64,000 nucleotides of DNA from Rathayibacter sp. VKM Ac-2760. GTDB lineage: Bacteria > Actinomycetota > Actinomycetes > Actinomycetales > Microbacteriaceae. Numbering within the stretch: position 1 is the first letter of the stretch; each line of letters starts with the position of its first letter. The stretch lies in contig NZ_CP047173.1 of the NCBI RefSeq assembly GCF_009834185.1, positions 1,391,725-1,455,724 of the forward strand, in the 5' to 3' direction. The position numbers and the translations under genes were made by a program. The notes under the pieces are model-generated. The model had not been told where the DNA came from. It made no database searches and saw nothing but the letters and a program-made list of their open reading frames with translations. Below are positions 1 to 64,000 of the stretch, piece after piece.

Positions 1-110
1 GCCGCGATCGGCGACTCCGTCGTCTCGCGACTCCGCTGACCCTCCTCTCCGGCCCCGCCCCCGGGCCGCCGCCACTCCAGGCCCGCACGCCACTCCAGGA
101 AGAACCCCTC

Positions 111-1217
111 ATGACCGACACCCTCCCCGCGCAGGACCTCGCCTTCGAGGTGACCGCCAACCCGCAGCCCCGTTCCGCCGAGGAGCGCGCGCGCATCCTC
201 GCCAACCCGGGCTTCGGCGTCCACTTCACCGACCACATGGTCGACATCGGCTGGTCGCGCGCCGGCGGCTGGCACACTCCGCGCGTCGAGCCGTACGGCC
301 CGATCTCGCTCGACCCCGCCGCGGCCGTGCTGCACTACGCGCAGGAGATCTTCGAGGGGATGAAGGCCTACCGCCACGCGGACGGCTCGATCTGGACCTT
401 CCGCCCCGAGGCGAACGCCGGCCGGCTGCAGCGCTCCGCCCGGCGACTCGCGCTGCCCGAGCTGCCGACCGAGCTGTTCGTCGAGTCGCTCCGGCAGCTG
501 ATCGCGGCCGACGGCGCCTGGGTGCCCTCCGAGCCGGAGACGAGCCTGTACCTGCGGCCGTTCATGTTCGCGCAGGAGGCGTTCCTCGGTGTGCGCGCGG
601 CCGAGCAGGTCGCGTACTACGTGATCGCGAGCCCGGCCGGCGCCTACTTCTCCGGCGGCGTCGCCCCGGTGTCGATCTGGCTGTCGACGTCCTTCGCCCG
701 CGCGGGCAAGGGCGGCACGGGAGCGGCGAAGACCGGCGGCAACTACGCCTCGTCGCTGCTGCCGCAGCAGGAGGCCTACCAGCACGGCTGCGCGCAGGTG
801 CTCTTCCTCGACTCGCAGGAGTCGCGCTGGATCGAGGAGCTCGGCGGCATGAACGTCGTGCTGGTCAAGAAGGACGGCACGCTCGTCACGCCGGAGTCGG
901 ACTCGATCCTCGAGGGGATCACACGCGACAGCGTGCTGCAGCTCGCCGAGGACCGCGGTCACCGCGTGGAGCGCCGCCAGGTGTCGATCGACGAGTGGCG
1001 CGACGGGGTCGAGTCCGGTGACGTCGTCGAGGTGTTCGCCTGCGGGACCGCGGCGGTCATCACCCCGATCGCCGAGCTCAAGGGCGACGGCTTCTCGGTA
1101 GGCCACGAGGGTGCGCCGGCCGGCGCGCTGACGATGTCGCTGCGCGAGGAGCTGACCGACATCCAGTACGGACGTCGCGAGGACACGCACGGCTGGATGA
1201 CGAGGTTGGACGCATGA
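111..1217 (+). CDS. ilvE: branched-chain amino acid aminotransferase (class IV PLP enzyme)
   Basis: 368-aa ORF; EGMKAYR and NYA motifs and overall BCAT-like sequence; ATGA overlap with downstream gene. Confidence 0.9.
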   Translation: MTDTLPAQDLAFEVTANPQPRSAEERARILANPGFGVHFTDHMVDIGWSRAGGWHTPRVEPYGPISLDPAAAVLHYAQEIFEGMKAYRHADGSIWTFRPEANAGRLQRSARRLALPELPTELFVESLRQLIAADGAWVPSEPETSLYLRPFMFAQEAFLGVRAAEQVAYYVIASPAGAYFSGGVAPVSIWLSTSFARAGKGGTGAAKTGGNYASSLLPQQEAYQHGCAQVLFLDSQESRWIEELGGMNVVLVKKDGTLVTPESDSILEGITRDSVLQLAEDRGHRVERRQVSIDEWRDGVESGDVVEVFACGTAAVITPIAELKGDGFSVGHEGAPAGALTMSLREELTDIQYGRREDTHGWMTRLDA

Positions 1218-1999
1218 AGATCGCACGATTCGCCACGCAGCGCTCCGGGGACAACGGGGGAGCGATCCACTTCGGGATCCTGGACGAGGACGACCTGGTC
1301 GTGCTCGCCGGGGACCCGATGTTCGCGGGCTTCGAGACCACGGGGGAGCGGATCCCGCTCGCCGAGGCGAAGCTGCTCGCGCCGGTGATCCCGCGCTCGA
1401 AGGTGATCGGGATCGGCAAGAACTACTCCGACCATGCGGCCGAGATGGGCGGCGACGCTCCGGCCGAGCCGCTGATGTTCCTGAAGCCGAACACCTCCGT
1501 GATCGGGCCGGACGAGGCGATCGTGCTGCCCGAGGACAGCCAGCAGGTGGAGTTCGAGGGCGAGCTGGCCGTCGTGATCGGCGCGATCGCGCGGAACGTG
1601 CGCGCGGAGGACTACGAGGACGTGGTCTTCGGCTACACGATCGCGAACGACGTGACGGCGCGCGATCTGCAGAAGTCGGACGGGCAGTGGGCGCGGGCCA
1701 AGGGCTACGACACGTTCTGCCCGATCGGGCCGGTCATCGAGACCGAGTTCGTCTGGAACGAGAGCGCGCTCGAGACGCGGGTCAACGGGCGGCGGATGCA
1801 GTCCGGGAACACGGGCGACATGATCCACGGGGTGCCCGAGATCATCGCGTACGTCTCGCGGGTGTTCACTCTGCTGCCGGGCGACATCATCCTGACCGGG
1901 ACGCCGGCCGGCGTCGGTCCGATCGCGAACGGCGACACGGTCGCCATCGACATCGAGGGCATCGGCACGCTCTTCAGCCCGGTGGTGTCCCGGGCCTGA
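1214..1999 (+). CDS. fumarylacetoacetate hydrolase (FAH) family protein
   Basis: 261-aa ORF; FAH-fold pattern (KIIGIGKNY, GTPAGVG). Confidence 0.8.
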   Translation: MKIARFATQRSGDNGGAIHFGILDEDDLVVLAGDPMFAGFETTGERIPLAEAKLLAPVIPRSKVIGIGKNYSDHAAEMGGDAPAEPLMFLKPNTSVIGPDEAIVLPEDSQQVEFEGELAVVIGAIARNVRAEDYEDVVFGYTIANDVTARDLQKSDGQWARAKGYDTFCPIGPVIETEFVWNESALETRVNGRRMQSGNTGDMIHGVPEIIAYVSRVFTLLPGDIILTGTPAGVGPIANGDTVAIDIEGIGTLFSPVVSRA

Positions 2000-2002
2000 C
2001 CC

Positions 2003-2070
2003 GTCTCGCGAGATGCCACTTGTGCGCGCTTTTCACGGCGTGTCGCGGGCACAAGTGGCATCTCGCGGGT
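2003..2070. repeat. palindromic intergenic repeat, family 1 (copy 1); terminator-like hairpin downstream of the FAH gene
   Basis: CGCGAGATGCCACTTGTG ... CACAAGTGGCATCTCGCG inverted arms; same element recurs at 3999, 18134, 58521. Confidence 0.85.
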
Positions 2071-2164
2071 GGGGGTCAGGTGTCGCAGCGGCGGGTGCTT
2101 CACCGTGCTCCCCGGAGCTGTCAAGCGGAGACGCTCGGCGGGGGTGGAGTCGTAGCGTCGAAGC

Positions 2165-3943
2165 ATGAGCTCGCCCCGCACGACCCGCAGCACCGAGACC
2201 ACCGCCACGAAGAAGAGCACCACGAAGAAGAGCACCACGAAGACGTCCGCCACGAAGAAGATCACCACCGCGAAGTCCGCCATGGCGAAGAAGAGCACCG
2301 CGACGAAGAGCACCCGCAGCACCGTCGATCGCATCGCCCGCGAGGACTTCGGCTGGACGTCGCTGCTGCCGGGGCAGCGCGAGGCCATCGAGTCGGCCGC
2401 CGCAGGGCGGGACACGCTGCTCGTGCTCGCGACGGGCGGCGGCAAGTCCGCGGTGTACCAGATCGCCGGTGCCGAGCGCGGGGGCGTCGTCCTCGTCGTC
2501 TCTCCGCTCGTCGCGCTCCAGGCCGACCAGCTCGCCTCGATCGGGGCCGCGCCGGCCGCGCCGCCCGCCGTCGCCGTCAACTCCGCCCAGGGCACCGCCG
2601 CCGTCGCGCGGGCCTGGGAGCGCATCGACGAGGGCGGCCCGCTGTACGTGCTGCTCGCTCCGGAGCAGCTGGCCAAGGAGGAGAACGTCGCGCGCCTCGC
2701 TGCGGCCGGCGTCTCGCTCCTGGTCGTCGACGAGGCGCACTGCGTCTCCTCCTGGGGCCACGACTTCCGCCCGGACTACCTGCGGCTGAAGGACGTCCGC
2801 AGCGCGCTGGGCGATCCGCCCGTGCTCGCGATGACCGCGACCGCCTCCCGACCGGTGCGCGAGGAGATCATCGAGCGCCTCGGCATGACCGACCCCGAGG
2901 TGCAGGTGCACGGGGTCGACCGCCCCGAGATCCGCCTCGTGGTGCACCGCCACGAGAGCGAGAACGAGAAGCGCACGGCCGTCGCCGAGGAGGCCCGCAG
3001 CTGGACGGCTCCCGGGCTGGTCTACGTGGCCACGCGCAAGGAGACCGAGACCTACGCGGCGGAGATCGCCGCCGAGGGCCGCTCCGTCGCGGCGTACCAC
3101 GCGGGGCTCAAGACGAGCGAGCGGCGCGACGTGCACCGGCAGTGGCGCGACGGCGAGCTGGACGTCGTGGTCGCGACCTCCGCCTTCGGGATGGGGATCG
3201 ACCGCGGCGACGTGCGCTTCGTGCTGCACGCGACGACGTCCGAGTCGCTCGATGCGTACTACCAGGAGATCGGGCGCGCCGGTCGCGACAGCGAGCCCGC
3301 GACGGCCGCACTGCACTACCGGCTCGAGGACCTGGGACTGCGGCGCTTCTTCGCGAAGCGCCGGGTCGAGCCGGCCGCGCTGCGGGTGGTGTGGGCGGCC
3401 GTGTCCGACAGGCCGGGCGTGCAGGTCGACGAGCTGGCGGAGGCGCTGGGCAAGTCGCCGCGCACCGTCGCGCGGCTGGTCAACGACCTGGCCGAGGCCG
3501 ACCTGCTCGAGACCGAGGGCGGCCTGCGGGCCGTCAGCGACGCGAGCGGCGACGCCGCCGTGCGCGCGGTGAAGGAGGAGCTCGCCTCGCGCGAGCGGAT
3601 CGCCGAATCGCGGCTGTCGATGATGCGCGCCTACGCCGAGACCTCGCAGTGCCGGCGGCGCGTGCTGCTCGACTACTTCGGCGTCGAGGGCCCGGAGTGG
3701 TGCGGCAACTGCGACGGCTGCGAGCGGCACGAGGCACGGCAGGAGGCGGCACAGGACGCTCCCGCCGATGCTCCGCTGAGCGTGGACGAGACGGTCGAGC
3801 ACCGCGCATGGGGCGCCGGCACCGTGATGAGCGTGGAGGACGACCGCGCGACGATCTTCTTCGAGACGGAGGGCTACAAGGTGCTGTCGTTCGCGGCGCT
3901 GGAGTCCGGAGTGCTGCGGGAGCGGGAGGCCGTCTCGGCGTAG
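2165..3943 (+). CDS. recQ: RecQ-family ATP-dependent DNA helicase with Lys/Thr-rich N-terminal tail
   Basis: helicase motifs (GGGKS, VVDEAHCVSSWGHDFRPDY), RecQ Zn-finger CRRRVLLDYFG...CGNCDGC; N-terminal TTKKSTTKK low-complexity repeats. Confidence 0.9.
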   Translation: MSSPRTTRSTETTATKKSTTKKSTTKTSATKKITTAKSAMAKKSTATKSTRSTVDRIAREDFGWTSLLPGQREAIESAAAGRDTLLVLATGGGKSAVYQIAGAERGGVVLVVSPLVALQADQLASIGAAPAAPPAVAVNSAQGTAAVARAWERIDEGGPLYVLLAPEQLAKEENVARLAAAGVSLLVVDEAHCVSSWGHDFRPDYLRLKDVRSALGDPPVLAMTATASRPVREEIIERLGMTDPEVQVHGVDRPEIRLVVHRHESENEKRTAVAEEARSWTAPGLVYVATRKETETYAAEIAAEGRSVAAYHAGLKTSERRDVHRQWRDGELDVVVATSAFGMGIDRGDVRFVLHATTSESLDAYYQEIGRAGRDSEPATAALHYRLEDLGLRRFFAKRRVEPAALRVVWAAVSDRPGVQVDELAEALGKSPRTVARLVNDLAEADLLETEGGLRAVSDASGDAAVRAVKEELASRERIAESRLSMMRAYAETSQCRRRVLLDYFGVEGPEWCGNCDGCERHEARQEAAQDAPADAPLSVDETVEHRAWGAGTVMSVEDDRATIFFETEGYKVLSFAALESGVLREREAVSA

Positions 3944-3998
3944 AGGCGGGGTCTCGAGACGCCGTCCTGCGGACGGCTGCTCGACCGGCAAGGCCACT

Positions 3999-4061
3999 CC
4001 GCGAGATGCCACTTGTGAGCGGGCGACACGGCGTGTCGCGCTCACAAGTGGCATCTCGCGG
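3999..4061. repeat. palindromic intergenic repeat, family 1 (copy 2); between convergent recQ and DUF2795 gene
   Basis: perfect 23-bp arms CCGCGAGATGCCACTTGTGAGCG / CGCTCACAAGTGGCATCTCGCGG around a 17-nt loop that is itself palindromic (GCGACAC/GTGTCGC). Confidence 0.9.
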
Positions 4062-4068
4062 GAGGGGG

Positions 4069-4260
4069 TCAGGCCTGGGAGACGGCGGAGCTCACGTCGG
4101 TGGGCTTGTCGTAGTCGCCCTCGGGGATCGCGCGGAGGGCGTCGAGGACGTCGGCGCCGGCGCCCTGCTTCTCGGCGGCCTCGACGATGGTGTCCTTCGA
4201 GGCCGGGTAGTCGATCCCGGAGAGGTGCTTCTGGATCTCGATCGGGGTGGGTACAGCCAT
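4069..4260 (-). CDS. small DUF2795-like protein (63 aa)
   Basis: ORF MAVPTPIEIQKHLSGIDYPASKDTIVEAAEKQG...; last gene of a minus-strand run. Confidence 0.55.
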   Translation of the reverse strand: MAVPTPIEIQKHLSGIDYPASKDTIVEAAEKQGAGADVLDALRAIPEGDYDKPTDVSSAVSQA

Positions 4261-4325
4261 GGTGCTGTCCTTTCGTGGTGGTGCGGGGAGTGCTCCTCGG
4301 CGAGGAGCACGACGGAGCGAGCCGC

Positions 4326-5801
4326 TCAGGGCGTCGACGACGAGCGGATGCGCTGGACCATCTCGCTCGTGGAGTGCTCGGAGACGTAGCCCACCGTGGT
4401 GACGGTGCCGCCGTAGGAGCGGACGACCACCGCCTCCGCGAGCATGTCGGGGGCGTAGTCGCCGCCCTTCACGTAGACGTCGGGCCGCACGCGCTCGAGC
4501 AGCGGGATCGGGGTGTCGCCGCTGAACAGGGTGACGTAGTCGACGCAGCCCAGCTCGGCGATCACGCCCGCGCGGTCGCCCTCGGGGTTGATCGGGCGGC
4601 CCTCGCCCTTCAGCCGGCGCACCGAGTCGTCGTCGTTGACCGCGACGACCAGCACGTCGCCGAGCTCGCGCGCCTGGCGGAGGTAGGCGGTGTGGCCGCG
4701 GTGCAGCACGTCGAAGCAGCCGTTGGTGAAGACGATGCGGCGGCCGCGACGGGCCTGCTCGGCGAGCACCTCGACGAGGCCGTCCTCGCCGAGCACCACG
4801 GCGCCGGGGGCGGCGAGCGAGGCGAGCAGATCGTCCGCGGTGCAGACGGAGGTGCCGGGGCGCTGGACGACGACGTCGGCCGCGGCCTGCGCCAGGTCGA
4901 CGGCGGTCGCGAGCGAGCGGCCGGCGGCGAGGGCGAGAGTCGCGGTGGCGGCGAAGGTGTCGCCGGCTCCGGAGGCCTGCTTCTCCTCCGCGGGCTGGGC
5001 GAAGGTGCGGCTGACCGTGCCGTCGGCGTCGAGCGCGGTCGAGCCGTCGCGGTCGAGAGTGACCACGACGTGCCGGGCGCCGGAGCGCTCGCGCAGGCGG
5101 CCAGCCGCGGCGCGGACGGCGGCGGCGCGCTCGGCGCCGCGGCCGAGCGGAGTGCCGAGGAGGCGCTCCGCCTCCTTCGCGTTCGGGGTGACCAGGTCGG
5201 GCGCCGCGAAGGCCCAGTCGGCGAGCTCGTGCGCATCGATCACGAGGAGTCCGGGGCGCTGCACGGCGAGCACGCGCTCGATCGCGGCGCGGAGGATCCC
5301 GGAACCGTAGTCGCAGACGAGCACGGCGTCGGCGCCGTCGGCCGCGCGGACGGCGGCCTCGGCGAGCTCGGTCAGCTCGGGGTCGGACGGGCGGTGCGGA
5401 CCGGAGTCGACGCGCAGCATCACGCTGTCGCCGCCGACGACGCGGGTCTTGATCGTGGTCGAGGCGTCGCTCCGGACGATCGCGCCGGTGTCCAGGCCGG
5501 CGCGCTCGAGCGCGGCGAGGAGGCGGTCGCCCTCGGCGTCGCGGCCGGCGACCCCGACCGTGCGCACCTCGGCGCCGAGCGCCCGCAGGTTCGCCGCGGT
5601 GTTGGCCGCACCGCCGGCGACATCGACGACGTCCTCGAGGCGCAGCACGGGCGCGGGCGCCTCGCGGGTGACCCGCTCGGCCTCGCCGAGCCACCAGGAG
5701 TCGAGGATGAGGTCGCCGACGACGGCGACGACCGGCGGCCGCTCGCGCACGTGCGCGACCAGCGCGCTCGCCCGCTGCAGCGCGGAGCCCTCGAGGCTCA
5801 T
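4326..5801 (-). CDS. hldE: bifunctional D-beta-D-heptose 7-phosphate kinase / D-beta-D-heptose 1-phosphate adenylyltransferase
   Basis: N-terminal pfkB kinase domain (GAGDTF) plus C-terminal cytidylyltransferase domain (FTNGCFDVLHRGH...RRLKG); ATGA overlap with upstream ALDH. Confidence 0.88.
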   Translation of the reverse strand: MSLEGSALQRASALVAHVRERPPVVAVVGDLILDSWWLGEAERVTREAPAPVLRLEDVVDVAGGAANTAANLRALGAEVRTVGVAGRDAEGDRLLAALERAGLDTGAIVRSDASTTIKTRVVGGDSVMLRVDSGPHRPSDPELTELAEAAVRAADGADAVLVCDYGSGILRAAIERVLAVQRPGLLVIDAHELADWAFAAPDLVTPNAKEAERLLGTPLGRGAERAAAVRAAAGRLRERSGARHVVVTLDRDGSTALDADGTVSRTFAQPAEEKQASGAGDTFAATATLALAAGRSLATAVDLAQAAADVVVQRPGTSVCTADDLLASLAAPGAVVLGEDGLVEVLAEQARRGRRIVFTNGCFDVLHRGHTAYLRQARELGDVLVVAVNDDDSVRRLKGEGRPINPEGDRAGVIAELGCVDYVTLFSGDTPIPLLERVRPDVYVKGGDYAPDMLAEAVVVRSYGGTVTTVGYVSEHSTSEMVQRIRSSSTP

Positions 5802-7240
5802 CGCGCGCCGCCGGGCAGGACGGGGAGGCCGAAGTGCACGACCGTGGTCGTGGTCATCTCGTCGAGCAGCTCCGGGCCGTAGCCGAAGCCCGAGCCGCTG
5901 GTGCCGCGCGGCTGCGCGCTGCCGCCGGGGGCGCCGCCGAAGACGCCGTTGATCTTGACGGTGCCGACGGGGAGGGTCGCCGCGGCGCGGTGCGCGTGCT
6001 CCATGTCGGCGGTGAGCACGGTGGCTGCGAGGCCGTAGGGGCCGGCGGCGGCGCGGGTGAGCGCCTCGTCGAAGGAGTCGACGACGAGGATCGGGGCGAC
6101 GGGGCCGAAGGTCTCCTCGGTCATCACCAGCATCTCGTCGGTGCAGTCGGCGAGGACGGTAGCGGGGTAGAAGGTGCCGTCGCCGGGGGTGCCGCCGGTG
6201 AGGGCGCGGGCGCCGTCGGCGACGGCGGCGGAGACGTGCTCGTGCACGGCGTCGCGCATCCGCTCGTCGACCAGGCGGGGGAGGGGGCCGGCGCTCCAGC
6301 GCTCGGCCTCGGCGACCAGGGCGGCGGTGAAGTCCTCGGCGACGTCGCGGTGCAGGTAGATCCGCTCGACGGAGGTGCAGATCTGGCCCGCGTTGGCGAA
6401 GGCGCCGAGGGCGGCCTGCTCGGCGGCCCAGACCGGGTCGACGTCGCGGTCGACGACGAGCGCGTCGTTGCCGCCGTTCTCGAGGATGGTGTGCGCGCCG
6501 GTGACGGCGGCGATGCGGGCGAGGGCGCGGCCGGTGGCGGTCGAGCCGACGTGCGCGAGGACGTCGACGCCCTCGGTGCGGGCGAGGGCGTCGCCCACGG
6601 CGCCGTCGCCCTCGACCAGGGTCAGCACGCCCTCGGGGAGCGCCTCGGCGAGGATCGAGGTGAAGAGCGCGCCGGTGCCGGGGCTGCGCTCGCTGGGCTT
6701 GTGCACGACGACGTCGCCGGAGACGATCGCGGCGCCGAGCATCCCGGCGGCGACGGCGACCGGGTCGTTCCAGGGGGTGAGCGCGAGGACGACTCCGCGC
6801 GGGTGCGGCAGGGCGAGGTCGACGTTCAGGGCGCCGCCGCGCAGGCTCCTGCCGCGGTGCAGCGGGCCGAGCTCGGCGTACTGCAGCAGGGTGTCGACGC
6901 CGGCGCGGACGCCGCCGAGGGCGTCGCCGGCGGGCTTGCCGGTCTCCTCGGTGTTGAGGTCGGCGAGCTCCTGCTCGCGGGCGGCCACAGCGTGGGCGGC
7001 GGCGCGCAGCAGGGCGCCGCGCTCGGCGGGAGCGGTGGCGGCCCAGGTGGGGAAGGCGGCGCGGGCGCGGGAGACGGCGTCGGCGGCGAGGTCGGCGGGG
7101 GCGCCGGTGGTGCCGGCGGCGGGGGTCGCGGTGTCGATGGTCACGGTCACCTCTCGGTCGGAGGCGTCCGCAGGGGTCGCGGACGCTGATGCCCTCGTCC
7201 GATACCCGCGCGGCGGCGGCTCAAACGGATGGCTCGTCAC
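5798..7240 (-). CDS. aldehyde dehydrogenase family protein (start probably internal to this ORF)
   Basis: ALDH motifs (ENGGNDALVV, FANAGQICTSVER, EETFGPV); first in-frame start overlaps a palindromic repeat so true start uncertain. Confidence 0.8.
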   Translation of the reverse strand: MTSHPFEPPPRGYRTRASASATPADASDREVTVTIDTATPAAGTTGAPADLAADAVSRARAAFPTWAATAPAERGALLRAAAHAVAAREQELADLNTEETGKPAGDALGGVRAGVDTLLQYAELGPLHRGRSLRGGALNVDLALPHPRGVVLALTPWNDPVAVAAGMLGAAIVSGDVVVHKPSERSPGTGALFTSILAEALPEGVLTLVEGDGAVGDALARTEGVDVLAHVGSTATGRALARIAAVTGAHTILENGGNDALVVDRDVDPVWAAEQAALGAFANAGQICTSVERIYLHRDVAEDFTAALVAEAERWSAGPLPRLVDERMRDAVHEHVSAAVADGARALTGGTPGDGTFYPATVLADCTDEMLVMTEETFGPVAPILVVDSFDEALTRAAAGPYGLAATVLTADMEHAHRAAATLPVGTVKINGVFGGAPGGSAQPRGTSGSGFGYGPELLDEMTTTTVVHFGLPVLPGGAR

Positions 7241-7305
7241 AACATCAGCTGAGAAGGCGACTCATCGCCGATGAGCGATGAGCCCCCGATTCAGCTGATG
7301 TTCTG
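7238..7305. repeat. palindromic intergenic repeat, family 2 (copy A)
   Basis: CACAACATCAGCTGAGA ... TTCAGCTGATGTTCTG terminal inverted repeats between GNAT-AIRS gene end and ALDH. Confidence 0.8.
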
Positions 7306-7320
7306 CGGCCGCCGAGTGCG

Positions 7321-8706
7321 TCAGGCCGCGCCGAGGCGGGTGACGGCGGAGGTGATCGCCGGGGTGCTCGCGCCGTCGGGCCAGCGGAGGGTGACGCCCT
7401 CGCCGGGGACGACGCGGCCGATGGCGGCGGTGGCGCTGTGCGGGGTGCCCATCCGGGAGGCGCCGGGGCGGTCGGCGGTGAGCATCGCGAAGCCGGGGAA
7501 GCAGGAGAGCCAGTCGGCGAGGCCGGCGGCGGAGGGGCGGGGGATCGCGGCGACCTCGAGCTCGGCACCCGCCCCGGACGCCTCCGCGAGCATGCCGACG
7601 GTGCCGACGAGCCCGGCCATGCTGACGTCCTTCGCGCCGTCGGGAGCGCAGGCGCCGACGCTCGCAGCGAGGGCGCGGAGCACCTCCGGCGGGCGGCCGG
7701 AGGTCGAGTCCCACTGCAGTCCCGCGTAGCCCGGGCGCCACGCGCCGGAGAGGTCGGCGGTCAGGCTCAGCTGGTGTCCGATCGGGGCGCTGCCCGGGAC
7801 CGGGCGCGCGGTGCGGCCGAGGCCGGTGACCGAGAGCGCGGCGGGCACTCCGAGCTGGGTGTGGCCGCCGAGCAGTGGCACGCCCCAGGCCTCGCTGCCG
7901 GCGCGCAGGCCGCGGAGGATGCGGGCGGCGAAGGAGGCGTCCCGCGCGCCGACCGCGTCGAGCAGGCCGACCGGATCGGCGCCCATCGCGGTGAGGTCGT
8001 TGACGTTGACGAGCACCGAGCACCAGCCCGCCCACTCCGGGTCGCGCTCGACCATCGAGGGGACGATCGCGTCGCAGACGGCGACGAGGTCGGAGCCGGG
8101 GACGGGCGCGCCGTCGTCGCCGCGGAAGCCCGGGCCGCCGAGCTGGCCGGCGAACGCGTCGAGCAGCGGACCGAGGGCGGCCTTGGCCCCGCGAGCGAGG
8201 CGGTCGAAGCGGTCGATCGGCCAGCGCATCCGCACGTGCGGGACGCCGGCCACCTCCGCCGTGCCGAGGCGGTCCCAGCCGAGCCGGCGGAAGAGCACCT
8301 CGTTCTGGGTCTGCACCGTCGCCTCGAAGCGGAGCACGCCGCGCGCCTCGGCCTCGGCGCAGGCGGCCCGGACCAGCGCGGCACCGAGGCCGGCGCCGCC
8401 GCGGGCGCTGCGGCGGACGACCAGGCGACTGCCGGTCCACCAGCCCAGATCGTGCTCCAGCGCGGGCGCGATCCGCACGCCACCGAGCACGCCGTCGGCC
8501 GAGCGCGCGACCAGGACGACCGTGCGCGGATCCTCGTCGAGAGTGTCGCGGTCGTCGGCGTCGAAGAGGCCCTGCTCGGCGACGAAGACCTCGCGGCGCA
8601 GCGCCCGGTAGGCGGCCACCTCGGCCGGGTCCGCGACCACGACCACGAAGGCCTCGCGGGCAGCCGGCGCGACCGCGCGGACCCCCTCGAGGATCGAGAG
8701 CTGCAT
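7321..8706 (-). CDS. fusion protein: MSMEG_0567-type GNAT N-acetyltransferase + AIR-synthase-related (sll0787-type) domain; Nit1C-cluster NitE-NitF equivalent
   Basis: in-frame continuous ORF from MQLSILEG...; GNAT core (RIAPALEHD...GAGLGAALV) followed by PurM-like domain; ATGA overlap with upstream radical SAM gene. Confidence 0.75.
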   Translation of the reverse strand: MQLSILEGVRAVAPAAREAFVVVVADPAEVAAYRALRREVFVAEQGLFDADDRDTLDEDPRTVVLVARSADGVLGGVRIAPALEHDLGWWTGSRLVVRRSARGGAGLGAALVRAACAEAEARGVLRFEATVQTQNEVLFRRLGWDRLGTAEVAGVPHVRMRWPIDRFDRLARGAKAALGPLLDAFAGQLGGPGFRGDDGAPVPGSDLVAVCDAIVPSMVERDPEWAGWCSVLVNVNDLTAMGADPVGLLDAVGARDASFAARILRGLRAGSEAWGVPLLGGHTQLGVPAALSVTGLGRTARPVPGSAPIGHQLSLTADLSGAWRPGYAGLQWDSTSGRPPEVLRALAASVGACAPDGAKDVSMAGLVGTVGMLAEASGAGAELEVAAIPRPSAAGLADWLSCFPGFAMLTADRPGASRMGTPHSATAAIGRVVPGEGVTLRWPDGASTPAITSAVTRLGAA

Positions 8707-9851
8707 CAGGCGCCGGCGGTCTTCAGCACGCCGCAGGCGCCGCAGGCCGCGCAGCCCGCCTTCTGGCCGGAGGAGAGCATCCCCGCCGCGATCAGCAGCG
8801 CGGCGACCTGCTCGCTCACCTTCTCCAGCAGCGAGCCGGCCGGCGGCAGGACGTGGTCCACCTCCGTCGCGAGCGTGCCCCTGAGCGGCCGGAACGGCAC
8901 CACGAACGGGTAGATCCCGCGCTCGATCAGCTCGCCGGCGCTCGCGACCAGCTCGTCGGGATCCTCGCCGAGGCCGACGAGCAGGTAGGTCGAGACCTGG
9001 TTGCGGCCGAAGATCCGCACCGCCTCGTCCCAGGCCTCCCAGTACTTCGCGGTCGAGACGCGCGCCTTGCCGGGGGTCCAGCGGCGGCGGATGTCGTCGT
9101 CCATCGACTCGATGTGGATGCCGATCGAGAGGGCGCCGGCGTCCTTCAGCTCCTGCAGCGCGGCGAGGTCCTCCGGCGGCTCGCACTGCACCTGGATCGG
9201 CAGCCCGGGCACGGCCTCGAGCACAGCGCGGACGCAGCGGGCGAGGTGCCGGGCGCCGCGGTCGCGACCCTTCGAGGTGCCGGTGGTCATCACCATCTGG
9301 CGGATGCCGTCCAGCCGGGCGGCTGCCTCGGCGACCTCGGCGAGCTGCGCGGGGGTCTTCACGGCGATGGTGGAGTCGTTGGCGAGCGAGGCCTCGATCG
9401 CGCAGAAGCGGCAGCGCTCGGCCGCGTCGTAGCGCATGCAGGTCTGCACGACGGTGGTGGCGAGGATGTTCCGGCCGTGCAGGCGGGCGATCTTCTCGTA
9501 GGAGACGCCGTCGGCGGTGCTGAGGTCGTAGAAGCGCGGGCGCTTCACCGGCTCCACGTCGAGGCCGATGTCGGCGCCGTCGAGCAGGAGCCGGCCGTTG
9601 GTCACGGCGTAGGGGCTCTTCGGGTTGACGGGGATGGCGGCGCCGAGGCCGCCGAGCATCACGTGGCCGTCGTCGCTCGGGCCGGCGCCCGCCTCGCGGT
9701 GCACGGGGGCGTCGACGCGGATGCCCTGCAGGGCGATGTCGACGCGGGTGCGCAGGGCGGACGGGGCGGCTCCGCAGCCGGAGTCGGCGGGAGCGGTGTC
9801 GGTCGGGGCACTGTCGATGGTGCGGAGGCGGGGCATCTGCAGGTCGGTCAT
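8706..9851 (-). CDS. radical SAM protein, MSMEG_0568 / NitD family
   Basis: CRFCAIE Cys motif (radical SAM CxxxCxxC-like) and C-terminal GCAACGACG tail; position in Nit1C-type cluster. Confidence 0.8.
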   Translation of the reverse strand: MTDLQMPRLRTIDSAPTDTAPADSGCGAAPSALRTRVDIALQGIRVDAPVHREAGAGPSDDGHVMLGGLGAAIPVNPKSPYAVTNGRLLLDGADIGLDVEPVKRPRFYDLSTADGVSYEKIARLHGRNILATTVVQTCMRYDAAERCRFCAIEASLANDSTIAVKTPAQLAEVAEAAARLDGIRQMVMTTGTSKGRDRGARHLARCVRAVLEAVPGLPIQVQCEPPEDLAALQELKDAGALSIGIHIESMDDDIRRRWTPGKARVSTAKYWEAWDEAVRIFGRNQVSTYLLVGLGEDPDELVASAGELIERGIYPFVVPFRPLRGTLATEVDHVLPPAGSLLEKVSEQVAALLIAAGMLSSGQKAGCAACGACGVLKTAGA

Positions 9852-10017
9852 GGTGCTCCTCGGATTCTCGAGTCGAGCGGTGCGCGACGGCGAGTCCGAC
9901 GTCGTGAGCCTCCATTAGGTCAACGCGGTGTTTCGGAGCGATGACATCGGGAACGCGATCGTGTTACATCCGGCGGCCGCCCCGGAGCCCGCCCGGCGTC
10001 ACGCAGGCTTCTTCTGG

Positions 10018-10038
10018 CCGAAACCACTTCGAAACACG
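10018..10038. promoter_or_regulatory. candidate GlnR-type box (GAAAC-n6-GAAAC) in divergent promoter region of the Nit1C cluster
   Basis: sequence CCGAAACCACTTCGAAACACG in the 380-bp divergent intergenic region; resemblance to actinobacterial GlnR half-sites is inference only. Confidence 0.25.
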
Positions 10039-10229
10039 AGCGGCCTTGACTGGACGCAGTCGGGACGAACGCTCCCGACCCGGCCCCGTCGCTCCGCTCG
10101 CCCTCGAACCGCCCCGAGCGACGCCGGCCTCTGCATCACAGCACCGCCCGTTCCACCCGGCACTCCTGTCCCTGCACCACTCGCTCGCGCCCCGCCCGGC
10201 GCGCTCCTCACCGAACCCCGGAGGTTCCC

Positions 10230-10799
10230 ATGACCGACGACCAGACCACCCCCGCCGACGTCAGCACGGACGACCAGGCCGCGATCGAAGAGCAGATCAG
10301 CGCCAACATCGAGAAGTCGCGCGGCGAGATCGCGCACCCCTCGCTGCCCAAGGGCAGCAACCTCTACGGCTCCACCAAGGTCTTCCCCGACTACCAGGCC
10401 GAGCCCGGGCAGTCCTACTTCACCCTCGTGCACGGCATCGCGCACGAGTCCTCGGTCAGCTTCGTCGCGATCCTGCAGGCGACCCGCGCGGCCCGCAAGG
10501 GCTTCGAGTCGGCCGTCTACTTCTACGGCCCCGGCACGATCAACGCGATGGCGACCCGTGGCTTCCCGACGGTCGGCGACTCCGGCTTCCCGGGGGAGCA
10601 GAACATCAACGACGCCCTGAAGACCTTCATCGACGAGGGCAACCGCGTCTTCGTCTGCCGCTTCGGCATGGCGCTGCACGGCCTGCGCGAGGAGGACCTG
10701 ATCGAGGGCACCATCCCCTGCCACCCGCTCGACGTGCAGGACGCCGTCATCCACTACGCCCGCAAGGGCGCCATCATCAACTCGACCTACAACCTCTAG
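10230..10799 (+). CDS. Sll0783 / MSMEG_0572-family nitrogen-starvation-response protein (Nit1C Hp1/NitB-like)
   Basis: 189-aa ORF with good RBS (GGAGG), immediately upstream of nitrilase as in sll0783-sll0784. Confidence 0.6.
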   Translation: MTDDQTTPADVSTDDQAAIEEQISANIEKSRGEIAHPSLPKGSNLYGSTKVFPDYQAEPGQSYFTLVHGIAHESSVSFVAILQATRAARKGFESAVYFYGPGTINAMATRGFPTVGDSGFPGEQNINDALKTFIDEGNRVFVCRFGMALHGLREEDLIEGTIPCHPLDVQDAVIHYARKGAIINSTYNL

Positions 10800-10808
10800 G
10801 CCGCCGCC

Positions 10809-11687
10809 ATGACCGTCGTCGGATCGGTCGCGGCGAACTTCACCCGCGACCTCGATCAGAACTACGCGCTCATCGCCGCGCTGGCCGAGGAGGCCCGGGA
10901 GAAGCGGGTCGAGTTCCTCGTCCTGCCCGAGGCCGCGATCGGCGGCTACCTCTCCTCGCTCGGCAATCACGGCGACACCGTCAAGACGACGACCCGATCG
11001 ATGCCACCGGCGATCGCGCTGGACGGGCCGGAGCTGCGCCGGGTGCAGGAGATCGCGGGCGACCTGCTGGTCGCGATCGGCTTCTGCGAGCTCGACGAGG
11101 ACGGCGAGACCCGCTACAACGCGGCCGCCCTGCTCGACGGCGGGCAGATCTACGGCAGCTACCGCAAGGTGCACCAGCCGCTCGGCGAGCACATGTCCTA
11201 CTCGCCCGGGCCCGGCTACTCGGTCTTCGAGACGCCGGTCGGCCGGGTCGGGCTGCAGATCTGCTACGACAAGGCCTTCCCGGAGGCGGCCCGCTCGATG
11301 GCGCTGGACGGGGCGGAGATCATCGCCTCGCTCTCGGCCTGGCCGGCCGCGCGGACGGCGACGGCGGAGAACCTGCAGGAGGACCGCTGGACCTACCGCT
11401 TCAACCAGTTCGACATCGCGCGGGCCCTGGACAACCAGGTGTTCTGGCTGGCGTCGAACCAGTCCGGCACCTTCGGGTCGCTCCGCTACGTGGGCAACGC
11501 GAAGGTCGTCGATCCGGGCGGCAACATCCTCGCGACGACGCTGCTCGGCTCCGGCATGGCGGTCGCCGACATCGACGTGCGGGGCACCTTCGAGGCGATG
11601 CGCGGCGGGATGTTCCACCTGCGCGACCGCCGGCCGGACGCCTACGACATCGACCGCGTCTGGAGCGGAGGGCTGGTCCATGCCTGA
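10809..11687 (+). CDS. nitrilase, Nit6803/Nit1C family (carbon-nitrogen hydrolase)
   Basis: intact E-K-C triad contexts: LVLPEAAIGGY, YRKVH, LQICYDKAFPE. Confidence 0.85.
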   Translation: MTVVGSVAANFTRDLDQNYALIAALAEEAREKRVEFLVLPEAAIGGYLSSLGNHGDTVKTTTRSMPPAIALDGPELRRVQEIAGDLLVAIGFCELDEDGETRYNAAALLDGGQIYGSYRKVHQPLGEHMSYSPGPGYSVFETPVGRVGLQICYDKAFPEAARSMALDGAEIIASLSAWPAARTATAENLQEDRWTYRFNQFDIARALDNQVFWLASNQSGTFGSLRYVGNAKVVDPGGNILATTLLGSGMAVADIDVRGTFEAMRGGMFHLRDRRPDAYDIDRVWSGGLVHA

Positions 11688-12000
11688 GATGACCTTCCAC
11701 GTCCGCTGGCCGGACGGCGTCGAGGAGCGCTGCTACTCGCCGAGCCTGGTGATGCACGACTACCTCGCCGAGGGCGAGAGCTATCCGCTCGAGGACTTCG
11801 TCGGGCGCTCGACCGAGGCGCTGCGGCTGGCCAGCGAGCGGGTGCGCGCGAAGTTCGGCTTCGCCTGCACCTCCGCGCTGCAGCAGGAGTCGGAGATCGT
11901 CGCGGCCGCCGCGCGCTTCGACGGCGGGCGGGTGCGGGTGCTGGCGATGGATCCGCCGCTGCCGTCCGCTGCTCCGACCGTGCAGGGGACGCGCGCATGA
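11680..12000 (+). CDS. small MSMEG_0570-family protein (Nit1C Hp2/NitG-like)
   Basis: 106-aa ORF overlapping nitrilase stop and flavoprotein start; position conserved in cluster. Confidence 0.55.
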   Translation: MPEMTFHVRWPDGVEERCYSPSLVMHDYLAEGESYPLEDFVGRSTEALRLASERVRAKFGFACTSALQQESEIVAAAARFDGGRVRVLAMDPPLPSAAPTVQGTRA

Positions 12001-13271
12001 CCGCGCTCGAGAACGGCCGGCACCTGCCGGTCGCCGTGATCGGCGCCGGTCAGGCCGGGCTGTCGATCAGCCGCCTGCTCACGGACGAGGGCGTCGAGCA
12101 CCTCGTGATCGAGCGCGACACGATCGCGCACGACTGGCTCGACCGCCGCTGGGACAACTTCACCCTCGTCACGCCGAACTGGCAGTGCCGGCTCCCGGGT
12201 TACCCCTACGACGGCGACGACCCGCACGGCTTCATGACCCGCGACGAGGTGCACGCCTGGGTGCGGCGCTACGCGGAGTCGTTCGACGCTCCGGTCGTGG
12301 AGGACACCGAGGTGCTGCGGCTGCGCGAGGGCGCGGACGGGGCCTTCGAGATCGTCACCTCGCGCGGCACGATCACGGCCGACCAGGTCGTCGTCGCGAC
12401 CGGCGGCTACCACCGGCCGGTGCTGCCGGCGGTCGCGCACCGCATCCCGGACTCGGTCGTGCAGCTGCACTCGGCCGACTACCGCTCGGCCGCGGCGCTG
12501 CCCGAGGGCGGGGTGCTCGTGGTCGGCTCCGGCCAGTCCGGCGCGCAGATCGCGGAGGACCTCTTCCTCGAGGGGCGCGCCGTGCACCTGGCGCTGGGGA
12601 CCGCTCCGAGAGTCGCCCGGTTCTACCGCGGGCGGGACTGCGTCGCGTGGCTCGCCGACATGGGCGTCTACGACGTGCCGGTGCACGCGCAGGTGGGCGG
12701 GCTCTCGAAGCGGGAGTCGACCAATCACTACGTCACCGGGCGCGGCGGCGGGCGGGATATCGACCTGCGGGCGTTCGCGCGCGACGGGATGCACCTCTAC
12801 GGGCGGCTGCAGCAGGTCGACGGTGCGTCGCTCCGGTTCGCGCCGACGGCCGAGGCGTCGCTCGACTACGCGGACTCGGTCGCCGAGTCGATCAAGAACG
12901 ACATCGACGCCTACATCGAGCGCTCGGGCGTGCAGGCGCCGACCGAGGCCCGCTACACCCCGGTCTGGCGGCCGGAGCGCGAGATCGAGGAGCTGGACCT
13001 GGCGGCCGCCGGGATCACGAGCATCGTCTGGGCGGTCGGCTTCCGCGCCGACTACTCCTGGATGCAGATCGGCGTCTTCGACGGCGCCGGGCACCCCACC
13101 CACCGCCGCGGCGCGACCGCGGTGCCGGGGCTGCACTTCCTCGGGCTGCCGTGGCTGAACACCTGGGGCTCCGGCCGCTTCGAGGCGATCGCGCGGGATG
13201 CGGAGCACGTGGTGCAGCAGCTGCTCGGCGGCGCGCGGTTGGACCGGTTCGAGGGCGCCGCGGTACGGTGA
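11997..13271 (+). CDS. FAD/NAD(P)-binding oxidoreductase, MSMEG_0569 / NitH family
   Basis: two dinucleotide-binding motifs (VAVIGAGQAG; VLVVGSGQSGAQIAED), flavin monooxygenase-like. Confidence 0.8.
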   Translation: MTALENGRHLPVAVIGAGQAGLSISRLLTDEGVEHLVIERDTIAHDWLDRRWDNFTLVTPNWQCRLPGYPYDGDDPHGFMTRDEVHAWVRRYAESFDAPVVEDTEVLRLREGADGAFEIVTSRGTITADQVVVATGGYHRPVLPAVAHRIPDSVVQLHSADYRSAAALPEGGVLVVGSGQSGAQIAEDLFLEGRAVHLALGTAPRVARFYRGRDCVAWLADMGVYDVPVHAQVGGLSKRESTNHYVTGRGGGRDIDLRAFARDGMHLYGRLQQVDGASLRFAPTAEASLDYADSVAESIKNDIDAYIERSGVQAPTEARYTPVWRPEREIEELDLAAAGITSIVWAVGFRADYSWMQIGVFDGAGHPTHRRGATAVPGLHFLGLPWLNTWGSGRFEAIARDAEHVVQQLLGGARLDRFEGAAVR

Positions 13272-13352
13272 CGGCCGCGCGCTCGCCCCGGGCGCGCCTC
13301 CGGCCGCTCGTCCGGCCGCTCGTCCGGCCGGGCGGGGCGAGAGAAGAGGACC

Positions 13353-14207
13353 ATGTCGAGCATCACCCTGGCCGCGGTCGCGGCGCACTTCGGCCGCGAT
13401 CTCGAGCGCACCCTCGTCAAGCTGCCCGGCATGATCGCGAGCGCGCAGGAGCGCGGGATCGACCTGCTGGTGCTGCCCGACGCGACGCTCGGCGGCTACC
13501 TGCTCGACATGCACCACCCCGGCCCGGACGACCTGCCGCAGGCCGTGGAGGTCGACGGGCCGGAGGTCGCCGCGGTCGCGGCGATGGCGGGGGACACGAC
13601 GGTGTGCTTCGGCATCGCCGAGCGCGCGCTCGAGGGCGGCGAGGTCCGCCGCTACAACTCGGCGGTCTGCGTGCAGGGCGGCCGGGTGATCGGGACGCAC
13701 CGGAAGGTGCACCTGCCGCTGGGCGAATCGGAGGCGTACGCGGCGGGCGACGCGTTCCGCTCCTTCGACTCCGCGGTCGGGCGGATCGGGATGATGATCG
13801 ACTTCGACAAGACCTTCCCCGAGTCGGCGCGCTCGCTGGCGCTGGACGGGGCGGAGATCCTCTGCTGCCTCAGCGCCTGGCCGGCCAGCGTCACCGACCG
13901 GTCCGACCGGATCCGCAACGACCGGCAGGCGCACCTGTTCGACCTCTACGACTGCGCGCGCGCCGCCGAGAACCAGGTCTACCTGGTGTCCTCGAACCAG
14001 ACAGGCGTGCTCGGCGGGCTGCGCTTCCTCGGGCAGGCGAAGGTCGTCGATCCGGCCGGCGAGATCATCGCGAAGACGTGGGCGAAGGGCGGGCTCGCGG
14101 TCGCGACGGACGACGTGTCCGCGTCCGTGGCGCGAGCCCGGCGGAGCATGGACCACCTGCGGGACCGCGCCGTGCACGCGTACCACGGGGCGGCGCCCAC
14201 CGGCTGA
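13353..14207 (+). CDS. carbon-nitrogen hydrolase family protein, paralog of the nitrilase with degenerate catalytic triad (D-K-D)
   Basis: aligns to upstream nitrilase but has LVLPDATLGGY (Glu->Asp) and MIDFDKTFPE (Cys->Asp); Lys motif HRKVH retained. Confidence 0.8.
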   Translation: MSSITLAAVAAHFGRDLERTLVKLPGMIASAQERGIDLLVLPDATLGGYLLDMHHPGPDDLPQAVEVDGPEVAAVAAMAGDTTVCFGIAERALEGGEVRRYNSAVCVQGGRVIGTHRKVHLPLGESEAYAAGDAFRSFDSAVGRIGMMIDFDKTFPESARSLALDGAEILCCLSAWPASVTDRSDRIRNDRQAHLFDLYDCARAAENQVYLVSSNQTGVLGGLRFLGQAKVVDPAGEIIAKTWAKGGLAVATDDVSASVARARRSMDHLRDRAVHAYHGAAPTG

Positions 14208-14278
14208 CCCGGCCGGCCTGCCCGCCCGGCTGCCCGGCCCCGCTGCCCACCCGCCCGCTCGATCGAGAAGGAGACCCC

Positions 14279-15385
14279 GTGCGGATCGCGCAGCTGACCT
14301 ACTCCACCAGGCCCCGCGGCGGCGTGGTGCACACGCTCGCGCTCTCGGAGGCGCTGGCCCGGCGCGGGCACGAGGTGACCGTCTGGACGCTCGGCCGCGG
14401 CGGTGACTCCGCCTTCTTCCGCGCGGTCGATCCCGCCGTGGCGGTCCGGGTCGTGCCGTTCGCGGCGCGAGAGGGCGAGAGCGTCGGCGACCGGATCGTC
14501 CGCTCCCTCGATGCGCTCGCGGCCGGGCTCGCGGCGACGGGCGGGACGGAGTGGGACGTCGTGCACGCGCAGGACTGCATCTCGGCCAACGCCGCGCTCC
14601 GTGCCGGCGCCGCCGGACCGGGCGGGCTGCTGCGCACCGTGCACCACCTCGATGAGTTCACGACGCCGGCGCTGATCGACTGCCACGAGCGCGCGCTCAC
14701 CGGGCCGGCCGCGCTGCTCGCGGTCTCGGCGTCGGTCGCGGGCGACGTCGCCGCAGGCTGGGGCCGCGAGCCGACCGTGATCCCGAACGGCGTCGACGCC
14801 GCGCGCTTCGCCGCCGCCGCGGGCGGCCAGGGGGTCGCCGAGTGGCGGGCCGAGCTCGGCCGCTACGTGCTCGCGCTCGGCGGCATCGAGCCGCGGAAGG
14901 GCAGCGTCGACCTGCTGGCGGCGTTCGCGGGACTCGCGCCCGGCACGGTGCTCGTCTTCGGCGGCGGGGAGACGCTGTTCGACTACCGGGGCTATCGCGA
15001 GGAGTTCGAGCGCCGGGCGGCCGAGCTGGGGGTGACGCCGGTCGTGCTCGGCACGGTGCCCGAGGAGCGGCTCGCAGCGCTCGTCGCCGGCGCGGCGGTG
15101 CTCGGCTTCGTCTCGACCAAGGAGGGCTTCGGCCTCGCGGCGATGGAGGCGCTCGCCGCGGGGGTGCCGGTCGTCGCGCGCGATCTGCCGGTGCTGCGCG
15201 AGGTGTTCGGCGGGACGGTGGCGTACGGGAGCGACGTGGCGGGCATCCGGGCGGCGCTGGCCGCGGCGCTCGCGGGGGAGGCGCCGGACCCGCGGCCCGG
15301 GCGGGAGCTGGCCTTCTCGCACTCCTGGGACGACGTCGCCGCGAGCCACGAGGCCCTGTACCGGTCGCACGCGAGCGCCGCCTGA
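14279..15385 (+). CDS. GT4 glycosyltransferase, MSMEG_0565 family
   Basis: GTG start after GAGAAGGAGA RBS; GT4 E-x7-E region (EGFGLAAMEALAAGVPVV). Confidence 0.8.
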   Translation: MRIAQLTYSTRPRGGVVHTLALSEALARRGHEVTVWTLGRGGDSAFFRAVDPAVAVRVVPFAAREGESVGDRIVRSLDALAAGLAATGGTEWDVVHAQDCISANAALRAGAAGPGGLLRTVHHLDEFTTPALIDCHERALTGPAALLAVSASVAGDVAAGWGREPTVIPNGVDAARFAAAAGGQGVAEWRAELGRYVLALGGIEPRKGSVDLLAAFAGLAPGTVLVFGGGETLFDYRGYREEFERRAAELGVTPVVLGTVPEERLAALVAGAAVLGFVSTKEGFGLAAMEALAAGVPVVARDLPVLREVFGGTVAYGSDVAGIRAALAAALAGEAPDPRPGRELAFSHSWDDVAASHEALYRSHASAA

Positions 15386-16800
15386 TGCGCCGCTCGTTCT
15401 CGCGCTGCTTCTCGGCGCTCGCCGCGGAGGATCCCGAGCGGGTCGTGGTCGTCGCGGACGACGCGACGCTCACCGCGGGCGCCCTGGACCGGGCCTCGAA
15501 CCGGCTCGCGCGCGCCTACGCGGCGCGGGGCGTCACTCCGGACTCGCTCGTCGCGGTCTCGCTGCCGAACTCGGCCGAGCTGGTGCTGGCCTGCGCCGCG
15601 ATCTGGAAGGCGGGCGCGACGCCGCAGCCGCTCTCGCGCGGGCTCTCGGCGCGGGAGCTCGCCGAGGTCGGCGCGCTCGGGCGGCCCACGCTGAGCGTCG
15701 GCGTCGAGCTGGAGGGCGTGCCGTTCGTCCCCGCCGGCTTCGAGCCCGACCCGGCGCTGCCGGACGACGAGCTGCCGGATCTCCGGGCGGCGTCGTGGAA
15801 GGCGCCCGCCTCCTCCGGCAGCACCGGTCGGCCGAAGATCGTTCTCGCGGCGGCTCCCGCGCTGATGGACCCGACGCAGCCGGTCGCGGCCTTCCTGCCG
15901 CGGGAGGGGGTGCAGCTCGTGGCCGGGCCGCTCACCCACTCCGCGACCTTCACCTACGCGTTCCGCGGGCTCCTGACCGGGCAGCGGCTGGTGATCCTGC
16001 CGCGCTTCGACGAGGCGCGGGTGCTCGCCGCGATCGCGGCGCACCGGGTGACCTGGGCGCTGCTGGTGCCGACGATGATCCACCGGCTGCTGCGGACGCC
16101 CGCGCACCGGGACGCGGACGTGTCGTCGCTCGAGACGGTGCTGCACCTGGGCTCGCCGTGCCCGCCCGCGGACAAGCGCGCGCTGATCGACTGGGTCGGG
16201 GCGGAGAAGGTGGTCGAGGTCTACGCGGGCAGCGAGTCGAACGGGCTGACGATGATCCGCGGCGACGAGTGGCTGGAGCGGCCCGGCAGTGTCGGCCGGC
16301 CGATCGGCGGCACGGAGCTTCGGGTGCTGCGCCCGGACGGGACGGAGTGCGCGGTCGGTGAGCCGGGGCGGGTCTGGCTGAAGCGCGGCGAGCCGACCTA
16401 CCGCTACCTCGGCGGGGAGTCGAAGCGGACGGAGGACGGCTGGGACACGCTCGGCGACGTCGGCTCGGTCGACGCCGACGGCTACCTGACCGTGCTCGAC
16501 CGGGCCGACGACCTGATCCTGCGCGGCGGGGTGAACGTCTACCCGGCGGAGATCGAGCGGGTGCTGGAGGAGCACCCGGCGGTGCGCGGGGCGGTCGCGT
16601 ACGGCGTCCCGGATGCGGAGCTGGGCCAGGCGATCGAGGCGGTGGTCGACATCGCGGACGCCGCAGTGACGGCGGAGGAGCTGCTCGCCTTCGCGCGCGA
16701 GCACCTCGGCTCACGCGCGCCGCGGGCGCTGCGGCTCCAGCGCTCGCCGCTGCGCGACGACGCGGGCAAGGTGCGGCGCGCGGCGCTCGCGGACGACTGA
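15385..16800 (+). CDS. AMP-dependent synthetase/ligase (adenylate-forming enzyme)
   Basis: ATGA overlap with GT; motifs SSGSTGRPK, YAGSE, GWDTLGDVG, ILRGGVNVYP. Confidence 0.85.
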   Translation: MRRSFSRCFSALAAEDPERVVVVADDATLTAGALDRASNRLARAYAARGVTPDSLVAVSLPNSAELVLACAAIWKAGATPQPLSRGLSARELAEVGALGRPTLSVGVELEGVPFVPAGFEPDPALPDDELPDLRAASWKAPASSGSTGRPKIVLAAAPALMDPTQPVAAFLPREGVQLVAGPLTHSATFTYAFRGLLTGQRLVILPRFDEARVLAAIAAHRVTWALLVPTMIHRLLRTPAHRDADVSSLETVLHLGSPCPPADKRALIDWVGAEKVVEVYAGSESNGLTMIRGDEWLERPGSVGRPIGGTELRVLRPDGTECAVGEPGRVWLKRGEPTYRYLGGESKRTEDGWDTLGDVGSVDADGYLTVLDRADDLILRGGVNVYPAEIERVLEEHPAVRGAVAYGVPDAELGQAIEAVVDIADAAVTAEELLAFAREHLGSRAPRALRLQRSPLRDDAGKVRRAALADD

Positions 16801-16848
16801 GCAGCCGCGCAGGCGGGGCCCGCGAGTGGCCGCCGCCCGCAGGTCGCC

Positions 16849-16919
16849 GCACAACATCAGCTGAGAGGTGGGTCCCTCCCCCCACAGCGGAGGCCCTCCC
16901 TTCTCAGCTGATGTTGTGC
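16849..16919. repeat. palindromic intergenic repeat, family 2 (copy B)
   Basis: GCACAACATCAGCTGAGA ... TCTCAGCTGATGTTGTGC. Confidence 0.85.
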
Positions 16920-17028
16920 GGGGCTCGACGGCCGTCTCCGGTTTCGGAACGCCCCGGACGGGGAAGTGGAGGAGTGCCCCTTCCCCGGAGTCGTCCCGCG
17001 CGGCTCCGCAGCACCGAGAGGAACCCCC

Positions 17029-18111
17029 GTGGTCGCCATCGCCCCGCTCCGAGACCGCTTCGACGGAGTCGAGAGGATCGCCGTGCTCCGCGGTGGCGGA
17101 CTCGGCGATCTGCTCTTCGCGCTGCCCGCCGTGGACGCGCTCGCCGCCGCGTACCCGGGCGCCGAGATCACCCTGCTCGGCACTCCGGCGCACCGCGTGC
17201 TGATCGAGGGCAGCGACGCGCCCGTGGCGGGCGTCGAGGTGCTGCCGGTGGCGCAGGGTGTGCGCGACGGCGACGGGGAGGACGAGCGGATCGTCGAGGA
17301 CTTCACGGCCCGGATGCGCGCCCGGCGCTTCGACCTCGCGGTGCAGCTGCACGGCGGCGGGCGCTTCTCCAACCCGTTCCTGCTACGGCTCGGCGCGCGG
17401 CACACGATCGGCACGCGCACCGACGACGCGGCGGACCTGGAGCGCACCATCCCCTACGTCTATTACCAGCACGAGATGCTGCGCGCGCTCGAGGTCGTCG
17501 GGCTCGCGGGCGCGCCGGCGGTGCGGCTGGAGCCGTCGCTGCAGGTCGACCCGGAGCGCCGCGACCGGCTCGCCGCGGTGCTGCCCGACGGCGGACCGCT
17601 GGTGCTGATCCACCCGGGGGCGACGGACGTGCGGCGGCGCTGGGCGAGCGCGTCCTTCGCCGAGGTGGCGCGGGCGCTGCTGGCGGACGGGGCGCGCGTG
17701 CTCGTGGTCGGCGACGCCTCCGACGTGCCCGCCGCCGACGCGATCGTCGCGGGCGCGCCGGGCGCCGTGTCGTGGGCCGGCGCGGTCGAGCTGCCGGACC
17801 TCGCTCCGCTGCTCTCGCTCGCCGACCTCGTGCTCGGCAACGACAGCGGACCGCGGCACCTCGCAGCGGCGGTCGGGGCGCCCACGGTCGGCGTCTTCTG
17901 GGTGGGCAACGCGATCAACGCCCAGCCCCTCGGCCGCCAGCGCCACCGCGTCCAGCTGAGCTGGACCACCCGCTGCCCGGTCTGCGGCATCGACGTCACG
18001 CAGGTCGGCTGGACCGCCCCGCGCTGCGAGCACGAGCTGTCCTTCGTCGACGACGTCCCCGTCTCCCGCGTCCTGGAGGACGCCCGAGCCGTCCTCGCCT
18101 CGACCAGCTGA
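17029..18111 (+). CDS. glycosyltransferase family 9 (heptosyltransferase-like) 1
   Basis: GTG start after GAGAGGAA; C-terminal GNDSGPRHLAAAVGAPTVGVF motif typical of GT9. Confidence 0.8.
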   Translation: MVAIAPLRDRFDGVERIAVLRGGGLGDLLFALPAVDALAAAYPGAEITLLGTPAHRVLIEGSDAPVAGVEVLPVAQGVRDGDGEDERIVEDFTARMRARRFDLAVQLHGGGRFSNPFLLRLGARHTIGTRTDDAADLERTIPYVYYQHEMLRALEVVGLAGAPAVRLEPSLQVDPERRDRLAAVLPDGGPLVLIHPGATDVRRRWASASFAEVARALLADGARVLVVGDASDVPAADAIVAGAPGAVSWAGAVELPDLAPLLSLADLVLGNDSGPRHLAAAVGAPTVGVFWVGNAINAQPLGRQRHRVQLSWTTRCPVCGIDVTQVGWTAPRCEHELSFVDDVPVSRVLEDARAVLASTS

Positions 18112-18133
18112 CGACGCCCGGGCCTTGCCCCAA

Positions 18134-18196
18134 CCGCGAGATGCCACTTATGAGCGGCGACACCGGCGTGTCGCGCTCATAAGTGGCATCTCGCGG
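18134..18196. repeat. palindromic intergenic repeat, family 1 (copy 3) between convergent genes
   Basis: CCGCGAGATGCCACTTATGAGCG...CGCTCATAAGTGGCATCTCGCGG; G->A change in left arm matched by C->T in right arm. Confidence 0.9.
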
Positions 18197-18243
18197 GAGG
18201 GGTCGGACGCGGGTGAGCGTCAGACGTCCTGGGCGTCAGCGGG

Positions 18244-18948
18244 TCACGGCCAGGAGGGCTCCTCCTCGTGGGTGATGACGAGCTCGCGGACCTCGCAACC
18301 GCGGGGCTGGCCGAGGACGAACATCACGGCGTTCGCGACGTTCTCCGGGTCGTTGAGGAGCGCGTCGGGGCCCGGCTTGTACTGGGCGTCGCGGTCGTCG
18401 AAGAAGCGGGTCTTCATGCCGGAGGGGATCAGGGTGGTGACGCCGATCTCGCCCTTGGTCTCGGCCGCGAGGGCGCGGGTGAAGCCGAGCACGCCGAATT
18501 TCGACGCGCAGTAGGCGGTCGCGTCCGAGACGGCCTTGATCGCGAGCGAGGACGCGACGGTGACGACGCGGCCGTGGGTCTCCGTCAGGAACGGCAGCGC
18601 GGCGCGGACGACAGCGGCGGTGCCGAGCAGGTTGACCGAGATCACGCGCTCCCACTCCTCCGGGTCGACGTCGACGAGGCGGCCGCAGCGGTCGATGCCG
18701 GCCGCGGTGACGACGGCGTCGAGTCCGCCGTGCTCGTGGGCGATCTCGACGACCGCCTTCTCGGCCTCGCGGGTCTTCGCGACGTCCACCTGGTAGGCGG
18801 CGACGCCCTCCTGCACGTTCGACACGTCGCGGTCGAGGACGATCGGCGTGCCGCCCGCGGCCGCGACGGCAGCGGCGACGGCGGCTCCGAGTCCGGAGGC
18901 GCCTCCGGTGATCAGGACGCGGCCGATGGGGGTGGGGGTGGTGGTCAT
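18244..18948 (-). CDS. SDR family oxidoreductase
   Basis: TGGASGLG cofactor motif, YxxxK (YCASK). Confidence 0.85.
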   Translation of the reverse strand: MTTTPTPIGRVLITGGASGLGAAVAAAVAAAGGTPIVLDRDVSNVQEGVAAYQVDVAKTREAEKAVVEIAHEHGGLDAVVTAAGIDRCGRLVDVDPEEWERVISVNLLGTAAVVRAALPFLTETHGRVVTVASSLAIKAVSDATAYCASKFGVLGFTRALAAETKGEIGVTTLIPSGMKTRFFDDRDAQYKPGPDALLNDPENVANAVMFVLGQPRGCEVRELVITHEEEPSWP

Positions 18949-19020
18949 GGGTGTCCCTTCCAGGATCCTCGGCGCCGGCGAGCGGGCGCGGTGGGTGGTG
19001 GTCGGCCGGAGCCGACGCGG

Positions 19021-20395
19021 TCAGCCGACGCGCGCGAGCGCGGCGGCGAGATGGGTGGTCGAGCGGCCCGCGTGGTACGGCACCGTCAGGACGCGGCCGC
19101 CCCACTCGGCGACCGTCGCGGTCTCGGGCAGCGATTCGGCGGAGTAGTCGCCGCCCTTGACCCAGACGTCCGGGCGGATGCGGCGCAGTGCCTCGTCCGG
19201 GGTGTCCTCGCCGAAGACGAGCACGGCGTCGACGCACTCGAGCGCGAGCAGCAGGTCGACCCGGTCGTCCTCGGGGATGATCGGCCGCGCCGGTCCCTTC
19301 AGGCGACGGACGGAGTCGTCCGAGTTGAGGCAGACGATCAGGCAGTCGCCGAGCGCCCGGGCGGCCGAGAGGGTGCGGGCGTGCCCGGCGTGCAGCAGGT
19401 CGAAGCAGCCGCCGGTCGCGACCACGGTGCCGCCGGCGCCGCGGACGGCCTCGGCGACGCGCAGCGCGTCCACCCCCGAGGCCCCGTGCAGGGCGGCGGT
19501 GTCGGCGGGCACGGCGAGGGAGGCGCGACCGCCCGCGAGCAGATAGGCACCGGCCGCGGCGACGGCCGCGCCGACCGCCTCGGACGCAGTGGCCCCGCCC
19601 GCGAGTGCGACGGCGGCGGAGGCGGCGAAGGTCGCCCGCCCCGCACGGGTCCGTCGGCGGCACGGGGGCGGCAGGATGCACGACCGGAACGCCGGCGCCG
19701 CGCGAGCGGACCAGCGCACCGCCGGAGCCCATCGTCACGGCGACCGCGCCGCAGCCCCAGCGCTCGAGCAGCGTCGTCGCGGCGGTCTCGGCGAGGGTGA
19801 CGCCGCGGCCACTCGCGCCGGAGAAGCCGGTGGCCTCGCCGAGGTTCGGCGTCGCGAGGGTCGTCCCGGCGACGGGCGCCGAGCCGCGCGGGTGCGGATC
19901 CCAGACCAGCGGCACCGAGAGCGCGTCGAGGGCGGCCCGCAGCGAGGCGTCCTCGGTCAGCCGGCGGCCGTAGTCCGCCACGACGACCGCGTCCACCTCG
20001 TCGAGCGCGGCGAGCATCTCCAGGGTCACGCTCGGCACCGGCGGTCGCTCGCAGCCGCGGTCGAAGCGGACGACGGCCTGGCCGGAGGCCGCGACCCGCG
20101 TCTTCACCGGCGTCGGAGCGCCGGACGGACCGGCGACCACCCGCACGCCGTCGAGCGCGACCAGCAGCTCGGCGGCATCCGGGTCCGCGGCGTCGGCGAG
20201 CGCCGTCACCAGCACGACGTCGTGGCCGTCGCGCGCGAGCATCCGCGCCACGAGCCCGGCGCCGCCGGCCCGGACCCCGCGGGTCGACACGTCGACCACG
20301 GGCACGGGCGCGTCGGGGCTCAGCCGCTCGGCCGGGCCGGAGAGGTCGACGTCGAGCATCACGTCGCCGACCACGGCGATCCGCAGGCGGCTCAC
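19021..20395 (-). pseudogene. hldE: second hldE copy (heptose kinase/adenylyltransferase) interrupted by an apparent 1-nt frameshift near 19630
   Basis: kinase domain in one frame up to ...DPCGAGD, continuation TFAASAAVALAGG... and full adenylyltransferase domain (GGCFDLLHAGH...RRLKG) in another frame; GTGA overlap with gmhA stop. Confidence 0.6.
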
Positions 20396-21024
20396 GCGGC
20401 CGCCCCCGTCCGCACGCGGATCCGGTGCTCGAACGCCCGGCAGAGCGCGTGCACCAGCACGAGCTGCGCCTCCTGCACGTTCGAGCCGTGGCCCTCGAGA
20501 GCGATCGACTCGTCGCAGGCCTCGGTCAGCGGGTTCGGCCCGTCGCCGGTCAGCGCCCAGGAGCGGGCTCCGGCTGCGCGCGCCGCCTCGGCCGCGTGCA
20601 GCAGGTTGGCGCTGCGGCCGCTGGTCGAGAGCAGCACGACGACGTCGCCGGCGCGGGCGTGCGCGGTGACCTGGCGGGAGAACACGTGGTCGAAGCCGTA
20701 GTCGTTGCCGATGGCGGTGAGGCTGGAGGTCTCGGAGTGCAGCGAGATCGCCGAGAACGGCACGCGGTCGCCGTCGAAGCGGCCGACCAGCTCGGCAGTG
20801 AGGTGCTGCGCCTCCGCCGCCGAGCCGCCGTTGCCGGCCGCGAGCAGCCGCGCGCCGGAGTGCAGCCGGTCGGCCAGCTCGACGCCCCAGGCGACGATCC
20901 GGTCGGAGTGCCGCTCCAGCTGCGCGACGACGTCGAGCGCGCGGGCGATGTGGTCGTCGACGAGGCGCCGGGCGGCGTCCGTCGGGGTGTCGGTCGGGGT
21001 GTCCAGAACGGTGTCGATGCTCAT
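20392..21024 (-). CDS. gmhA: D-sedoheptulose 7-phosphate isomerase (SIS domain)
   Basis: 210-aa SIS protein ([27 protein letters not shown]). Confidence 0.85.
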
Positions 21025-22337
21025 CTGCGCGGGGCCGCCTTCCGGGGGGTGGAGGAGAGGGGAGTGCGGGCGGTGCCGCTCATGGCGGCCTCGCCGTCGC
21101 CGAGTCCGGCGAGGGTGGTCAGGTAGGCGCGCTCCGTGTCCGCGGCGACGCGGTCCCAGGAGTAGCGCGCCTCGACGCGGGCGCGGCCGGCGGCCCCGTA
21201 GGCACGGGCGCGCTCGGGGTCGGCGATCAGCGCGGCGAGCGCCTCGGCGAGGGCCTCGGGGTCGCGCGGCGGCACGTGCACGCCGGTGACGTCCTCGACG
21301 ACCGTGTCGATCAGCCCGCCGACCGAGGAGGCGACCACCGGCACGCCGCAGGCCATCGCCTCCAGCGGGGTGATGCCGAACGGCTCGTACCAGGGCGCGC
21401 AGATCACGATGTCCGCCGATCGGAGCATCGCCGGCATCTCGGTCTGCGAGAGCTGGCCGGCGAAGTCGACGCGATCGGCGACGCCGAGGCCCTCGGCGAC
21501 GCTGTGCAGGCGCTGATACTCCGGGTCGGCGGCGAGCGCGTCGCCCGAGCCGGAGCCGCCGACGATCACCAGCTCGGCGTCGCAGCCGTCGGCGACCAGG
21601 CGGGCGAGCGCCTCGATGGCGTGGCCCATGCCCTTGCGCGGCACGAGGCGGCCGATGCTCATCAGGCGCACCCGCCCGGAGCGCTCGGCGACGGGTCCGT
21701 CGGGCGTGAACCGCTCGAGGTCGACCCCGCAGGGCACCACCGAGATGCTCGCGGTCGGCACGCCCAGGCCCTTGAGCTCGAAGGCCTCGTCGGAGCAGGT
21801 GGCGACGACGCCGTCCGCCCGCTGGCCGACGCCGGGCTCGAGCCAGGCGCGCTCCTCGGGGCTGGTGTCGAGCGCGCCCTGCTGGCGGCGCTTCACCACG
21901 CCGAGCGCGTGGAAGGTGTGGAAGACGGGCACGCGGCGCCCGGTGGCGCGCTCGACCCGCTCGGAGGCGTCGAGGGCGGCGACCCCGGACATCCAGAAGT
22001 GGCTGTGCACCAGGTCGGGGCGGGAGTCGAGCCAGTCGTTCGCGAGATCGACGGCGAAGTCGCCCATGAACGGCAGCAGCTCGTCCTTCGAGACCTTGGC
22101 GGCCGGCCCGGCGTCGATGTGCACGACCTCGACGCCGGAGGTGAAGGGCACGCGCCGGGGGAGGGACGCGTCGTCGCGCCGGGTGTAGACGGTGACGCGG
22201 TGGCCGCGGCGCGCGAGCGCGTCGGCGAGCGCGGCGACGTGCACGTTCTGGCCGCCGGCGTCGACGCCGCCGAGCGTCGCCAGCGGGCTGGCGTGCTCGG
22301 AGACCATCGCGATCGAGAGGGGTCGGGTCGAGGTCAC
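21021..22337 (-). CDS. GT4 glycosyltransferase (MshA-like)
   Basis: N-terminal GG motif (GGQNVHV), C-terminal [20 protein letters not shown]. Confidence 0.85.
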
Positions 22338-23341
22338 AGGGTGCTCCCTTCGCGGGTTCCGGCGGTGGACAGGGTGCGCGGGGCGGCGGCGAGGTCGCCG
22401 AGCACCCCGTCCCAGTCGCGGTGGAACCGGCCGAGGCTGTAGCGCGCGAGCGCGGCCTCACGGGCGACCGCGCCGGCGATCGCGGCCCGCTCCGGATCCT
22501 CGATCAGCGCGCGGGCCGCGGCGGCGAGTGCGTCCAGGTCGTTCGAGATCGCGCCGGCCTCGGGCGGCACGGCGCGGCCGGCCTCGGTCGTCTCGAGCGC
22601 GACGACCGGCATCCCCAGGTGCATCGCCTCGAGCAGCGCGAGCCCGAGCGAGGTCCAGCGGAACGGGTGCAGGTAGACGCGGCGGCGGGCGAGCTCGGCG
22701 TGCATCGCGCCGGTCTTCACATCGCCGAGCACCTCGAGCCGGTCGGCGGGCAGCCCGGGCGTGCCGACGAGCCCCTCGGTCTTCATCCCGAAGACGTCGA
22801 GCGGCGCGACCGCGGCGAAGCGCGGCAGCAGATCGGTGCCGGTCACCCGCTGACGGCGCACCGGCTCGTTGATGACGACGCCGAAGCGCGCCAGCTCGCC
22901 GGTGTAGAGCGGTCCGGGGTCGTTGATCCCGTGCTCGATCACCGTGGTGCGCGTCGATCCGGTATCCCACATCAGCGCGTTGAAGTGCGTCACGTGCACG
23001 AGCAGGAGGTCGTCGCGGTCGGCGAGCGGGTGGCGGTTGTCGGGCACGTCGCCGCGGGGCGTGTTGTGCTCGACGTAGACCGCGGGGATCTCGCGGCCGA
23101 GCCGCCGGCCGAGCAGCCGCTCCGCCTCGGCGAGCTCGTCCGGACGCTGGAGGAGGACGACGTCGACGTCGGCGTCGCGCAGCTCCTCCGGGGCGATCTC
23201 GATCGTGTTCGGCCAGTCGCGGCCGCCGGTGCCGAGGCCCCAGCCGTCGCGGGCCGGAGTGGTGGGGAGCAGGTACTCGTGGTCGCCGCGGACGAACGCG
23301 TCCGCCCAGCCGCCGTGCACGTGCCAGAGCAGGATCCTCAT
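22334..23341 (-). CDS. glycosyltransferase group-1-like protein
   Basis: C-terminal GT-B E..E region ([17 protein letters not shown]); overlaps neighbours by 4 nt. Confidence 0.65.
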
Positions 23342-24420
23342 GCGAGTGCCTCCGAGGGTGTGGTGGTGGGGGTCGTCGTGGCTGTCGTCGTGGCGCGGCG
23401 CGGGAGCGCGCGGAGCCGGTGCGCGGCGGCCACCGCCTCCTCGGCGCTCACCCCCGCGAGGCAGGGGTGACCGGGCACCGGGCAGACCCGCGCGCGCGAG
23501 CCGGCGCAGGCCGCGCCCTGATCGCCGAGCAGCTCGACCGGCACGCCGTAGGGCGCCCAGCGGATCGCCGGGACGACCGGTGCGAACAGGCTGACGACCG
23601 GGGTGCCGACGGCCGCCGCGAGGTGGGCCGGGCCGGTGTTGCCGCTGATCACGACCTCGGCGCGCGCGAGCACCTCGGCCGCGCCGGCGAAGTCGGTGGC
23701 GCCGCCGAGGTCGATGCCGCGGCTGCCCGCGACCTGCGCGGTGAGCACTCGCTCGCCGGGCCCGCCGGTGACGGCGACCGCGACTCCGGAGTCGGCGAGC
23801 AGCTCCACGGCACGCGCCGCGTTCTCGGCCGGCCAGGCCCGCGCGGGAACGGCGGCACCGGGGTGCACGACCACGTACGGGCCGACCCCCTCGAGCGCGG
23901 CGGGCAGCACGCCCTCGCGGCGCACCCGCAGCAGCCCGTCGTCGCCCTTCGGCAGCGCGAAGCCCGCGGCCGCCGCGATCGCGAGGGCGCGCTCCGGCTC
24001 GGGCTGGTCCTCGTCGAGGGTCTCGCCGGGCACCAGCCGCACGTCGAGCAGGGCACCGGCGAAGTCGACCGAGGCGCCCGAGATCCGGGCGACACCGGCC
24101 AGGCGCAGCAGCAGCGCGAGCGGCAGCGGCGACTGGTGGAAGGAGGTGAGGATCACGGCCTCGTCCGGAGCGAACTCCTCGACGATCGCGCGCAGCTCCG
24201 CCACCAGGGCGGCGTCCACCGGCCGCGAGGCGTCGCCGATCCACGGGCAGGACCAGGTGCGCACCGACGTCGGCCCCGGCAGCAGCGCCGCGGCGGGCGC
24301 CCCCTGCGGCCCGGCGAGCAGCAGCACCTCGGCATCCGCGGCGATCGCCCGCACGGCCGGCCCGCAGAGCAGCACGTCGCCCGCGCTGTCCAGCCGGGCG
24401 ACCAGCACCCGCCGGGTCAC
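23338..24420 (-). CDS. glycosyltransferase family 9 (heptosyltransferase-like) 2
   Basis: GTG start overlapping gmhB stop; GNTGPAHLAAAVGTPVVSLF motif. Confidence 0.8.
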   Translation of the reverse strand: MTRRVLVARLDSAGDVLLCGPAVRAIAADAEVLLLAGPQGAPAAALLPGPTSVRTWSCPWIGDASRPVDAALVAELRAIVEEFAPDEAVILTSFHQSPLPLALLLRLAGVARISGASVDFAGALLDVRLVPGETLDEDQPEPERALAIAAAAGFALPKGDDGLLRVRREGVLPAALEGVGPYVVVHPGAAVPARAWPAENAARAVELLADSGVAVAVTGGPGERVLTAQVAGSRGIDLGGATDFAGAAEVLARAEVVISGNTGPAHLAAAVGTPVVSLFAPVVPAIRWAPYGVPVELLGDQGAACAGSRARVCPVPGHPCLAGVSAEEAVAAAHRLRALPRRATTTATTTPTTTPSEALA

Positions 24421-25061
24421 GCCTCGTCCTCGTCGGGCTGCATCGCGAGCAGCAGCTCCACGGCCTCGAGGAGCGTCGCCGCGCGCAGCGGTGCGGCGGT
24501 CACCTCCTCCGTGCGGGTGATCGGGGTCGGCACGAGGACGCCTCGCGCGCCGGCGGCGGCCGCGGCCCCCACATCGGCGCCGATGTCGCCGATCACAGCG
24601 AGCGACTCGGCGGGCAGATCCAGAGCCCGGGCCGCCTGGAGCACCATGCCCGGAGCGGGCTTGCGGCAGGCGCAGCCGTCCTCCTGCCCGTGCGGGCACA
24701 GCTGCCAGGTGTCGAAGCCGCCGAAGAGCTCGTCCACGCGGCGGTTCACCGCGTCGGCCTGCTCGCGGTCGATGATGCCGCGGGCGATGCCGGACTGGTT
24801 GGTGACGACGCCGACGGCGAGCCCCGACTGGCGGGCCCGGTCCACCGCGTCGAGGGCGGTCGGCATCGGCTCGACCCGCGCCGGGTCGCCGTTGTAGGGC
24901 ACGTCGACGACGAGCGTGGCGTCGCGGTCGAAGAGGATGCCGCGCAGCCGCGGCGCGCCCGCGACGGACGCGACGGGCGCGTCCTCGGCGGTGCGGTGCG
25001 CGGAGCCCTGCTGGATCGAGTCGTTCACCTTCTCCTCGTACCCCCCTCGTCCGGGTTCCAA
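24417..25061 (-). CDS. gmhB: D-glycero-beta-D-manno-heptose 1,7-bisphosphate 7-phosphatase (HAD family); start may be an internal GTG
   Basis: ILFDRDATL (DxDxT), VVTNQSG, Zn site CPHGQEDGCACRKP, GD(x)4D. Confidence 0.8.
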   Translation of the reverse strand: MEPGRGGYEEKVNDSIQQGSAHRTAEDAPVASVAGAPRLRGILFDRDATLVVDVPYNGDPARVEPMPTALDAVDRARQSGLAVGVVTNQSGIARGIIDREQADAVNRRVDELFGGFDTWQLCPHGQEDGCACRKPAPGMVLQAARALDLPAESLAVIGDIGADVGAAAAAGARGVLVPTPITRTEEVTAAPLRAATLLEAVELLLAMQPDEDEA

Positions 25062-25116
25062 ACGCGGGGGAGGAGAAGTCGTCCGCTCGGGCGCGTCGGT
25101 CGCCGTCCGCGTCTGC

Positions 25117-25206
25117 GCGGGTCCGGGGTCTCCGCGGGTCCGGGGATCCGCGCGCCTGAGGATCCCGCGTCCGAGGATCCCGCGTCTGAGGATCCCGCGT
25201 CTGAGC
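25117..25206. promoter_or_regulatory. tandem short repeats containing GGATCC in the divergent gmhB / GT9 promoter region
   Basis: GCGGGTCCGGGG x2 followed by (T/C)GAGGATCCCGCGTC x3 directly upstream of both divergent gene starts. Confidence 0.5.
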
Positions 25207-25249
25207 CGCTCGGAGCGGGGTACGGGACCTCCGACAGGAAGGAGGCGCC

Positions 25250-26272
25250 GTGCGCGCTCTCACCGCCCCCGACGGCACCCCGGAGATCCTCGCCCTGCGA
25301 GCCCTCAAGCTCGGCGACCTCCTCGTGGCCGTCCCCGCGCTCAAGGCCCTGCGCCGCGGGTTCCCCGAGCACCGGCTGATCCTCGCGACCACGCCCTGGC
25401 TCGAGCCGATCGTCGACCTCGTCGACGGCCTCGACGCGCTCGTCCCGACCCTCCGCGGTCTCGACGACCCGCTGCCGGTCGATCCGGGCCGGATCGAGCT
25501 GGCCGTCAACCTGCACGGCAACGGCCCGGAGTCGCGCGACGCCCTGATCGCGCTGGAGCCGCAGCGCCGGCTCGATTTCCGCGTCCCCGCCCTCGACCCG
25601 GATGCGAGCCACGACGACCCGCGCCCGCTCTGGATCGACGGGGAGCTCGAGCGCGCCCGCTGGGCCCGCCTGGTCAACTCCATCGGCCTCGACGCCGACC
25701 CGGAGGACGTGGCCATCGCCGTCCCGGACGCGCCGGCTCCGGTCGCCGGCGCCGCGATCGTGCACATCGGCGCCTTCTACGGCTCGCGCGAGTGGCCGGA
25801 GGAGCGCTTCGCCGCCGTCGCCCGCTCGCTCGCCGCCGAGGGCCACCGCGTCGTCTACACCGGGGGTGCGAACGAGGCCGACCGCGCCCGCCGCGTCGCC
25901 GAGCTGGCCGGCACCGGCGAGGTGCTCGCCGGCACGATCGACCTGACCGGGTTCGCGGCGGTCGTCGCAGCCTCCGAGGTCCTCGTCACCGTCGACACCG
26001 GAGCCGCGCACCTCGCCTCGGCCTACGGCATCCCGTCGGTGGTGATCTTCGGACCGGCGCCGCCCGAGGCCTGGGGCCCGCCGGTGAGCGGACCGCACGT
26101 CGTGCTGACCGACGCGTCGCTCCGCCGCGGCGACGTCTTCTCCTCCGAGCCGGACCCCGCGCTGCTCGCGGTGCAGACCGAGCACGTGCTCGACGCGCTC
26201 GCCGCTCTGCCCTCGCGCGCCGAGGCGCACCTCAGGCGGTCCGCAGCCGCGCTGCCGGGCGGACGGGCGTGA
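25250..26272 (+). CDS. glycosyltransferase family 9 (heptosyltransferase-like) 3
   Basis: GTG start after GGAAGGAGG; VDTGAAHLASAYGIPSVVIFGP motif. Confidence 0.8.
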   Translation: MRALTAPDGTPEILALRALKLGDLLVAVPALKALRRGFPEHRLILATTPWLEPIVDLVDGLDALVPTLRGLDDPLPVDPGRIELAVNLHGNGPESRDALIALEPQRRLDFRVPALDPDASHDDPRPLWIDGELERARWARLVNSIGLDADPEDVAIAVPDAPAPVAGAAIVHIGAFYGSREWPEERFAAVARSLAAEGHRVVYTGGANEADRARRVAELAGTGEVLAGTIDLTGFAAVVAASEVLVTVDTGAAHLASAYGIPSVVIFGPAPPEAWGPPVSGPHVVLTDASLRRGDVFSSEPDPALLAVQTEHVLDALAALPSRAEAHLRRSAAALPGGRA

Positions 26273-27164
26273 CGGTCGCGACCCGCGCGCGGGCCGCCCT
26301 GGGCTGATGGCTGCGCGAGGGGGCGCCGAGGCGGTCGGCGAGCTGCGCGAGGATCCGGCGCTGCAGCCGCGAGACCTGCATCTGCGTGGTCCCGAGCGCG
26401 TCGGCGATCTGCTGCTGCGTCATCTCCTCGACGAAGCGCATCCGGAGCAGCTCGCGCTGGCCGGCCTCCAGCTCCGCGAGCGCCTCGGCCAGACCGTGCC
26501 GGCGGTCGATCGCGGCGAGGTCCGCGTCGTCTCCGCCGAGCGTCTCGCCCAGGCGGACGCCGGTCTCGCCGACCGACTCGTCGAGCGAGAGCGGGTGCCC
26601 CGCCGAGCGCGCGTCCGCGACCTCGGCCGGGTCGACGCCGAGCCGCCGCGCGATCTCGCGATCGGACGGATGACGGCCGAGCTCCTGCGCCAGCTCGTCG
26701 GCGACGACCGCCGAGCGCCGGTGCAGCTCCTGCACCCCGCGGGGCGGCCGGATCATCCAGCCCAGATCGCGGAGATGGCGCTTCAGCTCACCCGTGATCG
26801 TGGGCACCGCGAACGCGGCGAAGCTGTCGCCGCGCTCCGGGCTGAACCGCCGGGCCGCCTTCACGAGACCGACGTAGGCGACCTGCCGGAGATCCGCGCG
26901 ATCGCCGCCGCCGCGGGAGACCCGGTTCGCCATCGCCTCGGCCAGGCCGAGGTGGTCGAGCACGATGCGCTCGCGGATCCGCGCGCCCTCGGCGTCGTCG
27001 GCGCCGGCCGCCGCCTGGAACAGCGAGAGCGTGCGCGCGTCCTTCTCCTCGCGCGGCGATCCGGCCGCCGGGGGGAGCGCGGGCGGCACGGAGGCGGGCG
27101 GCACAGGGGCGGGCGGCACGGGGGCGGGGAGTGCAGTGGCGGTGGCGAGAACGACCGTGCTCAT
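26232..27164 (-). CDS. RNA polymerase sigma factor, SigB/SigF/SigG-type (group 3) with Pro-rich N-terminus
   Basis: region 2 (YVGLVKAARRFSPERGDSFAAFAVPTITGELKRHLRD) and region 4 HTH (QQQIADALGTTQMQVSRLQRR). Confidence 0.8.
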   Translation of the reverse strand: MSTVVLATATALPAPVPPAPVPPASVPPALPPAAGSPREEKDARTLSLFQAAAGADDAEGARIRERIVLDHLGLAEAMANRVSRGGGDRADLRQVAYVGLVKAARRFSPERGDSFAAFAVPTITGELKRHLRDLGWMIRPPRGVQELHRRSAVVADELAQELGRHPSDREIARRLGVDPAEVADARSAGHPLSLDESVGETGVRLGETLGGDDADLAAIDRRHGLAEALAELEAGQRELLRMRFVEEMTQQQIADALGTTQMQVSRLQRRILAQLADRLGAPSRSHQPRAARARVATVTPVRPAARLRTA

Positions 27165-37066: not shown

Positions 37067-37546
37067 TCACATGTCCGGCCGGCCGAGTTCCTTCCGCAAC
37101 TGCAGAGCCGTCGGCTCGTAGCCGAGCGACTCGTACAGCCCGCGGGCCGCGGTGTTGAAGCCGAAGACGTTCAGCGCGAGCGCCCGGTAGCCGCGCGAGC
37201 GGGCGTGCTCCTCCGCCAGCAGCATCGCCGCGCGGCCGAACCCGCGGCCCCGCTCGGCCGGGTCGACCTCGACGTCCCAGACGTAGGCGACGCCCTCGAG
37301 GTCCTGCGGGTGCGGGCCGACCCAGAGCACCCCGACCGGGCGTCCGTCGTCGAGGATCCGCAGCAGGTCGTGGCCCGGCGCGAGGTCGCCGCCCGGGAAG
37401 AGCCGCTCGTCGTTCGCGTCCGCGTTCCGCACCGCGGCGGCCTCGTCGTCGCCCGCTCGGATCCGATCAGCGACGTACGTCCTGCGTTGGACGGACCTCC
37501 ACGCCGTCAGTTCGTCGGGTGGGAGCGGCGCGAGGGAGACGGACAT
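37067..37546 (-). CDS. GNAT family N-acetyltransferase
   Basis: GNAT motif A (RGRGFGRAAMLLAEEHARSRG). Confidence 0.75.
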   Translation of the reverse strand: MSVSLAPLPPDELTAWRSVQRRTYVADRIRAGDDEAAAVRNADANDERLFPGGDLAPGHDLLRILDDGRPVGVLWVGPHPQDLEGVAYVWDVEVDPAERGRGFGRAAMLLAEEHARSRGYRALALNVFGFNTAARGLYESLGYEPTALQLRKELGRPDM

Positions 37547-37569
37547 GCCCCACGGTCCCACACCGCCGG

Positions 37570-37638
37570 CACGACGTCAGCTGAGGCACCGGCTCAACGC
37601 CGATGGTGGATGACGAGCGGTCTCAGCTGACGTCGTGC
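37570..37638. repeat. palindromic intergenic repeat, family 2 (copy D)
   Basis: GCACGACGTCAGCTGAGG ... TCTCAGCTGACGTCGTGC. Confidence 0.8.
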
Positions 37639-37661
37639 GCCGCCGAGGCGCCGGAGTCCGC

Positions 37662-39038
37662 TCAGGAGCGGTCCGCGTCCGAGCTCTCGGCCGCCGCGGT
37701 CTGCTCCGCGTGCTTCTTCTTGCCGAGGCGGGTCGCCAGGAAGAGCAGCGTGCCGACCACGACGTAGCCGGCGGTGCCCAGCCAGACCACGCCGGTCTGC
37801 TGGGTCAGCAGCACGGCGCTCGTGATGATCGCCAGCACCGGCACGACGCGCGGCACCGAGAAGTGCGGGTGGTCGACGCGGTCCTTCTTCAGCACCAGCA
37901 CCGAGACGTTCGCCGAGATGAAGACCAGGAGCAGCAGCAGCACGGTCGTCTCGGCGAGGGTTCCGACGTCGCCGACCAGGCTCAGCGCGGCGGTCGCGCC
38001 GCCGACCACGACGATCGACACCCACGGCGTGCGGCGGTTCGGCAGCACCCGGCCGAATGCGCTCGGCATCAGCCCCGACTTCGCCAGCCCGAAGCCGACC
38101 CGGCTCGCCATCACCATGAACAGCAGCGCGCCGTTCGCGATCGCGATCAGCGCGATCAGGCCGAACAGCCACGGCGGCACCGCCACTCCGCTCGCCGCGA
38201 CCACGTCGAGCAGCGGGCCCGTCGACTCCGCGAGCTCCTCGTTCGGCAGCACGATCACCGCGCCGAGGGCGATCAGCAGGTAGACGACGGCGGCGGTGAT
38301 CAGTGCGCCGAAGAGCGCCCGCGGGTAGACCTTCGACGGGTTCCGCACCTCCTCCGCCATGTTGGCCGCCGCCTCGAAGCCGAGGAAGGAGAAGAAGGCG
38401 ACGATGGACGCGGCGAACGCGCCCTGCAGCGGAGCGACGTCGGGCGCGAACTCGAAGATCCGGCCCGGGTCGCCGTTGCCGCCACCGAAGAAGATCGCTG
38501 CGCAGACGATCACGATCACCAGTCCGCTCACCTCGATCACCGACGCGACCAGGTTCGCGGTGAGCGACTCCTTCACTCCGCGCAGGTTGATCAGCGTGAG
38601 GACCGCGATGAAGACGACGGCCGTCGGTGCGGCCGGCACGTCGAGCAGCGCGCCGAGGTAGTCGCCGGCGAAGGCGTTGGCGAGCGAGGCCGCGGTCGTG
38701 ATCCCGGACGCCATCATCAGGAAGCCGACGAGGAACGACAGGTACGGCTTGCCGAACGCCCGGTCGGCGTAGCGGGCGGCGCCGCCGGCGTGCGGGTACT
38801 TGGTGATCAGCTCGGCGTAGGTGCCGGCCGTCAGCAGGGCGATGACGAGCGCGATGAGCAGCGGCAGCCAGATCACGCCGCCGACGTCGGTGGCCATCGT
38901 CCCGACCAGCGTGTAGATGCCGGCGCCAAGCGTGTCGCCGACGATGAAGGCGAAGAGGAGCGGGCCGGTGATGACCTTCTTCAGCGATCCTCCGCCCTTC
39001 GCGGGGGCGGCGGACTCGGCGTTCGTGGTGTCGGTCAT
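37662..39038 (-). CDS. APC family amino acid permease
   Basis: 12-TM permease-like hydrophobic profile, APC motifs. Confidence 0.85.
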   Translation of the reverse strand: MTDTTNAESAAPAKGGGSLKKVITGPLLFAFIVGDTLGAGIYTLVGTMATDVGGVIWLPLLIALVIALLTAGTYAELITKYPHAGGAARYADRAFGKPYLSFLVGFLMMASGITTAASLANAFAGDYLGALLDVPAAPTAVVFIAVLTLINLRGVKESLTANLVASVIEVSGLVIVIVCAAIFFGGGNGDPGRIFEFAPDVAPLQGAFAASIVAFFSFLGFEAAANMAEEVRNPSKVYPRALFGALITAAVVYLLIALGAVIVLPNEELAESTGPLLDVVAASGVAVPPWLFGLIALIAIANGALLFMVMASRVGFGLAKSGLMPSAFGRVLPNRRTPWVSIVVVGGATAALSLVGDVGTLAETTVLLLLLVFISANVSVLVLKKDRVDHPHFSVPRVVPVLAIITSAVLLTQQTGVVWLGTAGYVVVGTLLFLATRLGKKKHAEQTAAAESSDADRS

Positions 39039-39242
39039 CCGGCGATTCCAACGAGAACCGGCCCGGGGCGCAACCCCCGCCGCGAGATCGCTTCGGAATT
39101 TCTCACGATCGAAACACGCGAGGCGAGCGGCCGGGCCCAGGGCCGGGCGGAGGAGGCGGAGCGCCACCGACCCGCCCGTCCGCCCCGCCCCCGCCCCGGT
39201 GCGCCACCATGGGCGCACGCCCCGCGACGGATCGAGGACCCC

Positions 39243-40565
39243 GTGCACGACATCACCCCGCGCCCCGGCCTGCCCGAGCGCCTCGCGCGGCTGATCCGCC
39301 TGCGCACGGTGTCCGCCGAACTCGAGACCGTCGACGAGCCGCTCGCGCTGCTGCGCGAGCTCTACCCGCTGACGCACGAGCGCCTCGAGCTCGAGCGCAT
39401 CACCGACCGCGGACTCCTCTACCGCTGGCCGGGCCGCGACTCCGGGGCGGATCCGCTGGTCCTGATGGCGCACCTCGACGTGGTGCCGGTCGAGGACCCC
39501 GCCGCCTGGACGCACCCGCCGTTCGGCGGCGAGATCGTCGGCGGCGCGGTCTGGGGCCGCGGCGCGCTCGACGACAAGGGACCGCTCGTCGTCGTGCTCG
39601 AGGCCGTGGAGAACCTGCTGGCCGCCGGCGTCGTCCCCGCCCGCGACGTCCTGCTCGCCTTCGGCGGCGACGAGGAGGTGCGCGGATCCGCAGCGTGCGC
39701 CGTCGCCGCCACCCTGCGCGAGCGCGGGGTCGTGCCGTGGCTGGTGCTCGACGAGGGCAGCGCCGTCGTCGAGGCGCCGCTGCCCGGCGTCGTCGGCCCG
39801 GTCGCGATGATCGGCGTCGGCGAGAAGGGCCTGCTCACGCTGCGCCTGACCGCGCGCTCGGCCGGCGGCCACGCCTCCGCTCCGCCGCGCCTCACCGCCG
39901 TCGGCCGCCTGGCGCGCGGTCACCCGGCTCACCCCGTCGACCTTCCCCGCCTGGGTCCCGAGGCGCTCGCCCGCGCGCTGACGCTCCTCGCCGAGCGCGC
40001 GCCCGGGCGTCGCGGCACTCTCTACCGGCTGCTCGGGTCGCGCCCGCAGGTCGCCGCGCCCCTGCTCGCCGCGCTCGGCGGCGAGACCGCCGCGCTGGTG
40101 CGCACCACGATCGCCCCGACGATGCTGCGCGCCGGCACCGCCGACAACGTGCTCGCGGCGGAGGCGTCGGTCGTGCTGAACCTGCGCCTCGCGCCCGGCG
40201 AGACGGTGTCGAGCGCCACCGAGCGCGTCCGCCGCCGCGTCCGCGACCGCGAGCTGACCGTCGAGGTCGTCGCGGGGGAGGACCCGTCGCCGCAGTCGCC
40301 GAGCGACGGCGCTCCGTTCGCCGCCGTGCGGGCGGCGCTCGCCGTGTCGCACCCGGACGCCGCGGTCGTGCCCTACGTGATCAACGCGGCCACCGACTCC
40401 CGGCACCTGCACCGCTTCGCGCCCGCCGTCTACCGCTTCGCGCCGCTGCTGATGTCGAAGGAGCAGCGCGCCGGCATCCACGGGGTCGACGAGCGCGTCG
40501 ACGTCGCGGCGCTCGAGCGCGGCGAGGTCTTCCACCGCGCCCTGATCACGGGGCTCGGAGCCTGA
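39243..40565 (+). CDS. M20/M25/M40 family metallopeptidase
   Basis: HLDVVP, GALDDKG, GGDEE metal-binding motifs. Confidence 0.8.
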   Translation: MHDITPRPGLPERLARLIRLRTVSAELETVDEPLALLRELYPLTHERLELERITDRGLLYRWPGRDSGADPLVLMAHLDVVPVEDPAAWTHPPFGGEIVGGAVWGRGALDDKGPLVVVLEAVENLLAAGVVPARDVLLAFGGDEEVRGSAACAVAATLRERGVVPWLVLDEGSAVVEAPLPGVVGPVAMIGVGEKGLLTLRLTARSAGGHASAPPRLTAVGRLARGHPAHPVDLPRLGPEALARALTLLAERAPGRRGTLYRLLGSRPQVAAPLLAALGGETAALVRTTIAPTMLRAGTADNVLAAEASVVLNLRLAPGETVSSATERVRRRVRDRELTVEVVAGEDPSPQSPSDGAPFAAVRAALAVSHPDAAVVPYVINAATDSRHLHRFAPAVYRFAPLLMSKEQRAGIHGVDERVDVAALERGEVFHRALITGLGA

Positions 40566-40608
40566 CCCGCCGAAGGCCCCGCAGGCGCCGGGTGTAGGTT
40601 CGTCCGTC

Positions 40609-42045
40609 GTGGAGACGGTGCCGATGCAGACCCAGGATCGCGTGCGGACCCAGGACGGCCCGCACGTCCGGGACCGCGTGCTCGCCGACCTGCGCGCGCT
40701 GCTCGGCGACCGCGTGCTCACCGACCACGACGTCCTCGAGGCGTACCGCCACGACGACGCCGAGTGGGCGCCCTCCGGGCTGCCGCTCGCGGTCGTCGTC
40801 GCCGAGAGCGCGGAGGACGTGGCGCACGCCGTCCGCGTCGCCGCCCGCGAGGGCCTCAGCGTCGTCCCGCGCGGTGCCGGCACCGGCCTGTCCGGCGGCG
40901 CCAACGCCCTCACCGGCTGCCTCGTCGTCTCGCTCGAGCGGATGACCGCCGTCCTCGAGATCGACGCCGACGAGCGCTTCGTCGTCGCCCAGCCCGGCGT
41001 GATCAACGACGCACTGCGGGCGGCCGTCGCCGAGGTCGGGCTCTGGTACCCGCCGGACCCGGCCAGCTCCGCCATCTCGACGATCGGCGGCAACGCCGCG
41101 ACCAACGCCGGCGGCATCTGCTGCGTCAAGTACGGCGTCACCCGCGATTACGTGCTCGGGATGAAGGTCGTCCTCGCCGACGGCTCGCTGGTGAACCTCG
41201 GCCGCCGCACCGCGAAGGGCGTCGTCGGCTACGACCTCACCGGCCTGATGGTCGGCTCCGAGGGCACCCTCGGCATCATCGTCGAGCTCACCCTCCGCCT
41301 GCTCCCGCTCGCCGGCCGCGAGCAGCGCGCCGTCGTCGGCTCCTTCGCCTCGCTCGAGGCCGCCGGAGTCGCGGTCGCCGCGATCTCGGCCGCCGGCATC
41401 ATCCCGTCCGCGCTCGAGATCATCGACAGCACCTGCCTGCGCGCCGTCGACGACTGGCAGCACCTCGGCCTGCCGCACGGCGTCGACACGCTGCTGCTGG
41501 CGAAGGTCGACGAGCCGGGCGAGGCGGGCCGCGCCGCCGCGGACCGTGTCGAGGCGCTGATGGCCGGCGCCCGCGCCCTCTCCGTCGAGCAGGCCACCGA
41601 CCAGGACGAGGTCGACCGGCTCTTCCTCGCCCGCCGCCTCGCCTACCCGGCGCTCGAGCGCCTCGGCCCGGTGCTGACCGAGGACGTCTGCGTGCCGCGC
41701 GGCGCGGTCCCAGAGATGCTCGCCCGCATCCGCTCCGCCGCAGAGGACCACGACGTGGTGATCGCGACCATCGCGCACGCCGGCGACGGCAACCTGCACC
41801 CGTTGATCATCGCGCCCGAGGGCGACGACGCCGCGAAGGACCGCGCGAAGAGCGCCTTCGACCGCATCGTCGCCGACTGCCTGGCGCTCGGCGGCACCGT
41901 CACCGGCGAGCACGGCGTGGGCCTGCTCAAGCTGCCTGGCGCGGCCGACGAGCTCGGGCCGCGCGTGCTCGCAATGCACCGCTCGATCAAGGACGCGCTC
42001 GACCCGCTCGGCGTGCTCAACCCGGGCAAGGCGTTCCCTGGCTGA
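40609..42045 (+). CDS. FAD-linked oxidase (GlcD / D-lactate dehydrogenase-like)
   Basis: FAD-binding PCMH domain (VVPRGAGTGLSGGA) and C-terminal oxidase domain. Confidence 0.85.
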   Translation: METVPMQTQDRVRTQDGPHVRDRVLADLRALLGDRVLTDHDVLEAYRHDDAEWAPSGLPLAVVVAESAEDVAHAVRVAAREGLSVVPRGAGTGLSGGANALTGCLVVSLERMTAVLEIDADERFVVAQPGVINDALRAAVAEVGLWYPPDPASSAISTIGGNAATNAGGICCVKYGVTRDYVLGMKVVLADGSLVNLGRRTAKGVVGYDLTGLMVGSEGTLGIIVELTLRLLPLAGREQRAVVGSFASLEAAGVAVAAISAAGIIPSALEIIDSTCLRAVDDWQHLGLPHGVDTLLLAKVDEPGEAGRAAADRVEALMAGARALSVEQATDQDEVDRLFLARRLAYPALERLGPVLTEDVCVPRGAVPEMLARIRSAAEDHDVVIATIAHAGDGNLHPLIIAPEGDDAAKDRAKSAFDRIVADCLALGGTVTGEHGVGLLKLPGAADELGPRVLAMHRSIKDALDPLGVLNPGKAFPG

Positions 42046-42058
42046 CGCGCCGCCCGCC

Positions 42059-42871
42059 TCAGCGCGCCAGGAACTCCAGCAGGGCCTCGGTGAACACCTT
42101 CGGCTGCTCGATGTTCGCCGCGTGCCCGTCCTTCTCGATCACGAGCGAGTCGCCGTGCGGAGCGAGTGCTGCCGCCGCCGCCGCGTGCTCGGCCGGCCAG
42201 AACTCGCTCTCGCGCCCGGCGACGAAGAGCACCGGCACGCCCGTCCGCGCGATCACCGGCCGCCAGTCCGCCGCCGCGTGGTCGTTCAGGAGCCGCCGCT
42301 CGGTCTCGGTCAGCTCGCGCCGCTCGCCACCGCCGAGCGCCTTCAGCAGCCGAGCGATGCGCACCGGCCCCTTCGACGCGACGCTCCACCGGCCCGGATC
42401 GGGGATCGTCGTCGCGAAGAGGGTGTCGCGATTCGCCTCGGTGTAGTCGTAGAAGCCGTAGGGCCAGTCCTCGCCGTTCAGCATCCGCGGCGTCTGGTCG
42501 ACGATCACGATGCGCTCGACCCGGCTCGCCGCCTCCACGCCCGCCCCCGCGAGGAACGCCCAGATCGAGTTGCCGCCCATCGAGCCGCCGACCAGCGCGG
42601 CACCGCGCAGATCCAGGTGCTCGAGCAGCTGCGCGAGATCCGCCCCGTGCCGCAGCATCGTCGCGCCGGCCTCCGTCCGCTCGGACAGCCCGTGCCCGCG
42701 CCGGTCGAACGAGACCACCCGGTAGCCCGCCTCGGCGAGCGGCCCCTGCTGCGGCTTCCAGCTCGTCGCCGGCGCCTTGAACCCCGCGATCAGCACCACC
42801 GGGCGCCCCGCGGGGTCGCCCTGCTCGGTCCAGCTCAGCCGGACCCCGTCGTCCGTGGTGAAGTCCGGCAT
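42059..42871 (-). CDS. alpha/beta hydrolase
   Basis: nucleophile elbow GGSMGG, HG oxyanion motif. Confidence 0.8.
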   Translation of the reverse strand: MPDFTTDDGVRLSWTEQGDPAGRPVVLIAGFKAPATSWKPQQGPLAEAGYRVVSFDRRGHGLSERTEAGATMLRHGADLAQLLEHLDLRGAALVGGSMGGNSIWAFLAGAGVEAASRVERIVIVDQTPRMLNGEDWPYGFYDYTEANRDTLFATTIPDPGRWSVASKGPVRIARLLKALGGGERRELTETERRLLNDHAAADWRPVIARTGVPVLFVAGRESEFWPAEHAAAAAALAPHGDSLVIEKDGHAANIEQPKVFTEALLEFLAR

Positions 42872-42972
42872 CGTCGCCCCTCGTCGCAGTCGTCGCGGTC
42901 GGCTCCGGCCGCTCCCCGCCACGCTAGTGCGACGGGAGGCGCGAGTCGCTGCAGAGGAGGGGGCTGTGGCGA

Positions 42973-43368
42973 TCAGGCTTCCTCGAGCACGCTCCGCACC
43001 GCGTCGTTGGCCTCGCGCCACTCGTCCGGGTCGGCCTCCTCCCAGAGCTCCGTGAGCTCGCTCCCGGGCGAGTCGGAGGCGGCCAGCGCGGCGAGGGCGA
43101 GCGCCACGAGCTCGTCGTCGGGTCGCCCGGCCCGCTGCACGAAGTGCGCGATCGTGTCGGCGTGCGGACCGCCCTCGCGGCCGAGCCCGCGCGCGACCAC
43201 CTCGGCGGCCGCGATCGCGCAGGTCGCCGCATCGGCGTCCACCCCTCTCGGCGCGACGGCGGTCTCCAGCGCCTCGCGGACGTACTGCCAGTCGCCGGCC
43301 TCGTCGAGCTCGTAGACCCAGTCGCTCGCCGTGTCGTTGCCGAACGGCTCTCCACTCCATGCACCCAT
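42973..43368 (-). CDS. hypothetical acidic protein
   Basis: 131-aa ORF, no confident domain. Confidence 0.4.
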   Translation of the reverse strand: MGAWSGEPFGNDTASDWVYELDEAGDWQYVREALETAVAPRGVDADAATCAIAAAEVVARGLGREGGPHADTIAHFVQRAGRPDDELVALALAALAASDSPGSELTELWEEADPDEWREANDAVRSVLEEA

Positions 43369-43494
43369 GGCCCGACGCTACGCCGACCCGCGCGCGGCCG
43401 CACCGCCGATGCACCGATCGATCCGTCGGAGAAGCACGTGCCGGAGCACGCGGGAGATCCGTCCGTGACGGATCGATCCGAGCGGAGGAGCGCC

Positions 43495-43935
43495 TCAGGC
43501 CAAGCGCTCGCTGAGTGCGACGATGACGCCCTCCGGTCCGCGGACGTACGCCATGCGCCAGGCCCCCTCGTACTCGTCGACACCGCCGACCAGTCCGTAC
43601 CCGTCGGCCGCGAGCCGCTCGAGGACGGCGGCGAGGTCGTCGACGACGAAGGCGAGGCTCCGAAGCCCCGGCTCGTCCGCATCGACGGGGGCGGGGACGG
43701 GCCGCGGCGCCGGCCGGACGAACCGTGAGAGCTCGACGGCGGTCCCGCCGCCGGGCGGACGCAGCATCACGATGTCGGTGCGGGCGTCCTGCATGCCGAC
43801 CACCGTGTCGAGGAACTCGCCCTCCACGGGCGCCCGTCCCTCGAGCACGAGACCCAGCCCGACGAAGAACGCGGTCGCCGCCTCGAGGTCGTGGACCGTC
43901 ACTCCGATGTGGTCGAACCCGGTGATCCCGGCCAT
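43495..43935 (-). CDS. VOC (glyoxalase/bleomycin-resistance) family protein
   Basis: FDHIGVTVHDLEAATAFF N-terminal VOC motif. Confidence 0.75.
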   Translation of the reverse strand: MAGITGFDHIGVTVHDLEAATAFFVGLGLVLEGRAPVEGEFLDTVVGMQDARTDIVMLRPPGGGTAVELSRFVRPAPRPVPAPVDADEPGLRSLAFVVDDLAAVLERLAADGYGLVGGVDEYEGAWRMAYVRGPEGVIVALSERLA

Positions 43936-44172
43936 GCGCGTCTCCTCGTGTCGGCCCCAGTCAGGCAGGACCGCGCTGCCGCGTCAAGGCGCACTCCCAC
44001 CCCGTCTCCGCGGGGTGCAGCCGCCCGGCCGGGCCGGCCGAGCCGCTCCGTCGAGCCGCTCCGCCGAGTTCCTGCACCGTTCACCCACGGGAGCCCGCCG
44101 TGCGTACCGCGGCGCGCGAGCACTGGGTAGGCTGTACTGCTTCGTCGTGAGTGGAGCGGTCGCGGAGGAACG

Positions 44173-46014
44173 ATGGGCAAGAAGCGCAATCAGGGACGAT
44201 CCGGAGGCGGGCGCTCCGGCGGATCGGGCGGTCAGGGCGGCGGCCGCACGGCCGAGACCGCGCTGATGGTGCGGTTCCGCAGCTGGTACCGCTCCCACCT
44301 GGCCGACGTCGCCGTGATGCACGAGCACCTCGACGTCGACGAGGCCGTCGAGGTCCTCACCGATCTCTTCGCCATGACCCGCGACCTCCGCCCGCGCGGC
44401 TCGTTCGCCCAGCCCGACGCAGAGCTGCTCGAGGCCGTCTTCGACCAGATCGAGGCCGACCTCTCCGGTGAGGAGAGCGAGGCCGACCTCGACGACACCC
44501 TCTTCACCGTCGCCGAGGTGGTCGAGCACTTCCTCGACTTCCTCACCGACGAGGACCTCTGGACCGGCACCGACGAGGAGCTCGACGAGTGCCAGGCCGT
44601 GCTCGACGAGGTCCTCGACCTCGCCGGCTCCTTCGTCGAGGCCGTCCTCGACGACCTGCTCGAGGTCGACGAGGTCCCGGACGCCGAGATGCTCACCGCC
44701 GCCCGCGCCACCGCGCTCGTGCACGCCGCCGACGTCGTGGTCGAGCACCTCGCCGCGACCGCCGACGCGACGATCACTGAGCGCGCCGCCCGCGAGATCG
44801 TGGTCGAGGCGGGCATCTCCTCCGCCGGCTCGACCCCGAGCGACGACGCCGTCCGCATCCCCGTCTCGGCCTGGTGGGACGCGCTGGTCGCCTCCGACGT
44901 GCTCGAGACCGACGGCTCGACCGCGGGCCTCGGCGACGCCGCCCGGCCCTGGCGCAGCTCCGACGCTCGCGAGGCGACGGTCGAGCGCATCGCCTACATC
45001 GCCCGCTTCGTCGAGCAGTGGCTCGCCAGCTCGCAGGAGGCGCTCGCCGCCGCCGACACCGAGAACGGCGCCTTCTCGCCGCGCGAGCGCGCGATCACGA
45101 CGACCGACGCCGTCCTGGTGCGGATGGCCGTCGCCTGCCAGGCGCAGATCCACGAGGGCCTCGTCGTCGGCGAGCTGGTCGACGAGCTCGCCGCCGACCT
45201 CGACGTCTCGCTCGAGGAGGCGCTCGACGAGCGCGAGCGGATGGTCGGCTCGGCCGAGCGGATGCTCGACGACGCCGCCGAGCTCGGCCTGCTGCTGCAC
45301 TCGCCCGAGTTCGGCTACGTGCTGCCCGAGGGCCTGCAGCCCGTCCTCGCCTCGGTGGTCCGAGCGAGCATCGTGCTGCTCGGCGCCCGCGACGCGACCC
45401 GCCTCGAGATCCTCGACGAGGCGACGGAGGACACCGACGCCTCCTACGCCCTGCACGTCTCGCTCCTCGGCACCAAGCCGGTCGTCTGGCGCCGGCTCGA
45501 GCTGTCCTCGGAGTCGTCGCTGCGCGATCTGCACCTCGCGCTGCAGCTCTCGCTCGGCTGGACCGACGCGCAGCCGCACTACTTCAGCGTCGGCGTGCCC
45601 GACGAGGAGCGCGCGCCGATCGGCTCGCCGGCCGATGCCGAGGAGCTCGGCGCCGACCTGGTCGACGAGGGCGGCGTCGCGCTCGCCGAAGTGCTCGAGA
45701 GCGTCGACGACGAGCTGTTCTACGTCTACGACCTCGAGGACGAGTGGCGCCACGTCATCCGCCTCGAGTCGGTCTCGCCGCTGCGGGCCGCGCTGCCGCG
45801 CTGCACGGGGGCCCGGGGCGCCGCTCCGCTCGACGCCCCCGGTGGTCCGGCCGCGTGGGCCGACACGGTCCGAGCCGCGACCGATCCGGCCTCGGCCGAT
45901 CACGCGGAGGCGCTGGACGCCCTCGGCCTCGCCGCCGGGGCGACCTTCGACCCGGCGAGCGTCGACGTCGACGGCATCAACCGATCGCTCGGCCTGCTGC
46001 GCGCGGCGGTCTGA
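44173..46014 (+). CDS. hypothetical protein with highly acidic N-terminal region and C-terminal pRiA4b-ORF3-like domain
   Basis: C-terminal YALHVSLLGTKPVVWRRLELSSESSLRDLHLALQLSLGWTDAQPHYF matches PRiA4_ORF3 pattern; N-terminus G/R-rich then D/E-rich. Confidence 0.6.
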   Translation: MGKKRNQGRSGGGRSGGSGGQGGGRTAETALMVRFRSWYRSHLADVAVMHEHLDVDEAVEVLTDLFAMTRDLRPRGSFAQPDAELLEAVFDQIEADLSGEESEADLDDTLFTVAEVVEHFLDFLTDEDLWTGTDEELDECQAVLDEVLDLAGSFVEAVLDDLLEVDEVPDAEMLTAARATALVHAADVVVEHLAATADATITERAAREIVVEAGISSAGSTPSDDAVRIPVSAWWDALVASDVLETDGSTAGLGDAARPWRSSDAREATVERIAYIARFVEQWLASSQEALAAADTENGAFSPRERAITTTDAVLVRMAVACQAQIHEGLVVGELVDELAADLDVSLEEALDERERMVGSAERMLDDAAELGLLLHSPEFGYVLPEGLQPVLASVVRASIVLLGARDATRLEILDEATEDTDASYALHVSLLGTKPVVWRRLELSSESSLRDLHLALQLSLGWTDAQPHYFSVGVPDEERAPIGSPADAEELGADLVDEGGVALAEVLESVDDELFYVYDLEDEWRHVIRLESVSPLRAALPRCTGARGAAPLDAPGGPAAWADTVRAATDPASADHAEALDALGLAAGATFDPASVDVDGINRSLGLLRAAV

Positions 46015-46024
46015 GCTCGTCGCC

Positions 46025-46094
46025 GACAGAACATCAGCCGGGAGCGGACCTCCTCCACCATCGTGGACGAGGTCGCTTCTCAGCTGATCTTGTG
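46025..46094. repeat. palindromic intergenic repeat, family 2 (copy E) between convergent genes
   Basis: GACAGAACATCAGCCGGGAG ... CTTCTCAGCTGATCTTGTG with internal CCACCATCGTGGACG core. Confidence 0.75.
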
Positions 46095-46120
46095 AAGCCG
46101 TCCGCCCCTGCCGGCCGTCC

Positions 46121-47095
46121 TCACGGCGTGAGCAGCAGCTTGCCGATGTGCCCGGAGGAGCGCATCCGCTCGTGCGCCCGCTCCGCCTCGGCCAGCGGGA
46201 TCACCTCGTCGACCACCGGCCGCACCGTCCCGCCCGCGACCAGCGGCCACACCTTCTCGCGCACCGCGGCGACGATCGCACGCCGCTCCTCCAGTGGGCG
46301 GGCGCGGAGTGTCGTCGCGTGCACCGACGCGCGCTTGCGCATCAGCGTCCCGATGTCGAGCGCGCCCTCCGCGCCGGACTGGTTGCCGATGAACACGACG
46401 CGACCGCCGAGCGCGAGCGCCTCGATGTCCCGGGCGAGGTAGTCGCCGCCGACCGGATCGAGGATCACGTCGACCCCGCCGTCGGTCTCGGCGGCGATGC
46501 GCTCCACGAAGTCCTGCTCGCGGTAGTCGATCAGGATGTCCGCGCCGAGCGCCCGGCAGGCGTCGAGCTTGCGCGGACTGCCGGCCGTGACGGCGACGCG
46601 CGCCCCGATCGCCGACGCGATCTGGATCCCCGTCGTGCCGATCCCGCTGCCGCCGCCGTGGATCAGCACCGTCTCGCCGGCGCGGAGCCCCGCCACCAGC
46701 ACCAGGTTCGACCAGACGGTCGCGGTCGTCTCGGGCAGCGCGGCCGCCGAGATCAGCCCGACACCGTCGGGGACGGGCAGCAGCAGGCCCGCGTCGACGA
46801 CGACGTGCTCGGCGTAGCCGCCGCCCGAGAGCAGCGCGCAGACCTCCTCGCCCTCCGCCACCGCGGTCACGCCCTCGCCGAGGCCGACGACCGTGCCCGA
46901 GACCTCCATGCCGAGGATCTCCGAGGCCCCGGCGGGCGGCGGATAGACGCCGGCGCGCTGCCCGAGGTCGGCCCGGTTGACGCCGGCGGCGGCCACGCGC
47001 AGCAGCACCTCGCCGGGGCCGGGAGACGGGGTCGGCACCTCCTCGAGCACGAGGCGGGAGTCGGGGCCGGGGTTCTCGACGCGGATCGCAAGCAT
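46121..47095 (-). CDS. NADPH:quinone oxidoreductase (zinc-binding dehydrogenase family)
   Basis: MDR fold, GGSGIGT Rossmann motif. Confidence 0.85.
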   Translation of the reverse strand: MLAIRVENPGPDSRLVLEEVPTPSPGPGEVLLRVAAAGVNRADLGQRAGVYPPPAGASEILGMEVSGTVVGLGEGVTAVAEGEEVCALLSGGGYAEHVVVDAGLLLPVPDGVGLISAAALPETTATVWSNLVLVAGLRAGETVLIHGGGSGIGTTGIQIASAIGARVAVTAGSPRKLDACRALGADILIDYREQDFVERIAAETDGGVDVILDPVGGDYLARDIEALALGGRVVFIGNQSGAEGALDIGTLMRKRASVHATTLRARPLEERRAIVAAVREKVWPLVAGGTVRPVVDEVIPLAEAERAHERMRSSGHIGKLLLTP

Positions 47096-47227
47096 GCCGC
47101 GATGCTACGCCGCGCGCGTCCGGCGGCCCTCCGTTCGATCTGCAGGCGGTCCGGGCCGTCGCGCGACCGGACGCACGGCGGAGGGCCCTTTCCCGGCGGG
47201 ATCGCCTGCAGATCGGACGGCGGCCGC

Positions 47228-48007
47228 TCAGGCGTGCTCGGCGAGGAAGGCGAGCACCGCGTCCTTGAACGCGCGTGCCGGAACCGTGCTGGTGTGGTCG
47301 CGGCCCGGGACGCTGACGAAGCGCGCCCCCGCCTCCTCCGCCAGCCGCGCCCCGCCGGGTGCGATGGGGTCGGCGCCGCCGGTCACCATCAGGGTCGGCA
47401 GTGCCGGGTGCACCCCGAGCTCCGGATGCGCCCCGCCGCGGACGCCGTCCGCCACCGCCACCAGCGCGGCGAGGTCGTTGCCGGCCACGCCCTCCGCCAT
47501 GCCGATGAACGCGCGGGTGAAGCCGTCGTCGATCTCGCCGCCGTCTGCCACCCGCGCCCGCGCCGCCGCCGCGTCGAAGTGCCGGAGCGGCTCGCCCACG
47601 GTGAGCCCGCCGAGGCTGAGGGTCGCCAGCAGCTCCGGGCGCTCGAGTCCGAGCACCCAGCCCATCCGCGCGCCGAGCGAGTAGCCCAGGTAGTGCGGAG
47701 CGATCAGGTCGTAGGTCTCGATCACCCGGACGATGTCGGCCACCATCGGATCGACCCCGTAGGCGCCGGCCCGGTGCGGCTTCTCGCTGGCCCCGTGCCC
47801 GCGCTGGTCGAGCGCCACCACGCGGTAGCCCGCGCGGCTCAGCGTCCGCAGCCAGCCCGCCGTCTCCCAGTTCAGCACCGCGTTCGACGCGAAGCCGTGC
47901 ACCGCCAGCACGGTCGGAGCCCCCTCGTCGCCGACCGCGTAGGTCGCGATCCGCGTCCCGTCGTCGGCGACCACGGACACGGGCGGGGGGAAGGCGATCG
48001 GCGTCAC
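47228..48007 (-). CDS. alpha/beta hydrolase
   Basis: HGF...N, GYSLGA nucleophile elbow. Confidence 0.75.
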   Translation of the reverse strand: MTPIAFPPPVSVVADDGTRIATYAVGDEGAPTVLAVHGFASNAVLNWETAGWLRTLSRAGYRVVALDQRGHGASEKPHRAGAYGVDPMVADIVRVIETYDLIAPHYLGYSLGARMGWVLGLERPELLATLSLGGLTVGEPLRHFDAAAARARVADGGEIDDGFTRAFIGMAEGVAGNDLAALVAVADGVRGGAHPELGVHPALPTLMVTGGADPIAPGGARLAEEAGARFVSVPGRDHTSTVPARAFKDAVLAFLAEHA

Positions 48008-48455
48008 CCGACAACCCTGCCACCCCGCGGGCGCGGGCTCGGCAGGCCCTCCGCGACGGCCGGACTGCACGGCCCGTCGCGCCATCGGACGGCCGGAAGG
48101 CCGACATCGCACGCCGACACCCGACGAGGGCCGCCGAGAGCCTCCTGAGCGAGGGCATCTGCGTTTGGTTCTCGGATGGGAGATCCAGAACGCTCGAGTG
48201 ACCGGCACGACCGGAGGTCGCTGTACGGGGCGCACACACCGTGGGGCTTCCTCGCGATCCTGTTCGTCGGGTTGTCCGTCGGAAGCGCCGTCGCCGGTGC
48301 CGTCGGCGTGACCCTCTCGCTCGACGTCGTACCGATCGCCCTCTCCGTCGCGATCACCTGCCTGATCAGCCGCCTGGTGCTCTTCCTCCGACACCGCCGC
48401 CGGTGAGCGTGACGGCCGACGGACGCTGCGGTCGCTGAAGAAGGGCGCGGCGCGG

Positions 48456-48887
48456 TCAGCGCGCCGCTCGCGAGGAGCGCACGAACGGCACCGCGAGGAC
48501 GAGCCGCACGCTGTGCCCCCGCCCCGAGCGGATCCCGAGCACGACGGAGAGCACGAGGTTCAGCACGAAGAGGCCGAGGATCGCCGCGATCGTGAGGGTG
48601 GGCCAGCCGCCGCCGTAGGCGTCGCGCGCCGAGACCAGCGCGAGGTGCAGCGGGACGAGCATCAGCTGGAGCGCCAGGTAGGTGAGCTGCCAGTTCACGG
48701 CGACGACGCCGTTGCGGTCGCTCAGGGTGCCGGTGCGGCGGCGCGCGCCCCACGCCATCACGGTCGCCGTCAGAGAGATCAGCGGCGAGAGGATGACGAA
48801 GCCGGCGATCGCCGAGAGCCCCGCGAACCAGATCGCCCGGGCGCCGCGGCCGTCGCGGCGGCGGCGCAGCGTGTCGTCGTCGTCCAT
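48456..48887 (-). CDS. hypothetical integral membrane protein
   Basis: MDDDD... start, 3-4 predicted TM helices; exact start coordinate +/-3. Confidence 0.45.
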   Translation of the reverse strand: MDDDDTLRRRRDGRGARAIWFAGLSAIAGFVILSPLISLTATVMAWGARRRTGTLSDRNGVVAVNWQLTYLALQLMLVPLHLALVSARDAYGGGWPTLTIAAILGLFVLNLVLSVVLGIRSGRGHSVRLVLAVPFVRSSRAAR

Positions 48888-49077
48888 CCGCCACCGCTCC
48901 CTCGCGATCCCGCCGGCGATCCGCCGGCACTCCAGTCTCCCACCCGCCCCCGGCGAGGGGCGGGGACGTCCCCCGCCGCCCCGGGGGTTACCCGGATGGG
49001 ATGCCGCGCGGCCGCTCCGTAGCGTGGAGGAGTCGCCGGGCGCCCCCGGCATCCCACCCGCAGAAGGAGCACCGACC

Positions 49078-49584
49078 ATGTCGAACACCGAGTCCACCCC
49101 CTCCAGTGCCACCACCGCCGTCCCCACCACCGCGACCGCCGCCGACGCGAAGCCCACCGAGGTCTACGGCGCCACCGCCGTCCTGACCGACCCGGCCCCG
49201 GTGCAGGAGCAGGAGCGGGAGCGAGCGCAGCGCGAGCAGCAGCCCGCCGCACAGCCCGCCGCCCAGCACCCCGCGCCCTACGGTGTCCCGCCCGTCGCCC
49301 CCGCCGCCGCCACCCCCGCGCCGTCCACCCCGTTCTCGCTGACCAGCCTCATCCTCGGCGTCACCTCGGTCTTCTTCGGCCTCACCGTGATCGCCCCCGT
49401 CGCCGGCCTGATCTTCGGCATCCTCGGCCTCCGCCGCGAGCCGACCGGGCGCACCCTCGCGATCTGGGGCATCGTCCTGAACGCCGTGATGATCGGCCTC
49501 GTCGTCCTCTTCGTCGTCGCGCTGCTCTTCCTCGGTCTTCTGGTGCCGTTCGTCGCGCTCGCGACCGGCACCGACGTCAACTGA
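49078..49584 (+). CDS. DUF4190-like small membrane protein with Thr/Pro-rich N-terminus
   Basis: RBS GAAGGAG; SLTSLILGVTSVFFG...GILGLRR motif. Confidence 0.6.
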   Translation: MSNTESTPSSATTAVPTTATAADAKPTEVYGATAVLTDPAPVQEQERERAQREQQPAAQPAAQHPAPYGVPPVAPAAATPAPSTPFSLTSLILGVTSVFFGLTVIAPVAGLIFGILGLRREPTGRTLAIWGIVLNAVMIGLVVLFVVALLFLGLLVPFVALATGTDVN

Positions 49585-49606
49585 CCGGCGTCACCTCCGC
49601 CGCCCC

Positions 49607-50347
49607 TCAGGCCAGGAACGCCCGGAGCAGCGCGGCCGACGCCCGCACGTGCTCGCCGGCCAGCCGCGCCGCCTCGTCCGCCCGCCCCGACAGGACGGCG
49701 ATCACGAGCGCCCGGTGCTGCTCGTCCGCGTGCGCGATGTTGCGCGGCAGCAGCGGGATGTCGTCGAGCAGGGCGTTCAGCCGCATCCGGTTCTCGGCGA
49801 CGAGCGGCAGCAGCGACGGCACGCCGGCCAGCTCGGCGAGCACCAGGTGCAGCCGGGAATCCCGGCGGCGGTAGTCCTCCTGGCTCGCGTCCTCCACCGC
49901 CCCGAGCGCGTCGAACAGCTGCTCCCGGTCGGCCGCACTCAACTCGGCCGCCGCGGCCAGGCGCACCGCGCCCACCTCGAGGATCTCGCGGAGCCCCACC
50001 ACGTCGTCGATCTCGGCCCGGTCGAAGCCGCGCCGCCCGGTCGGCACCGCCGGCAGCTCGACCGCGACGAAGGTGCCGCCGTAGCGGCCGCGTCGCACCT
50101 CGAGGTACCCGGCGTCCACCAGCGACGCGATCGCCTCGCGCAGCGTGTCGCGCCCCACGGCGAGCCGCCGGGCCAGCTCGCGCTCGGCCGGCAGCCGCTC
50201 GCCGGGCGCCACCAGCCCGAGCCGCACCGTCTGCATCAGCCGCTGCACCGTCTCCTCGAAGGCGTTGCCCGAGCGCACGGGCCGCAGGACCGCCTCGCCG
50301 GCGCTCACCGCCGGCCCGGCCGCGGGCCCGGAGTCCGCGCCGGTCAC
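49607..50347 (-). CDS. GntR family transcriptional regulator (FadR/FCD subfamily)
   Basis: N-terminal wHTH (LPAERELARRLAVGRDTLREAI) and FCD domain. Confidence 0.8.
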   Translation of the reverse strand: MTGADSGPAAGPAVSAGEAVLRPVRSGNAFEETVQRLMQTVRLGLVAPGERLPAERELARRLAVGRDTLREAIASLVDAGYLEVRRGRYGGTFVAVELPAVPTGRRGFDRAEIDDVVGLREILEVGAVRLAAAAELSAADREQLFDALGAVEDASQEDYRRRDSRLHLVLAELAGVPSLLPLVAENRMRLNALLDDIPLLPRNIAHADEQHRALVIAVLSGRADEAARLAGEHVRASAALLRAFLA

Positions 50348-51147
50348 TCCGGCGTGACGTAGGCGGAGGAGATGCCGCCGTCGACGAGGAAGGTCGAGCC
50401 GGTGATGAACGAGGCGTCGTCGCTCGCGAGGAAGGCCACCGCGGCGGCCAGCTCCTCCGGCTCGGCGAACCGCCCGATCGGGATGTGCACGAGCCGGCGC
50501 TGCGCCCGCACCGGGTCCGCCGCGAACAGCTCCTGCAGCAGCGCCGTGTTGACCGGCCCGGGGCAGAGCGCGTTCACCCGGATGCCCTGGCGGGCGTACT
50601 GCACGCCGAGCTCGCGGCTCATCGCGAGCACGCCGCCCTTCGAGGCGGTGTAGCTGATCTGCGAGGTCGCCGAGCCGAGCACGGCCACGAACGACGCGGT
50701 GTTGATGATCGAGCCGCGGCCCTGCCGGGTCATGTGCCGCAGCGCCGCCCGGCAGCAGAGGTAGACCGACTTCAGATTCACGTCCTGCACCCGCTCCCAG
50801 GCCGGCAGCTCGGTCGTCTCGATCGAGTCGTCGTCCGGAGGCGAGATGCCCGCGTTGTTGAAGGCGATGTCGACCGAGCCGTAGGCGTCGACCGCGGCCT
50901 GGAAGAGCGCGTCGACCTCGGCCTCGCTCGTGACGTCGACCCGCACGAACATCCCGCCGAGCAGCTCCGCCGCCTCGGTGCCGCGCGCGACGTCGACGTC
51001 GGCGATGACCACGCGCGCTCCCTCGCGGGCGAAGCGCACCGCGGTGGCGAGACCGATGCCGCTGGCGCCGCCGGTGATGACGGCGACCCGGCCGGCGAGG
51101 CGCTGCGTCAGATCCAGCGGAGTGGTGTCGAGGGGAGGGAGCGCCAT
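50344..51147 (-). CDS. SDR family oxidoreductase
   Basis: ITGGASGIG, NNAG, YTASKGG motifs. Confidence 0.85.
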   Translation of the reverse strand: MALPPLDTTPLDLTQRLAGRVAVITGGASGIGLATAVRFAREGARVVIADVDVARGTEAAELLGGMFVRVDVTSEAEVDALFQAAVDAYGSVDIAFNNAGISPPDDDSIETTELPAWERVQDVNLKSVYLCCRAALRHMTRQGRGSIINTASFVAVLGSATSQISYTASKGGVLAMSRELGVQYARQGIRVNALCPGPVNTALLQELFAADPVRAQRRLVHIPIGRFAEPEELAAAVAFLASDDASFITGSTFLVDGGISSAYVTPE

Positions 51148-51215
51148 GGATCGGCCTTTCACGGAGGAGGAGCGGGGGAGGAGCGGGAGGAGCGGAGGGG
51201 GAGTCGTGGGCCGGC

Positions 51216-52594
51216 TCAGTCGGCCGCGAAGAAGACGTTCTTGGTCTCGGTGAAGCCGAGGGCCGCGTCCGGTCCGAGCTCGCGCCCGAGCCCGGACTGC
51301 TTGAAGCCGCCGAACGGCGTCGCGTAGCGGACCGACGAGTGCGAGTTGACCGAGAGGTTGCCGGCCTCGACCGCGCGGGACATCCGCAGTGCGCGGCCGA
51401 GATCGCGGGTCCAGATCGAGCCGGAGAGCCCGTAGTCGGTGTCGTTGGCGAGCCGGATCGCGTCCGCCTCGTCCTCGAACGGCAGCACGGAGACGACCGG
51501 GCCGAAGACCTCCTCGCGCCAGACGGCGTCGCCGGTAGCGGGCAGCAGGACGGTCGGCGGGAACCAGAAGCCCGGGCCGGACGGAGCCGACCCGCGGAAC
51601 GCGACCGGCGCTCCCTCCGGCACGAAGCCGGCCACCCGCGCGTGATGCTCGGCCGACACCAGCGGACCCATCTCCGTCGCCTCCTCGCGCGGGTCGCCGA
51701 CGACGACGCCCTGCACGGCCGGCTCGAGCAGCTCGAGGAAGCGGTCGAGGACGCGCCTCTCGACCAGGATCCGGCTGCGCGCGCAGCAGTCCTGGCCCGC
51801 GTTCTCGAAGACGCCGGAGGGCGCGGTGCTCGCGGCGCGCTCGAGGTCGGAGTCGGCGAAGACGATGTTCGCGCTCTTGCCGCCGAGCTCGAGCGTCACC
51901 CGCTTCACCTGGTCGGCGCAGCCCGCCATCACCCGCTTGCCGACGCGCGTCGATCCGGTGAAGACGACCTTGCGGACCAGCGGATGCGTCACGAAGCGCT
52001 CGCCGACCACGTCGCCGCGCCCGGGCAGCACCTGGAAGAGGCCCTCGGGCAGGCCGGACGCGAGGGCCAGCTCGGCCAGGCGGAGACTCGTCAGCGGCGT
52101 CCACTCCGCGGGCTTCAGCACGACGGCGTTGCCCGCGGCGAGCGCCGGCGCGAAGCCCCAGGAGGCGATCGTCATCGGGAAGTTCCACGGCGTGATGATG
52201 CCGACCACGCCGAGCGGCTCGTGGACGGTGACGTCGAGCCCGCCGGCGACCGGGATCTGCGCGCCGAGCAGGCGCTCGGGGGCGGAGGAGGAGTACTCCA
52301 GCACGTCGCGGACGTGACCCGCCTCCCAGCGCGACTGGGTGATCGGGTGGCCGGAGTTGCGGGTCTCGAGCTGCGCCAGCTCCTCGATCGCGCCGTCGAC
52401 GGCGGCGGCGAAGCGGCGGAGGGCGCGGGCCCGGTCGACGGGGGCGAGCGCCGCCCAGCCGCGCGTGCGCCGCGGCGGCGCGGCTCGATCGCGGCGTCGA
52501 CGGCGGCGAGGTCGGCGAGGGCGATCTCGTCGAAGGCGGCGCCGGTCGCGGGGTCGACCAGGGTTTGCACGGCAGCGGGGGAGGGCGGGGTCAT
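51216..52594 (-). pseudogene. aldehyde dehydrogenase (PuuC-like) with apparent 1-nt frameshift about 40 codons into the gene
   Basis: N-terminus MTPPSPAAVQTLVDPATGAAFDEIALADLAAVDAAIE in one frame; ...GWAALAPVDRARAL... and rest of ALDH (catalytic Cys region FENAGQDCCA, ELGGKS) in another frame. Confidence 0.65.
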
Positions 52595-53403
52595 CGGGGT
52601 GCGTCCTTCGGGGTTCCGGAGCGGTCGTCGGCGTCGTGCGCGGCTCCCGCGCGGTGGGCGAGCGCCGCGGCGACGAGGCCGGTGAACAGTCGGGTGTCGG
52701 CGGTGTCCTCCTCCGGGTGCCACTGCACGCCGAGCGCGAAGCGGCGGCCCGGCAGCTCGAGCGCCTCGATGGTGCCGTCGGCGGTCCGGGCGGCGACCTC
52801 GAGGCCGTCGGCGACCCGGTCGACCGCCTGGTGGTGGTAGACCTGCGCGACGACGACGTCCTCGCCGAGCAGTCCGCGCAGGCGCGACTCCGGCTCGACG
52901 GCGACGTCGACGTGGGAGAACACGCCGCCGCCCGCCTGGTAGCGGCGGTCGCCGACGACGTCGGGCAGGTGCTGGTGCAGGGTGCCGCCGAGCGAGACGT
53001 TGAGCAGCTGCGCGCCGCGGCAGATGCCGAGGAACGGCAGATCGGCCTCGAGGGCGGCGGTCATCAGGTGGTCCTCCCAGGCGTCGCGCTCGGGGCGGGG
53101 CTCGTCCGTCTCCGGGTGCGGCTCCTGGCCGTAGCGGGCCGGGTCGATGTCCTTGCCGCCGCAGACGATCAGCCCGTCGAGCCGGGCGACGACCGCGCGG
53201 GCGGTCTCGGCCGAGGCCGGCTGGGGCGGCAGGAGCAGCGCCACGCCGCCGGCGCGGGTCACGGAGTCGAGGTAGTTCGCGGGCAGGAAGGACGCCTCGA
53301 CGTCCCACACGCCCGACACGGCGCGCTCGCGGTAGGTCGTCAGTCCGATGATCGGGCGCGGGGCGACGACGCCGCCGCCGGTCGACGCGTCAGAGCCGCT
53401 CAA
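52591..53403 (-). CDS. gamma-glutamyl-gamma-aminobutyrate hydrolase family (class I glutamine amidotransferase-like, PuuD-like)
   Basis: GICRGAQLLNV catalytic Cys context, HH pair. Confidence 0.8.
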   Translation of the reverse strand: MSGSDASTGGGVVAPRPIIGLTTYRERAVSGVWDVEASFLPANYLDSVTRAGGVALLLPPQPASAETARAVVARLDGLIVCGGKDIDPARYGQEPHPETDEPRPERDAWEDHLMTAALEADLPFLGICRGAQLLNVSLGGTLHQHLPDVVGDRRYQAGGGVFSHVDVAVEPESRLRGLLGEDVVVAQVYHHQAVDRVADGLEVAARTADGTIEALELPGRRFALGVQWHPEEDTADTRLFTGLVAAALAHRAGAAHDADDRSGTPKDAPR

Positions 53404-54823
53404 AGCCGCGCACCCTCTCCCAGTCGGTCACCGCCGCGTCGTAGGCGGCCAGCTCCACGCGGGCGTTGTTCACGTAGTGCTCCACGACCTCGTCGCCGAA
53501 GGCGGCCCTGGCGAGCGCGGACGACTCGAACAGGTCGGCCGCCTCGCGGAGGGTGGCCGGGACCCGCGGCGCCCCCGAGCCGTAGGCGTTGCCGGTGCAG
53601 GCGTCCTCGAGCTCGAGCTCGTTCTCTATGCCGTGCAGACCGGCGGCGACGAGCGCCGCGACGGCCAGGTACTGGTTGACGTCGCCGCCCGGCACCCGGT
53701 TCTCGACCCGCAGCCCGGCGCCGTGTCCGACGACGCGCAGGGCGCAGGTGCGGTTGTCGAGACCCCAGGCGACCGCGGTCGGCGCGAAGGAGCCGTCGAC
53801 GTAGCGCTTGTAGGAGTTGATGTTCGGGGCGAAGAACAGCGTGAGCTCGCGCATCGCGGCCAGCTGGCCGGCCAGGTAGTGCCGGAAGAGCGGCGACATC
53901 CCGTGCTCGCCCGCCGCGTCGGCGAAGACGGGGGTGCCGTCCGTACCGCGGAGGGAGAGGTGGATGTGGCAGGAGTTGCCCTCGCGCTCGTTGAACTTGG
54001 CCATGAAGGTCAGGCTCTTGCCGTGCTTGTCGGCGATCTCCTTGGCGCCCGACTTGTAGATCGAGTGGTTGTCGCAGGTGACGAGGGCGGCGTCGTAGCG
54101 GAAGCCGATCTCCTGCTGGCCGAGGTTGCACTCGCCCTTGATGCCCTCGCAGTACAGGCCGGCGCCCTCCATCGACACCCGGATGTCCCGCATCAGCGGC
54201 TCCATCCGGGTCGAGGCGAGCAGGGCGTAGTCGATGTTGTAGTCGCTGGCGGGGGTCAGCTCGCGGTAGCCCTTCCGGAAGGCGTCGCGGTAGGAGTCGT
54301 CGAAGACGATGAACTCGAGCTCGGTCGCGACGAACGCCTCGAGCCCCCGGTCGGCGAGCCGGTCGAGCTGCGCGCGGAGGATCTGCCGGGGCGCCTCGCC
54401 CACCGGAGCGTCGTCGAGCCAGGTCAGATCGGCCGTCACCAGCGCGGTCCCCGGCAGCCACGGCGCGAGGCGCAGCGTCGACAGGTCCGGGATCATCTTC
54501 ATGTCGCCGTAGCCGCGCTCCCAGCTGGAGAGGGCGTAGCCGTCGACGGTGTTCATCTCGACGTCGACCGCGAGCAGGTAGTTGCAGCACTCGGCGCCGT
54601 GCTCGGCCACGTCGTCCTGGAACAGCCGTGCGGAGATGCGCTTGCCGACGAGCCGGCCCTGCATGTCGGTGAAGGCGACGATGACGGTGTCGATCTCGCC
54701 GGCCTCGATCAGGGTGTCGAGCCGGTCGAGGGTGAGCATGCCGCGGGGGAGCGTGCGGGCGGCGCGCGTCGTGTCGGCGCGCGGCTGGGCGGCGCGCGGC
54801 TGGTCGGCGCTGTCGGGTGCCAT
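53390..54823 (-). CDS. glutamine synthetase family protein (gamma-glutamylpolyamine synthetase, GlnA3/PuuA-like)
   Basis: GS type I catalytic domain motifs (KFNEREGNSCHIHLSL, NSYKRY). Confidence 0.85.
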   Translation of the reverse strand: MAPDSADQPRAAQPRADTTRAARTLPRGMLTLDRLDTLIEAGEIDTVIVAFTDMQGRLVGKRISARLFQDDVAEHGAECCNYLLAVDVEMNTVDGYALSSWERGYGDMKMIPDLSTLRLAPWLPGTALVTADLTWLDDAPVGEAPRQILRAQLDRLADRGLEAFVATELEFIVFDDSYRDAFRKGYRELTPASDYNIDYALLASTRMEPLMRDIRVSMEGAGLYCEGIKGECNLGQQEIGFRYDAALVTCDNHSIYKSGAKEIADKHGKSLTFMAKFNEREGNSCHIHLSLRGTDGTPVFADAAGEHGMSPLFRHYLAGQLAAMRELTLFFAPNINSYKRYVDGSFAPTAVAWGLDNRTCALRVVGHGAGLRVENRVPGGDVNQYLAVAALVAAGLHGIENELELEDACTGNAYGSGAPRVPATLREAADLFESSALARAAFGDEVVEHYVNNARVELAAYDAAVTDWERVRGFERL

Positions 54824-55061
54824 GGCGTGCCTCCGGAGATCGCTCCGCCGGGCGGGACGGACGCCGCATGGTCGGATTCGGGACCATTAGACCACAGCCC
54901 GTCTCGGTCGTGCTCCCGGTCGCCCGGTTGTCGCGCAGGGTCCATGGCGAGCCGTCGGCGCAGTGCCTCGATCGCGCCGTTCACACCCCTGTAACGCCAT
55001 TGGTCTTCCCCGCGTCCATTGAGGACCCTATGCTCTGAGCCACCCGAGCCGAGGAGACCCG

Positions 55062-56648
55062 ATGGCAGAGCAGACGAAGCAGACTCCGACGAGCAAGGGT
55101 GCGAGGCGCCCGGCGGCGTCCGGGCCCGACTCCGCGAACGTCACGAGCACCGCGGGGGTGACCTACCGCGAGGCCGAGGCCGGCTACTTCGAGAAGCGCA
55201 CCCTGCGCCGCTCCGCCGGCGTCTGGGGGCTCTGGGGTCTGGCCGTCGCCGCCGTCATCTCGGGTGACTTCTCGGGCTGGAACTTCGGGATCGAGTTCGC
55301 CGGCTTCGGCGGGATGCTGATCGCCTTCGCGGTCCTCGTGGTGATGTACTACGGCCTGATCTTCTCGATCGGCGAGATGTCGGCCGCGATGCCGCACACC
55401 GGCGGCGCCTACTCCTTCGCCCGCTCGGCGATGGGGCCGTGGGGCGGTCTGGTCACCGGACTGGCCGAGACCATCGAGTACGTGGCCACCACCGCCGTGG
55501 TCGTCTTCTTCTCGGCGCAGTACGCGAACGGGGTGACGAGCGAGCTGCTCGGCTTCGACCTCTCCGGCGCGATGTGGATCTGGTGGCTCGTCCTCTACAT
55601 CGTCTTCGTCGCGCTGAACTCCGCGGGCGCGGCGATCTCGTTCCGCTTCGCGATCGTCGTCTCGATCGTGTCCATCGCGATCCTGCTGGCCTTCTCCGTG
55701 ATGGCGCTGCTCTCGCCGGCGCTCGACTGGTCGAGCCTGTGGAACATCGCGCCGGACGCGGGCCAGTCCGAGTTCCTCCCGCACGGCGTCCTGCCGATCC
55801 TCTTCGCACTGCCGTTCGCCATGTGGTTCTTCCTCGGCATCGAGGAGCTGCCGCTCGCGGCCGAGGAGGCGCACGATCCGGTCCGCGACATCCCCCGCGC
55901 CGGCTTCTGGGCCCGCGGCACGCTGATCGTGACCGGACTGCTCGTCCTCTTCCTCAACACCGCGCTGATCGGCTCCGAGGACATGGGCGTCTCGACCGAG
56001 CCGCTGCTCGACGGCTTCCGCGCGATGGTCGGCGACGGGGCGGCGGCCGTGCTCGCGCTGTTCGCCCTGATCGGGCTGCTCGCCTCACTGCAGGGCATCA
56101 TGTTCGCCTACGGGCGCAACATGTACTCGCTCTCCCGGGCGGGCTACTACCCCCGCGTCTTCTCGCTCACCGGGAAGCGCCAGACGCCGTGGATCGCCCT
56201 GACCGTGGGCGCGGTCATCGGCTTCGTCGCCCTCGTCGTCGTCGACGTGCTCAGCCGGCTCGACCCGGACAACGCCGGCGCCGTCGCGGGAGCGATCGTG
56301 CTGAACATCGCGGTCTGGGGCGCGGTCGTCGCGTACTTCATGCAGATGGTCTCGTTCGTGCTGCTGCGCCGCCGGTTCCCGAGCGCGACCCGTCCGTACC
56401 GCAGCCCGTGGGGTGTGCCGGGTGCGGTGATCGCGGCGCTGATCAACGTGCTGATCTTCCTCGGCTTCCTCTTCAACGACGCGTTCCAGCCCGCGATCAT
56501 CGCCATCGCCGTGGTCTACGTGATCATCCTGATCGGCTTCGCGGTCTGGGGGCGGAAGCGCCTCGTGCTCTCGCCCGAGGAGCGCTACGCGCTGAGCGGC
56601 GGACTGCACGCGGCGCCGAGCATCCCGGAGCCGGATCGCGTCGACTGA
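55062..56648 (+). CDS. APC-superfamily permease (ethanolamine/polyamine permease-like)
   Basis: 12-TM permease-like hydrophobic profile; RBS GAGGAG; divergent from Puu-like operon. Confidence 0.8.
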   Translation: MAEQTKQTPTSKGARRPAASGPDSANVTSTAGVTYREAEAGYFEKRTLRRSAGVWGLWGLAVAAVISGDFSGWNFGIEFAGFGGMLIAFAVLVVMYYGLIFSIGEMSAAMPHTGGAYSFARSAMGPWGGLVTGLAETIEYVATTAVVVFFSAQYANGVTSELLGFDLSGAMWIWWLVLYIVFVALNSAGAAISFRFAIVVSIVSIAILLAFSVMALLSPALDWSSLWNIAPDAGQSEFLPHGVLPILFALPFAMWFFLGIEELPLAAEEAHDPVRDIPRAGFWARGTLIVTGLLVLFLNTALIGSEDMGVSTEPLLDGFRAMVGDGAAAVLALFALIGLLASLQGIMFAYGRNMYSLSRAGYYPRVFSLTGKRQTPWIALTVGAVIGFVALVVVDVLSRLDPDNAGAVAGAIVLNIAVWGAVVAYFMQMVSFVLLRRRFPSATRPYRSPWGVPGAVIAALINVLIFLGFLFNDAFQPAIIAIAVVYVIILIGFAVWGRKRLVLSPEERYALSGGLHAAPSIPEPDRVD

Positions 56649-57013
56649 CGCGCGGCGTCCGGGGTCAGGAGGCGCCGCCGCGGCTGTCGTGGCCGGGGTC
56701 GAACGCGACGGGGGAGAGCCCGTCGCTCCGGATCGCGAGCGCGAGCGGGAGGGCGAGCGCGGTGAGCAGGACGGCGGTGAGGAGGGTGAGCAGGAGGAGC
56801 ATGAGGGGTCCGATCTCGAGGTGATGCTCCGAGAGTGGACCCGTCCACTTGTCCGCGGGGCTCGAGGAGCAGTCCACTTCGGCCGGTCCGGTCCATCCCC
56901 GTCCGGCCGCGCCAAGGTGGACTGCTCGGCTGGAGCCCCGGCGTAGGCTGGCCCCGCAGTCCGCGGACCCCCTGCACCCTTCGGGGCCGCACGACGACAG
57001 CGATGGAGCTGAC

Positions 57014-64000: not shown

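What the first reader, a model, noticed from the sequence alone, without database searches (positions are those of the whole stretch)
3999..4061. Family of about 63-bp near-perfect palindromic intergenic repeats (4 copies), always at 3' ends of genes
Copies lie at 2003-2070, 3999-4061, 18134-18196 and 58521-58583. They share the 23-bp arms CCGCGAGATGCCACTTGTGAGCG and their reverse complement. The 17-nt spacer is itself palindromic.

Three copies sit between convergent gene pairs and one sits downstream of a co-oriented gene. This is the position expected of bidirectional intrinsic terminators. GC-rich Actinobacteria often have no U-tract. They may also be REP/MITE-like elements. They produce spurious ORF-end peptides such as REMPLVS...VASRG.
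Basis: seen in the sequence. Interest (0 to 1): 0.5.

Follow-up and report, generated by a model that had tools for sequence, protein, structure and literature searches.

The report
New palindromic repeat family after genes
The four palindromes are real copies of an apparently undescribed dispersed repeat family of Rathayibacter and related Microbacteriaceae that sits just after stop codons where other genes carry an ordinary hairpin, so it resembles the REP elements of E. coli or the TRIT motif of mycobacteria more than a classical terminator.

Summary
A capped genome scan found the family in at least 17 Microbacteriaceae genomes (Rathayibacter, Naasia, Parafrigoribacterium).

Each copy has invariant 15-nt outer arms, a variable 7-nt inner stem that covaries, an asymmetric centre and an almost fixed length. 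Pairing appears to be kept at the DNA level, because there is no excess of G.U over A.C pairs.

Four results point to a replicating or homogenised repeat of REP/REPIN type:
- each genome has its own master sequence;
- orthologous sites differ in presence or absence;
- centres are flipped between orthologues;
- there are no target-site duplications.

No transposase was found.

Copies lie a median 17 nt after stop codons. They are the only hairpin in 75-97-nt convergent intergenic regions, where element-free regions carry unique hairpins. No U-tract follows. Instead the flanks are C-rich on the 5' side and G-rich on the 3' side, and this skew reaches synonymous sites of the upstream genes. That pattern resembles a Rho-loading site.

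I read the element as a self-propagating 3'-end hairpin module, probably working with Rho. This function is inferred, not shown.

The parts
2006..2068 (.). Copy 1, 63-nt palindrome. It starts 7 nt after the TGA of the FAA hydrolase gene (1214-1999) and lies before the RecQ-like gene (2165-3943). The flank reads TGACCCGTC on the left and GGTGGGGGTCA on the right.
   Evidence: The orthologous site is occupied in L111 and L121. In R. tritici L099 it is empty and holds a plain hairpin, GCCCCTCC-GGCTT-GGAGGGGC-TTT.
3999..4061 (.). Copy 2, the flagged one. It has perfect 23-nt arms and lies between the RecQ-like gene (stop at 3943) and the DUF2795 gene (4069-4263, minus strand). That gene's stop codon is 7 nt after the element.
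   Evidence: The orthologous site is occupied in L001, L111 and L121.
3999..4014 (+). Left outer arm of copy 2: C plus CGCGAGATGCCACTT. This is the invariant box of the family.
   Evidence: Position table from 118 oriented copies: 115-118 of 118 identical at every position of the 15-nt box (4000-4014) and 107 of 118 at the leading C (3999). Identity is 99% at 35 orthologous site pairs.
4015..4021 (+). Left inner stem of copy 2 (GTGAGCG). This 7-nt segment is variable and lineage-specific, and it covaries with 4039-4045.
4022..4038 (-). Centre or loop, 17 nt. It carries the asymmetric motif CGACACGCC, which reads on the minus strand in all four window copies. In copy 2 it is itself nearly palindromic.
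   Evidence: Its orientation is flipped between orthologues in about 9 of 35 site pairs.
4039..4061 (+). Right inner stem (CGCTCAC) followed by the right outer arm (AAGTGGCATCTCGCG plus G).
4062..4068 (+). G-rich 3' flank (GAGGGGG), running up to the TCA stop-codon complement of the DUF2795 gene.
18134..18196 (.). Copy 3, between the GT9 glycosyltransferase gene (16912-18111, plus strand) and the short-chain dehydrogenase gene (18244-19020, minus strand). Both arms carry the compensated variant ATGAGCG.
   Evidence: The orthologous site is occupied in L084 and in R. toxicus L081. In L081 the arms are identical, but the centre has diverged and is in the other orientation.
58531..58593 (.). Copy 4, 12 nt after the TAG of the Lyase_1/fumarase-C family gene (56825-58519). 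The convergent Ada-AlkA ORF (58497-60059, minus strand) reads through it.
   Evidence: The orthologous site in L053 carries two elements about 80 nt apart.

Best explanation
The four palindromes belong to a dispersed, chromosomal family of palindromic repeats. I found no description of it. It occurs in a clade of Microbacteriaceae that includes Rathayibacter, Naasia and Parafrigoribacterium. In kind it is REP/REPIN-like or TRIT-like.

**How it is maintained (inferred).** The family is propagated and homogenised at the DNA level by a sequence-specific factor that has not been identified. This factor would recognise the invariant 12-15-bp arm box, GAGATGCCACTT, at the foot of a 23-bp hairpin or cruciform. 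The inner stem and centre drift, flip and are overwritten lineage by lineage.

**What it does for the host (inferred).** The element is retained just downstream of stop codons, where it takes the place that a unique long hairpin holds at other gene ends. When transcribed from either strand it forms a very stable hairpin with no U-tract. That hairpin most likely defines and protects mRNA 3' ends. It probably works together with Rho, which could load on the C-rich, G-poor stretch of about 90 nt that precedes the element on both strands.

**Shown:** anatomy, distribution, conservation, covariation, gene context and flank composition.
**Inferred:** mobility mechanism, transcription, Rho dependence and RNA protection.
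For: **Distribution.**
- 151 paired copies were found, 146 of them exactly 61 nt from CGCGAG to CTCGCG.
- Density is about 40-60 copies per Mb in the window and in strains VKM Ac-2856 and Ac-2857.

**Conservation and pairing.**
- The arms are invariant, and stem positions 16-22/40-46 and 1-2/60-61 covary with 3-5 pair types each. Pairing is 78-98%, against 41-79% with shuffled partners.
- At 35 orthologous occupied site pairs, identity is 99% in the arms, 72% in the inner stem and 82% in the centre. The adjacent 30-nt flanks are 42% identical. The centre is flipped in about 9 pairs.
- G.U pairs do not outnumber A.C pairs when copies are oriented as the mRNA: 15 versus 21, p = 2e-5 against a 3:1 ratio.

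**Signs of replication or homogenisation.**
- Each genome has its own master inner sequence, surrounded by a cloud of mutational neighbours.
- Orthologous sites differ in presence or absence.
- There are no target-site duplications.

**Gene context.**
- Counts are 62 convergent, 52 tandem and 5 divergent, against a background of 109, 222 and 86 (chi-square p = 2e-15).
- The median distance from stop codon to core is 17 nt, interquartile range 9-25.
- Convergent intergenic regions with an element are 75-97 nt long. Only 10% hold another hairpin of -30 kcal/mol or stronger. Among element-free convergent regions the figure is 65%.
- In two orthologous sites another species has a unique hairpin instead of the element: L099 and L069.

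**Flank composition.**
- C>G skew rises from 0.10 at -90 to 0.53 at -15 to -1 on both sides.
- Within the last 20 codons the skew sits at codon position 3: C3 is 0.70-0.73 against 0.52 in controls, and G3 is 0.24 against 0.40.
- Genes followed by unique hairpins show no such skew.

**Published context.**
- Actinobacterial 3' ends map to long stems without U-tracts and score high for Rho dependence (PMC13613805).
- TRIT is a precedent for a sequence-conserved palindrome at gene termini (PMC3152330).
Against: - No transposase or other cognate protein was found. Adjacency analysis across genera gave nothing recurrent. Only about 1 Mb of sampled loci could be examined, not whole genomes.
- There are no transcript data, so termination, Rho dependence and RNA protection are all inferred.
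- The proximal 30 nt of flank skew is present even where the neighbouring gene's 5' end faces the element. Part of the skew therefore belongs to the element or its insertion site, not to a Rho-loading site.
- The skew is weaker in the Naasia subfamily, 0.24.
- The absence of a G.U excess shows that pairing is not maintained by RNA-level selection alone. This weakens any argument from structure conservation to RNA function.
- The near-fixed spacing between the two arm boxes (97% of copies) fits recognition of duplex DNA at least as well as recognition of a hairpin.
- Presence/absence polymorphism rests on only four orthologous sites.
Confidence: 0.6

Rival explanations
1. The elements are pure bidirectional intrinsic (factor-independent) terminators. 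In this reading each hairpin alone stops RNA polymerase coming from either side, and the sequence is conserved only because the RNA structure is selected.
For: - They lie just after stop codons and are enriched between convergent genes.
- The hairpins are very stable.
- The element is the only hairpin in its intergenic region.
Against: - There is no U-tract. The 3' flank is G/A-rich, which would give a strong rG:dC hybrid.
- Mycobacterial RNA polymerase did not terminate at hairpins without U-tracts in vitro (PMC3993855).
- Structure selection does not explain 15 invariant bases per arm across genera, a fixed length, or genome-specific master sequences.
- There is no G.U over A.C excess on the transcribed strand.
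Confidence: 0.1
2. The elements are selfish miniature transposons (MITEs) moved by a DDE transposase. They would have no host function and accumulate after genes only because insertions there are harmless.
For: - The arms look like terminal inverted repeats.
- Copy number differs between species, and orthologous sites differ in presence or absence.
- Genome-specific master sequences are present.
Against: - No target-site duplication of 2-5 nt appears at any boundary offset from 0 to 12.
- No full-length partner with the same ends was seen, and orphan arms are rare.
- No copies occur in plasmids, phages or IMG/VR contigs.
- Almost no decayed copies exist.
- Arms are 99% conserved at orthologous sites whose flanks have diverged.
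- The element replaces, rather than adds to, the local hairpin.
Confidence: 0.1
3. The elements are binding sites on duplex DNA for a dimeric or tetrameric protein. This could be a nucleoid, gyrase or topology factor, as proposed for BIME-type REP clusters, or a transcription roadblock placed between converging transcription units.
For: - Two 12-15-bp inverted boxes are invariant across genera.
- Their spacing is 31 bp in 146 of 151 copies, although the sequence between them turns over completely between Rathayibacter and Naasia.
- The symmetry is kept at the DNA level.
Against: - The inner 7-nt stems covary. A duplex-binding protein would not need this.
- No candidate protein is known.
- This reading does not by itself explain the genome-specific masters or the C>G flank skew.
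- It is not exclusive of the best explanation.
Confidence: 0.15
4. The elements are DNA-uptake-type sequences, as in Neisseria or Haemophilus, where inverted pairs double as terminators.
For: A short motif conserved within a bacterial family is found as inverted pairs after genes.
Against: - The box almost never occurs singly. There were 5 orphan arms in about 1 Mb, and 2 of them are degenerate full elements.
- The box was not seen inside genes as a single copy.
- From general knowledge, sequence-specific DNA uptake is not known in this group.
Confidence: 0.02

Closest known systems
REP / BIME elements of enterobacteria and REPINs of Pseudomonas, mobilised by RAYT tyrosine transposases
   Same: - They are short palindromic repeats, extragenic and in high copy number.
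- They lie mostly after genes and between convergent genes, and rarely between divergent ones.
- The stem foot is conserved while the tip varies.
- They lack target-site duplications.
- Occasional tandem clusters occur (L075 has three; L022 and L053 have two).
- Each genome has a master sequence with mutational neighbours.
- Copies persist at orthologous sites.
- Proposed roles include mRNA 3' protection and termination.
   Different: - There is no unpaired GTAG or CGTC tag.
- It is a single 63-nt hairpin that is almost perfectly symmetric, not a 20-40-nt imperfect palindrome or a pair of them.
- The arm box is identical across genera, whereas REPIN sequences differ between species.
- No RAYT was found; whole genomes could not be searched.
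- The host is an actinobacterium.
- The flanks are C-rich on the 5' side and G-rich on the 3' side.
TRIT, the 'Tuberculosis Rho-independent terminator' motif of Mycobacterium (RNIE paper, PMC3152330)
   Same: - It occurs in an actinobacterium.
- It is a palindromic hairpin conserved in both sequence and structure.
- It has about 150 copies per genome.
- Its position relative to stop codons is narrow, sometimes overlapping the end of the coding sequence.
- It is bidirectional by symmetry.
- Its authors also inferred an unknown factor that recognises the double-stranded motif.
   Different: - The taxon differs: TRIT is reported as restricted to Mycobacterium.
- I could not compare the sequences, because the TRIT model is not in Rfam.
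- TRITs overlapped few mapped 3' ends in M. tuberculosis Term-seq (bioRxiv 10.1101/2022.06.01.494293). The terminator label is therefore doubtful for TRIT as well.
Correia / NEMIS elements of Neisseria and similar MITEs (ERIC, RUP)
   Same: They are dispersed palindromic repeats that are co-transcribed with neighbouring genes and fold into long hairpins.
   Different: - Those elements are 100-160 bp long.
- They have terminal inverted repeats with TA or other target duplications.
- They have internal protein-binding sites.
- Here no target duplication is present, and the whole element is a single hairpin.
Rho-dependent terminators (a C-rich, G-poor loading site followed by a pause hairpin, as modelled by RhoTermPredict)
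   Same: A region of about 90 nt with C>G lies upstream of a strong hairpin, on both strands. It is achieved partly by synonymous G-to-C choice in the last 20-50 codons.
   Different: - Rho terminators are not known as sequence-defined, repeated cassettes.
- Rho dependence is untested here.
- The proximal skew is also present on sides that face a gene's 5' end.

Membership tests
REP (GTAG/CGTC-tagged) and REPIN-RAYT systems | Imperfect palindrome of 20-40 bp with an unpaired GTAG or CGTC tetranucleotide at one end (PMC3733652) | tested here: not met
   The ends are symmetric, C-CGCGAG...CTCGCG-G, and fully paired. There is no tag. The unit is 63 nt.
REP (GTAG/CGTC-tagged) and REPIN-RAYT systems | High copy number, extragenic location, mostly at gene 3' ends | tested here: met
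   The window has 4 copies in 64 kb. Two related genomes have about 40-50 per Mb.
REP (GTAG/CGTC-tagged) and REPIN-RAYT systems | Clusters of units (BIME-like arrays) | tested here: inconclusive
   Clusters are few. L075 has three units 31-33 nt apart. L022 and L053 have doublets 54-81 nt apart. Most copies are solitary.
REP (GTAG/CGTC-tagged) and REPIN-RAYT systems | A cognate single-copy Y1 (HUH) transposase gene flanked by the repeats | not testable with these tools
None was noticed among genes next to elements in about 1 Mb of loci.
MITE (non-autonomous DDE transposon) | Target-site duplication flanking the terminal inverted repeats | tested here: not met
   Direct repeats of 2-5 nt at offsets 0-12 are no commoner than with shuffled partners. 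The flanks are complementary in composition, not identical.
MITE (non-autonomous DDE transposon) | An autonomous insertion sequence with the same ends in the same genomes | tested here: inconclusive
   No widely spaced arm pairs or orphan arms next to transposase genes were found in the sampled loci. Whole genomes were not searched.
Canonical intrinsic (Rho-independent) terminator | GC-rich hairpin downstream of a stop codon | tested here: met
Canonical intrinsic (Rho-independent) terminator | U-tract of 7-9 nt immediately 3' of the hairpin | tested here: not met
   Positions +1 to +8 are 65-85% G and about 5% or less T, on both strands.
TRIT motif of Mycobacterium | Sequence-conserved palindromic hairpin in many copies, narrowly placed at gene termini | tested here: met
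   compared with the description in PMC3152330.
TRIT motif of Mycobacterium | Match to the TRIT covariance model or sequence | not testable with these tools
   No TRIT model is in Rfam. Rfam gave only sub-threshold generic hairpin (microRNA precursor) matches. TRIT is reported only in Mycobacterium.
Rho-dependent terminator | C-rich, G-poor stretch of about 80 nt upstream of the release or pause site | tested here: met
   Genes followed by unique hairpins lack it.
Rho-dependent terminator | 3' ends lost or read-through increased when Rho is inhibited | not testable with these tools
   No transcript data are available for these organisms.
DNA uptake sequences (DUS/USS) | Short motif abundant as single copies, including inside genes | tested here: not met
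   Only 5 orphan arms were found in about 1 Mb. Two of them are degenerate full elements and the others look like chance matches.

The most novel reading that the evidence does not exclude
The element is a mobile, sequence-defined, bidirectional terminator cassette. In this reading a palindrome is copied or overwritten by an unknown factor specific to Microbacteriaceae that recognises the invariant arm box. The host has then co-adapted around it by shifting synonymous codons of the neighbouring genes towards C, creating Rho-loading sites on both strands. It would be the first case in which Rho-dependent 3'-end formation is tied to a dispersed, self-propagating DNA repeat. It would also point to a new kind of REP-mobilising or REP-binding protein in Actinobacteria.
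Probability: 0.15. Interest if true: 0.75.

Novelty: new member of a known kind. Interest (0 to 1): 0.5.

Why it matters
**Transcript 3' ends in high-GC Actinobacteria.** How these ends are made is an open question, because hairpins are long, U-tracts are rare and Rho is thought to dominate. A family of about 150-250 nearly identical hairpins per genome, each placed 10-25 nt after a stop codon and each with C-rich approaches, is a natural replicated test set. One Term-seq experiment with and without bicyclomycin would read out all copies at once.

**A missing protein.** The arm box is invariant across genera while the interior turns over, which implies an unidentified sequence-specific protein. 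Finding it would extend the REP/RAYT paradigm, or an alternative to it, into Actinobacteria.

**Annotation.** The elements create spurious ORF starts and ends (MPLVS..., ...VASRG) and should be masked during annotation.

Tried and rejected
**Databases and literature**
- Rfam at gathering and at permissive thresholds gave only sub-threshold generic microRNA-hairpin matches.
- Literature searches by sequence string, taxon and repeat type found no description.
- Plasmid, phage and IMG/VR collections held no copy.

**Flanks and insertion site**
- I tested whether the C-rich and G-rich flanks are the two halves of a pre-existing terminator stem split by insertion. Own-flank complementarity barely exceeds other-copy complementarity: 6.25 versus 6.08 paired positions, and -17.9 versus -17.0 kcal/mol. 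The complementarity is therefore mostly compositional.
- Two of four empty sites do look like a C-tract, 5 nt and a G-tract, so the idea is not excluded.
- Target-site duplications were not found.

**Orientation of the centre**
- Relative to the upstream gene it is 20 versus 13, not significant.
- Relative to contig position or local GC skew it shows weak runs, Fisher p = 0.16.

**Cognate protein**
- A search for a gene recurrently next to elements across genera found nothing.
- A DUF559/MTES_1575 nuclease-like gene is flanked by two elements in four Rathayibacter species and three metagenome contigs. Only close orthologues could be retrieved, so the association cannot be told from shared ancestry.

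**Source organism**
- The DUF2795 protein is not on record.
- The FAA hydrolase is identical in GCA_004011135.1 CP028137.1, a related genome but not the same one.

Full report
**1. The observation**

Shuffled sequence gives 0.01 matches.

A profile built from 145 family members finds these four copies and nothing else in the window. As 85-nt RNAs they fold at -58 to -71 kcal/mol, with z-scores of -7 to -12.

The spacer is palindromic only in copies 2 and 3. Copy 3 carries a compensated change in both arms.

The neighbouring genes are ordinary housekeeping genes:
- FAA hydrolase
- a RecQ-like helicase
- DUF2795
- a family 9 glycosyltransferase
- a short-chain dehydrogenase
- a Lyase_1/fumarase-C family lyase
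- Ada-AlkA

**2. Distribution**

It returned 120 blocks of 8 kb from:
- ten Rathayibacter genomes
- four Naasia genomes
- Parafrigoribacterium soli
- Microbacteriaceae strain VKM Ac-2854
- an unnamed Actinomycetota metagenome-assembled genome

The window is 88-94% identical to Rathayibacter strains VKM Ac-2856 and Ac-2857. One of its proteins is identical in GCA_004011135.1, where copies 1 and 2 are also present.

No copy occurs in the plasmid, phage or IMG/VR collections. Rfam has no matching family. I found no paper describing the motif.

**3. Anatomy**

From 151 paired copies, 146 are exactly 61 nt from CGCGAG to CTCGCG. The parts, from 5' to 3', are as follows.

| Part | Sequence or length | Behaviour |
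|---|---|---|
| 5' flank | C/T-rich tract | compositional |
| Left outer arm | C + CGCGAGATGCCACTT | invariant |
| Left inner stem | 7 nt | variable, lineage-specific |
| Centre | 17 nt: CGACACGCCG then NGRAARG | asymmetric (Rathayibacter form) |
| Right inner stem | 7 nt | pairs with the left inner stem |
| Right outer arm | AAGTGGCATCTCGCG + G | invariant |
| 3' flank | G/A-rich tract | compositional |

In Naasia the interior is entirely different (TCCGTCCCTAT, then 9 nt, then ATAGGGACGGA). The boxes and the total length are the same.

Inner-stem positions pair in 78-98% of 132 distinct sequences, with three to five pair types per position. Shuffled partners give 41-79%. The outermost two pairs also covary.

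When copies in co-oriented contexts are read as the mRNA of the upstream gene, G.U pairs (15) do not exceed A.C mismatches (21). This excludes a 3:1 RNA-type tolerance at p = 2e-5. The palindrome is therefore kept symmetric at the DNA level. Structure conservation cannot by itself be read as selection on an RNA fold.

**4. Evolutionary behaviour**

At 35 orthologous occupied site pairs between species, with flanking-gene DNA 80-96% identical:
- the arms are 99% identical
- the inner stems are 72% identical
- the centre is 82% identical in its better orientation
- the adjacent 30-nt flanks are 42% identical
- the centre is inverted in about nine pairs, including one pair at 96% flank identity with a 17/17 match after flipping

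Inner stems often differ by concerted changes on both arms between close species.

Each genome has a preferred inner sequence:
- GTGCACG in Ac-2856 and Ac-2857
- ATGAGCG in Ac-2879
- GGGTACG or GAGTACG in R. tanaceti, Ac-2754, Leaf185 and R. iranicus
- CTGTACG in Ac-2854
- TCCGTCC in Naasia

In the two expanded genomes there is a master interior with 4-6 identical copies and a cloud of neighbours.

Four orthologous sites are occupied in one species and empty in another. Two of the empty sites carry an unrelated unique hairpin. One has CCCCCC-AGCTG-GCAG where the element would be.

One site has one element in the window and two in a sister species. There are no target-site duplications. Degenerate copies are rare: 2 in about 150.

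Together these results indicate copying, replacement or gene conversion among copies, with strong constraint on the arm box. This is the behaviour of REP/REPIN-type repeats. It does not fit a cut-and-paste MITE, and it does not fit independently evolving terminators.

**5. Position and local substitution for hairpins**

I used a simple gene caller based on GC content at codon position 3.

| Context | With element | All intergenic regions of at least 70 nt |
|---|---|---|
| Convergent | 62 | 109 |
| Tandem | 52 | 222 |
| Divergent | 5 | 86 |

The chi-square p-value is 2e-15. Twenty apparent intragenic cases are mostly over-extended starts that use the element's own ATG.

The stop codon is a median 17 nt from the core, interquartile range 9-25.

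Convergent intergenic regions with an element are tightly sized at 75-97 nt, median 92. After the element is removed, only 10% contain another hairpin of -30 kcal/mol or stronger. Among element-free convergent regions, 65% contain a unique strong hairpin.

The element therefore occupies the niche of the usual long 3' hairpin without a U-tract. Such hairpins are typical of Actinobacteria (PMC13613805).

**6. The flanks**

Read towards the element from either side, C>G skew climbs as follows.

| Distance from the core | C>G skew |
|---|---|
| beyond -100 | about 0 |
| around -90 | 0.10 |
| -75 to -46 | 0.16-0.17 |
| -45 to -16 | 0.24-0.28 |
| -15 to -1 | 0.53 |

In the last 20 codons of adjacent genes the shift is at codon position 3. 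C3 is 0.70-0.73 against 0.52-0.53 in controls, and G3 is 0.24-0.25 against 0.40-0.41. The effect fades by about 50 codons. Genes followed by unique hairpins show no skew.

In one orthologous triplet the two species with the element have C3/G3 of 20/14 and 21/12 over 40 codons. The species with a unique hairpin has 13/26. This is a single case.

The proximal 30 nt of skew is present whatever the orientation of the neighbour. It is weaker in Naasia. Flank pairs from the same copy are only marginally more complementary than flanks from different copies.

A synonymous shift towards C-rich, G-poor RNA over about 90 nt is what a Rho-loading site looks like in a 74% GC genome. I take this as the best available explanation, but part of the skew may reflect the insertion site or the element's own periphery.

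**7. Interpretation**

I commit to the following reading.

*DNA level.* This is a REP/REPIN-like or TRIT-like dispersed palindrome. Its invariant arm box is the recognition site of an unidentified factor that copies or homogenises it.

*Host level.* It serves as the 3'-end hairpin of the adjacent transcription units on both strands, most likely for Rho-assisted termination followed by protection against 3' exonucleases.

It is not a classical intrinsic terminator, because there is no U-tract and the only actinobacterial RNA polymerase tested needs one (PMC3993855). The closest published analogue is the mycobacterial TRIT motif. Its authors likewise inferred an unknown factor binding the conserved double-stranded motif (PMC3152330).

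The element fails the defining tag of the GTAG and CGTC REP super-families (PMC3733652). It also fails the target-duplication criterion of MITEs. I therefore file it as a new family of the same general kind, not as a member of either.

**8. Limits**
- No transcript data exist for these organisms.
- Whole genomes could not be scanned for a cognate transposase.
- Presence/absence rests on four sites.
- Gene calls are approximate.
- The genome scan was truncated, so the taxonomic range is a lower bound.

Noticed in passing
window 7238-7305 and 16850-16918; weaker matches at 37621-37635 and 46078-46092: This is a second, unrelated palindromic repeat family, with arms CACAACATCAGCTGAGA and TCTCAGCTGATGTTGTG around a variable centre. 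It has five arm matches against 0.01 expected by chance. One copy lies between the stop of the gene ending at 16800 and the GT9 gene, and so looks like another REP-like family.
   Followed up: partly
window 27354-28198: This is a tandem array of 9.2 copies of a 92-nt unit (87% matches). Each unit is built from inverted CGGCTCGC.../...GCGAGCCG hairpin modules. It lies between two divergent genes. Related arrays occur in L063 and L074, and single units sit next to gene ends in L099 and L093.
   Followed up: partly
window 3950-3995; L111 about 2990-3200 and 5250-5430; L121 6340-6640: A third short repeat, GGTCTCGATACGCC...CTACTCGACCAGC of about 45 nt, lies just left of copy 2. It is present once in the window and several times in tandem in sister genomes.
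   Followed up: no
window 58497-60059 (minus strand): The Ada-AlkA ORF has no stop before copy 4 and reads through it, so its last 30 or so codons are encoded by the repeat. In the L053 orthologue the ORF stops inside the element's centre. The repeat has therefore replaced the original C-terminus and stop codon.
   Followed up: partly
window 2079-2241 versus L111 4936-5783; window 4308-4326 versus L001 5470-6307 and L111 1850-2692: Two indels of about 0.6-0.85 kb lie next to copies 1 and 2. The window lacks a small minus-strand ORF that follows copy 1 in L111 and L121. It also lacks an approximately 840-nt segment beyond the DUF2795 gene that is present in L001 and L111.
   Followed up: no
L096 3395-4478; also L089, L042, L082, L123-L125: A 300-aa gene with a C-terminal DUF559/REase_MTES_1575 nuclease-like domain is bracketed by two elements in every orthologue retrieved: four Rathayibacter species and three metagenome contigs. 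This could be coincidence. It is the only nuclease-like gene seen in that arrangement, so it is a weak lead for a cognate protein.
   Followed up: partly
window 47108-47243: An inverted repeat with 45-nt arms (76% complementary) separated by 46 nt lies between the genes ending at 47104 and 47228. It is probably one of the unique long 3' hairpins.
   Followed up: no
L075 1478-1724: Three elements lie in tandem, 31-33 nt apart, in Rathayibacter VKM Ac-2857. This is the only BIME-like cluster seen.
   Followed up: no

Follow-up and report, generated by a model that had tools for sequence, protein, structure and literature searches.

The 64,000-nucleotide stretch of Rathayibacter sp. VKM Ac-2760 DNA analysed here (the window) raises the question of whether its positions 7321-16800 hold a complete Nit1C cluster that is prolonged by its neighbours into a longer pathway, or a unit with boundaries of its own. 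We consider it highly probable that this region forms a self-contained cassette of nine genes, of the actinobacterial MSMEG_0565-0572 type (known as 'gpr', for GlnR-dependent peroxide resistance), related to Nit1C and arranged as two divergent operons, for which we infer co-regulation and a common pathway. The strands and extents of its genes were assigned from third-position GC content (Table 1) and delimit eight core genes (encoding Hp1, CN-hydrolase A, Hp2, a flavoprotein, a radical SAM protein, a GNAT-AIRS fusion, CN-hydrolase B and a GT4 glycosyltransferase), a set that is retained across 80 actinobacterial loci, with a BaiB-like AMP-ligase as the ninth.

Table 1. Features of the cassette and its surroundings (positions within the window)
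Feature	Position	Strand	Evidence or remark
DUF2795 gene	4069-4260	-	Pfam; flanking backbone operon (whole operon 4069..7150), not cassette
hldE	4326-5801	-	Pfam; flanking backbone operon, not cassette
ALDH	5798-7150	-	Pfam; flanking backbone operon, not cassette
Left palindrome copy (CACAACATCAGCTGAGA...TCTCAGCTGATGTT)	7237..7306	.	RNA fold -57.3 kcal/mol, z -8.1
GNAT + AIR-synthase-like fusion, MSMEG_0567 family, 461 aa	7321..8706	-	Second gene of minus operon
Radical SAM protein (rSAM), MSMEG_0568 family, 381 aa	8706..9851	-	TIGR04043 496 bits (cut-off 304); first gene of minus operon
Divergent control region, 378 bp, common to both operons	9852..10229	.	Conserved blocks aligned with ten related loci
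Candidate GlnR-type box toward rSAM operon (GTCATCGCTCCGAAACA)	9929..9945	-	Consensus match; 78 nt upstream of rSAM start
Candidate GlnR-type box toward Hp1 operon (GAAACCACTTCGAAACA)	10020..10036	+	Consensus match
Hp1, MSMEG_0572/Sll0783 family, DsrE/YchN-like, 189 aa	10230..10799	+	TIGR04044 242 bits (cut-off 110)
CN-hydrolase A, MSMEG_0571 orthologue, 292 aa	10809..11687	+	Pfam CN_hydrolase 148 bits
Hp2, MSMEG_0570 family, 106 aa	11680..12000	+	TIGR04042 126 bits (cut-off 80); C63 invariant
Flavin-dependent oxidoreductase, MSMEG_0569 family, 424 aa	11997..13271	+	TIGR04046 635 bits (cut-off 498)
CN-hydrolase B, MSMEG_0566 orthologue, 284 aa	13353..14207	+	Pfam CN_hydrolase 127 bits
GT4 glycosyltransferase, MSMEG_0565 family, 368 aa	14279..15385	+	TIGR04047 404 bits (cut-off 260)
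AMP-binding (ANL) ligase, BaiB/FadD4-like, 471 aa	15385..16800	+	Pfam AMP-binding 169 bits + AMP-binding_C
Right palindrome copy, same element	16849..16919	.	RNA fold -83.1 kcal/mol, z -5.7
GT9 heptosyltransferase, not cassette	17029..18111	+	Pfam Glyco_transf_9

Six cassette proteins exceed the curated cut-offs of MSMEG_0565-0572 family models (seven NCBIfam models in all: TIGR04042, 04043, 04044, 04045, 04046, 04047 and 04050), with which both the Pfam assignments and the NCBI protein names in the source genome agree, and the proposal of the earlier note that the cluster is of this type and related to Nit1C is thereby upheld. Its further claim that every Nit1C component is present did not hold: in the profile search of the cassette proteins the cut-offs of TIGR04049 (sll0787; 170.6 vs 321.3) and TIGR04048 (Nit1C nitrilase; 39.9 and 32.3 bits for the two CN-hydrolases vs 502.6) were missed, so that, strictly speaking, the cassette is no Nit1C cluster. 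The minus-strand operon had been described as radical SAM plus fused GNAT-AIRS, which TIGR04043, TIGR04050 (437 bits, cut-off 312), TIGR04045 (116 bits, cut-off 68) and Pfam (AIRS, AIRS_C and GNAT in the fusion, named 'MSMEG_0567/sll0787 family protein' by NCBI) corroborate. The radical SAM protein has conserved cysteines at C138-x8-C147-x2-C150, C206, C223 and, C-terminally, C367-x2-C370-x2-C373, and among solved structures bears a weak likeness (24.5 bits) to lipoyl synthase. On the plus strand, Hp1 carries an invariant single cysteine (C143, 80/80 sequences) and owes its DsrE assignment to a Pfam score barely over the cut-off (23.9 vs 22.7 bits), while a search of solved structures with the confident AlphaFold model of Hp2 (pLDDT 90.8) found no structural relative. 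The flavoprotein resembles class B flavoprotein monooxygenases (Pfam Pyr_redox_3, Lys_Orn_oxgnase and FMO-like; closest solved structures bacterial flavin monooxygenases), and the glycosyltransferase (Pfam Glyco_transf_4 and Glycos_transf_1) has PimA and MshA as its closest solved structures. The 4-nt overlaps previously reported are not general: inside the cassette only the Hp2/flavoprotein junction overlaps by 4 nt (ATGA; the ALDH/hldE junction outside it also does so by ATGA), Hp2 overlaps CN-hydrolase A by 8 nt, the stop codons of the rSAM and GT4 genes overlap the starts of the GNAT-AIRS and ligase genes by 1 nt (TGATG), and the three remaining junctions are gaps of 9, 81 and 71 nt.

The two CN-hydrolases are paralogues (45% identity) that differ at the catalytic positions. 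CN-hydrolase A, which shares 82% identity with its M. moriokaense counterpart in the 0571 position, had been called a nitrilase with an intact E-K-C triad; the triad is indeed intact (E41-K120-C152, plus E159) and invariant in 78/78 sequences, but identity as a branch-1 or Nit1C nitrilase is ruled out by its TIGR04048 score and its likeness to amidases and carbamoylases (closest solved relative N-carbamoylputrescine amidohydrolase, 78 bits, vs about 30 bits for true nitrilases). We therefore predict an enzyme of the amidase/carbamoylase kind. CN-hydrolase B, regarded in the earlier note as foreign to the canonical cluster, turned out to be a core gene, with orthologues in 74 of the 80 loci and 61% identity to the gene in the MSMEG_0566 position of a mycobacterial cluster of canonical order. 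It shows D43-K118-D150 where Glu-Lys-Cys is expected (D150 aligns to the catalytic Cys146, and D43 to the Glu, of structure 3ivz), and Asp always occupies the Cys position in its wider clade. As Asp-Lys-Asp is found in all 74 orthologues, and in the mycobacterial orthologue too, CN-hydrolase B is probably no thiol amidase.

Within the spacer that separates the operons we identified two conserved candidate GlnR-type boxes, one per operon, which are new in this analysis. The pattern Gn2A[C/T]-n6-GAAACA has only two matches in the 64 kb (0.11 expected), both in the spacer and on opposite strands; the box consensus derives from PMC3662644, and the Rathayibacter boxes are matches to it. The rSAM-facing box lies within a four-site array (9930-9967) and the Hp1-facing one within the array GTCAC-n6-TTCTT-n6-GAAAC-n6-GAAAC (9998-10035), followed by a conserved TTGACT (10046-10051). 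Both boxes are conserved in ten related loci (L001-L010), and a similar GAAAC-n6-GAAAC element stands upstream of Hp1 in Mycolicibacterium moriokaense. An Rfam search of the spacer matched no family, and searches for a sigma-70-like promoter and a canonical terminator found neither. In mycobacteria, MSMEG_0572 has a GlnR ChIP peak and a 263-fold expression change between wild type and glnR deletion under nitrogen limitation (PMC3662644), and the gpr operon is induced >500-fold, with peroxide-resistance and NADPH phenotypes (PMC6039565). By analogy with the mycobacterial operon, GlnR would turn on both Rathayibacter operons jointly at nitrogen depletion.

At its outer edges each operon terminates in a copy of one palindrome, an observation new in this analysis. 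The left copy (15 nt past the GNAT-AIRS stop and 87 nt ahead of the likely ALDH start) shows that the repeat reported at this place is real, and a degenerate version of it is conserved in the close relative L001, from which the right copy (49 nt past the ligase stop and 110 nt ahead of the likely GT9 start) is absent; a third copy lies at 37570-37645. As hairpins, the two would insulate the cassette from flanking genes. The right copy is homologous to a single copy upstream of GT9 in R. rathayi, which sits between two gene starts and therefore is no terminator there; the palindrome may function as an operator or else represent a dispersed repeat.

The ALDH, hldE and DUF2795 genes do lie beyond the left palindrome, as the earlier note stated, and they follow the GNAT-AIRS gene on its own strand at a distance of just 80-170 nt; the cluster glycosyltransferase could, moreover, in principle take a nucleotide sugar. 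That these three genes continue the cluster into a longer pathway is nevertheless hardly credible: a synteny comparison, with the outcome named in advance as refuting, showed them to be unrelated flanking genes in close relatives. In R. rathayi the ALDH-hldE-(GT2)-DUF2795 operon adjoins the same GT9 gene with no cassette between (an empty site, to whose backbone positions 16847 to 18196 are 80% identical at the DNA level). The cassette sits in a heptose-glycan locus, between GT9 and ALDH-hldE genes that adjoin each other in R. rathayi, and hldE goes with the GmhA-like SIS protein, the GmhB-like HAD protein and the three GT9 genes across the cassette (the first of which opens the part running to about 26.3 kb), while a strong hairpin parts the GNAT-AIRS and ALDH units. 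Quite different genes flank the cassette in R. oskolensis, strain VKM Ac-2854 and Clavibacter, the flanks differ in loci L005, L009 and L011, the ALDH/hldE/DUF2795 operon is not beside it in L005-L019, and ALDH or hldE occurs within 10 kb of it in 0/70 loci outside the closest clade. The cassette is mobile, as the empty site, the differing flanks and a plasmid copy in Humibacter bear out. Of the longer pathway only the AMP-ligase stood the comparison, being a true accessory addition that keeps company with the cluster. The ligase gene is cluster-linked in 26 of the 80 loci in four gene orders, and in L087 and L088; the gene orders number five in all, with an internal position in Mycolicibacterium stellerae and one at the cluster end in Promicromonospora, and the gene recurs in many Micrococcales and one mycobacterium. 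A mere passenger that happens to sit at the cluster end in one lineage might be missing, as it is, from 54/80 loci (chiefly Rhodococcus and Nocardia), occur alone (a 62% identical homologue in an Amycolatopsis metagenome-assembled genome) and decay, as in the Humibacter plasmid copy of the cassette; this reading is very unlikely, given that the ligase is kept over five gene orders, is retained when the cassette moved to unrelated sites, is translationally coupled to GT4 here and has conserved adenylation motifs (P-loop SSGSTGrPK; closest solved relative bile-acid-CoA ligase 4lgc, 224 bits).

For the Rathayibacter cassette, the pathway and its steps are proposals only. The products would form one pathway acting on a small molecule, which probably includes glycosylation (GT4), ATP-dependent activation (AIRS domain, ligase), GNAT acetyl transfer, flavin-dependent oxygenation and a radical step, possibly one involving sulfur (rSAM, which is LipA-like and has an auxiliary cluster, and the DsrE-like Hp1 with its single Cys). 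C-N cleavage would fall to CN-hydrolase A alone, as the one enzyme competent for it (an amidase or carbamoylase), and CN-hydrolase B would be a non-thiol partner or scaffold, with the ligase adding a carboxylate-activation step in this lineage. Catabolic nitrogen scavenging, in which an amide or carbamoyl compound is broken down and CN-hydrolase A frees ammonium with no metabolite built, would suit its carbamoylase likeness, the GlnR regulons rich in scavenging hydrolases (MSMEG_0571 listed among them; PMC3662644) and the greater nitrogen need of the gpr mutant for biofilms (PMC6039565); we regard it as unlikely, however, in view of the GT4, GNAT, AIRS-like ATP-dependent domain and adenylating ligase (typical of synthesis), a CN-hydrolase B without nucleophile and a conserved block that includes no transporter gene. 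Decidedly unlikely is cyanide/nitrile assimilation as in Pseudomonas/Synechocystis Nit1C, whereby CN-hydrolase A would cleave a nitrile (e.g. a cyanohydrin) and free ammonium during nitrogen shortage. Six proteins do belong to families common to nitB and nitD-H (PMC7815647, PMC1199592), control by nitrogen limitation is common to all versions (PMC6039565, PMC3662644, PMC7815647) and the M. moriokaense cluster adjoins nitrile hydratase and cobalt-transporter genes, but the profile and structural scores of CN-hydrolase A set out above speak against it, as do the confinement of nitrile hydrolysis to branch 1 of the CN-hydrolase superfamily (PMC7815647) and a mycobacterial phenotype of peroxide resistance and NADPH balance rather than cyanide use (PMC6039565).

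Relative to Microbacterium, in which the genes form a single operon, the leading pair (rSAM and GNAT-AIRS) is inverted here, and there are therefore two divergent operons around one intergenic region, just as had been read from the window at the outset. The Rathayibacter sp. VKM Ac-2760 version is a copy of an already known nitrogen-starvation cluster.

Owing to the G+C content of the window (~74%), which makes raw ORF lists unreliable, genes were called on the basis of third-position GC content (see table). The calls place nine genes in two divergent operons on either side of a 378-bp spacer, which agrees with the split arrangement proposed in the earlier note, and the cluster does not form a single co-directional operon. 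The called radical SAM (rSAM) protein is 100% identical to a deposited Rathayibacter sp. VKM Ac-2760 protein, and an exact-sequence look-up of ten gene calls found 8 of them (7 in the cluster plus hldE) to equal deposited proteins of the genome; the two without a match there, an aldehyde dehydrogenase (ALDH) and a GT9 gene that flank the cluster, are calls that were later shortened. Comparison with R. rathayi yielded corrected starts for ALDH (GTG 7150), GT9 (GTG 17029) and a DUF2795 gene (ATG 4260); an ALDH start at 7240, abutting a palindrome, was ruled out, as the R. rathayi orthologue favours GTG 7150. The NCBI annotation gives MSMEG-family names to 6 of the 9 cluster proteins (the name of rSAM being taken from a homologue search), a superfamily name only to both CN-hydrolases and a generic name to the ligase, and the flavoprotein was identified by its NCBIfam model only. 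The 4-nt overlaps ascribed to neighbouring genes exist (as ATGA) between Hp2 and the flavoprotein and, beyond the cluster, between ALDH and hldE, and the other junctions differ: rSAM/GNAT-AIRS and GT4/ligase overlap by 1 base (TGATG), CN-hydrolase A/Hp2 by 8 nt, and the remaining three are gaps of 9, 81 and 71 nt. The longer spacers of the plus operon (13272-13352 and 14208-14278) are G+C-rich, one with a direct repeat (CGGCCGCTCGTC twice), and internal promoters or processing sites might lie in them.

Genes of the cluster in window coordinates (called from third-position GC content), with NCBIfam scores and curated cut-offs in bits
Feature	Position	Strand	Model	Score	Cut-off	Outcome
GNAT-AIRS fusion, 461 aa	7321-8706	minus				
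GNAT domain of the fusion			TIGR04045	116.4	68.45	passes
AIRS-like domain of the fusion			TIGR04050	437.4	312.2	passes
Radical SAM (rSAM), 381 aa	8706-9851	minus	TIGR04043 (MSMEG_0568)	496.5	303.7	passes
Spacer between divergent operons, 378 bp	9852-10229					
Hp1	10230-10799	plus	TIGR04044 (MSMEG_0572/Sll0783)	242	109.85	passes
CN-hydrolase A	10809-11687	plus				
Hp2	11680-12000	plus	TIGR04042 (MSMEG_0570)	126.1	79.85	passes
Flavoprotein	11997-13271	plus	TIGR04046 (MSMEG_0569 flavin oxidoreductase)	634.7	498.35	passes
CN-hydrolase B	13353-14207	plus				
GT4	14279-15385	plus	TIGR04047 (MSMEG_0565 glycosyltransferase)	403.8	259.85	passes
AMP-ligase	15385-16800	plus				

We scored the proteins with NCBIfam models against the curated cut-offs, and Pfam agrees with the assignments that passed. 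The family membership claimed previously was upheld for TIGR04042-04047 and fell for TIGR04048 (Nit6803/sll0784 nitrilase), whose cut-off is 502.6 bits and on which the CN-hydrolases score 39.9 and 32.3, and for TIGR04049 (sll0787; 170.6 bits against 321.3). Homologues of Hp1, radical SAM, Hp2 and the flavoprotein do lie in one cluster, as in Nit1C sensu Podar 2005 / Jones 2018, and the family name of TIGR04044 spans both MSMEG_0572 and Sll0783. Nevertheless, because TIGR04048 and TIGR04049 fail and the Nit1C definition is built around subfamily-1 nitrilases (PMC1199592; PMC7815647), the cluster is of the actinobacterial MSMEG type, outside strict Nit1C. As no family-specific model exists for either CN-hydrolase, their orthology (A to MSMEG_0571, B to MSMEG_0566) was judged by reciprocal best matches.

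By alignment, the protein taken for the Nit1C nitrilase, CN-hydrolase A, has the intact Glu-Lys-Cys triad reported for it (E41, K120, C152), and these residues together with E159 are invariant in 78 of 78 sequences. Its identity as a nitrilase did not survive: besides the TIGR04048 result, a PDB search returned N-carbamoylputrescine amidohydrolase and N-carbamoyl-D-amino-acid amidohydrolases as its nearest solved relatives, with true nitrilases and cyanide dihydratases at only ~30 bits. CN-hydrolase B, 45% identical to A, carries D43-K118-D150 at the triad positions in 74 of 74 orthologues, and in the HMMER alignment D150 stands opposite the catalytic Cys146 of Pyrococcus 3ivz and D43 opposite its Glu. 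Searching 1.84 billion cluster representatives showed that its closest clade invariably has Asp in place of Cys, also in more distant members in which the other two sites vary (D, G, H or A for Glu; sometimes Q or R for Lys); some distant relatives, located on short contigs, read A-Q-D or H-K-D across the triad. This residue pattern fits a loss of the thiol mechanism, and we read CN-hydrolase B as a putative partner of A without catalytic activity, or else as an enzyme of different chemistry. The published label of MSMEG_0566, ‘aliphatic amidase’ (PMC6039565), is unsupported.

The rSAM has a variant C-x8-C-x2-C motif, and its conserved C-terminal C-x2-C-x2-C (C367/C370/C373) is suggestive of an auxiliary cluster; among solved structures lipoyl synthase alone is related to it, and weakly. 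Hp1 contains a single invariant cysteine and gives a borderline DsrE match, with no match in a PDB sequence search and an unusable single-sequence structure prediction (pLDDT 34). Hp2 likewise has a single invariant cysteine, within a confidently predicted fold without solved relative. The ligase matches Pfam AMP-binding (168.9 bits) and AMP-binding_C (37 bits), keeps the P-loop SSGSTGrPK in 26 orthologues, and has its best matches in the bile-acid-CoA ligase 4lgc (224 bits) and the NCBIfam model for BaiB (NF038344), which it fails (272.2 bits against a cut-off of 650).

To place these genes in context, one genome scan with the rSAM protein retrieved 80 actinobacterial loci including 10-kb flanks, which were searched by tblastn with 18 window proteins. 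Hp1, CN-hydrolase A, Hp2, the flavoprotein, rSAM, GNAT-AIRS, CN-hydrolase B and GT4 are near-universal across them, with A in 77/80 and B in 74/80 loci (some of the loci lacking B being short or ending near the cluster). In Mycolicibacterium moriokaense the gene order is the published M. smegmatis order, including two CN-hydrolases, of which the first is the reciprocal best match of A (82%) and the second that of B (61%). Since published accounts also have two CN-hydrolase genes, MSMEG_0571 and MSMEG_0566 (PMC6039565, PMC3662644), CN-hydrolase B belongs to the core and is not the extra gene it had been taken for. The AMP-ligase, the other proposed addition, is indeed a true accessory gene, present in 26/80 loci: ten with the gene order of the window, nine of Clavibacter type, three rSAM-first and four Hp1-first. 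It lies within the cluster of M. stellerae (between the flavoprotein and rSAM genes), stands at the cluster end in Promicromonospora and is missing from the Rhodococcus and Nocardia loci, and one stand-alone homologue was found in a metagenome-assembled Amycolatopsis genome. A divergent layout is found in 20/80 loci and is of two kinds (window type and Clavibacter type), which appear to have two origins. We also observed that CN-hydrolase A shares 82% identity with its Mycolicibacterium orthologue and 57-60% with those of Rhodococcus and Nocardia, which suggests a possible cluster transfer between Micrococcales and mycobacteria. In M. moriokaense, nitrile hydratase alpha/beta and CbtA/CbtB cobalt-transporter genes adjoin the cluster in convergent orientation (14950-17650 of its locus, L085), which could reflect chance or a link to nitrile metabolism.

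The pathway had also been thought to continue through ALDH, hldE and DUF2795, a proposal contradicted by the flanks. Only two loci, those of the closest Rathayibacter (L001 and L004), have these genes and GT9 next to the cluster; in other relatives it lies between DUF1801, YCII and a sigma factor at one end and nucleosidase and LuxS at the other (R. oskolensis), or beside helicase and DarT (strain VKM Ac-2854), or beside a short-chain dehydrogenase and a cyclase-like protein (Clavibacter). Decisively, R. rathayi has the backbone of the window (aminotransferase, FAA hydrolase, RecQ, DUF2795, hldE, ALDH, then GT9) with GT9 and the ALDH operon as divergent neighbours and no cluster between them, and its DNA homology to the window ends at 16847 on one side and within ALDH on the other. 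The backbone (4326-5801 and 17029-26272) is a heptose-glycan locus in a Gram-positive bacterium, interrupted by the cluster; it comprises hldE, three GT9 heptosyltransferase-like genes, GmhA-like SIS, GmhB-like HAD, a second cytidylyltransferase and GT4/GT1 genes. Because R. rathayi keeps this backbone without it, the nine genes are a 9.5-kb cassette set within the heptose-glycan locus. A cluster copy on the 121-kb plasmid of Humibacter sp. BT305 (L086, 5960-15076; rSAM first, its ligase gene called as a C-terminal fragment only), adjoining resolvase, Fic and VbhA genes, is consistent with a mobile unit. The R. rathayi empty site (L081) additionally holds a 208-aa ORF without Pfam family between GT9 and ALDH (7969-8595), as well as a GT2 gene (11470-12339) that separates hldE from DUF2795; the window lacks both.

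The palindrome noted after the minus operon is real (7237-7306) and has a twin at 16849-16919 with a common outer stem (CACAACATCAGCTGAGA/TCTCAGCTGATGTTGTG); each is placed directly past the last gene of an operon, and their RNA folds reach -57.3 kcal/mol (z -8.1) for the first and -83.1 kcal/mol (z -5.7) for its twin. The two copies bracket the cassette exactly, and since R. rathayi has one copy at its empty site, between the divergent GT9 and ALDH-side starts, they can be seen as that element standing on both cassette sides in the window. We considered whether they are unique insertion scars and rejected this: a third, diverged copy lies at 37570-37645 (with a partial match near 46076-46095), a second palindrome family is likewise dispersed, and L001, which is closely related and shares the insertion, lacks the copy on the right. 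Because of the third copy and of L001, the palindrome (a family of ~70-bp units with outer stem CACAAC[A/G]TCAGCTGAG) is a dispersed element and not a clean target duplication. It may serve as terminator or insulator, as an operator for the flanking genes (considered because TCAGCTGA is itself palindromic), or be a mobile repeat. The second, unrelated family (CGCGAGATGCCACTTGTG...CACAAGTGGCATCTCGCG) is intergenic, at 2007-2074, 3999-4067, 18134-18196 and 58531-58593, and occurs also at the corresponding R. rathayi places. Elsewhere in the window, a 92-bp unit containing short inverted repeats is repeated 9.2 times in tandem at 27354-28198 (87% matches), between sigma-factor and glutamyl-tRNA synthetase genes, and a related stretch of 74-89 bp occurs once in R. 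rathayi (L081, 4604-4692).

With regard to control, the M. smegmatis GlnR consensus Gn2A[C/T]-n6-GnAACA (PMC3662644) has two matches in the 64-kb window against 0.11 expected, both of them in the spacer on opposite strands (9929-9945 toward rSAM, 10020-10036 toward Hp1). Each belongs to an array of four sites spaced by 6 nt, of which it is the strong end; both boxes are kept in 10/10 window-type loci amid variable surrounding sequence, a conserved TTGACT follows the box at 10020-10036, and M. moriokaense has a related GAAAC-n6-GAAAC element upstream of its Hp1 gene. [quoted passage not shown] We infer a candidate joint GlnR control of both operons. Consensus scans of 7100-17100 returned no sigma-70-like promoter and a single, chance-level terminator match inside the flavoprotein gene; an Rfam scan of the entire window gave one tRNA only, without a match in the spacer, and no sigma-54-activator domain (NitA) was found among the neighbours annotated at window 1-31 kb.

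Taken together, these observations allow a working scheme in which GlnR would switch on both operons upon nitrogen starvation, the hairpins would end their transcription, and the cassette proteins would act on one small molecule through glycosyl transfer, ATP-dependent activation, acetyl transfer, a radical step (possibly sulfur-related), flavin oxygenation and one amide-type hydrolysis by CN-hydrolase A, the ligase being a presumed added carboxylate-activation step in the lineage carrying it. Such a combination of enzymes resembles a synthetic more than a degradative pathway, and in our analysis seems to fit the peroxide-resistance and NADPH phenotypes (PMC6039565) better than cyanide assimilation. 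A more specific proposal, to which we give only a slim chance, is that the gpr/Nit1C-type core makes a sulfur-containing, glycosylated, N-acetylated small redox metabolite under nitrogen starvation, following a mycothiol/bacillithiol-like logic. GT4 would then act as MshA/BshA, CN-hydrolase A (as an amidase) as MshB and GNAT as MshD; the AIRS domain would perform the ATP-dependent ligation, joined by the extra ANL ligase in the present lineage; sulfur would come from the single-Cys, DsrE-like Hp1 and be inserted by the LipA-like rSAM with its C-terminal CxxCxxC auxiliary cluster, and CN-hydrolase B, with its Asp-Lys-Asp, would hold the intermediate for A as a partner that does no catalysis. 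If true, this mycothiol-like scheme would account for the phenotypes (peroxide resistance, NADPH) of mutants in mycobacteria and cyanobacteria.

Known since 2005 and present in thousands of genomes, this cluster family ranks among the loci that nitrogen starvation induces most strongly in mycobacteria and cyanobacteria. It is already covered by Nit1C (2005), the TIGRFAM models and gpr (2018), and the present instance, named in GenBank, is otherwise unsurprising. In the searchable literature we found neither a solved product or mechanism for Nit1C / MSMEG / sll0783-0787 clusters nor the divergent layouts, the recurrent ligase, the paired GlnR boxes or the triad-less second hydrolase. What the comparison offers is a functional unit of eight genes and not seven, an actinobacterial ‘nitrilase’ that is probably an amidase-type enzyme paired with a paralogue without thiol nucleophile, and a dedicated adenylating ligase as part of the pathway in many Micrococcales, all of which leave fewer options to feed or seek in knockouts and in-vitro assays. 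Furthermore, it counsels caution in annotation, as ‘amidase’ for MSMEG_0566-type proteins and ‘cyanide-assimilation’ for such clusters are unsupported.

In comparison with known enzymes, both CN-hydrolases have the fold of their superfamily (full-length alignment to N-carbamoylputrescine amidase, N-carbamoyl-D-amino-acid amidohydrolase and 3ivz), but only A shares the Glu-Lys-Cys triad and second Glu, B having Asp at the Glu and Cys positions. The ligase keeps the adenylation motifs of BaiB / FadD4-type acyl-CoA synthetases (ANL superfamily); because its scores are far below curated cut-offs (272 vs 650), it is, on sequence grounds, a subfamily distinct from BaiB, and its genomic partner is a gpr-type cluster instead of a bile-acid operon.

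With Nit1C (nitB-H / sll0783-0787 of Pseudomonas, Burkholderia and Synechocystis) the cassette shares homologues of Hp1 (NitB), radical SAM (NitD), GNAT (NitE), the AIRS-like protein (NitF), Hp2 (NitG) and the flavoprotein (NitH), and both cluster types are tied to nitrogen limitation; some Nit1C clusters moreover carry a glycosyltransferase as an optional extra (PMC1199592). In contrast to Nit1C, the subfamily-1 nitrilase (TIGR04048) is missing here and replaced by an amidase-like CN-hydrolase and a triad-less paralogue, GNAT and AIRS are fused and not separate genes (sll0786, sll0787), and the candidate control is GlnR in place of the sigma-54 activator NitA. The closest counterpart is the gpr operon of M. 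smegmatis (MSMEG_0565-0572; PMC6039565, PMC3662644), with which all eight families are common, including both CN-hydrolases and the GNAT-AIRS fusion; GlnR-type boxes lie upstream in both (here as consensus matches), and both behave as a unit that passes from genome to genome. The present cluster differs from it in having two divergent operons, each with its own GlnR-type box, instead of one, in its ninth gene, the AMP-ligase, and in the position of rSAM and GNAT-AIRS, which are upstream and inverted here but lie between the flavoprotein and CN-hydrolase B in gpr.

What the first reader, a model, noticed from the sequence alone, without database searches (positions are those of the whole stretch)
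13353..14207. Second nitrilase-superfamily paralog with Glu->Asp and Cys->Asp substitutions at the catalytic triad
The paralog aligns motif-for-motif with the upstream Nit6803-type nitrilase. LVLPEAAIGGY becomes LVLPDATLGGY and QICYDKAFPE becomes MIDFDKTFPE. The catalytic Lys (HRKVH) is kept.

Loss of the nucleophilic Cys predicts a non-canonical or inactive (pseudo-enzyme, perhaps binding or scaffold) CN-hydrolase inside the Nit1C operon.
Basis: seen in the sequence. Interest (0 to 1): 0.55.

Follow-up and report, generated by a model that had tools for sequence, protein, structure and literature searches.

The report
Conserved cysteine-less nitrilase-fold paralog
A gene in an actinobacterial nitrogen-starvation-type operon encodes a nitrilase-superfamily protein whose catalytic cysteine is an aspartate in all 358 relatives examined, so it is a strongly selected non-canonical family member rather than an error, and its actual job is still unknown.

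Summary
ORF 13353-14207 (+) is a CN-hydrolase-fold protein (Pfam PF00795, 127 bits). It is 44% identical to the upstream paralog at 10809-11687. It reads D43-K118-E125-D150 where the paralog reads E41-K120-E127-C152.

This is not a local error. D150, K118 and E125 are invariant in 358/358 orthologs checked, and D43 is present in 352/358. The protein evolves as slowly as the operon's real enzymes. It always sits in the same cluster, next to a canonical E-K-E-C paralog.

- Neither hydrolase is Nit6803-type (32 and 40 bits against a cut-off of 502.6).
- By synteny, this gene matches MSMEG_0566, not MSMEG_0571.

The two clades share 70 invariant positions. Only six positions are fixed in both clades but different, and two of those six are the catalytic Glu and Cys.

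The protein therefore cannot form the thioacyl intermediate, yet it keeps a selected pocket. My best reading (0.45) is a non-hydrolysing protein that binds or handles a pathway intermediate. The main rival (0.35) is a re-tooled enzyme using carboxylate chemistry. A decaying relic, an alternative cysteine and a sequencing error are all effectively excluded.

I class it as a new variant of a known kind, of moderate interest.

The parts
13353..14207 (+). PAR: the Cys-less CN-hydrolase-fold paralog (284 aa), an MSMEG_0566-type protein with signature D43-K118-E125-D150
13343..13349 (+). Shine-Dalgarno-like GAAGAGG, 3 nt upstream of the ATG
13479..13481 (+). Codon GAC = D43, at the position of the catalytic general-base Glu (E41 in the paralog)
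13704..13706 (+). Codon AAG = K118, the retained catalytic Lys
13725..13727 (+). Codon GAA = E125, the retained second catalytic Glu
13800..13802 (+). Codon GAC = D150, at the position of the nucleophile Cys (TGC in the paralog)
10809..11687 (+). UP: the canonical CN-hydrolase paralog (292 aa; E41-K120-E127-C152), MSMEG_0571-type and not Nit6803-type
10230..10799 (+). MSMEG_0572/Sll0783 family protein (TIGR04044, 242 bits)
11680..12000 (+). MSMEG_0570 family protein (TIGR04042, 126 bits)
11997..13271 (+). MSMEG_0569 family flavin-dependent oxidoreductase (TIGR04046, 635 bits)
14280..15385 (+). MSMEG_0565 family GT4 glycosyltransferase (TIGR04047, 394 bits). A GT lies directly downstream of PAR in 58/76 related loci
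8706..9851 (-). MSMEG_0568 family radical SAM protein (TIGR04043, 497 bits)
7321..8706 (-). MSMEG_0567-type fusion of a GNAT with an AIR-synthase-like domain (TIGR04045 + TIGR04050)

Best explanation
PAR is the MSMEG_0566-type component of the actinobacterial Nit1C-like operon (the MSMEG_0565-0572 or 'gpr' type). It arose by an old duplication of the operon's canonical E-K-E-C hydrolase. Two substitutions became fixed: the nucleophile Cys became Asp and the general-base Glu became Asp. Almost all the rest of the active-site framework was kept. SHOWN: it has the CN-hydrolase fold, D150 sits at the nucleophile position, the D-K-E-D set is under strong purifying selection, and the gene is an obligatory member of the full cluster. 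INFERRED: without a thiol it cannot form the thioacyl-enzyme, so it is not a nitrilase or amidase in the family's sense. MOST LIKELY MECHANISM (inferred): it still binds the same kind of small amide-, carbamoyl- or nitrile-type intermediate as its paralog, in a pocket now lined by three carboxylates and a lysine. It holds, delivers or senses that intermediate for the radical-SAM / GNAT-AIR-synthase / glycosyltransferase part of the pathway. It may do so inside a hetero-oligomer, since this fold always dimerises. In other words, it is a pseudoenzyme for the ancestral reaction but a functional protein.
For: Fold and site.
Conservation: D150, K118 and E125 are invariant in 120/120, 80/80, 116/116 and 42/42 orthologs. 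D43 is present in 352/358, with exceptions N, Y, G, H (twice) and E. The H variant sits in an intact cluster. The first carboxylate is therefore important but dispensable, which is unlike a true general base. That position is E in all 77 complete UP copies from the genome loci and all 75 complete ones from the metagenome loci.
Selection: the mean pairwise distance of PAR is 0.316. That is lower than UP (0.333), the flavoprotein (0.374) and the GNAT-AIR fusion (0.383). Column conservation is 0.76 for PAR against 0.75 for UP.
Pocket kept: 70 positions are invariant and identical in both clades. These include HRKVH, D152-K153-x-F-P-E (K153 aligns with the carboxylate-binding R175 of D-carbamoylase), SAWP and ENQ. 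Only 6 positions are fixed but different.
Co-occurrence: 77/80 loci picked by PAR also carry UP, and the other 3 are cut at the contig end. 35 of the 36 UP-picked loci of at least 9 kb that extend far enough carry PAR.
Out-of-cluster copies (P0126 A-Q-H-D, P0129 A-Q-D-D) have lost K and E. The residues do drift once the context is lost.
Three of the six fixed differences (Q192/W194, L195/R197, A205/L207) lie on helix 186-207. From my own knowledge of the fold, I assign that helix to the dimer 'A' interface.
Heteromeric nitrilases exist in plants (NIT4A/NIT4B2, PMC5154151).
Against: Typical binding-only pseudoenzymes replace catalytic residues with inert ones. Here both replacements keep a reactive carboxylate, and D150 is 100% invariant, which looks like re-tooling for chemistry. 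K118 and E125 have no obvious reason to be invariant in a pure binder. There is no special co-evolution with UP: distance-matrix r is 0.60 for PAR-UP but 0.73 for PAR-rSAM and PAR-GNAT_AIR. UP identity to the window is bimodal while PAR identity is not. One reduced module has UP without PAR (L155). No biochemical data exist for any member, and no paper was found. I had no atomic coordinates to inspect the geometry of the four residues.
Confidence: 0.45

Rival explanations
1. Re-tooled enzyme. The D43-K118-E125-D150 site is a new catalytic centre built on the CN-hydrolase scaffold. Asp150 would act as a carboxylate nucleophile, or together with D43 as a general acid/base pair activating water, possibly with a metal. 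The substrate would be a more activated or different group than an amide or nitrile, for example an ester, an acyl- or imidoyl-phosphate made by the AIR-synthase-like enzyme, a glycosyl linkage made by the adjacent glycosyltransferase, or an epoxide or aziridine.
For: Both substitutions keep a carboxylate and are paired: Cys to Asp adds bulk while Glu to Asp removes a methylene. D150, K118 and E125 are invariant in 358/358 orthologs. Only 6 fixed differences separate PAR from an active paralog, and 2 of them are the catalytic residues. PAR is among the slowest-evolving proteins of the cluster. PAR co-varies best with the rSAM and GNAT-AIR enzymes and lies directly before the GT in 58/76 loci. 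As a precedent from my own knowledge, alpha/beta-hydrolases swap Ser, Cys and Asp nucleophiles when the chemistry changes, as in dehalogenases and epoxide hydrolases.
Against: As far as I know and could find, no carboxylate-based member of the nitrilase superfamily has been described. Position 43 tolerates H, G, Y, N and E in otherwise intact clusters. No substrate can be named. The geometry could not be checked.
Confidence: 0.35
2. Decaying relic. PAR is a redundant duplicate that lost its nucleophile and is drifting towards a pseudogene.
For: The catalytic Cys is lost. A few distant out-of-cluster relatives have also lost K and E (P0126, P0129, P0163, P0139).
Against: The ORF is intact, with an SD sequence and GC3 of 0.98 like its neighbours. 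It is retained in every complete cluster across many actinobacterial families despite at least 5 gene-order rearrangements. Its conservation equals or exceeds that of the cluster's enzymes.
Confidence: 0.03
3. Canonical amidase after all. The alignment is shifted, or another cysteine (ILCCLSAW, C85 or C106) serves as the nucleophile.
For: C85 and C106 are conserved in the clade (77/80 and 78/80).
Against: Three independent alignments (BLASTP to the paralog, and HMMER to the Pyrococcus and D-carbamoylase structures) and the model's strand-turn-helix elbow all put D150 at the nucleophile site. C171 and C172 are not conserved. C85 and C106 lie inside predicted core strands 83-94 and 97-108, and the matching UP columns hold mixed hydrophobic residues.
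Confidence: 0.03
4. Sequencing or assembly error in this window.
For: None.
Against: TGC to GAC needs two base changes. The same residues occur in 358 independent sequences from isolates and metagenomes.
Confidence: 0.005

Closest known systems
MSMEG_0566 of the Mycolicibacterium smegmatis MSMEG_0565-0572 ('gpr') operon. The operon is GlnR-dependent, induced >500-fold by nitrogen starvation and linked to peroxide resistance (PMC6039565)
   Same: PAR holds the same position in the same gene set. The Mycolicibacterium loci read 0572 - CN-hydrolase(EKEC) - 0570 - 0569 - rSAM - GNAT/AIRS - PAR(DKED), and many other loci add a GT. All other genes of the window's cluster pass the MSMEG_05xx NCBIfam cut-offs.
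   Different: The M. smegmatis protein itself was not retrieved here. The paper calls it a 'putative aliphatic amidase', a label that the missing Cys makes untenable for its orthologs.
Canonical non-nitrilase CN-hydrolases: D-carbamoylase (1erz/2ggl), N-carbamoylputrescine amidohydrolase (5h8i), Pyrococcus amidase/nitrilase (3ivz, 6ypa) and the H. pylori CN hydrolase (6mg6)
   Same: Same fold (Foldseek TM 0.78-0.85, E about 1e-22), same motif framework, and retained Lys and second Glu.
   Different: Nucleophile Cys is Asp and general-base Glu is Asp. PAR and UP share an extra segment (about 178-200) that is absent from the Pyrococcus enzymes.
Classical Nit1C cluster with a NitC / Nit6803 branch-1 nitrilase (Podar 2005, PMC1199592; PMC7815647)
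   Same: Six of its seven gene families are present: the 0572-like ORF1, rSAM, GNAT, AIR-synthase-like, the 0570-like ORF6 and the flavoprotein.
   Different: There is no TIGR04048 nitrilase. Instead there are two paralogous amidase-like CN-hydrolases, one of them Cys-less, plus a GT. GNAT and AIRS are fused.
Heteromeric plant nitrilases NIT4A/NIT4B (as cited in PMC5154151)
   Same: Paralogous nitrilase-superfamily subunits that work as a hetero-complex. This is a precedent for a partner-subunit role.
   Different: Both plant subunits keep the Cys. No evidence for a PAR-UP complex was obtained here.
Nucleophile swaps (Ser/Cys/Asp) in alpha/beta-hydrolases such as dehalogenases and epoxide hydrolases (my own knowledge, not tested here)
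   Same: A conserved scaffold on which a Cys/Ser nucleophile is replaced by Asp when the chemistry changes.
   Different: A different fold. It serves only as an analogy for the neo-enzyme rival.

Membership tests
Nitrilase superfamily / CN_hydrolase (PF00795) | Sequence match to the domain model above the gathering score | tested here: met
   127.4 bits against 23.2, covering residues 7-257
Nitrilase superfamily / CN_hydrolase (PF00795) | Alpha-beta-beta-alpha sandwich fold | tested here: met
   AF2 model with pLDDT 85.8 and pTM 0.88. Foldseek to PDB CN-hydrolases gives TM 0.78-0.85 at probability 1.00
Nitrilase superfamily / CN_hydrolase (PF00795) | Catalytic Glu-Lys-Cys triad plus second Glu (the CEEK tetrad, PMC6637149) | tested here: not met
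   The set is D43-K118-E125-D150: the Cys is absent and the first Glu is Asp. PAR is a structural member, not a catalytic member
Nit6803 family nitrilase (TIGR04048) | Score at or above the curated cut-off of 502.6 bits | tested here: not met
   PAR scores 32.3 bits and the upstream paralog 39.9 bits. Nit6803 (3wuy) is not among the PDB sequence hits of either
Classical Nit1C gene cluster (Podar 2005) | Subfamily-1 (branch 1) nitrilase as ORF2 | tested here: not met
   Both hydrolases are amidase/carbamoylase-like
Classical Nit1C gene cluster (Podar 2005) | ORF1 (YchN/DsrE-like), rSAM, GNAT, AIRS, the ~100-aa ORF6 and the flavoprotein, all clustered | tested here: met
   TIGR04044, 04043, 04045, 04050, 04042 and 04046 are all above cut-off within 7321-13271
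Actinobacterial MSMEG_0565-0572 ('gpr') operon, MSMEG_0566 position | Same gene set, with the second CN-hydrolase placed after GNAT/AIRS or the flavoprotein and before the MSMEG_0565-type GT | tested here: met
   Found in 77/80 PAR-picked loci and in 35 of the 36 UP-picked loci that extend far enough. A GT is adjacent in 58/76
Actinobacterial MSMEG_0565-0572 ('gpr') operon, MSMEG_0566 position | Direct orthology to the M. smegmatis protein sequence | not tested
   The M. smegmatis locus was not among the 80 loci returned. The assignment rests on synteny in other Mycolicibacterium species
Actinobacterial MSMEG_0565-0572 ('gpr') operon, MSMEG_0566 position | GlnR-dependent induction under nitrogen starvation | tested here: inconclusive
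   Two GlnR-box-like matches lie in the 378-bp divergent promoter region, but the pattern is not enriched window-wide. No expression data are available

The most novel reading that the evidence does not exclude
The D-K-E-D clade is the first natural nitrilase-superfamily enzyme that works without a thiol. It would have a re-tooled active site in which Asp150, with D43, E125 and K118 and possibly a metal, catalyses a new reaction on an intermediate of the still-unsolved Nit1C-like nitrogen-starvation pathway.
Probability: 0.3. Interest if true: 0.8.

Novelty: new variant of a known kind. Interest (0 to 1): 0.5.

Why it matters
The Nit1C-type clusters are widespread, strongly induced by nitrogen starvation, and linked to cyanide assimilation in Pseudomonas and to peroxide resistance in mycobacteria. 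After 20 years they still lack a known pathway (PMC1199592, PMC7815647, PMC6039565).

This analysis shows that the actinobacterial version carries two sister CN-hydrolases, one active-looking and one invariantly Cys-less. That corrects current annotations ('aliphatic amidase', 'nitrilase', 'acyltransferase') and gives a clean experimental handle in D150 and D43.

Depending on the outcome, the clade would be either a first well-defined pseudoenzyme clade of the nitrilase superfamily or a first carboxylate-based chemistry on this fold.

Tried and rejected
- Context of the most divergent cluster representatives (P0122, P0123, P0125, P0126, P0129) via the look-up of encoding contigs. The contigs were only 1.3-4 kb. 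P0126 and P0129 have no cluster genes beside them, and the others were uninformative.
- Literature. I found no paper on a Cys-less MSMEG_0566, on pseudoenzymes of the nitrilase superfamily, or on recent Nit1C biochemistry beyond NitC.
- Mirror-tree test for PAR-UP co-evolution. It gave no special signal: r is 0.60, lower than PAR-rSAM and PAR-GNAT_AIR at 0.73. I therefore did not adopt 'obligate heterodimer with UP' as the main model.
- Rfam scan of 7000-16000 for a leader RNA or riboswitch. It returned only a sub-threshold chance hit.
- GlnR-box pattern. There are two hits in the promoter region, but the window-wide count is below the shuffles, so this is weak.
- Selenocysteine read-through of UP's TGA, as proposed for MSMEG_0571 in PMC6039565. 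The frame is open here but closed in 23/63 same-frame loci, and the 0570 gene is read in another frame. I rejected this idea.
- Alternative catalytic Cys. Rejected.
- Atomic geometry of the four residues and a heterodimer prediction could not be done, because the tools return no coordinates and offer no multimer mode.

Full report
**1. What is at the coordinates**

The window is a high-GC actinobacterial sequence (70-77% GC). Its closest relatives are Rathayibacter sp. VKM Ac-2857 and Ac-2856, at 96% amino-acid identity for this gene.

ORF 13353-14207 (+) encodes 284 aa. It starts at an ATG three bases after GAAGAGG. It matches Pfam CN_hydrolase at 127 bits against a cut-off of 23.2.

BLASTP against the upstream ORF 10809-11687 gives 44% identity and E 2e-82.
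- LVLPE / LVLPD
- YRKVHQPLGE / HRKVHLPLGE
- ICYDKAFPE / IDFDKTFPE

The paralog ('PAR') therefore reads D43-K118-E125-D150. The upstream protein ('UP') reads E41-K120-E127-C152. The D150 codon is GAC and the UP Cys codon is TGC, which is two changes apart.

**2. Is D150 really at the nucleophile position?**

Four lines of evidence agree:
- HMMER alignments to solved structures put D150 under C146 of the Pyrococcus nitrilase/amidase.
- In the deposited C146A variant (6ypa), the engineered Ala lies under D150.
- D150 aligns with C172 of D-carbamoylase, with D43 under E47, K118 under K127 and K153 under R175.
- An AlphaFold2 model (pLDDT 85.8, pTM 0.88) places D150 between strand 143-149 and helix 150-154, which is the classical elbow.

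Foldseek finds D-carbamoylases, N-carbamoylputrescine amidohydrolase, an H. pylori CN hydrolase and the Pyrococcus amidase at TM 0.78-0.85.

No alternative cysteine is available:
- The ILCCLSAW cysteines are not conserved. Position 171 is Ala in 69/80 orthologs, and position 172 is Cys 50 / Ala 29.
- The two conserved cysteines (C85, C106) lie inside predicted core strands. The matching UP columns hold mixed hydrophobic residues.

**3. The locus**

NCBIfam places every neighbour above its curated cut-off:

| Window coordinates | Strand | Assignment |
|---|---|---|
| 7321-8706 | - | MSMEG_0567 GNAT + AIR-synthase-like fusion |
| 8706-9851 | - | MSMEG_0568 radical SAM |
| 10230-10799 | + | MSMEG_0572/Sll0783 family |
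| 11680-12000 | + | MSMEG_0570 family |
| 11997-13271 | + | MSMEG_0569 flavoprotein |
| 14280-15385 | + | MSMEG_0565 glycosyltransferase |

Neither CN-hydrolase is a Nit6803-type nitrilase. They score 39.9 and 32.3 bits against the TIGR04048 cut-off of 502.6. UP's best solved relatives are carbamoylputrescine amidohydrolase and the Pyrococcus amidase.

Classical Nit1C has seven genes and one branch-1 nitrilase (PMC1199592, PMC7815647). This locus is the actinobacterial variant described in M. smegmatis as the GlnR-dependent 'gpr' operon, MSMEG_0565-0572 (PMC6039565).

In Mycolicibacterium loci the order is 0572 - UP - 0570 - 0569 - rSAM - GNAT/AIRS - PAR. UP therefore corresponds to MSMEG_0571 and PAR to MSMEG_0566.

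**4. Is the D-K-E-D pattern conserved?**

Yes. The signature counts are:

| Sequence set | Signatures |
|---|---|
| 120 closest homologs (71-92% identity) | D43 in 119/120 (one N); K118, E125 and D150 in 120/120 |
| 80 species-representative genome loci (Microbacteriaceae, Gordonia, Rhodococcus, Mycolicibacterium, Nocardioides, Aeromicrobium, Streptomyces, Amycolatopsis and others) | DKED 78, YKED 1, GKED 1 |
| 116 further sequences, reached with a profile of divergent members (Amycolatopsis, Streptomyces, Actinomadura and others) | DKED 113, HKED 2, EKED 1 |
| 42 metagenomic copies | all DKED |

The totals are D150, K118 and E125 in 358/358 and D43 in 352/358.

An HKED variant sits in an intact cluster.

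Among 50%-identity cluster representatives, a few distant relatives have also lost K and E: P0126 A-Q-H-D, P0129 A-Q-D-D and P0163 A-Q-Q-D. P0139 has lost K and has Gly at the Cys position. The two I could locate are on short contigs without any cluster gene beside them. These residues can therefore drift, and they do not drift inside the cluster.

**5. Selection and relationship to UP**

A neighbour-joining tree makes the PAR and UP clades monophyletic sisters, with canonical E-K-E-C hydrolases outside them.

PAR is not relaxed:
- Column conservation is 0.76 for PAR against 0.75 for UP.
- Median identity to the window is 62.5%, like the flavoprotein (62.6) and GNAT-AIRS (60.5).
- Mean pairwise distance is 0.316 for PAR, below UP (0.333), the flavoprotein (0.374) and GNAT-AIRS (0.383).

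Seventy positions are invariant and identical in both clades. Only six are invariant in both but different: D43/E41, D150/C152, Q192/W194, L195/R197, A205/L207 and L226/V228. The change is therefore narrowly targeted. It affects two catalytic residues plus three residues on helix 186-207. From my own knowledge of the fold, I assign that helix to the dimer 'A' interface. The existence of that interface is cited in PMC6637149.

**6. Co-occurrence**

- Loci picked by PAR: 77/80 also carry an E-K-E-C UP, and nearly all of these also carry the rSAM, GNAT-AIRS, 0572 and flavoprotein genes. The other three end within 1.4 kb upstream of PAR.
- Loci picked by UP, from metagenomes: of 40 loci of at least 9 kb, 35 carry PAR[DKED] and 4 are cut before its expected place.
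- One UP-picked locus (L155) is a reduced 0572-UP-flavoprotein module without rSAM, GNAT-AIRS or PAR, flanked by Ser/Thr kinases.

Gene order varies, with at least five arrangements, but PAR always stays in the cluster. A GT follows it directly in 58/76 loci.

PAR's distance matrix tracks the rSAM and GNAT-AIRS proteins (r 0.73) better than UP (r 0.60).

**7. Interpretation**

Shown:
- PAR is a fold member of the nitrilase superfamily that fails the family's defining catalytic feature.
- It is fixed in that state.
- It is under strong purifying selection.
- It is an obligatory part of the full actinobacterial cluster.

Inferred: no thioacyl chemistry is possible, so labels such as 'nitrilase', 'aliphatic amidase' and 'acyltransferase' (source names; PMC6039565) are misleading.

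For the positive function, two readings remain.

I favour (0.45) a protein that binds or handles an intermediate without hydrolysing it:
- The ancestral pocket is kept.
- Position 43 tolerates H, G, Y, N and E.
- The interface helix is differentiated from UP.
- Heteromeric nitrilases are known (PMC5154151).

The rival (0.35) is a re-tooled carboxylate-based enzyme:
- Both replacements keep a reactive carboxylate.
- K118, E125 and D150 are absolutely invariant.
- PAR is among the most conserved proteins of the cluster.
- It co-varies with the rSAM/GNAT-AIRS module rather than with UP.

A decaying relic, a hidden cysteine and a sequencing error are effectively excluded.

**8. Novelty and score**

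No paper in the searchable library describes this Cys-less clade or any pseudoenzyme clade of the nitrilase superfamily. No NCBIfam model names it.

Cys-less CN-hydrolases with G, L or A at the site do occur elsewhere among the representatives, so loss of the Cys is not unique in itself. What is unusual is the invariant Asp plus the paired Glu to Asp change. The clade is also ancient, strongly constrained and embedded in an operon.

I rate it a new variant of a known kind, with interest 0.5. If carboxylate catalysis were demonstrated, it would be a new chemistry for the fold (probability about 0.3, interest 0.8).

Noticed in passing
window 10809-13271: UP and the flavoprotein gene share a reading frame. 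The only in-frame stop between UP's start and the flavoprotein's stop is UP's TGA (11685-11687). This mirrors the 'selenoprotein read-through' proposed for MSMEG_0571-0569 in PMC6039565. Across related loci the two genes share a frame in 63/68, but the frame is closed by stops in 23 of those 63, and the 0570 gene is read in another frame. Conserved 8-nt and 4-nt gene overlaps plus high GC explain the pattern.
   Followed up: yes
window 9852-10229 (divergent promoter region between the rSAM and 0572-family genes): This region holds two of the window's ten one-mismatch matches to a GlnR-box-like pattern, GTNAC-N6-GNAAC (9930-9945 on the minus strand; 10020-10035, 'GAAACcacttcGAAAC'). This would fit GlnR control as in M. 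smegmatis, but the pattern is not enriched in the window overall.
   Followed up: partly
L001-L080 (UP genes), e.g. L049:4923-5759 versus L036:7582-8424: UP identity to the window is bimodal. It is about 80% in Microbacteriaceae and in Gordonia/Mycolicibacterium-type clusters, and 51-59% in Rhodococcus-, Nocardioides- and Streptomyces-type clusters. PAR is 60-64% in both groups. The two paralogs therefore have partly uncoupled histories, through module exchange or rate shifts.
   Followed up: partly
L155:9378-12260: This is a reduced three-gene module (0572 family, UP-type hydrolase, flavoprotein) without the rSAM, GNAT-AIRS or PAR genes, flanked by Ser/Thr protein kinase genes. It suggests the cluster is built from two separable modules, with PAR belonging to the rSAM/GNAT-AIRS one.
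   Followed up: partly
window 13303-13332: A short tandem repeat, CCGGCCGCTCGT x about 2.5, lies in the 81-bp spacer upstream of PAR.
   Followed up: no
window 15400-22461: Downstream lies a glycan-type locus. It holds an AMP-binding enzyme, a GT9 heptosyltransferase-like protein, an SDR, an RfaE-like kinase and a cytidylyltransferase-like domain in two overlapping frames (18236-20395 / 19021-19719), a SIS/GmhA-like protein and a GT4. An aldehyde dehydrogenase lies upstream (5798-7240, minus strand).
   Followed up: partly
window 13884-13919 (PAR residues 178-189) and the matching UP segment: PAR and UP share an inserted segment relative to the Pyrococcus enzymes (about residues 178-200). Its first part is the only low-confidence stretch of the model (pLDDT below 50). 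It precedes the helix that carries three of the six clade-discriminating residues.
   Followed up: no
P0158, P0178, P0197, P0168, P0212, P0223 (representative proteins): Other CN-hydrolase lineages among the distant hits also lack the Cys, with Gly, Leu or Ala at that position while keeping E-K-E. Cys-less members may therefore be more common in this superfamily than the literature suggests.
   Followed up: no

Follow-up and report, generated by a model that had tools for sequence, protein, structure and literature searches.

Five copies of a short palindromic repeat lie in the 64,000 nt stretch of Rathayibacter sp. VKM Ac-2760 DNA analysed here (the window; 74% G+C). They are best explained as members of a non-autonomous repeat family, found in our genome scan only in eight Rathayibacter genomes, whose behaviour matches that of REP/REPIN elements together with that of the mycobacterial TRIT hairpins; we place the probability of this reading at about 0.7. 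Copies of the 68 or 69 nt unit have arisen at unrelated sites with no duplication of the target. They are retained solely in the 3′ intergenic spacers of genes, a few nucleotides past the stop codon, which they sometimes supply themselves, and their arms have stayed constant while the interior drifted, the loop flipped or another subtype was swapped in. As a class, palindromic extragenic repeats (REP/REPIN-like) are well known, and it is the family that is new, not the kind of system. A full-text literature search found no published description of such repeats in Rathayibacter or in the Microbacteriaceae, to which an easily modelled palindromic repeat family is now added, and the 68–69 nt hairpin repeat is apparently undescribed so far.

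Structure and distribution of the repeat

In type A elements (68 nt), the 17 nt arm (CACAAC(G/A)TCAGCTGAGA) is followed by 7 variable nucleotides and an apex consisting of an 8 bp stem (TCATCCAC or TCGCGCAC) with a CATC loop, after which the stem, variable segment and arm return in mirror image. Type B elements (69 nt) have the same arms around AGGGGGTCCCTCC-CCCCACAG-CGGAGGCCCACCCT, and a variant, A′, has the arms CAGAACATCAGCCGGGAG. Outside the arms the consensus fades into CCG on the left and CGG on the right. The original prediction gave a length of 65–75 bp; the units are indeed short and palindromic, but they do not depart from the 68 nt of type A and the 69 nt of type B. The internal core GATGG(C/T)GGA(C/T)G that it described is also present, and is made up of the CATC/GATG apical loop and one strand of the stem below it, in either orientation. 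A loose regular expression applied to the window and the Rathayibacter loci (0.71 Mb) recovered 104 copies, all of 68 or 69 nt. All 202 arms in these sequences fall within such units, and within the 0.71 Mb searched neither solitary arms nor arms bracketing a longer element were found.

Pairing between the two halves is strongly maintained. Standard pairs occupy 82% of alignment cells, compared with 28–45% when the partners are slid by 1–3 columns. An alignment of 60 type A copies shows standard pairing in at least 90% of copies (52–60 of 60) at 13 of the 17 arm pairs and in 80–88% (48–53 of 60) at the other four. The observed covariation was reached by none of 500 shuffles. Three pairs of the apical stem switch from ATC:GAT to GCG:CGC, and the folding energy of real copies is −46.3 kcal/mol against −39.2 kcal/mol for chimeras. 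The 7+7 variable segments are weakly complementary (3.25 vs 2.81 pairs); strong covariation within them was considered and rejected, as the effect is weak and the segments mostly mark sub-lineages.

Each arm contains an 8 bp perfect palindrome, TCAGCTGA, and the two centres are about 46 bp apart. A link to a PvuII-type restriction system was discounted, CAGCTG not being avoided (33 observed vs 38 expected). A role of the arms as paired DNA-uptake sequences was likewise rejected, as they never occur singly in the 0.71 Mb, and sequestration of a Shine-Dalgarno sequence by the GGAGG/CCTCC of type B was dismissed because the start codons are too far away (about 70 nt for copy 2). The element ends (GCACAAC/GTTGTGC) resemble the consensus ends of integron attC sites (RYYYAAC/GTTRRRY), and an attC identity was rejected on the grounds that copies are 3–10 kb apart and do not form arrays of single-ORF cassettes.

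All five copies are present where they had been placed, a search with a 17-mer arm and a covariance model being in agreement. The 17-mer CACAACATCAGCTGAGA (up to 3 mismatches) gave 9 arm matches in the window against 0.04 expected, and none of 100 shuffled sequences gave as many; the claim that these are homologous elements and not chance hairpins holds, as does that of terminal inverted repeats of about 17 bp, which proved to be conserved inverted arms of 17 nt. The covariance model (R1) was built from 60 copies outside the window and run on the window with filters off. With element ends set at CAC...GTG, copy 1 (7238–7305, 68 nt, type A) has a degenerate right arm (ATTCAGCTGATGTTCTG), a hairpin MFE of −49.9 (z −6.6) and a model score of 66.9 bits. 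Copy 2, the flagged one (16850–16918, 69 nt, type B), has perfect 17 nt arms around the interior GGTGGGTCCCTCC-CCCCACAG-CGGAGGCCCTCCCT, with a z-score of −7.7 and a model score of 61.4 bits. Copy 3 (34112–34179, 68 nt) is a degenerate type A element with A′-like arms (CAGCCCGGAG / CTCAGCCGACG), a z-score of about −2 and 51.6 bits. Copy 4 (37570–37637, 68 nt, type A) shows a paired change in both arms, ACGTCAGC...GCTGACGT (z −5.3; 63.5 bits), and copy 5 (46027–46094, 68 nt, type A) has an A′-type left arm, CAGAACATCAGCCGGGA (z −4.6 / −5.3; 61 bits). Each copy forms a single long hairpin with RNA z-scores of −4.6 to −7.7 on both strands, copy 3 being the exception.

In the window, the model reached 50 bits or more at these five sites and nowhere else, so the earlier count of five is complete. 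The next-best scores (25–36 bits) belong to a different palindromic family, and lower ones are noise or chance hairpins; a match at 37898–37969 (19.7 bits) was rejected as a chance hairpin within a permease gene.

A scan of 185,579 species genomes for the exact pattern CAGCTGAGA-N25–45-CTCAGCTGAYGT, which among the window copies only copies 2 and 4 satisfy, returned 84 stretches. Three were low-G+C chance matches and 81 came from eight Rathayibacter genomes: R. tritici DSM 7486, R. agropyri VKM Ac-2828, VKM Ac-2630, -2754, -2856, -2857, -2879 and Leaf185. The notion of a repeat family was to be refuted by a lack of further copies elsewhere in the genome. It passed this test, as the covariance model found 101 sites in the 81 Rathayibacter blocks (648 kb). 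Just two of these lay outside the regular-expression set, which indicates that decayed copies are rare. The window is 80–94% identical to several of the element-bearing loci and identical to none of them. A phage or plasmid origin was discarded, there being no match in viral contigs and none in PLSDB plasmids. Rfam at gathering thresholds detected one tRNA in the window and nothing matching the element, and at E ≤ 1 it found nothing in four element-bearing loci. Strains of the plant-associated R. tritici group could be typed by means of the family.

Copying to new sites and persistence at old ones

Within both R. tritici and VKM Ac-2856, paralogues on different contigs are identical at 62–65 of 68 positions, variable segments included, while their flanks match at chance level (10–19 of 40). 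The boundaries of this similarity fall within a few bases of CAC...GTG. What has reached new sites by copying is thus a discrete unit, and since the near-identical paralogues also share the variable segments, the latter are markers of sub-lineages. No empty orthologous site was recovered, the Rathayibacter loci having been chosen by presence of the element, and insertion is deduced from the paralogues and not seen directly. Essentially the sole difference between one pair of near-identical paralogues (L033 and L049) is an inverted 4 nt loop (CATC to GATG), so inversion across the perfect apical stem can affect the loop independently. The loop also flips alone between orthologues.

The elements had been described as MITE/REP-like, with a search for target-site duplications proposed as a check. 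None of 3 bp or longer exceeded the shuffled expectation, the counts for k = 3 to 8 being equal to it (5 vs 5.4, 1 vs 1.9, etc.), and there was none at the recently copied paralogues of R. tritici and VKM Ac-2856. An apparent CG on both sides is part of the inverted CCG...CGG preference and is not a direct repeat. Insertion into the centre of pre-existing palindromes was rejected as well: flank complementarity is barely above that of shuffled pairings (76 vs 69, 56 vs 48), and so reflects the consensus CCG...CGG and not copy-specific targets.

A classical MITE would have arisen by deletion from an insertion sequence of the DDE type, whose terminal inverted repeats it would retain and whose transposase, encoded elsewhere in the genome, would mobilise it in trans. 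It would share with the present element its 17 nt terminal inverted repeats, small size, absence of coding capacity and dispersal among unrelated flanks. This origin is nevertheless very improbable, given that duplications of 3–8 bp stay at chance level and are absent at recent paralogues, that the flanking preference is inverted and not direct, that the length of the unit is rigid (68 or 69 nt) and that decayed copies are very rare; in 0.71 Mb there is also neither a solo arm nor an arm-bounded long element, and the ORFs between paired copies are not transposases. A transposase located between paired copies was considered for the L058 and L034 intervals and rejected, as both hold unrelated lower-G+C ORFs. 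What stands of the MITE/REP-like description is thus its second half, the elements being extragenic, hairpin-forming and multi-copy; the first half is not supported, there being no target-site duplication and, in the 0.71 Mb covered, no parent element or adjacent transposase found.

Other mobile hairpins offer partial parallels. Correia/NEMIS elements of Neisseria and ERIC/IRU elements of enterobacteria are likewise intergenic, with terminal inverted repeats and a hairpin that spans the whole element in transcripts, and they are often co-transcribed with flanking genes, as is predicted for the Rathayibacter element. Correia elements are 100–155 bp long with a TA target duplication, and ERIC elements, of about 127 bp, are variable in length, unlike the Rathayibacter element, which is rigidly 68 or 69 nt and leaves no duplication.

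One of the two closest matches in behaviour is to the REP/REPIN systems of Proteobacteria. A REP is an imperfect palindrome of 20–40 nt that also occurs as a singlet, and a REPIN is an inverted doublet of REPs; the cognate RAYT (TnpA_REP, a Y1 HUH transposase) is encoded by a single-copy gene usually flanked by the repeats. The Rathayibacter family shares with them a short, extragenic, hairpin-forming and non-coding unit without target-site duplication, tens to hundreds of copies per genome, lineage-specific sequence types, copying within genomes combined with long vertical persistence, and mosaic arrays as in BIMEs. It differs in that its 17 nt arms hold only the 8 bp palindrome TCAGCTGA and are unable to fold alone, with no conserved GTAG-type 5′ tetranucleotide and no REP-type stem-loop; the arms are never singlets, and a conserved apical stem-loop lies between them. 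The host is a high-G+C actinobacterium, and no RAYT occurs among the sampled ORFs (about 2% of each genome). The REP-associated RAYT groups that have been discussed are from Proteobacteria (PMC5581495). No transposase was found next to the copies, and phmmer searches of the 6,033 ORFs of the window and 84 loci (about 2% of each genome) with single-sequence queries for YafM, IS608 TnpA and IS200 TnpA returned no match at E ≤ 10, which is a weak test of limited reach. With no RAYT among the sampled ORFs and arms that are not REP-like palindromes, strict membership of the REP/REPIN class is unproven.

The mosaic arrays occur in VKM Ac-2856 and -2857, where the element is combined with other palindromic repeats. 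Between two convergent genes of VKM Ac-2856 (L008, 4931–5523), a 203 bp unit is repeated 2.9 times, each unit combining one type B element with another hairpin repeat, about 115 nt long (GGTCGAGTAGCC..GCGTATCGAGA). Arms belonging to this second family were counted 61 times across 26 loci, so that several repeat families together form a mosaic resembling a BIME. In another arrangement, type B is directly followed by A′.

Once in place, the element is passed on by vertical descent, as 42 pairs of orthologous copies show. One site is occupied in five species, and the site of copy 5 is also occupied in R. tritici (L020) and VKM Ac-2879 (L013). The arms of orthologous pairs are identical at 27–34 of 34 positions (at least 29 in 38 of the 42 pairs), and they stay this alike even where the flanks, mostly coding, are about 80% identical. 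Interior identity is 77–100% where the flanks are at least 90% identical, and 44–79% (15–27 of 34) for type A pairs with flanks of 80–88%; it tracks flank identity, which argues for descent and not reinsertion.

Subtypes can nonetheless change at a fixed site. The site of copy 4 holds type A in the window and type B in VKM Ac-2856/-2857, with the same boundaries and flanks 86–90% identical, and the site of copy 2 holds type B in the window and type A in R. tritici (L048). One subtype dominates in each lineage. Such an exchange of types A and B within identical boundaries is concerted evolution or in-place replacement, and might come about either by arm-guided gene conversion or by excision and refilling of the same site. 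Together with the lone loop flips, in-place subtype replacement makes the family a tractable case for the concerted evolution of dispersed hairpins.

As to how the unit spreads, copying would probably proceed through a single-stranded DNA hairpin, by an enzyme that leaves no duplication. The precedent is an HUH/Y1 enzyme of the RAYT type, which would fit both the lack of duplication and the hairpin shape, with none found in the sample of about 2%. Gene conversion guided by the arms may be an alternative or additional route, serving both copying and homogenisation.

Placement at the 3′ ends of genes

All five window copies lie outside genes, as had been noted, and no copy in the window or the loci is inside a called gene. 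Copies face 127 gene 3′ ends and 49 gene 5′ ends, and 63% of the facing 3′ ends are within 30 nt of the copy, mostly at 2–18 nt. Convergent spacers are occupied most often (38 of 96), compared with 30 of 335 tandem and 7 of 96 divergent spacers (chi-square p = 3e-14). Copies 1, 2, 4 and 5 follow this general placement. Copy 1 is 15 nt downstream of the TGA (7321–7323, minus strand) of the GNAT/AIRS gene of a Nit1C-like cluster, and upstream of an ALDH gene. Copy 2 starts 49 nt past the TGA (16798–16800) of an AMP-binding enzyme gene, with a GT9 glycosyltransferase gene downstream. Copy 4 is 24 nt past the stop (37662–37664, minus strand) of an amino-acid permease gene, and a GNAT gene lies just downstream of the copy. 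Copy 5 sits between convergent genes, 12 nt past a TGA at 46012–46014 and 26 nt from the stop of a minus-strand Zn-dehydrogenase gene (46121).

At 11 sites, 8 of them independent, the TGA of the arm itself is the stop codon. Reading into the arm gives CAC AAC GTC AGC TGA (...HNVS*), and the C-termini take the form ...(H/Q/P)N(V/I/L)(S/G)*. No gene ends inside the element in another frame; if the frame were random the probability of this would be about (1/3)^8. Since the element supplies stop codons at some genes, annotation pipelines will show element-derived ...HNVS* C-termini.

The hairpins are not canonical intrinsic terminators, a possibility that was rejected because they are G+C-rich hairpins without a U-tract: no T-run lies 3′ of them, and none of the five window copies is called terminator-like. 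Canonical terminator-like sites are at chance level in this 74% G+C DNA. In vitro, termination by mycobacterial RNA polymerase fails at hairpins that lack a U-tract (PMC3993855), which, with the missing U-tract, makes a simple terminator role doubtful; simple intrinsic termination by the element is unlikely. Copies 1, 2 and 4, which are in tandem-gene contexts, and copy 5 when read from its upstream gene, first suggested that the loop would be CCAUCG in the mRNA. An RNA function tied to the direction of transcription was rejected, as loop orientation is random (7 vs 7 in tandem contexts; 58 copies). Folding energy shows no strand bias either, and with random loop orientation nothing points to a sequence-dependent role at the RNA level.

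The other close match in behaviour is the TRIT ("tuberculosis Rho-independent terminator") motif of Mycobacterium (Gardner et al. 2011; PMC3152330), a conserved, bidirectional palindrome with 147 copies, confined to one genus and positioned tightly at stop codons. Both families are conserved palindromic hairpins of an actinobacterial host, present in about 10^2 copies in one genus, bidirectional, without a canonical U-tract, and placed narrowly at the stop codon, which they sometimes overlap. Their sequences differ, however, and the Rathayibacter element matches neither Rfam nor any other model. The TRIT centre is at about −8, inside the coding sequence, whereas the Rathayibacter element mostly starts 2–30 nt past the stop and in a minority of cases supplies the stop at −15. 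The terminator activity of hairpins of the TRIT kind is disputed (PMC3993855). The Rathayibacter element is TRIT-like in behaviour only. Taken with mycobacterial TRIT, it suggests that high-G+C actinobacteria without canonical terminators repeatedly acquire sequence-conserved hairpins at stop codons.

The tight placement at stop codons and the enrichment between convergent genes could instead mean that the element is a functional 3′-end signal of the host, either a factor-dependent terminator or a TRIT-like stabilising or processing hairpin, spread by selection and not by selfish copying. The constancy of the arms would then come from a factor that recognises their double-stranded sequence, and their conservation above the level of coding flanks, the chance level of canonical terminators and the TRIT precedent in another actinobacterial genus all agree with this. 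As a replacement for copying it is a possible but unlikely account. Selection alone does not account for paralogues that are near-identical at unrelated sites, variable parts included, and leaves the tandem and mosaic arrays unexplained, and some copies in tandem contexts lie upstream of gene starts. A host role is compatible with a REP/REPIN-like, TRIT-like repeat and not exclusive of it.

A further alternative places the function in duplex DNA, with the two TCAGCTGA palindromes as operators or as sites for a nucleoid protein, gyrase or recombinase, the hairpin being incidental. The presence of a perfect 8 bp palindrome in each arm, an excess of TCAGCTGA in the loci (188 observed vs 110 expected) and the irrelevance of loop orientation, as expected for recognition of double-stranded DNA, would fit. 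The excess, however, arises because the elements themselves carry about two per copy, and the arms never occur singly. The close orthologues L050 and L071 differ by a paired arm change (ACGT..ACGT vs ACAT..ATGT), and such compensatory changes, which keep the arm and apical pairing, would be needless for independent duplex sites. Depletion of the element from divergent spacers, which hold promoters, weighs against this alternative too, and we regard it as improbable.

Returning to the element as a mobile repeat kept at gene ends, transcription from either side would form a stem of about 30 bp at the 3′ end of the mRNA, directly behind the stop codon. The likeliest roles predicted for this stem are a barrier to 3′-exonucleases, an RNase III-type processing site or a factor-assisted terminator. 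More speculatively, and at rather low probability, the family may be an actinobacterial counterpart of REPINs: an enzyme not yet linked to such repeats would recognise the 17 bp arms, copy the unit without duplication and, in the manner of homing, overwrite a resident subtype within identical boundaries, and/or a termination or processing factor would recognise the sequence of the arms in double-stranded RNA, as proposed for TRIT.

Variable segments and neighbouring repeats

The family marks the ends of genes, and it also flanks variable clusters on both sides, as with the Nit1C-like cluster of the window. This cluster (7321–16800, 9.5 kb) encodes a radical SAM protein, a GNAT+AIRS protein, two CN-hydrolases (nitrilases), a flavin monooxygenase, a GT4 glycosyltransferase and an AMP-binding enzyme, and its outer neighbours are the ALDH gene and an hldE-like gene on one side and the GT9 gene on the other. 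One element had been placed exactly at the boundary of the Nit1C operon and the ALDH-hldE genes; this is copy 1, and copy 2 occupies the opposite end of the cluster. In R. tritici (L048, 1913–2440), only a 145-aa ORF without a Pfam match and a single element lie between ALDH and GT9, so the Nit1C-like cluster is a variable insert bordered by one copy on either side.

Copy 3 lies in a 1.2 kb segment (33680–34875) that is absent from the orthologous junction of VKM Ac-2856, where 26 nt separate the two convergent genes. The segment has an AT-richer promoter-like stretch and an 87-aa RHH (ribbon-helix-helix, CopG family) gene overlapping an 80-aa ORF without a Pfam match, which together look like a toxin-antitoxin pair. 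Next to it, a minus-strand gene (34876–36594) encodes a protein with a Schlafen group 3-like DNA/RNA helicase domain (PF09848, E = 3e-66), and gene order around this gene differs between the window and VKM Ac-2879 (L013). The gene ahead of copy 5 (44173–46014) encodes a 613-aa protein with a C-terminal PRiA4_ORF3 (plasmid pRiA4b ORF-3-like) domain.

In R. agropyri (L058), two identical copies with a disrupted apical stem (…CCACCATGACGTCTGAACC…), at 5335–5402 and 7535–7602, bracket 2.1 kb of lower-G+C DNA encoding a 408-aa ORF; the bracketed stretch may be a duplicated or composite segment.

Two other kinds of repeat were seen in the window. A different palindromic family of about 61–65 nt, with arms CGCGAGATGCCACTTGTG / CACAAGTGGCATCTCGCG about 25 nt apart, occurs at 2007–2067, 4000–4060, 18135–18195 and 58532–58592 and in 9 Rathayibacter loci; its 25–36 bits on the hairpin model are due solely to its being a long stem. 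Between 27350 and 28200, inverted units of about 46 nt (CGGCTCGCAGAATGACGTCCGGCTCGC...) alternate in a long tandem array whose period is about 92 nt, and similar arrays are present in VKM Ac-2856 and -2857 (L023, L026 and L041).

Follow-up and report, generated by a model that had tools for sequence, protein, structure and literature searches.

A putative heptose-glycan operon with SigB/F-type promoter motifs in Rathayibacter sp. VKM Ac-2760

The DNA analysed here (the window) is a 64,000-nucleotide stretch of the Rathayibacter sp. VKM Ac-2760 genome. Genes were called by third-position GC frame analysis and Pfam scans of the window. Positions 17029–26272 contain gmhB, gmhA, hldE, three genes for Pfam GT9 proteins, two for GT4-type transferases and one for a short-chain dehydrogenase/reductase (SDR), with a gene for a SigB/F-family sigma factor adjoining them. 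The set looks complete for the synthesis of an activated seven-carbon sugar and its transfer to an acceptor. Six consecutive genes on the minus strand are each joined to the next by a 4-nt overlap. The first encodes a gmhB-like HAD-IIIA heptose-1,7-bisphosphate phosphatase (24417–25028; Pfam HAD matches) and starts with GTG at 25028, with GAGGAG upstream. It is followed by GT9-J (23338–24420; PF01075, 76 bits), a GT-B transferase of the GT1 group that we call the signature transferase (22334–23341), an MshA-like retaining GT4 transferase (21021–22337; Glycos_transf_1, 141 bits; Glyco_transf_4, 116 bits), a gmhA-like sedoheptulose-7-phosphate isomerase (20392–21024; SIS_2, 75.9 bits) and hldE, for a heptose-7-phosphate kinase and heptose-1-phosphate nucleotidyltransferase (19021–20395; PfkB and CTP_transf_like in two frames). 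The classical SDR gene (18244–18948, minus strand; PF00106, 132 bits) probably ends the operon; its product stayed under every NCBIfam equivalog cut-off. Two plus-strand genes flank the operon: GT9-C (17029–18111; PF01075, 97.4 bits, cut-off 22) is convergent with it, and GT9-L (25250–26272; PF01075, 73.7 bits) is divergent from it. The sigma factor gene (26232–27164, minus strand) encodes Sigma70 regions 2, 3 and 4 and belongs to the SigB/SigF/SigG family. This arrangement, including the overlaps, the flanking GT9 genes and both GT4/group-1 transferases, is the one given in the original prediction. Further away on the minus strand are an intact second HldE paralogue, HldE2 (4326–5801; NCBIfam HldE, 346 bits), and a translationally coupled aldehyde dehydrogenase gene (5798–7240; Aldedh, 351 bits). 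Another GT4 gene, at 14279–15385, was rejected as a cluster member and is part of an adjoining MSMEG_0565–0572/Sll0783-type cluster.

All three proteins predicted to be GT9 enzymes passed the PF01075 gathering score and thus share a Pfam family with WaaC, WaaF and WaaQ of lipopolysaccharide (LPS) synthesis; their solved relatives are GT-B enzymes. On the NCBIfam WaaC, WaaF and WaaQ equivalog models they scored only 41–71 bits against cut-offs of 135–185 bits, and we rejected the idea that they are LPS enzymes. Each contains the catalytic Asp of the LPS heptosyltransferases in an N-terminal G-D motif, and two of the three, GT9-C and GT9-L, also have the donor-side D(S/T)G..H motif. GT9-C has WaaC-type motifs (LGD near the N terminus and NDSGPRH in the C-terminal domain), and its best solved relative is WaaF (1PSW, E 6e-10). 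WaaC needs Asp261, and this position is Asp in all 44 GT9-C orthologues. The best solved relatives of GT9-L are 3TOV, WaaF and WaaC; the Asp of its DTG motif is present in 66 of 69 orthologues, and the motif was not located in the other three. Unlike these, GT9-J has Asn at the Asp261 position (GNTGPAH, aligned to the WaaC structures 6DFE and 2GT1), as do 82 of its 85 orthologues. A GT9 lineage with this replacement is new here and, given the Asn, GT9-J may use another donor or a different mechanism. The acceptor-side halves of the window proteins are acidic (pI 4.6–5.2), whereas LPS enzymes bind an anionic lipid via a basic surface. A further difference from LPS systems is that a Kdo-lipid A acceptor is impossible in a monoderm.

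The two other transferases share a retaining GT-B fold and a sequence family with the GT4 enzymes MshA, BshA, PimA and PimB'. Mycothiol MshA is the best NCBIfam match of the GT4 protein, which nevertheless misses the MshA cut-off (236.7 against 462.5 bits). In the signature transferase, GT1-group profiles match the C-terminal half only, and its N-terminal domain diverges from MshA, BshA, PimA and PimB', with invariant motifs of its own, one of them 14 residues long and N-terminal. Foldseek neighbours of its AlphaFold2 model (pLDDT 87.8), with BshA and PimB' matching best, were BshA, PimB', sucrose-phosphate synthase, GlgM and PimA (TM about 0.68); others were tll1591, a methylmannose-polysaccharide mannosyltransferase and the wall-teichoic-acid enzyme TarM. 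The sugar-synthesis enzymes belong to the same three families as in the Gram-negative GmhA/HldE/GmhB/HldD pathway. For GmhA the best NCBIfam matches were phosphoheptose isomerase models (146 and 139 bits, under their cut-offs). GmhB exceeded the cut-offs of HAD-IIIA and histidinol-phosphatase-type domain models, with 109 bits against 178 on the GmhB equivalog. Because GmhA, GmhB and the HldE kinase domain are all under equivalog cut-offs, the identity of their substrates rests on best-hit similarity and gene clustering. Unlike the Gram-negative pathway, the window has no HldD epimerase, so the sugar would probably stay in the D,D form.

We searched for promoters with the motif GTTT-N15–18-GGGWA, which matches the Bacillus subtilis SigB consensus GTTTAA-N12–14-GGG(A/T)A(A/T), the mycobacterial SigF consensus GGWWT-N16–17-GGGTAY and the promoters recognised by Streptomyces coelicolor SigB homologues. 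The window has four matches, compared with 0.16 expected, each directly upstream of a transcription unit. They include GTTTGG-N14-GGGTAC directly upstream of gmhB (25039–25063, minus strand), GTTTCG-N14-GGGAA upstream of GT9-C (16941–16965, plus strand) and, read directly from the sequence, GTTTGA-N13-GGGTA for the aldehyde dehydrogenase gene (7203–7226). The position of this last site means that the true start of the dehydrogenase gene is probably downstream of 7195. A weaker site, GTCTGA-N13-GGGTA, belongs to GT9-L (25199–25222). Across related loci the motif lies upstream of gmhB in 47 of 82 (0.7 expected), and in 37 of the 39 that have the sigma factor gene adjacent; for GT9-C orthologues the count is 7 of 43 (0.45 expected). 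The internal genes tested had 0 or 1 upstream copies each. The SigB/F-type promoter upstream of gmhB across loci is new here. The sigma factor encoded next to the cluster scored 207 bits on TIGR02980 (cut-off 234) and is a candidate regulator of it. In the window, the motif is found ahead of the neighbouring Sll0783-type 'nitrogen starvation' cluster too.

GT9/ADP-heptose systems had been predicted to be rare in Actinobacteria. This did not hold up: at least 589 genomes, each representing a species, were confirmed to encode the signature transferase. The best 80 of these matches are all from Actinomycetota, and their loci, from Micrococcales, Streptomyces, Micromonospora, Labedaea (a genus of Pseudonocardiaceae), Brevibacterium and Corynebacterium halotolerans, are invariant in gene order. 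Of 84 loci, 79 have the order gmhB-GT9-GT-GT4-gmhA-hldE intact and the other 5 are truncated at contig ends; proteins from Micrococcales, Streptomyces, Micromonospora and others are 50–98% identical to those of the window. The SDR gene follows hldE in 67 of the 84 loci, and the sigma factor gene adjoins the cluster in 39.

The Streptomyces loci contain genes for an epimerase/dehydratase, a carbamoyltransferase and a GT2 enzyme, then the series K-J-I-H-G-F-L, then another GT2 gene. The window shares the order HAD phosphatase, GT9, GT, GT4, phosphoheptose isomerase, bifunctional HldE and GT9 with these loci, which agrees with the published product names of SCO6179–6190: a 'dehydratase' (HisB-like HAD) for SCO6182, a heptosyltransferase for SCO6183, a phosphoheptose isomerase for SCO6186, a bifunctional synthase/transferase for SCO6187 and a transferase for SCO6188. 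The cluster is thus likely to be the Rathayibacter copy of a widespread heptose-glycan operon that constitutes the core of the long-known cell-wall-glycan (cwg) operon of S. coelicolor (cwgD–cwgJ), an orthology drawn from synteny in other Streptomyces species and the published names rather than from direct comparison with the SCO sequences. Given its match to cwg and its spread over hundreds of species of Actinobacteria, the operon is real but neither rare nor new as a system. The window lacks equivalents of cwgA–C (epimerase/dehydratase, carbamoyltransferase and GT2) and the trailing GT2; beyond cwg it has the third GT9 (the C type), the SDR, the aldehyde dehydrogenase–HldE2 module and the adjacent sigma factor. 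An alternative sigma factor that responds to stress would govern both operons. For cwg, the published promoter is of the sigma-E type, in contrast to the SigB/F type in the window; no sigma-E-type motif was found in the Streptomyces loci examined.

In the loci compared, the conserved neighbours of the cluster include neither a flippase nor an ABC exporter, a polyprenyl-phosphate priming transferase or an LCP ligase, and the cluster proteins are free of transmembrane segments. This is at odds with a classical pathway for a cell-wall polymer. We consider it probable that the cluster specifies a pathway, controlled by a stress sigma factor and assembled in the cytoplasm, for a heptose-containing glycoconjugate on a non-LPS acceptor. 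The two retaining GT4-type enzymes, MshA-like and cluster-specific, would build a hexose or hexosamine primer on this acceptor, and the three soluble GT9 enzymes would add heptoses on the cytoplasmic side. A stress sigma factor of the SigB/F type, probably the product of the adjacent gene, would be needed for expression.

Much of this evidence would also suit a soluble cytoplasmic product instead of an envelope component. This would be a small-molecule glycoside bearing heptose, or an oligosaccharide or polysaccharide kept inside the cell, with a role as a reserve or in protection against stress or starvation. Mycothiol-type glycosides, glucosylglycerate and the mycobacterial methylmannose and methylglucose polysaccharides follow a comparable logic. 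All cluster proteins are soluble and acidic, including the acceptor-side halves of the GT9 proteins, and the missing membrane segments and export, priming and ligase genes point the same way. The GT4 is nearest to MshA, whose acceptor is inositol phosphate, and the fold of the signature transferase is nearest to BshA, with malate as acceptor, and to sucrose-phosphate synthase, GlgM, tll1591 and the methylmannose-polysaccharide mannosyltransferase. The promoter motif belongs to the general-stress type and is shared with the 'nitrogen starvation' cluster. However, the S. coelicolor cwg operon is vancomycin-induced and partly dependent on the envelope-stress factor sigma-E, and the fold neighbours include the lipid-acting PimA and PimB' as well as TarM. 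To our knowledge, every characterised GT9 enzyme uses a membrane-bound or protein acceptor. Export genes missing from the cluster also do not prove that export is absent. We regard a soluble product as possible, though on balance doubtful.

The predicted frameshift in the second hldE copy is real in this sequence. Read directly, the operon hldE proved to have lost 2 nt between 19631 and 19630, at the point where the GAGD motif of the kinase ends. Alignment to orthologues showed that three close Rathayibacter relatives lack the deletion; they read GGCGACCGCTTCGCC at this site and have an intact HldE of 455–458 aa. The 'first copy' is HldE2, which is nearer to canonical HldE than the operon copy is (192 bits on TIGR02199, cut-off 181.5, compared with 185.7 bits for an intact orthologue of the operon HldE). 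HldE2 carries ..SEHSTS where the operon copy has GRSTT, and an intact paralogue with a differing nucleotide-specificity motif is new here. HldE2 adjoins the cluster in 51 of 84 loci, and the aldehyde dehydrogenase–HldE2 pair in 51–54. Because the operon hldE is frameshifted, NDP-heptose would have to come from HldE2 if the 2-nt gap is not a sequencing error. The frameshift could also mean that the cluster of this strain is a decaying, non-functional remnant, since the deletion costs the kinase domain its end and shifts the nucleotidyltransferase domain into another frame. We think this unlikely: the other cluster genes are intact with a third-position GC of 0.87–0.98, both hldE halves keep a strong coding signal, the promoter motifs are undamaged, HldE2 is intact and could supply NDP-heptose, and the missing 2 nt, lying where the sequence is GC-rich, could reflect a mistake in the assembly.

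It is more improbable still that the GT9 enzymes heptosylate cytoplasmic proteins, as TibC/AAH do with autotransporters, with the GT4 enzymes extending or priming the protein glycan. Apart from LPS, ADP-heptose has few established uses, of which this is one, and three soluble GT9 paralogues without lipid-carrier machinery would suit it. Yet at E ≤ 0.01 none of the three matched a TibC/AAH structure, and the relatives with solved structures are WaaC, WaaF and 3TOV; the cluster encodes no conserved candidate substrate protein; and the SDR and two additional hexosyl-type transferases would be unexpected in a simple case. A secondary-metabolite cluster for a heptose antibiotic like septacidin or hygromycin B was rejected as extremely improbable: actinomycete heptose natural products do start from sedoheptulose 7-phosphate via GmhA- and HldE-type enzymes, but an identical gene order at 50–98% identity in Micrococcales, Streptomyces, Micromonospora and others is a housekeeping or stress pattern rather than a strain-specific one, domain scans of the window found no aminocyclitol, nucleoside, acyl-chain, resistance or export genes, and the surroundings are core genes such as gltX.

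As a further comparison, NDP-heptose synthetase clusters have been described in Actinobacteria (Tang et al., 2022, Sci China Life Sci; Tang et al., 2024, Science). According to papers that cite this work, such clusters bring the activities of GmhA, a kinase and a nucleotidyltransferase together with GmhB and a number of glycosyltransferases, as the window does. There the three activities are in a tridomain fusion, whereas GmhA and HldE of the window are encoded by separate genes with a 4-nt overlap, and the window also has the second paralogue without the motif Arg. The nucleotidyltransferases of both have the GRSTT (STTR5-type) motif, in the operon HldE as YHAGRSTT, which is linked to ADP-, CDP- and UDP-heptose synthesis. 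The motif suggests that CDP- or UDP-heptose are also possible products of the operon enzyme.

Because the window is about 75% G+C, raw lists of open reading frames were mostly noise. Genes were called from third-position GC and frame plots, starts were chosen, and the products were compared with Pfam. These gene calls and Pfam scans place a cluster of heptose biosynthesis and family 9 glycosyltransferase (GT9) genes where the original prediction had it. As predicted, gmhA, gmhB, and hldE share one strand (minus) with three glycosyltransferase genes, and the gene coordinates confirm a 4-nt overlap between successive genes from gmhB to hldE. The order is a gmhB-like HAD phosphatase gene (24417–25028), GT9-J (PF01075; 23338–24420), a GT1-group transferase gene called transferase I here (22334–23341), the gene for the GT4 enzyme H (21021–22337), a gmhA-like SIS isomerase gene (20392–21024), and hldE (19021–20395), whose kinase part is out of frame with its nucleotidyltransferase part. 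The two further GT9 genes expected to flank the operon are on the plus strand (both PF01075): GT9-C (17029–18111) is convergent with the operon and GT9-L (25250–26272) is divergent from it. The neighbors named in the prediction are also present on the minus strand, namely a classical SDR of 234 amino acids (18244–18948) and a probable SigB/F/G-family sigma factor gene (26232–27164) that overlaps the 3′ end of GT9-L. The window proteins scanned include no extended SDR of the HldD (GmhD) type, the epimerase of LPS L,D-heptose, and, therefore, the heptose of this pathway is probably the D,D form.

All three candidate GT9 proteins scored far above the PF01075 gathering score of 22 bits (97.4 for GT9-C, 76.0 for GT9-J, and 73.7 for GT9-L), which upholds their assignment to this family. 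With the NCBIfam WaaC, WaaF, and WaaQ models they scored 41–71 bits. The best LPS-heptosyltransferase scores (67.8 for GT9-C, 49.3 for GT9-J, and 70.8 for GT9-L) are below cut-offs of 134.6–185.3, so that these proteins, unlike LPS heptosyltransferases I, II, and III, fail all three equivalog cut-offs. Solved structures among their relatives are limited to WaaC, WaaF, and the uncharacterized 3TOV, and none of the three GT9 proteins matched chains of the BAHT protein heptosyltransferase TibC/AAH at E ≤ 0.01. They are 31–40% identical to one another over parts of their length and are as far apart from each other as from the LPS enzymes. Among close relatives, Rathayibacter sp. PhB93 has a GT9-J with 95% identity to that of the window, and the transferase I of R. 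festucae reaches 98% identity. An N-terminal G-D motif (LGDLL in GT9-C, AGDVL in GT9-J, and LGDLL in GT9-L) is kept in most orthologues and by its position corresponds to the place of the catalytic Asp13 of WaaC. The donor-side D(S/T)G..H motif (WaaC Asp261) has Asp in all 44 orthologues of GT9-C and in 66 of 69 orthologues of GT9-L, with the motif not located in the other 3. GT9-J has Asn aligned with WaaC Asp261, as do 82 of its 85 orthologues. The C-termini of GT9-C (17980–18060; CPVCG...CEH) and GT9-J (23400–23470; C-x8-C-x6-C with His) are rich in Cys and His and could be metal-binding motifs; GT9-L is without any cysteine.

The best NCBIfam matches of GmhA are phosphoheptose isomerase models (146 and 139 bits, below the equivalog cut-offs), and the best equivalog match of GmhB is GmhB itself (109 bits, below cut-off), with HAD-IIIA domain models above their cut-offs. 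The GT4 enzyme H is nearest to MshA at about half of the MshA cut-off. For transferase I the GT1-group profile match is limited to the C-terminal half. Its AlphaFold2 model has a GT-B fold (pLDDT 87.8), and a fold search with it returned generic GT4 neighbors only, namely BshA, PimB′, sucrose-phosphate synthase, GlgM, TarM, and PimA (TM approximately 0.68). The predicted fold thus places transferase I among retaining GT4-type enzymes, with neighbors that leave its acceptor unspecified. In Corynebacterium halotolerans (locus L003, 12182–14215) a single 677-amino acid protein combines the MshA-like GT4 with the GmhA isomerase, which supports a functional tie of heptose synthesis to the GT4 step.

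The original prediction had noted that the second hldE copy, that of the operon, is frameshifted, and comparison with related loci substantiates this. The frame break is directly after the kinase GAGD motif and upstream of the nucleotidyltransferase domain. Three related Rathayibacter loci (L001, L085, and L086; approximately 92–94% DNA identity) share the gene order of the window and encode an intact HldE of 455–458 amino acids. At the break site these loci read GGCGACCGCTTCGCC versus GGCGACCTTCGCC in the window, so that relative to them a 2-nt deletion between 19631 and 19630 is unique to the window. Either the gene was inactivated by a recent mutation or the assembly is in error here; as it stands, the operon's own hldE is apparently broken in Rathayibacter sp. 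VKM Ac-2760.

The window also has an intact paralogue, HldE2 (4326–5801, minus strand), in translational coupling with an aldehyde dehydrogenase gene, Aldh (5798–7240, minus strand). HldE2 outscores the operon copy with the NCBIfam HldE models. With TIGR02199, the heptose-1-phosphate nucleotidyltransferase (adenylyltransferase) domain, an intact orthologue of the operon HldE scored 185.7 bits and HldE2 192.0, both above the curated cut-off of 181.5. The best match of the kinase domains is TIGR02198 (heptose-7-phosphate kinase) at 133.9 and 216.0 bits (cut-off 345). The operon HldE contains the motif YHAGRSTT, its orthologues have (Y/F/L)xxGRSTT, and HldE2 has SEHSTS at the same place. The STTR5 motif, defined as (F/L)xxGRSTT, has been linked to synthesis of CDP- and UDP- as well as ADP-heptose (PMC11573728); the operon HldE carries GRSTT, but its first residue is Tyr. 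The differing motif, GRSTT versus SEHSTS, suggests that the two paralogues are probably not redundant.

Such clusters had been predicted to be rare in Actinobacteria, and this did not hold. A pattern scan built from a transferase I alignment, run on one genome per species and followed by tblastn confirmation, gave at least 600 stretches, of which at least 589 were confirmed. The best 80 of these at least 589 are all from Actinomycetota, are 59–84% identical to the query, and include Rathayibacter, Amnibacterium, Curtobacterium, Agromyces, Arthrobacter, Pseudarthrobacter, Sinomonas, Brevibacterium, C. halotolerans, Streptomyces, Micromonospora, Plantactinospora, and Labedaea. Protein searches with GT9-J and transferase I gave at least 8000 candidates each, and all 120 matches listed are at least 64% identical. 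The order gmhB-J-I-H-gmhA-hldE is found in 79 of 84 loci compared, and the other five are cut by contig ends. Around this core the L-type GT9 is found in 69 of the 84 loci, the SDR in 67, Aldh in 54, HldE2 in 51, the C-type GT9 in 44, and the sigma factor in 39. This defines a minimal conserved set of gmhB, a GT9, a GT, a GT4, gmhA, and hldE plus a second GT9. Behind HldE2, 20 loci encode a conserved protein of about 308 amino acids that has no Pfam match (Arthrobacter, e.g. L018, 18381–19307); a GT2 takes its place in other lineages, and the window has neither.

The sequence GTTTGG-N14-GGGTAC is directly upstream of gmhB (25039–25063, minus strand). Its general form, GTTT-N15–18-GGGWA, occurs four times in the 64-kb window versus 0.16 expected, a number reached in none of 100 shuffles, and all four sites are immediately 5′ of transcription units. 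The others are before GT9-C (16941–16965, plus), before Aldh-HldE2 (7203–7226, minus), and before the first plus-strand gene of a neighboring Sll0783-type cluster (9930–9953, plus). GT9-L is preceded by a version with one mismatch (25199–25222). The motif fits the published consensus for Bacillus subtilis SigB, mycobacterial SigF, and promoters that S. coelicolor SigB homologues recognize. Of 82 loci, 47 have it in the 230 nt before gmhB (0.7 expected), among them 37 of the 39 with an adjacent sigma factor gene as well as Micromonospora and Plantactinospora. The Micrococcaceae version is GTTTAG-N14–15-GGGAAC, about 10–15 nt ahead of the gmhB start codon. It precedes GT9-C in 7 of 43 loci, and before the internal genes J and H and the SDR gene there are 0 or 1 copies each, which is chance level.

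The adjacent sigma factor has TIGR02980 (the SigB/SigF/SigG family) as its best match by far (207.3 bits, cut-off 234.35), contains the r2, r3, and r4 domains, and is probably of the SigB/F type that had been predicted. We infer that it is the one acting on these putative promoters. No SigB/F-type promoter was found for the sigma factor gene itself in the window and 38 other loci. Sigma-70 and intrinsic-terminator scans of 16700–28400 found nothing, and an Rfam scan of the window found tRNA only, outside the heptose region. Between gmhB and GT9-L (25111–25205) there are tandem repeats of a 15-bp unit (GGATCCCGCGTCTGA, 4.1 copies) and a 17-bp unit (2.1 copies). Both are strain-specific, being absent in L001, L005, and L007. 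Because the 15-bp repeat is missing from other Rathayibacter loci, it was rejected as a conserved operator.

The S. coelicolor cwg (cell-wall-glycan) operon, described in 2002, comprises 12 genes (SCO6179–6190), of which cwgA-C are named as dehydratase or transferases. The published names are 'dehydratase' for SCO6182, heptosyltransferase for SCO6183, transferase for SCO6185 and SCO6188, phosphoheptose isomerase for SCO6186, and bifunctional synthase/transferase for SCO6187. The SCO6182 'dehydratase' is a HisB-like HAD corresponding to GmhB, and the order gmhB-J-I-H-gmhA-hldE(-L) of 11 Streptomyces loci and of the window fits the names of SCO6182–6188, the core cwgD–cwgJ. In the Streptomyces loci an epimerase/dehydratase, a carbamoyltransferase, and a GT2 precede this core, and the L-type GT9 and then another GT2 are behind it. 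The published cwg promoter is sigma-E (CseBC) dependent and of the AAC-N17-CGTCT type, whereas the window carries SigB/F-type motifs instead. When the Streptomyces loci were searched for the sigma-E motif upstream of cwgA-like genes, next to nothing emerged and, therefore, the link to cwg, a presumed orthology, comes from product names and shared gene order.

Clusters for NDP-heptose synthetases are reported to be conserved in Actinobacteria (Tang et al., 2022). In contrast to the tridomain synthetase, an isomerase-kinase-nucleotidyltransferase fusion, GmhA and HldE in the window are encoded by separate genes with a 4-nt overlap. The cluster is an ordinary member of a widespread system noted before. 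The literature searched on actinobacterial heptose and heptosyltransferases, actinomycete walls, Rathayibacter wall glycopolymers, and Arthrobacter stress named no identified product; a Frankia study reported a salt-induced heptosyltransferase gene that may or may not belong to a cluster of this kind. No mention was found in the literature searched of the SigB/F-type promoter and sigma linkage, the Asn GT9 lineage, or the difference in HldE-paralogue motifs, and we regard these as leads, not settled facts.

No encoded protein of the cluster has a transmembrane segment. Every one of them is acidic, and so are the acceptor-side halves of GT9-C, GT9-J, and GT9-L. When all open reading frames of the 84 loci were clustered, no conserved flippase, ABC exporter, polyprenyl-phosphate priming transferase, or LCP ligase was found. 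Soluble acidic proteins, the lack of conserved export and priming genes, the lack of HldD, and the MshA-, BshA-, and PimA-like hexosyl-type transferases support a model, drawn from sequence, in which the glycan would be assembled at the cytoplasmic side, with an acceptor other than LPS. We rank first a membrane glycolipid or lipoglycan acceptor that would be exported later to give an envelope glycoconjugate, consistent with the published envelope-stress control in Streptomyces. Second is a soluble small molecule, giving a cytoplasmic glycoside or oligosaccharide, as indicated by the solubility of the enzymes and by a promoter of the general-stress type. Heptosylation of protein and an antibiotic cluster are well behind both.

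A more novel reading, to which we give somewhat less than even weight, is that the product belongs to a class of heptose glycoconjugate structurally undescribed in monoderms. Soluble cytoplasmic enzymes would carry out the whole assembly, with CDP- or UDP-heptose as possible donors besides ADP-heptose, under a SigB/F-type general-stress switch across much of Actinomycetota, and with an Asn GT9 whose donor or mechanism is unlike that of all characterized heptosyltransferases. Heptose nucleotides are potent triggers of vertebrate ALPK1-TIFA innate immunity and are usually taken as a Gram-negative signature. If, as predicted, hundreds of actinobacterial species, including plant-associated, soil, and skin or gut relatives, share a conserved heptose pathway that stress induces, then monoderms too can make them. 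The minimal conserved gene set, the candidate regulator with its promoter motif, and the distinctive GT9 variant make the product question experimentally approachable in fast-growing Micrococcales.

Next to the heptose operon is a complete MSMEG_0565-0572/Sll0783-type 'nitrogen starvation response' cluster (7262–16800). It encodes a radical SAM protein (TIGR04043), an MSMEG_0572-family protein (TIGR04044), two CN-hydrolases, an MSMEG_0569-family flavoprotein (TIGR04046), an MSMEG_0565-family GT4 (TIGR04047), an AMP-ligase, and a 392-amino acid protein that has no assignment. The GT4 (14279–15385) was considered as a member of the heptose system and rejected because it is the MSMEG_0565-family protein of this separate conserved cluster. 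Aldh-HldE2 and GT9-C adjoin in R. tritici, Curtobacterium, and C. halotolerans, and in the window this cluster separates them. A long palindrome, CACAACATCAGCTGAGA-loop-TCTCAGCTGATGTTGTG, is found at 7238–7305 and 16850–16918 (predicted hairpins of –39 and –55 kcal/mol), so that its copies flank the inserted cluster, each about 20–25 nt upstream of a SigB/F-type promoter. Half-sites are at 37621–37637 and 46078–46094, and a single copy is at the matching place upstream of GT9-C in L085 (16447–16483) and L007 (16346–16381). The palindrome may serve as terminator or insulator, may bind a regulator, or may be the site at which the insertion recombined.

A Rv2993c-like FAA-hydrolase gene (1022–1999) and gltX (28303–29844), which adjoin in Mycobacterium tuberculosis, are about 26 kb apart in the window, with the heptose cluster, the Sll0783-type cluster, Aldh-HldE2, and a RecQ-type helicase gene between them. 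Between the sigma factor gene and gltX is a non-coding tandem array (27354–28198) of a 92-bp unit (9.2 copies, 87% match) with internal 19-bp sub-repeats (CCGCGAGCCGAACC...); the unit matched no Rfam family. In related Rathayibacter loci the same gap is about 340 bp, and L001 has a single partial copy of the unit (7098–7148).
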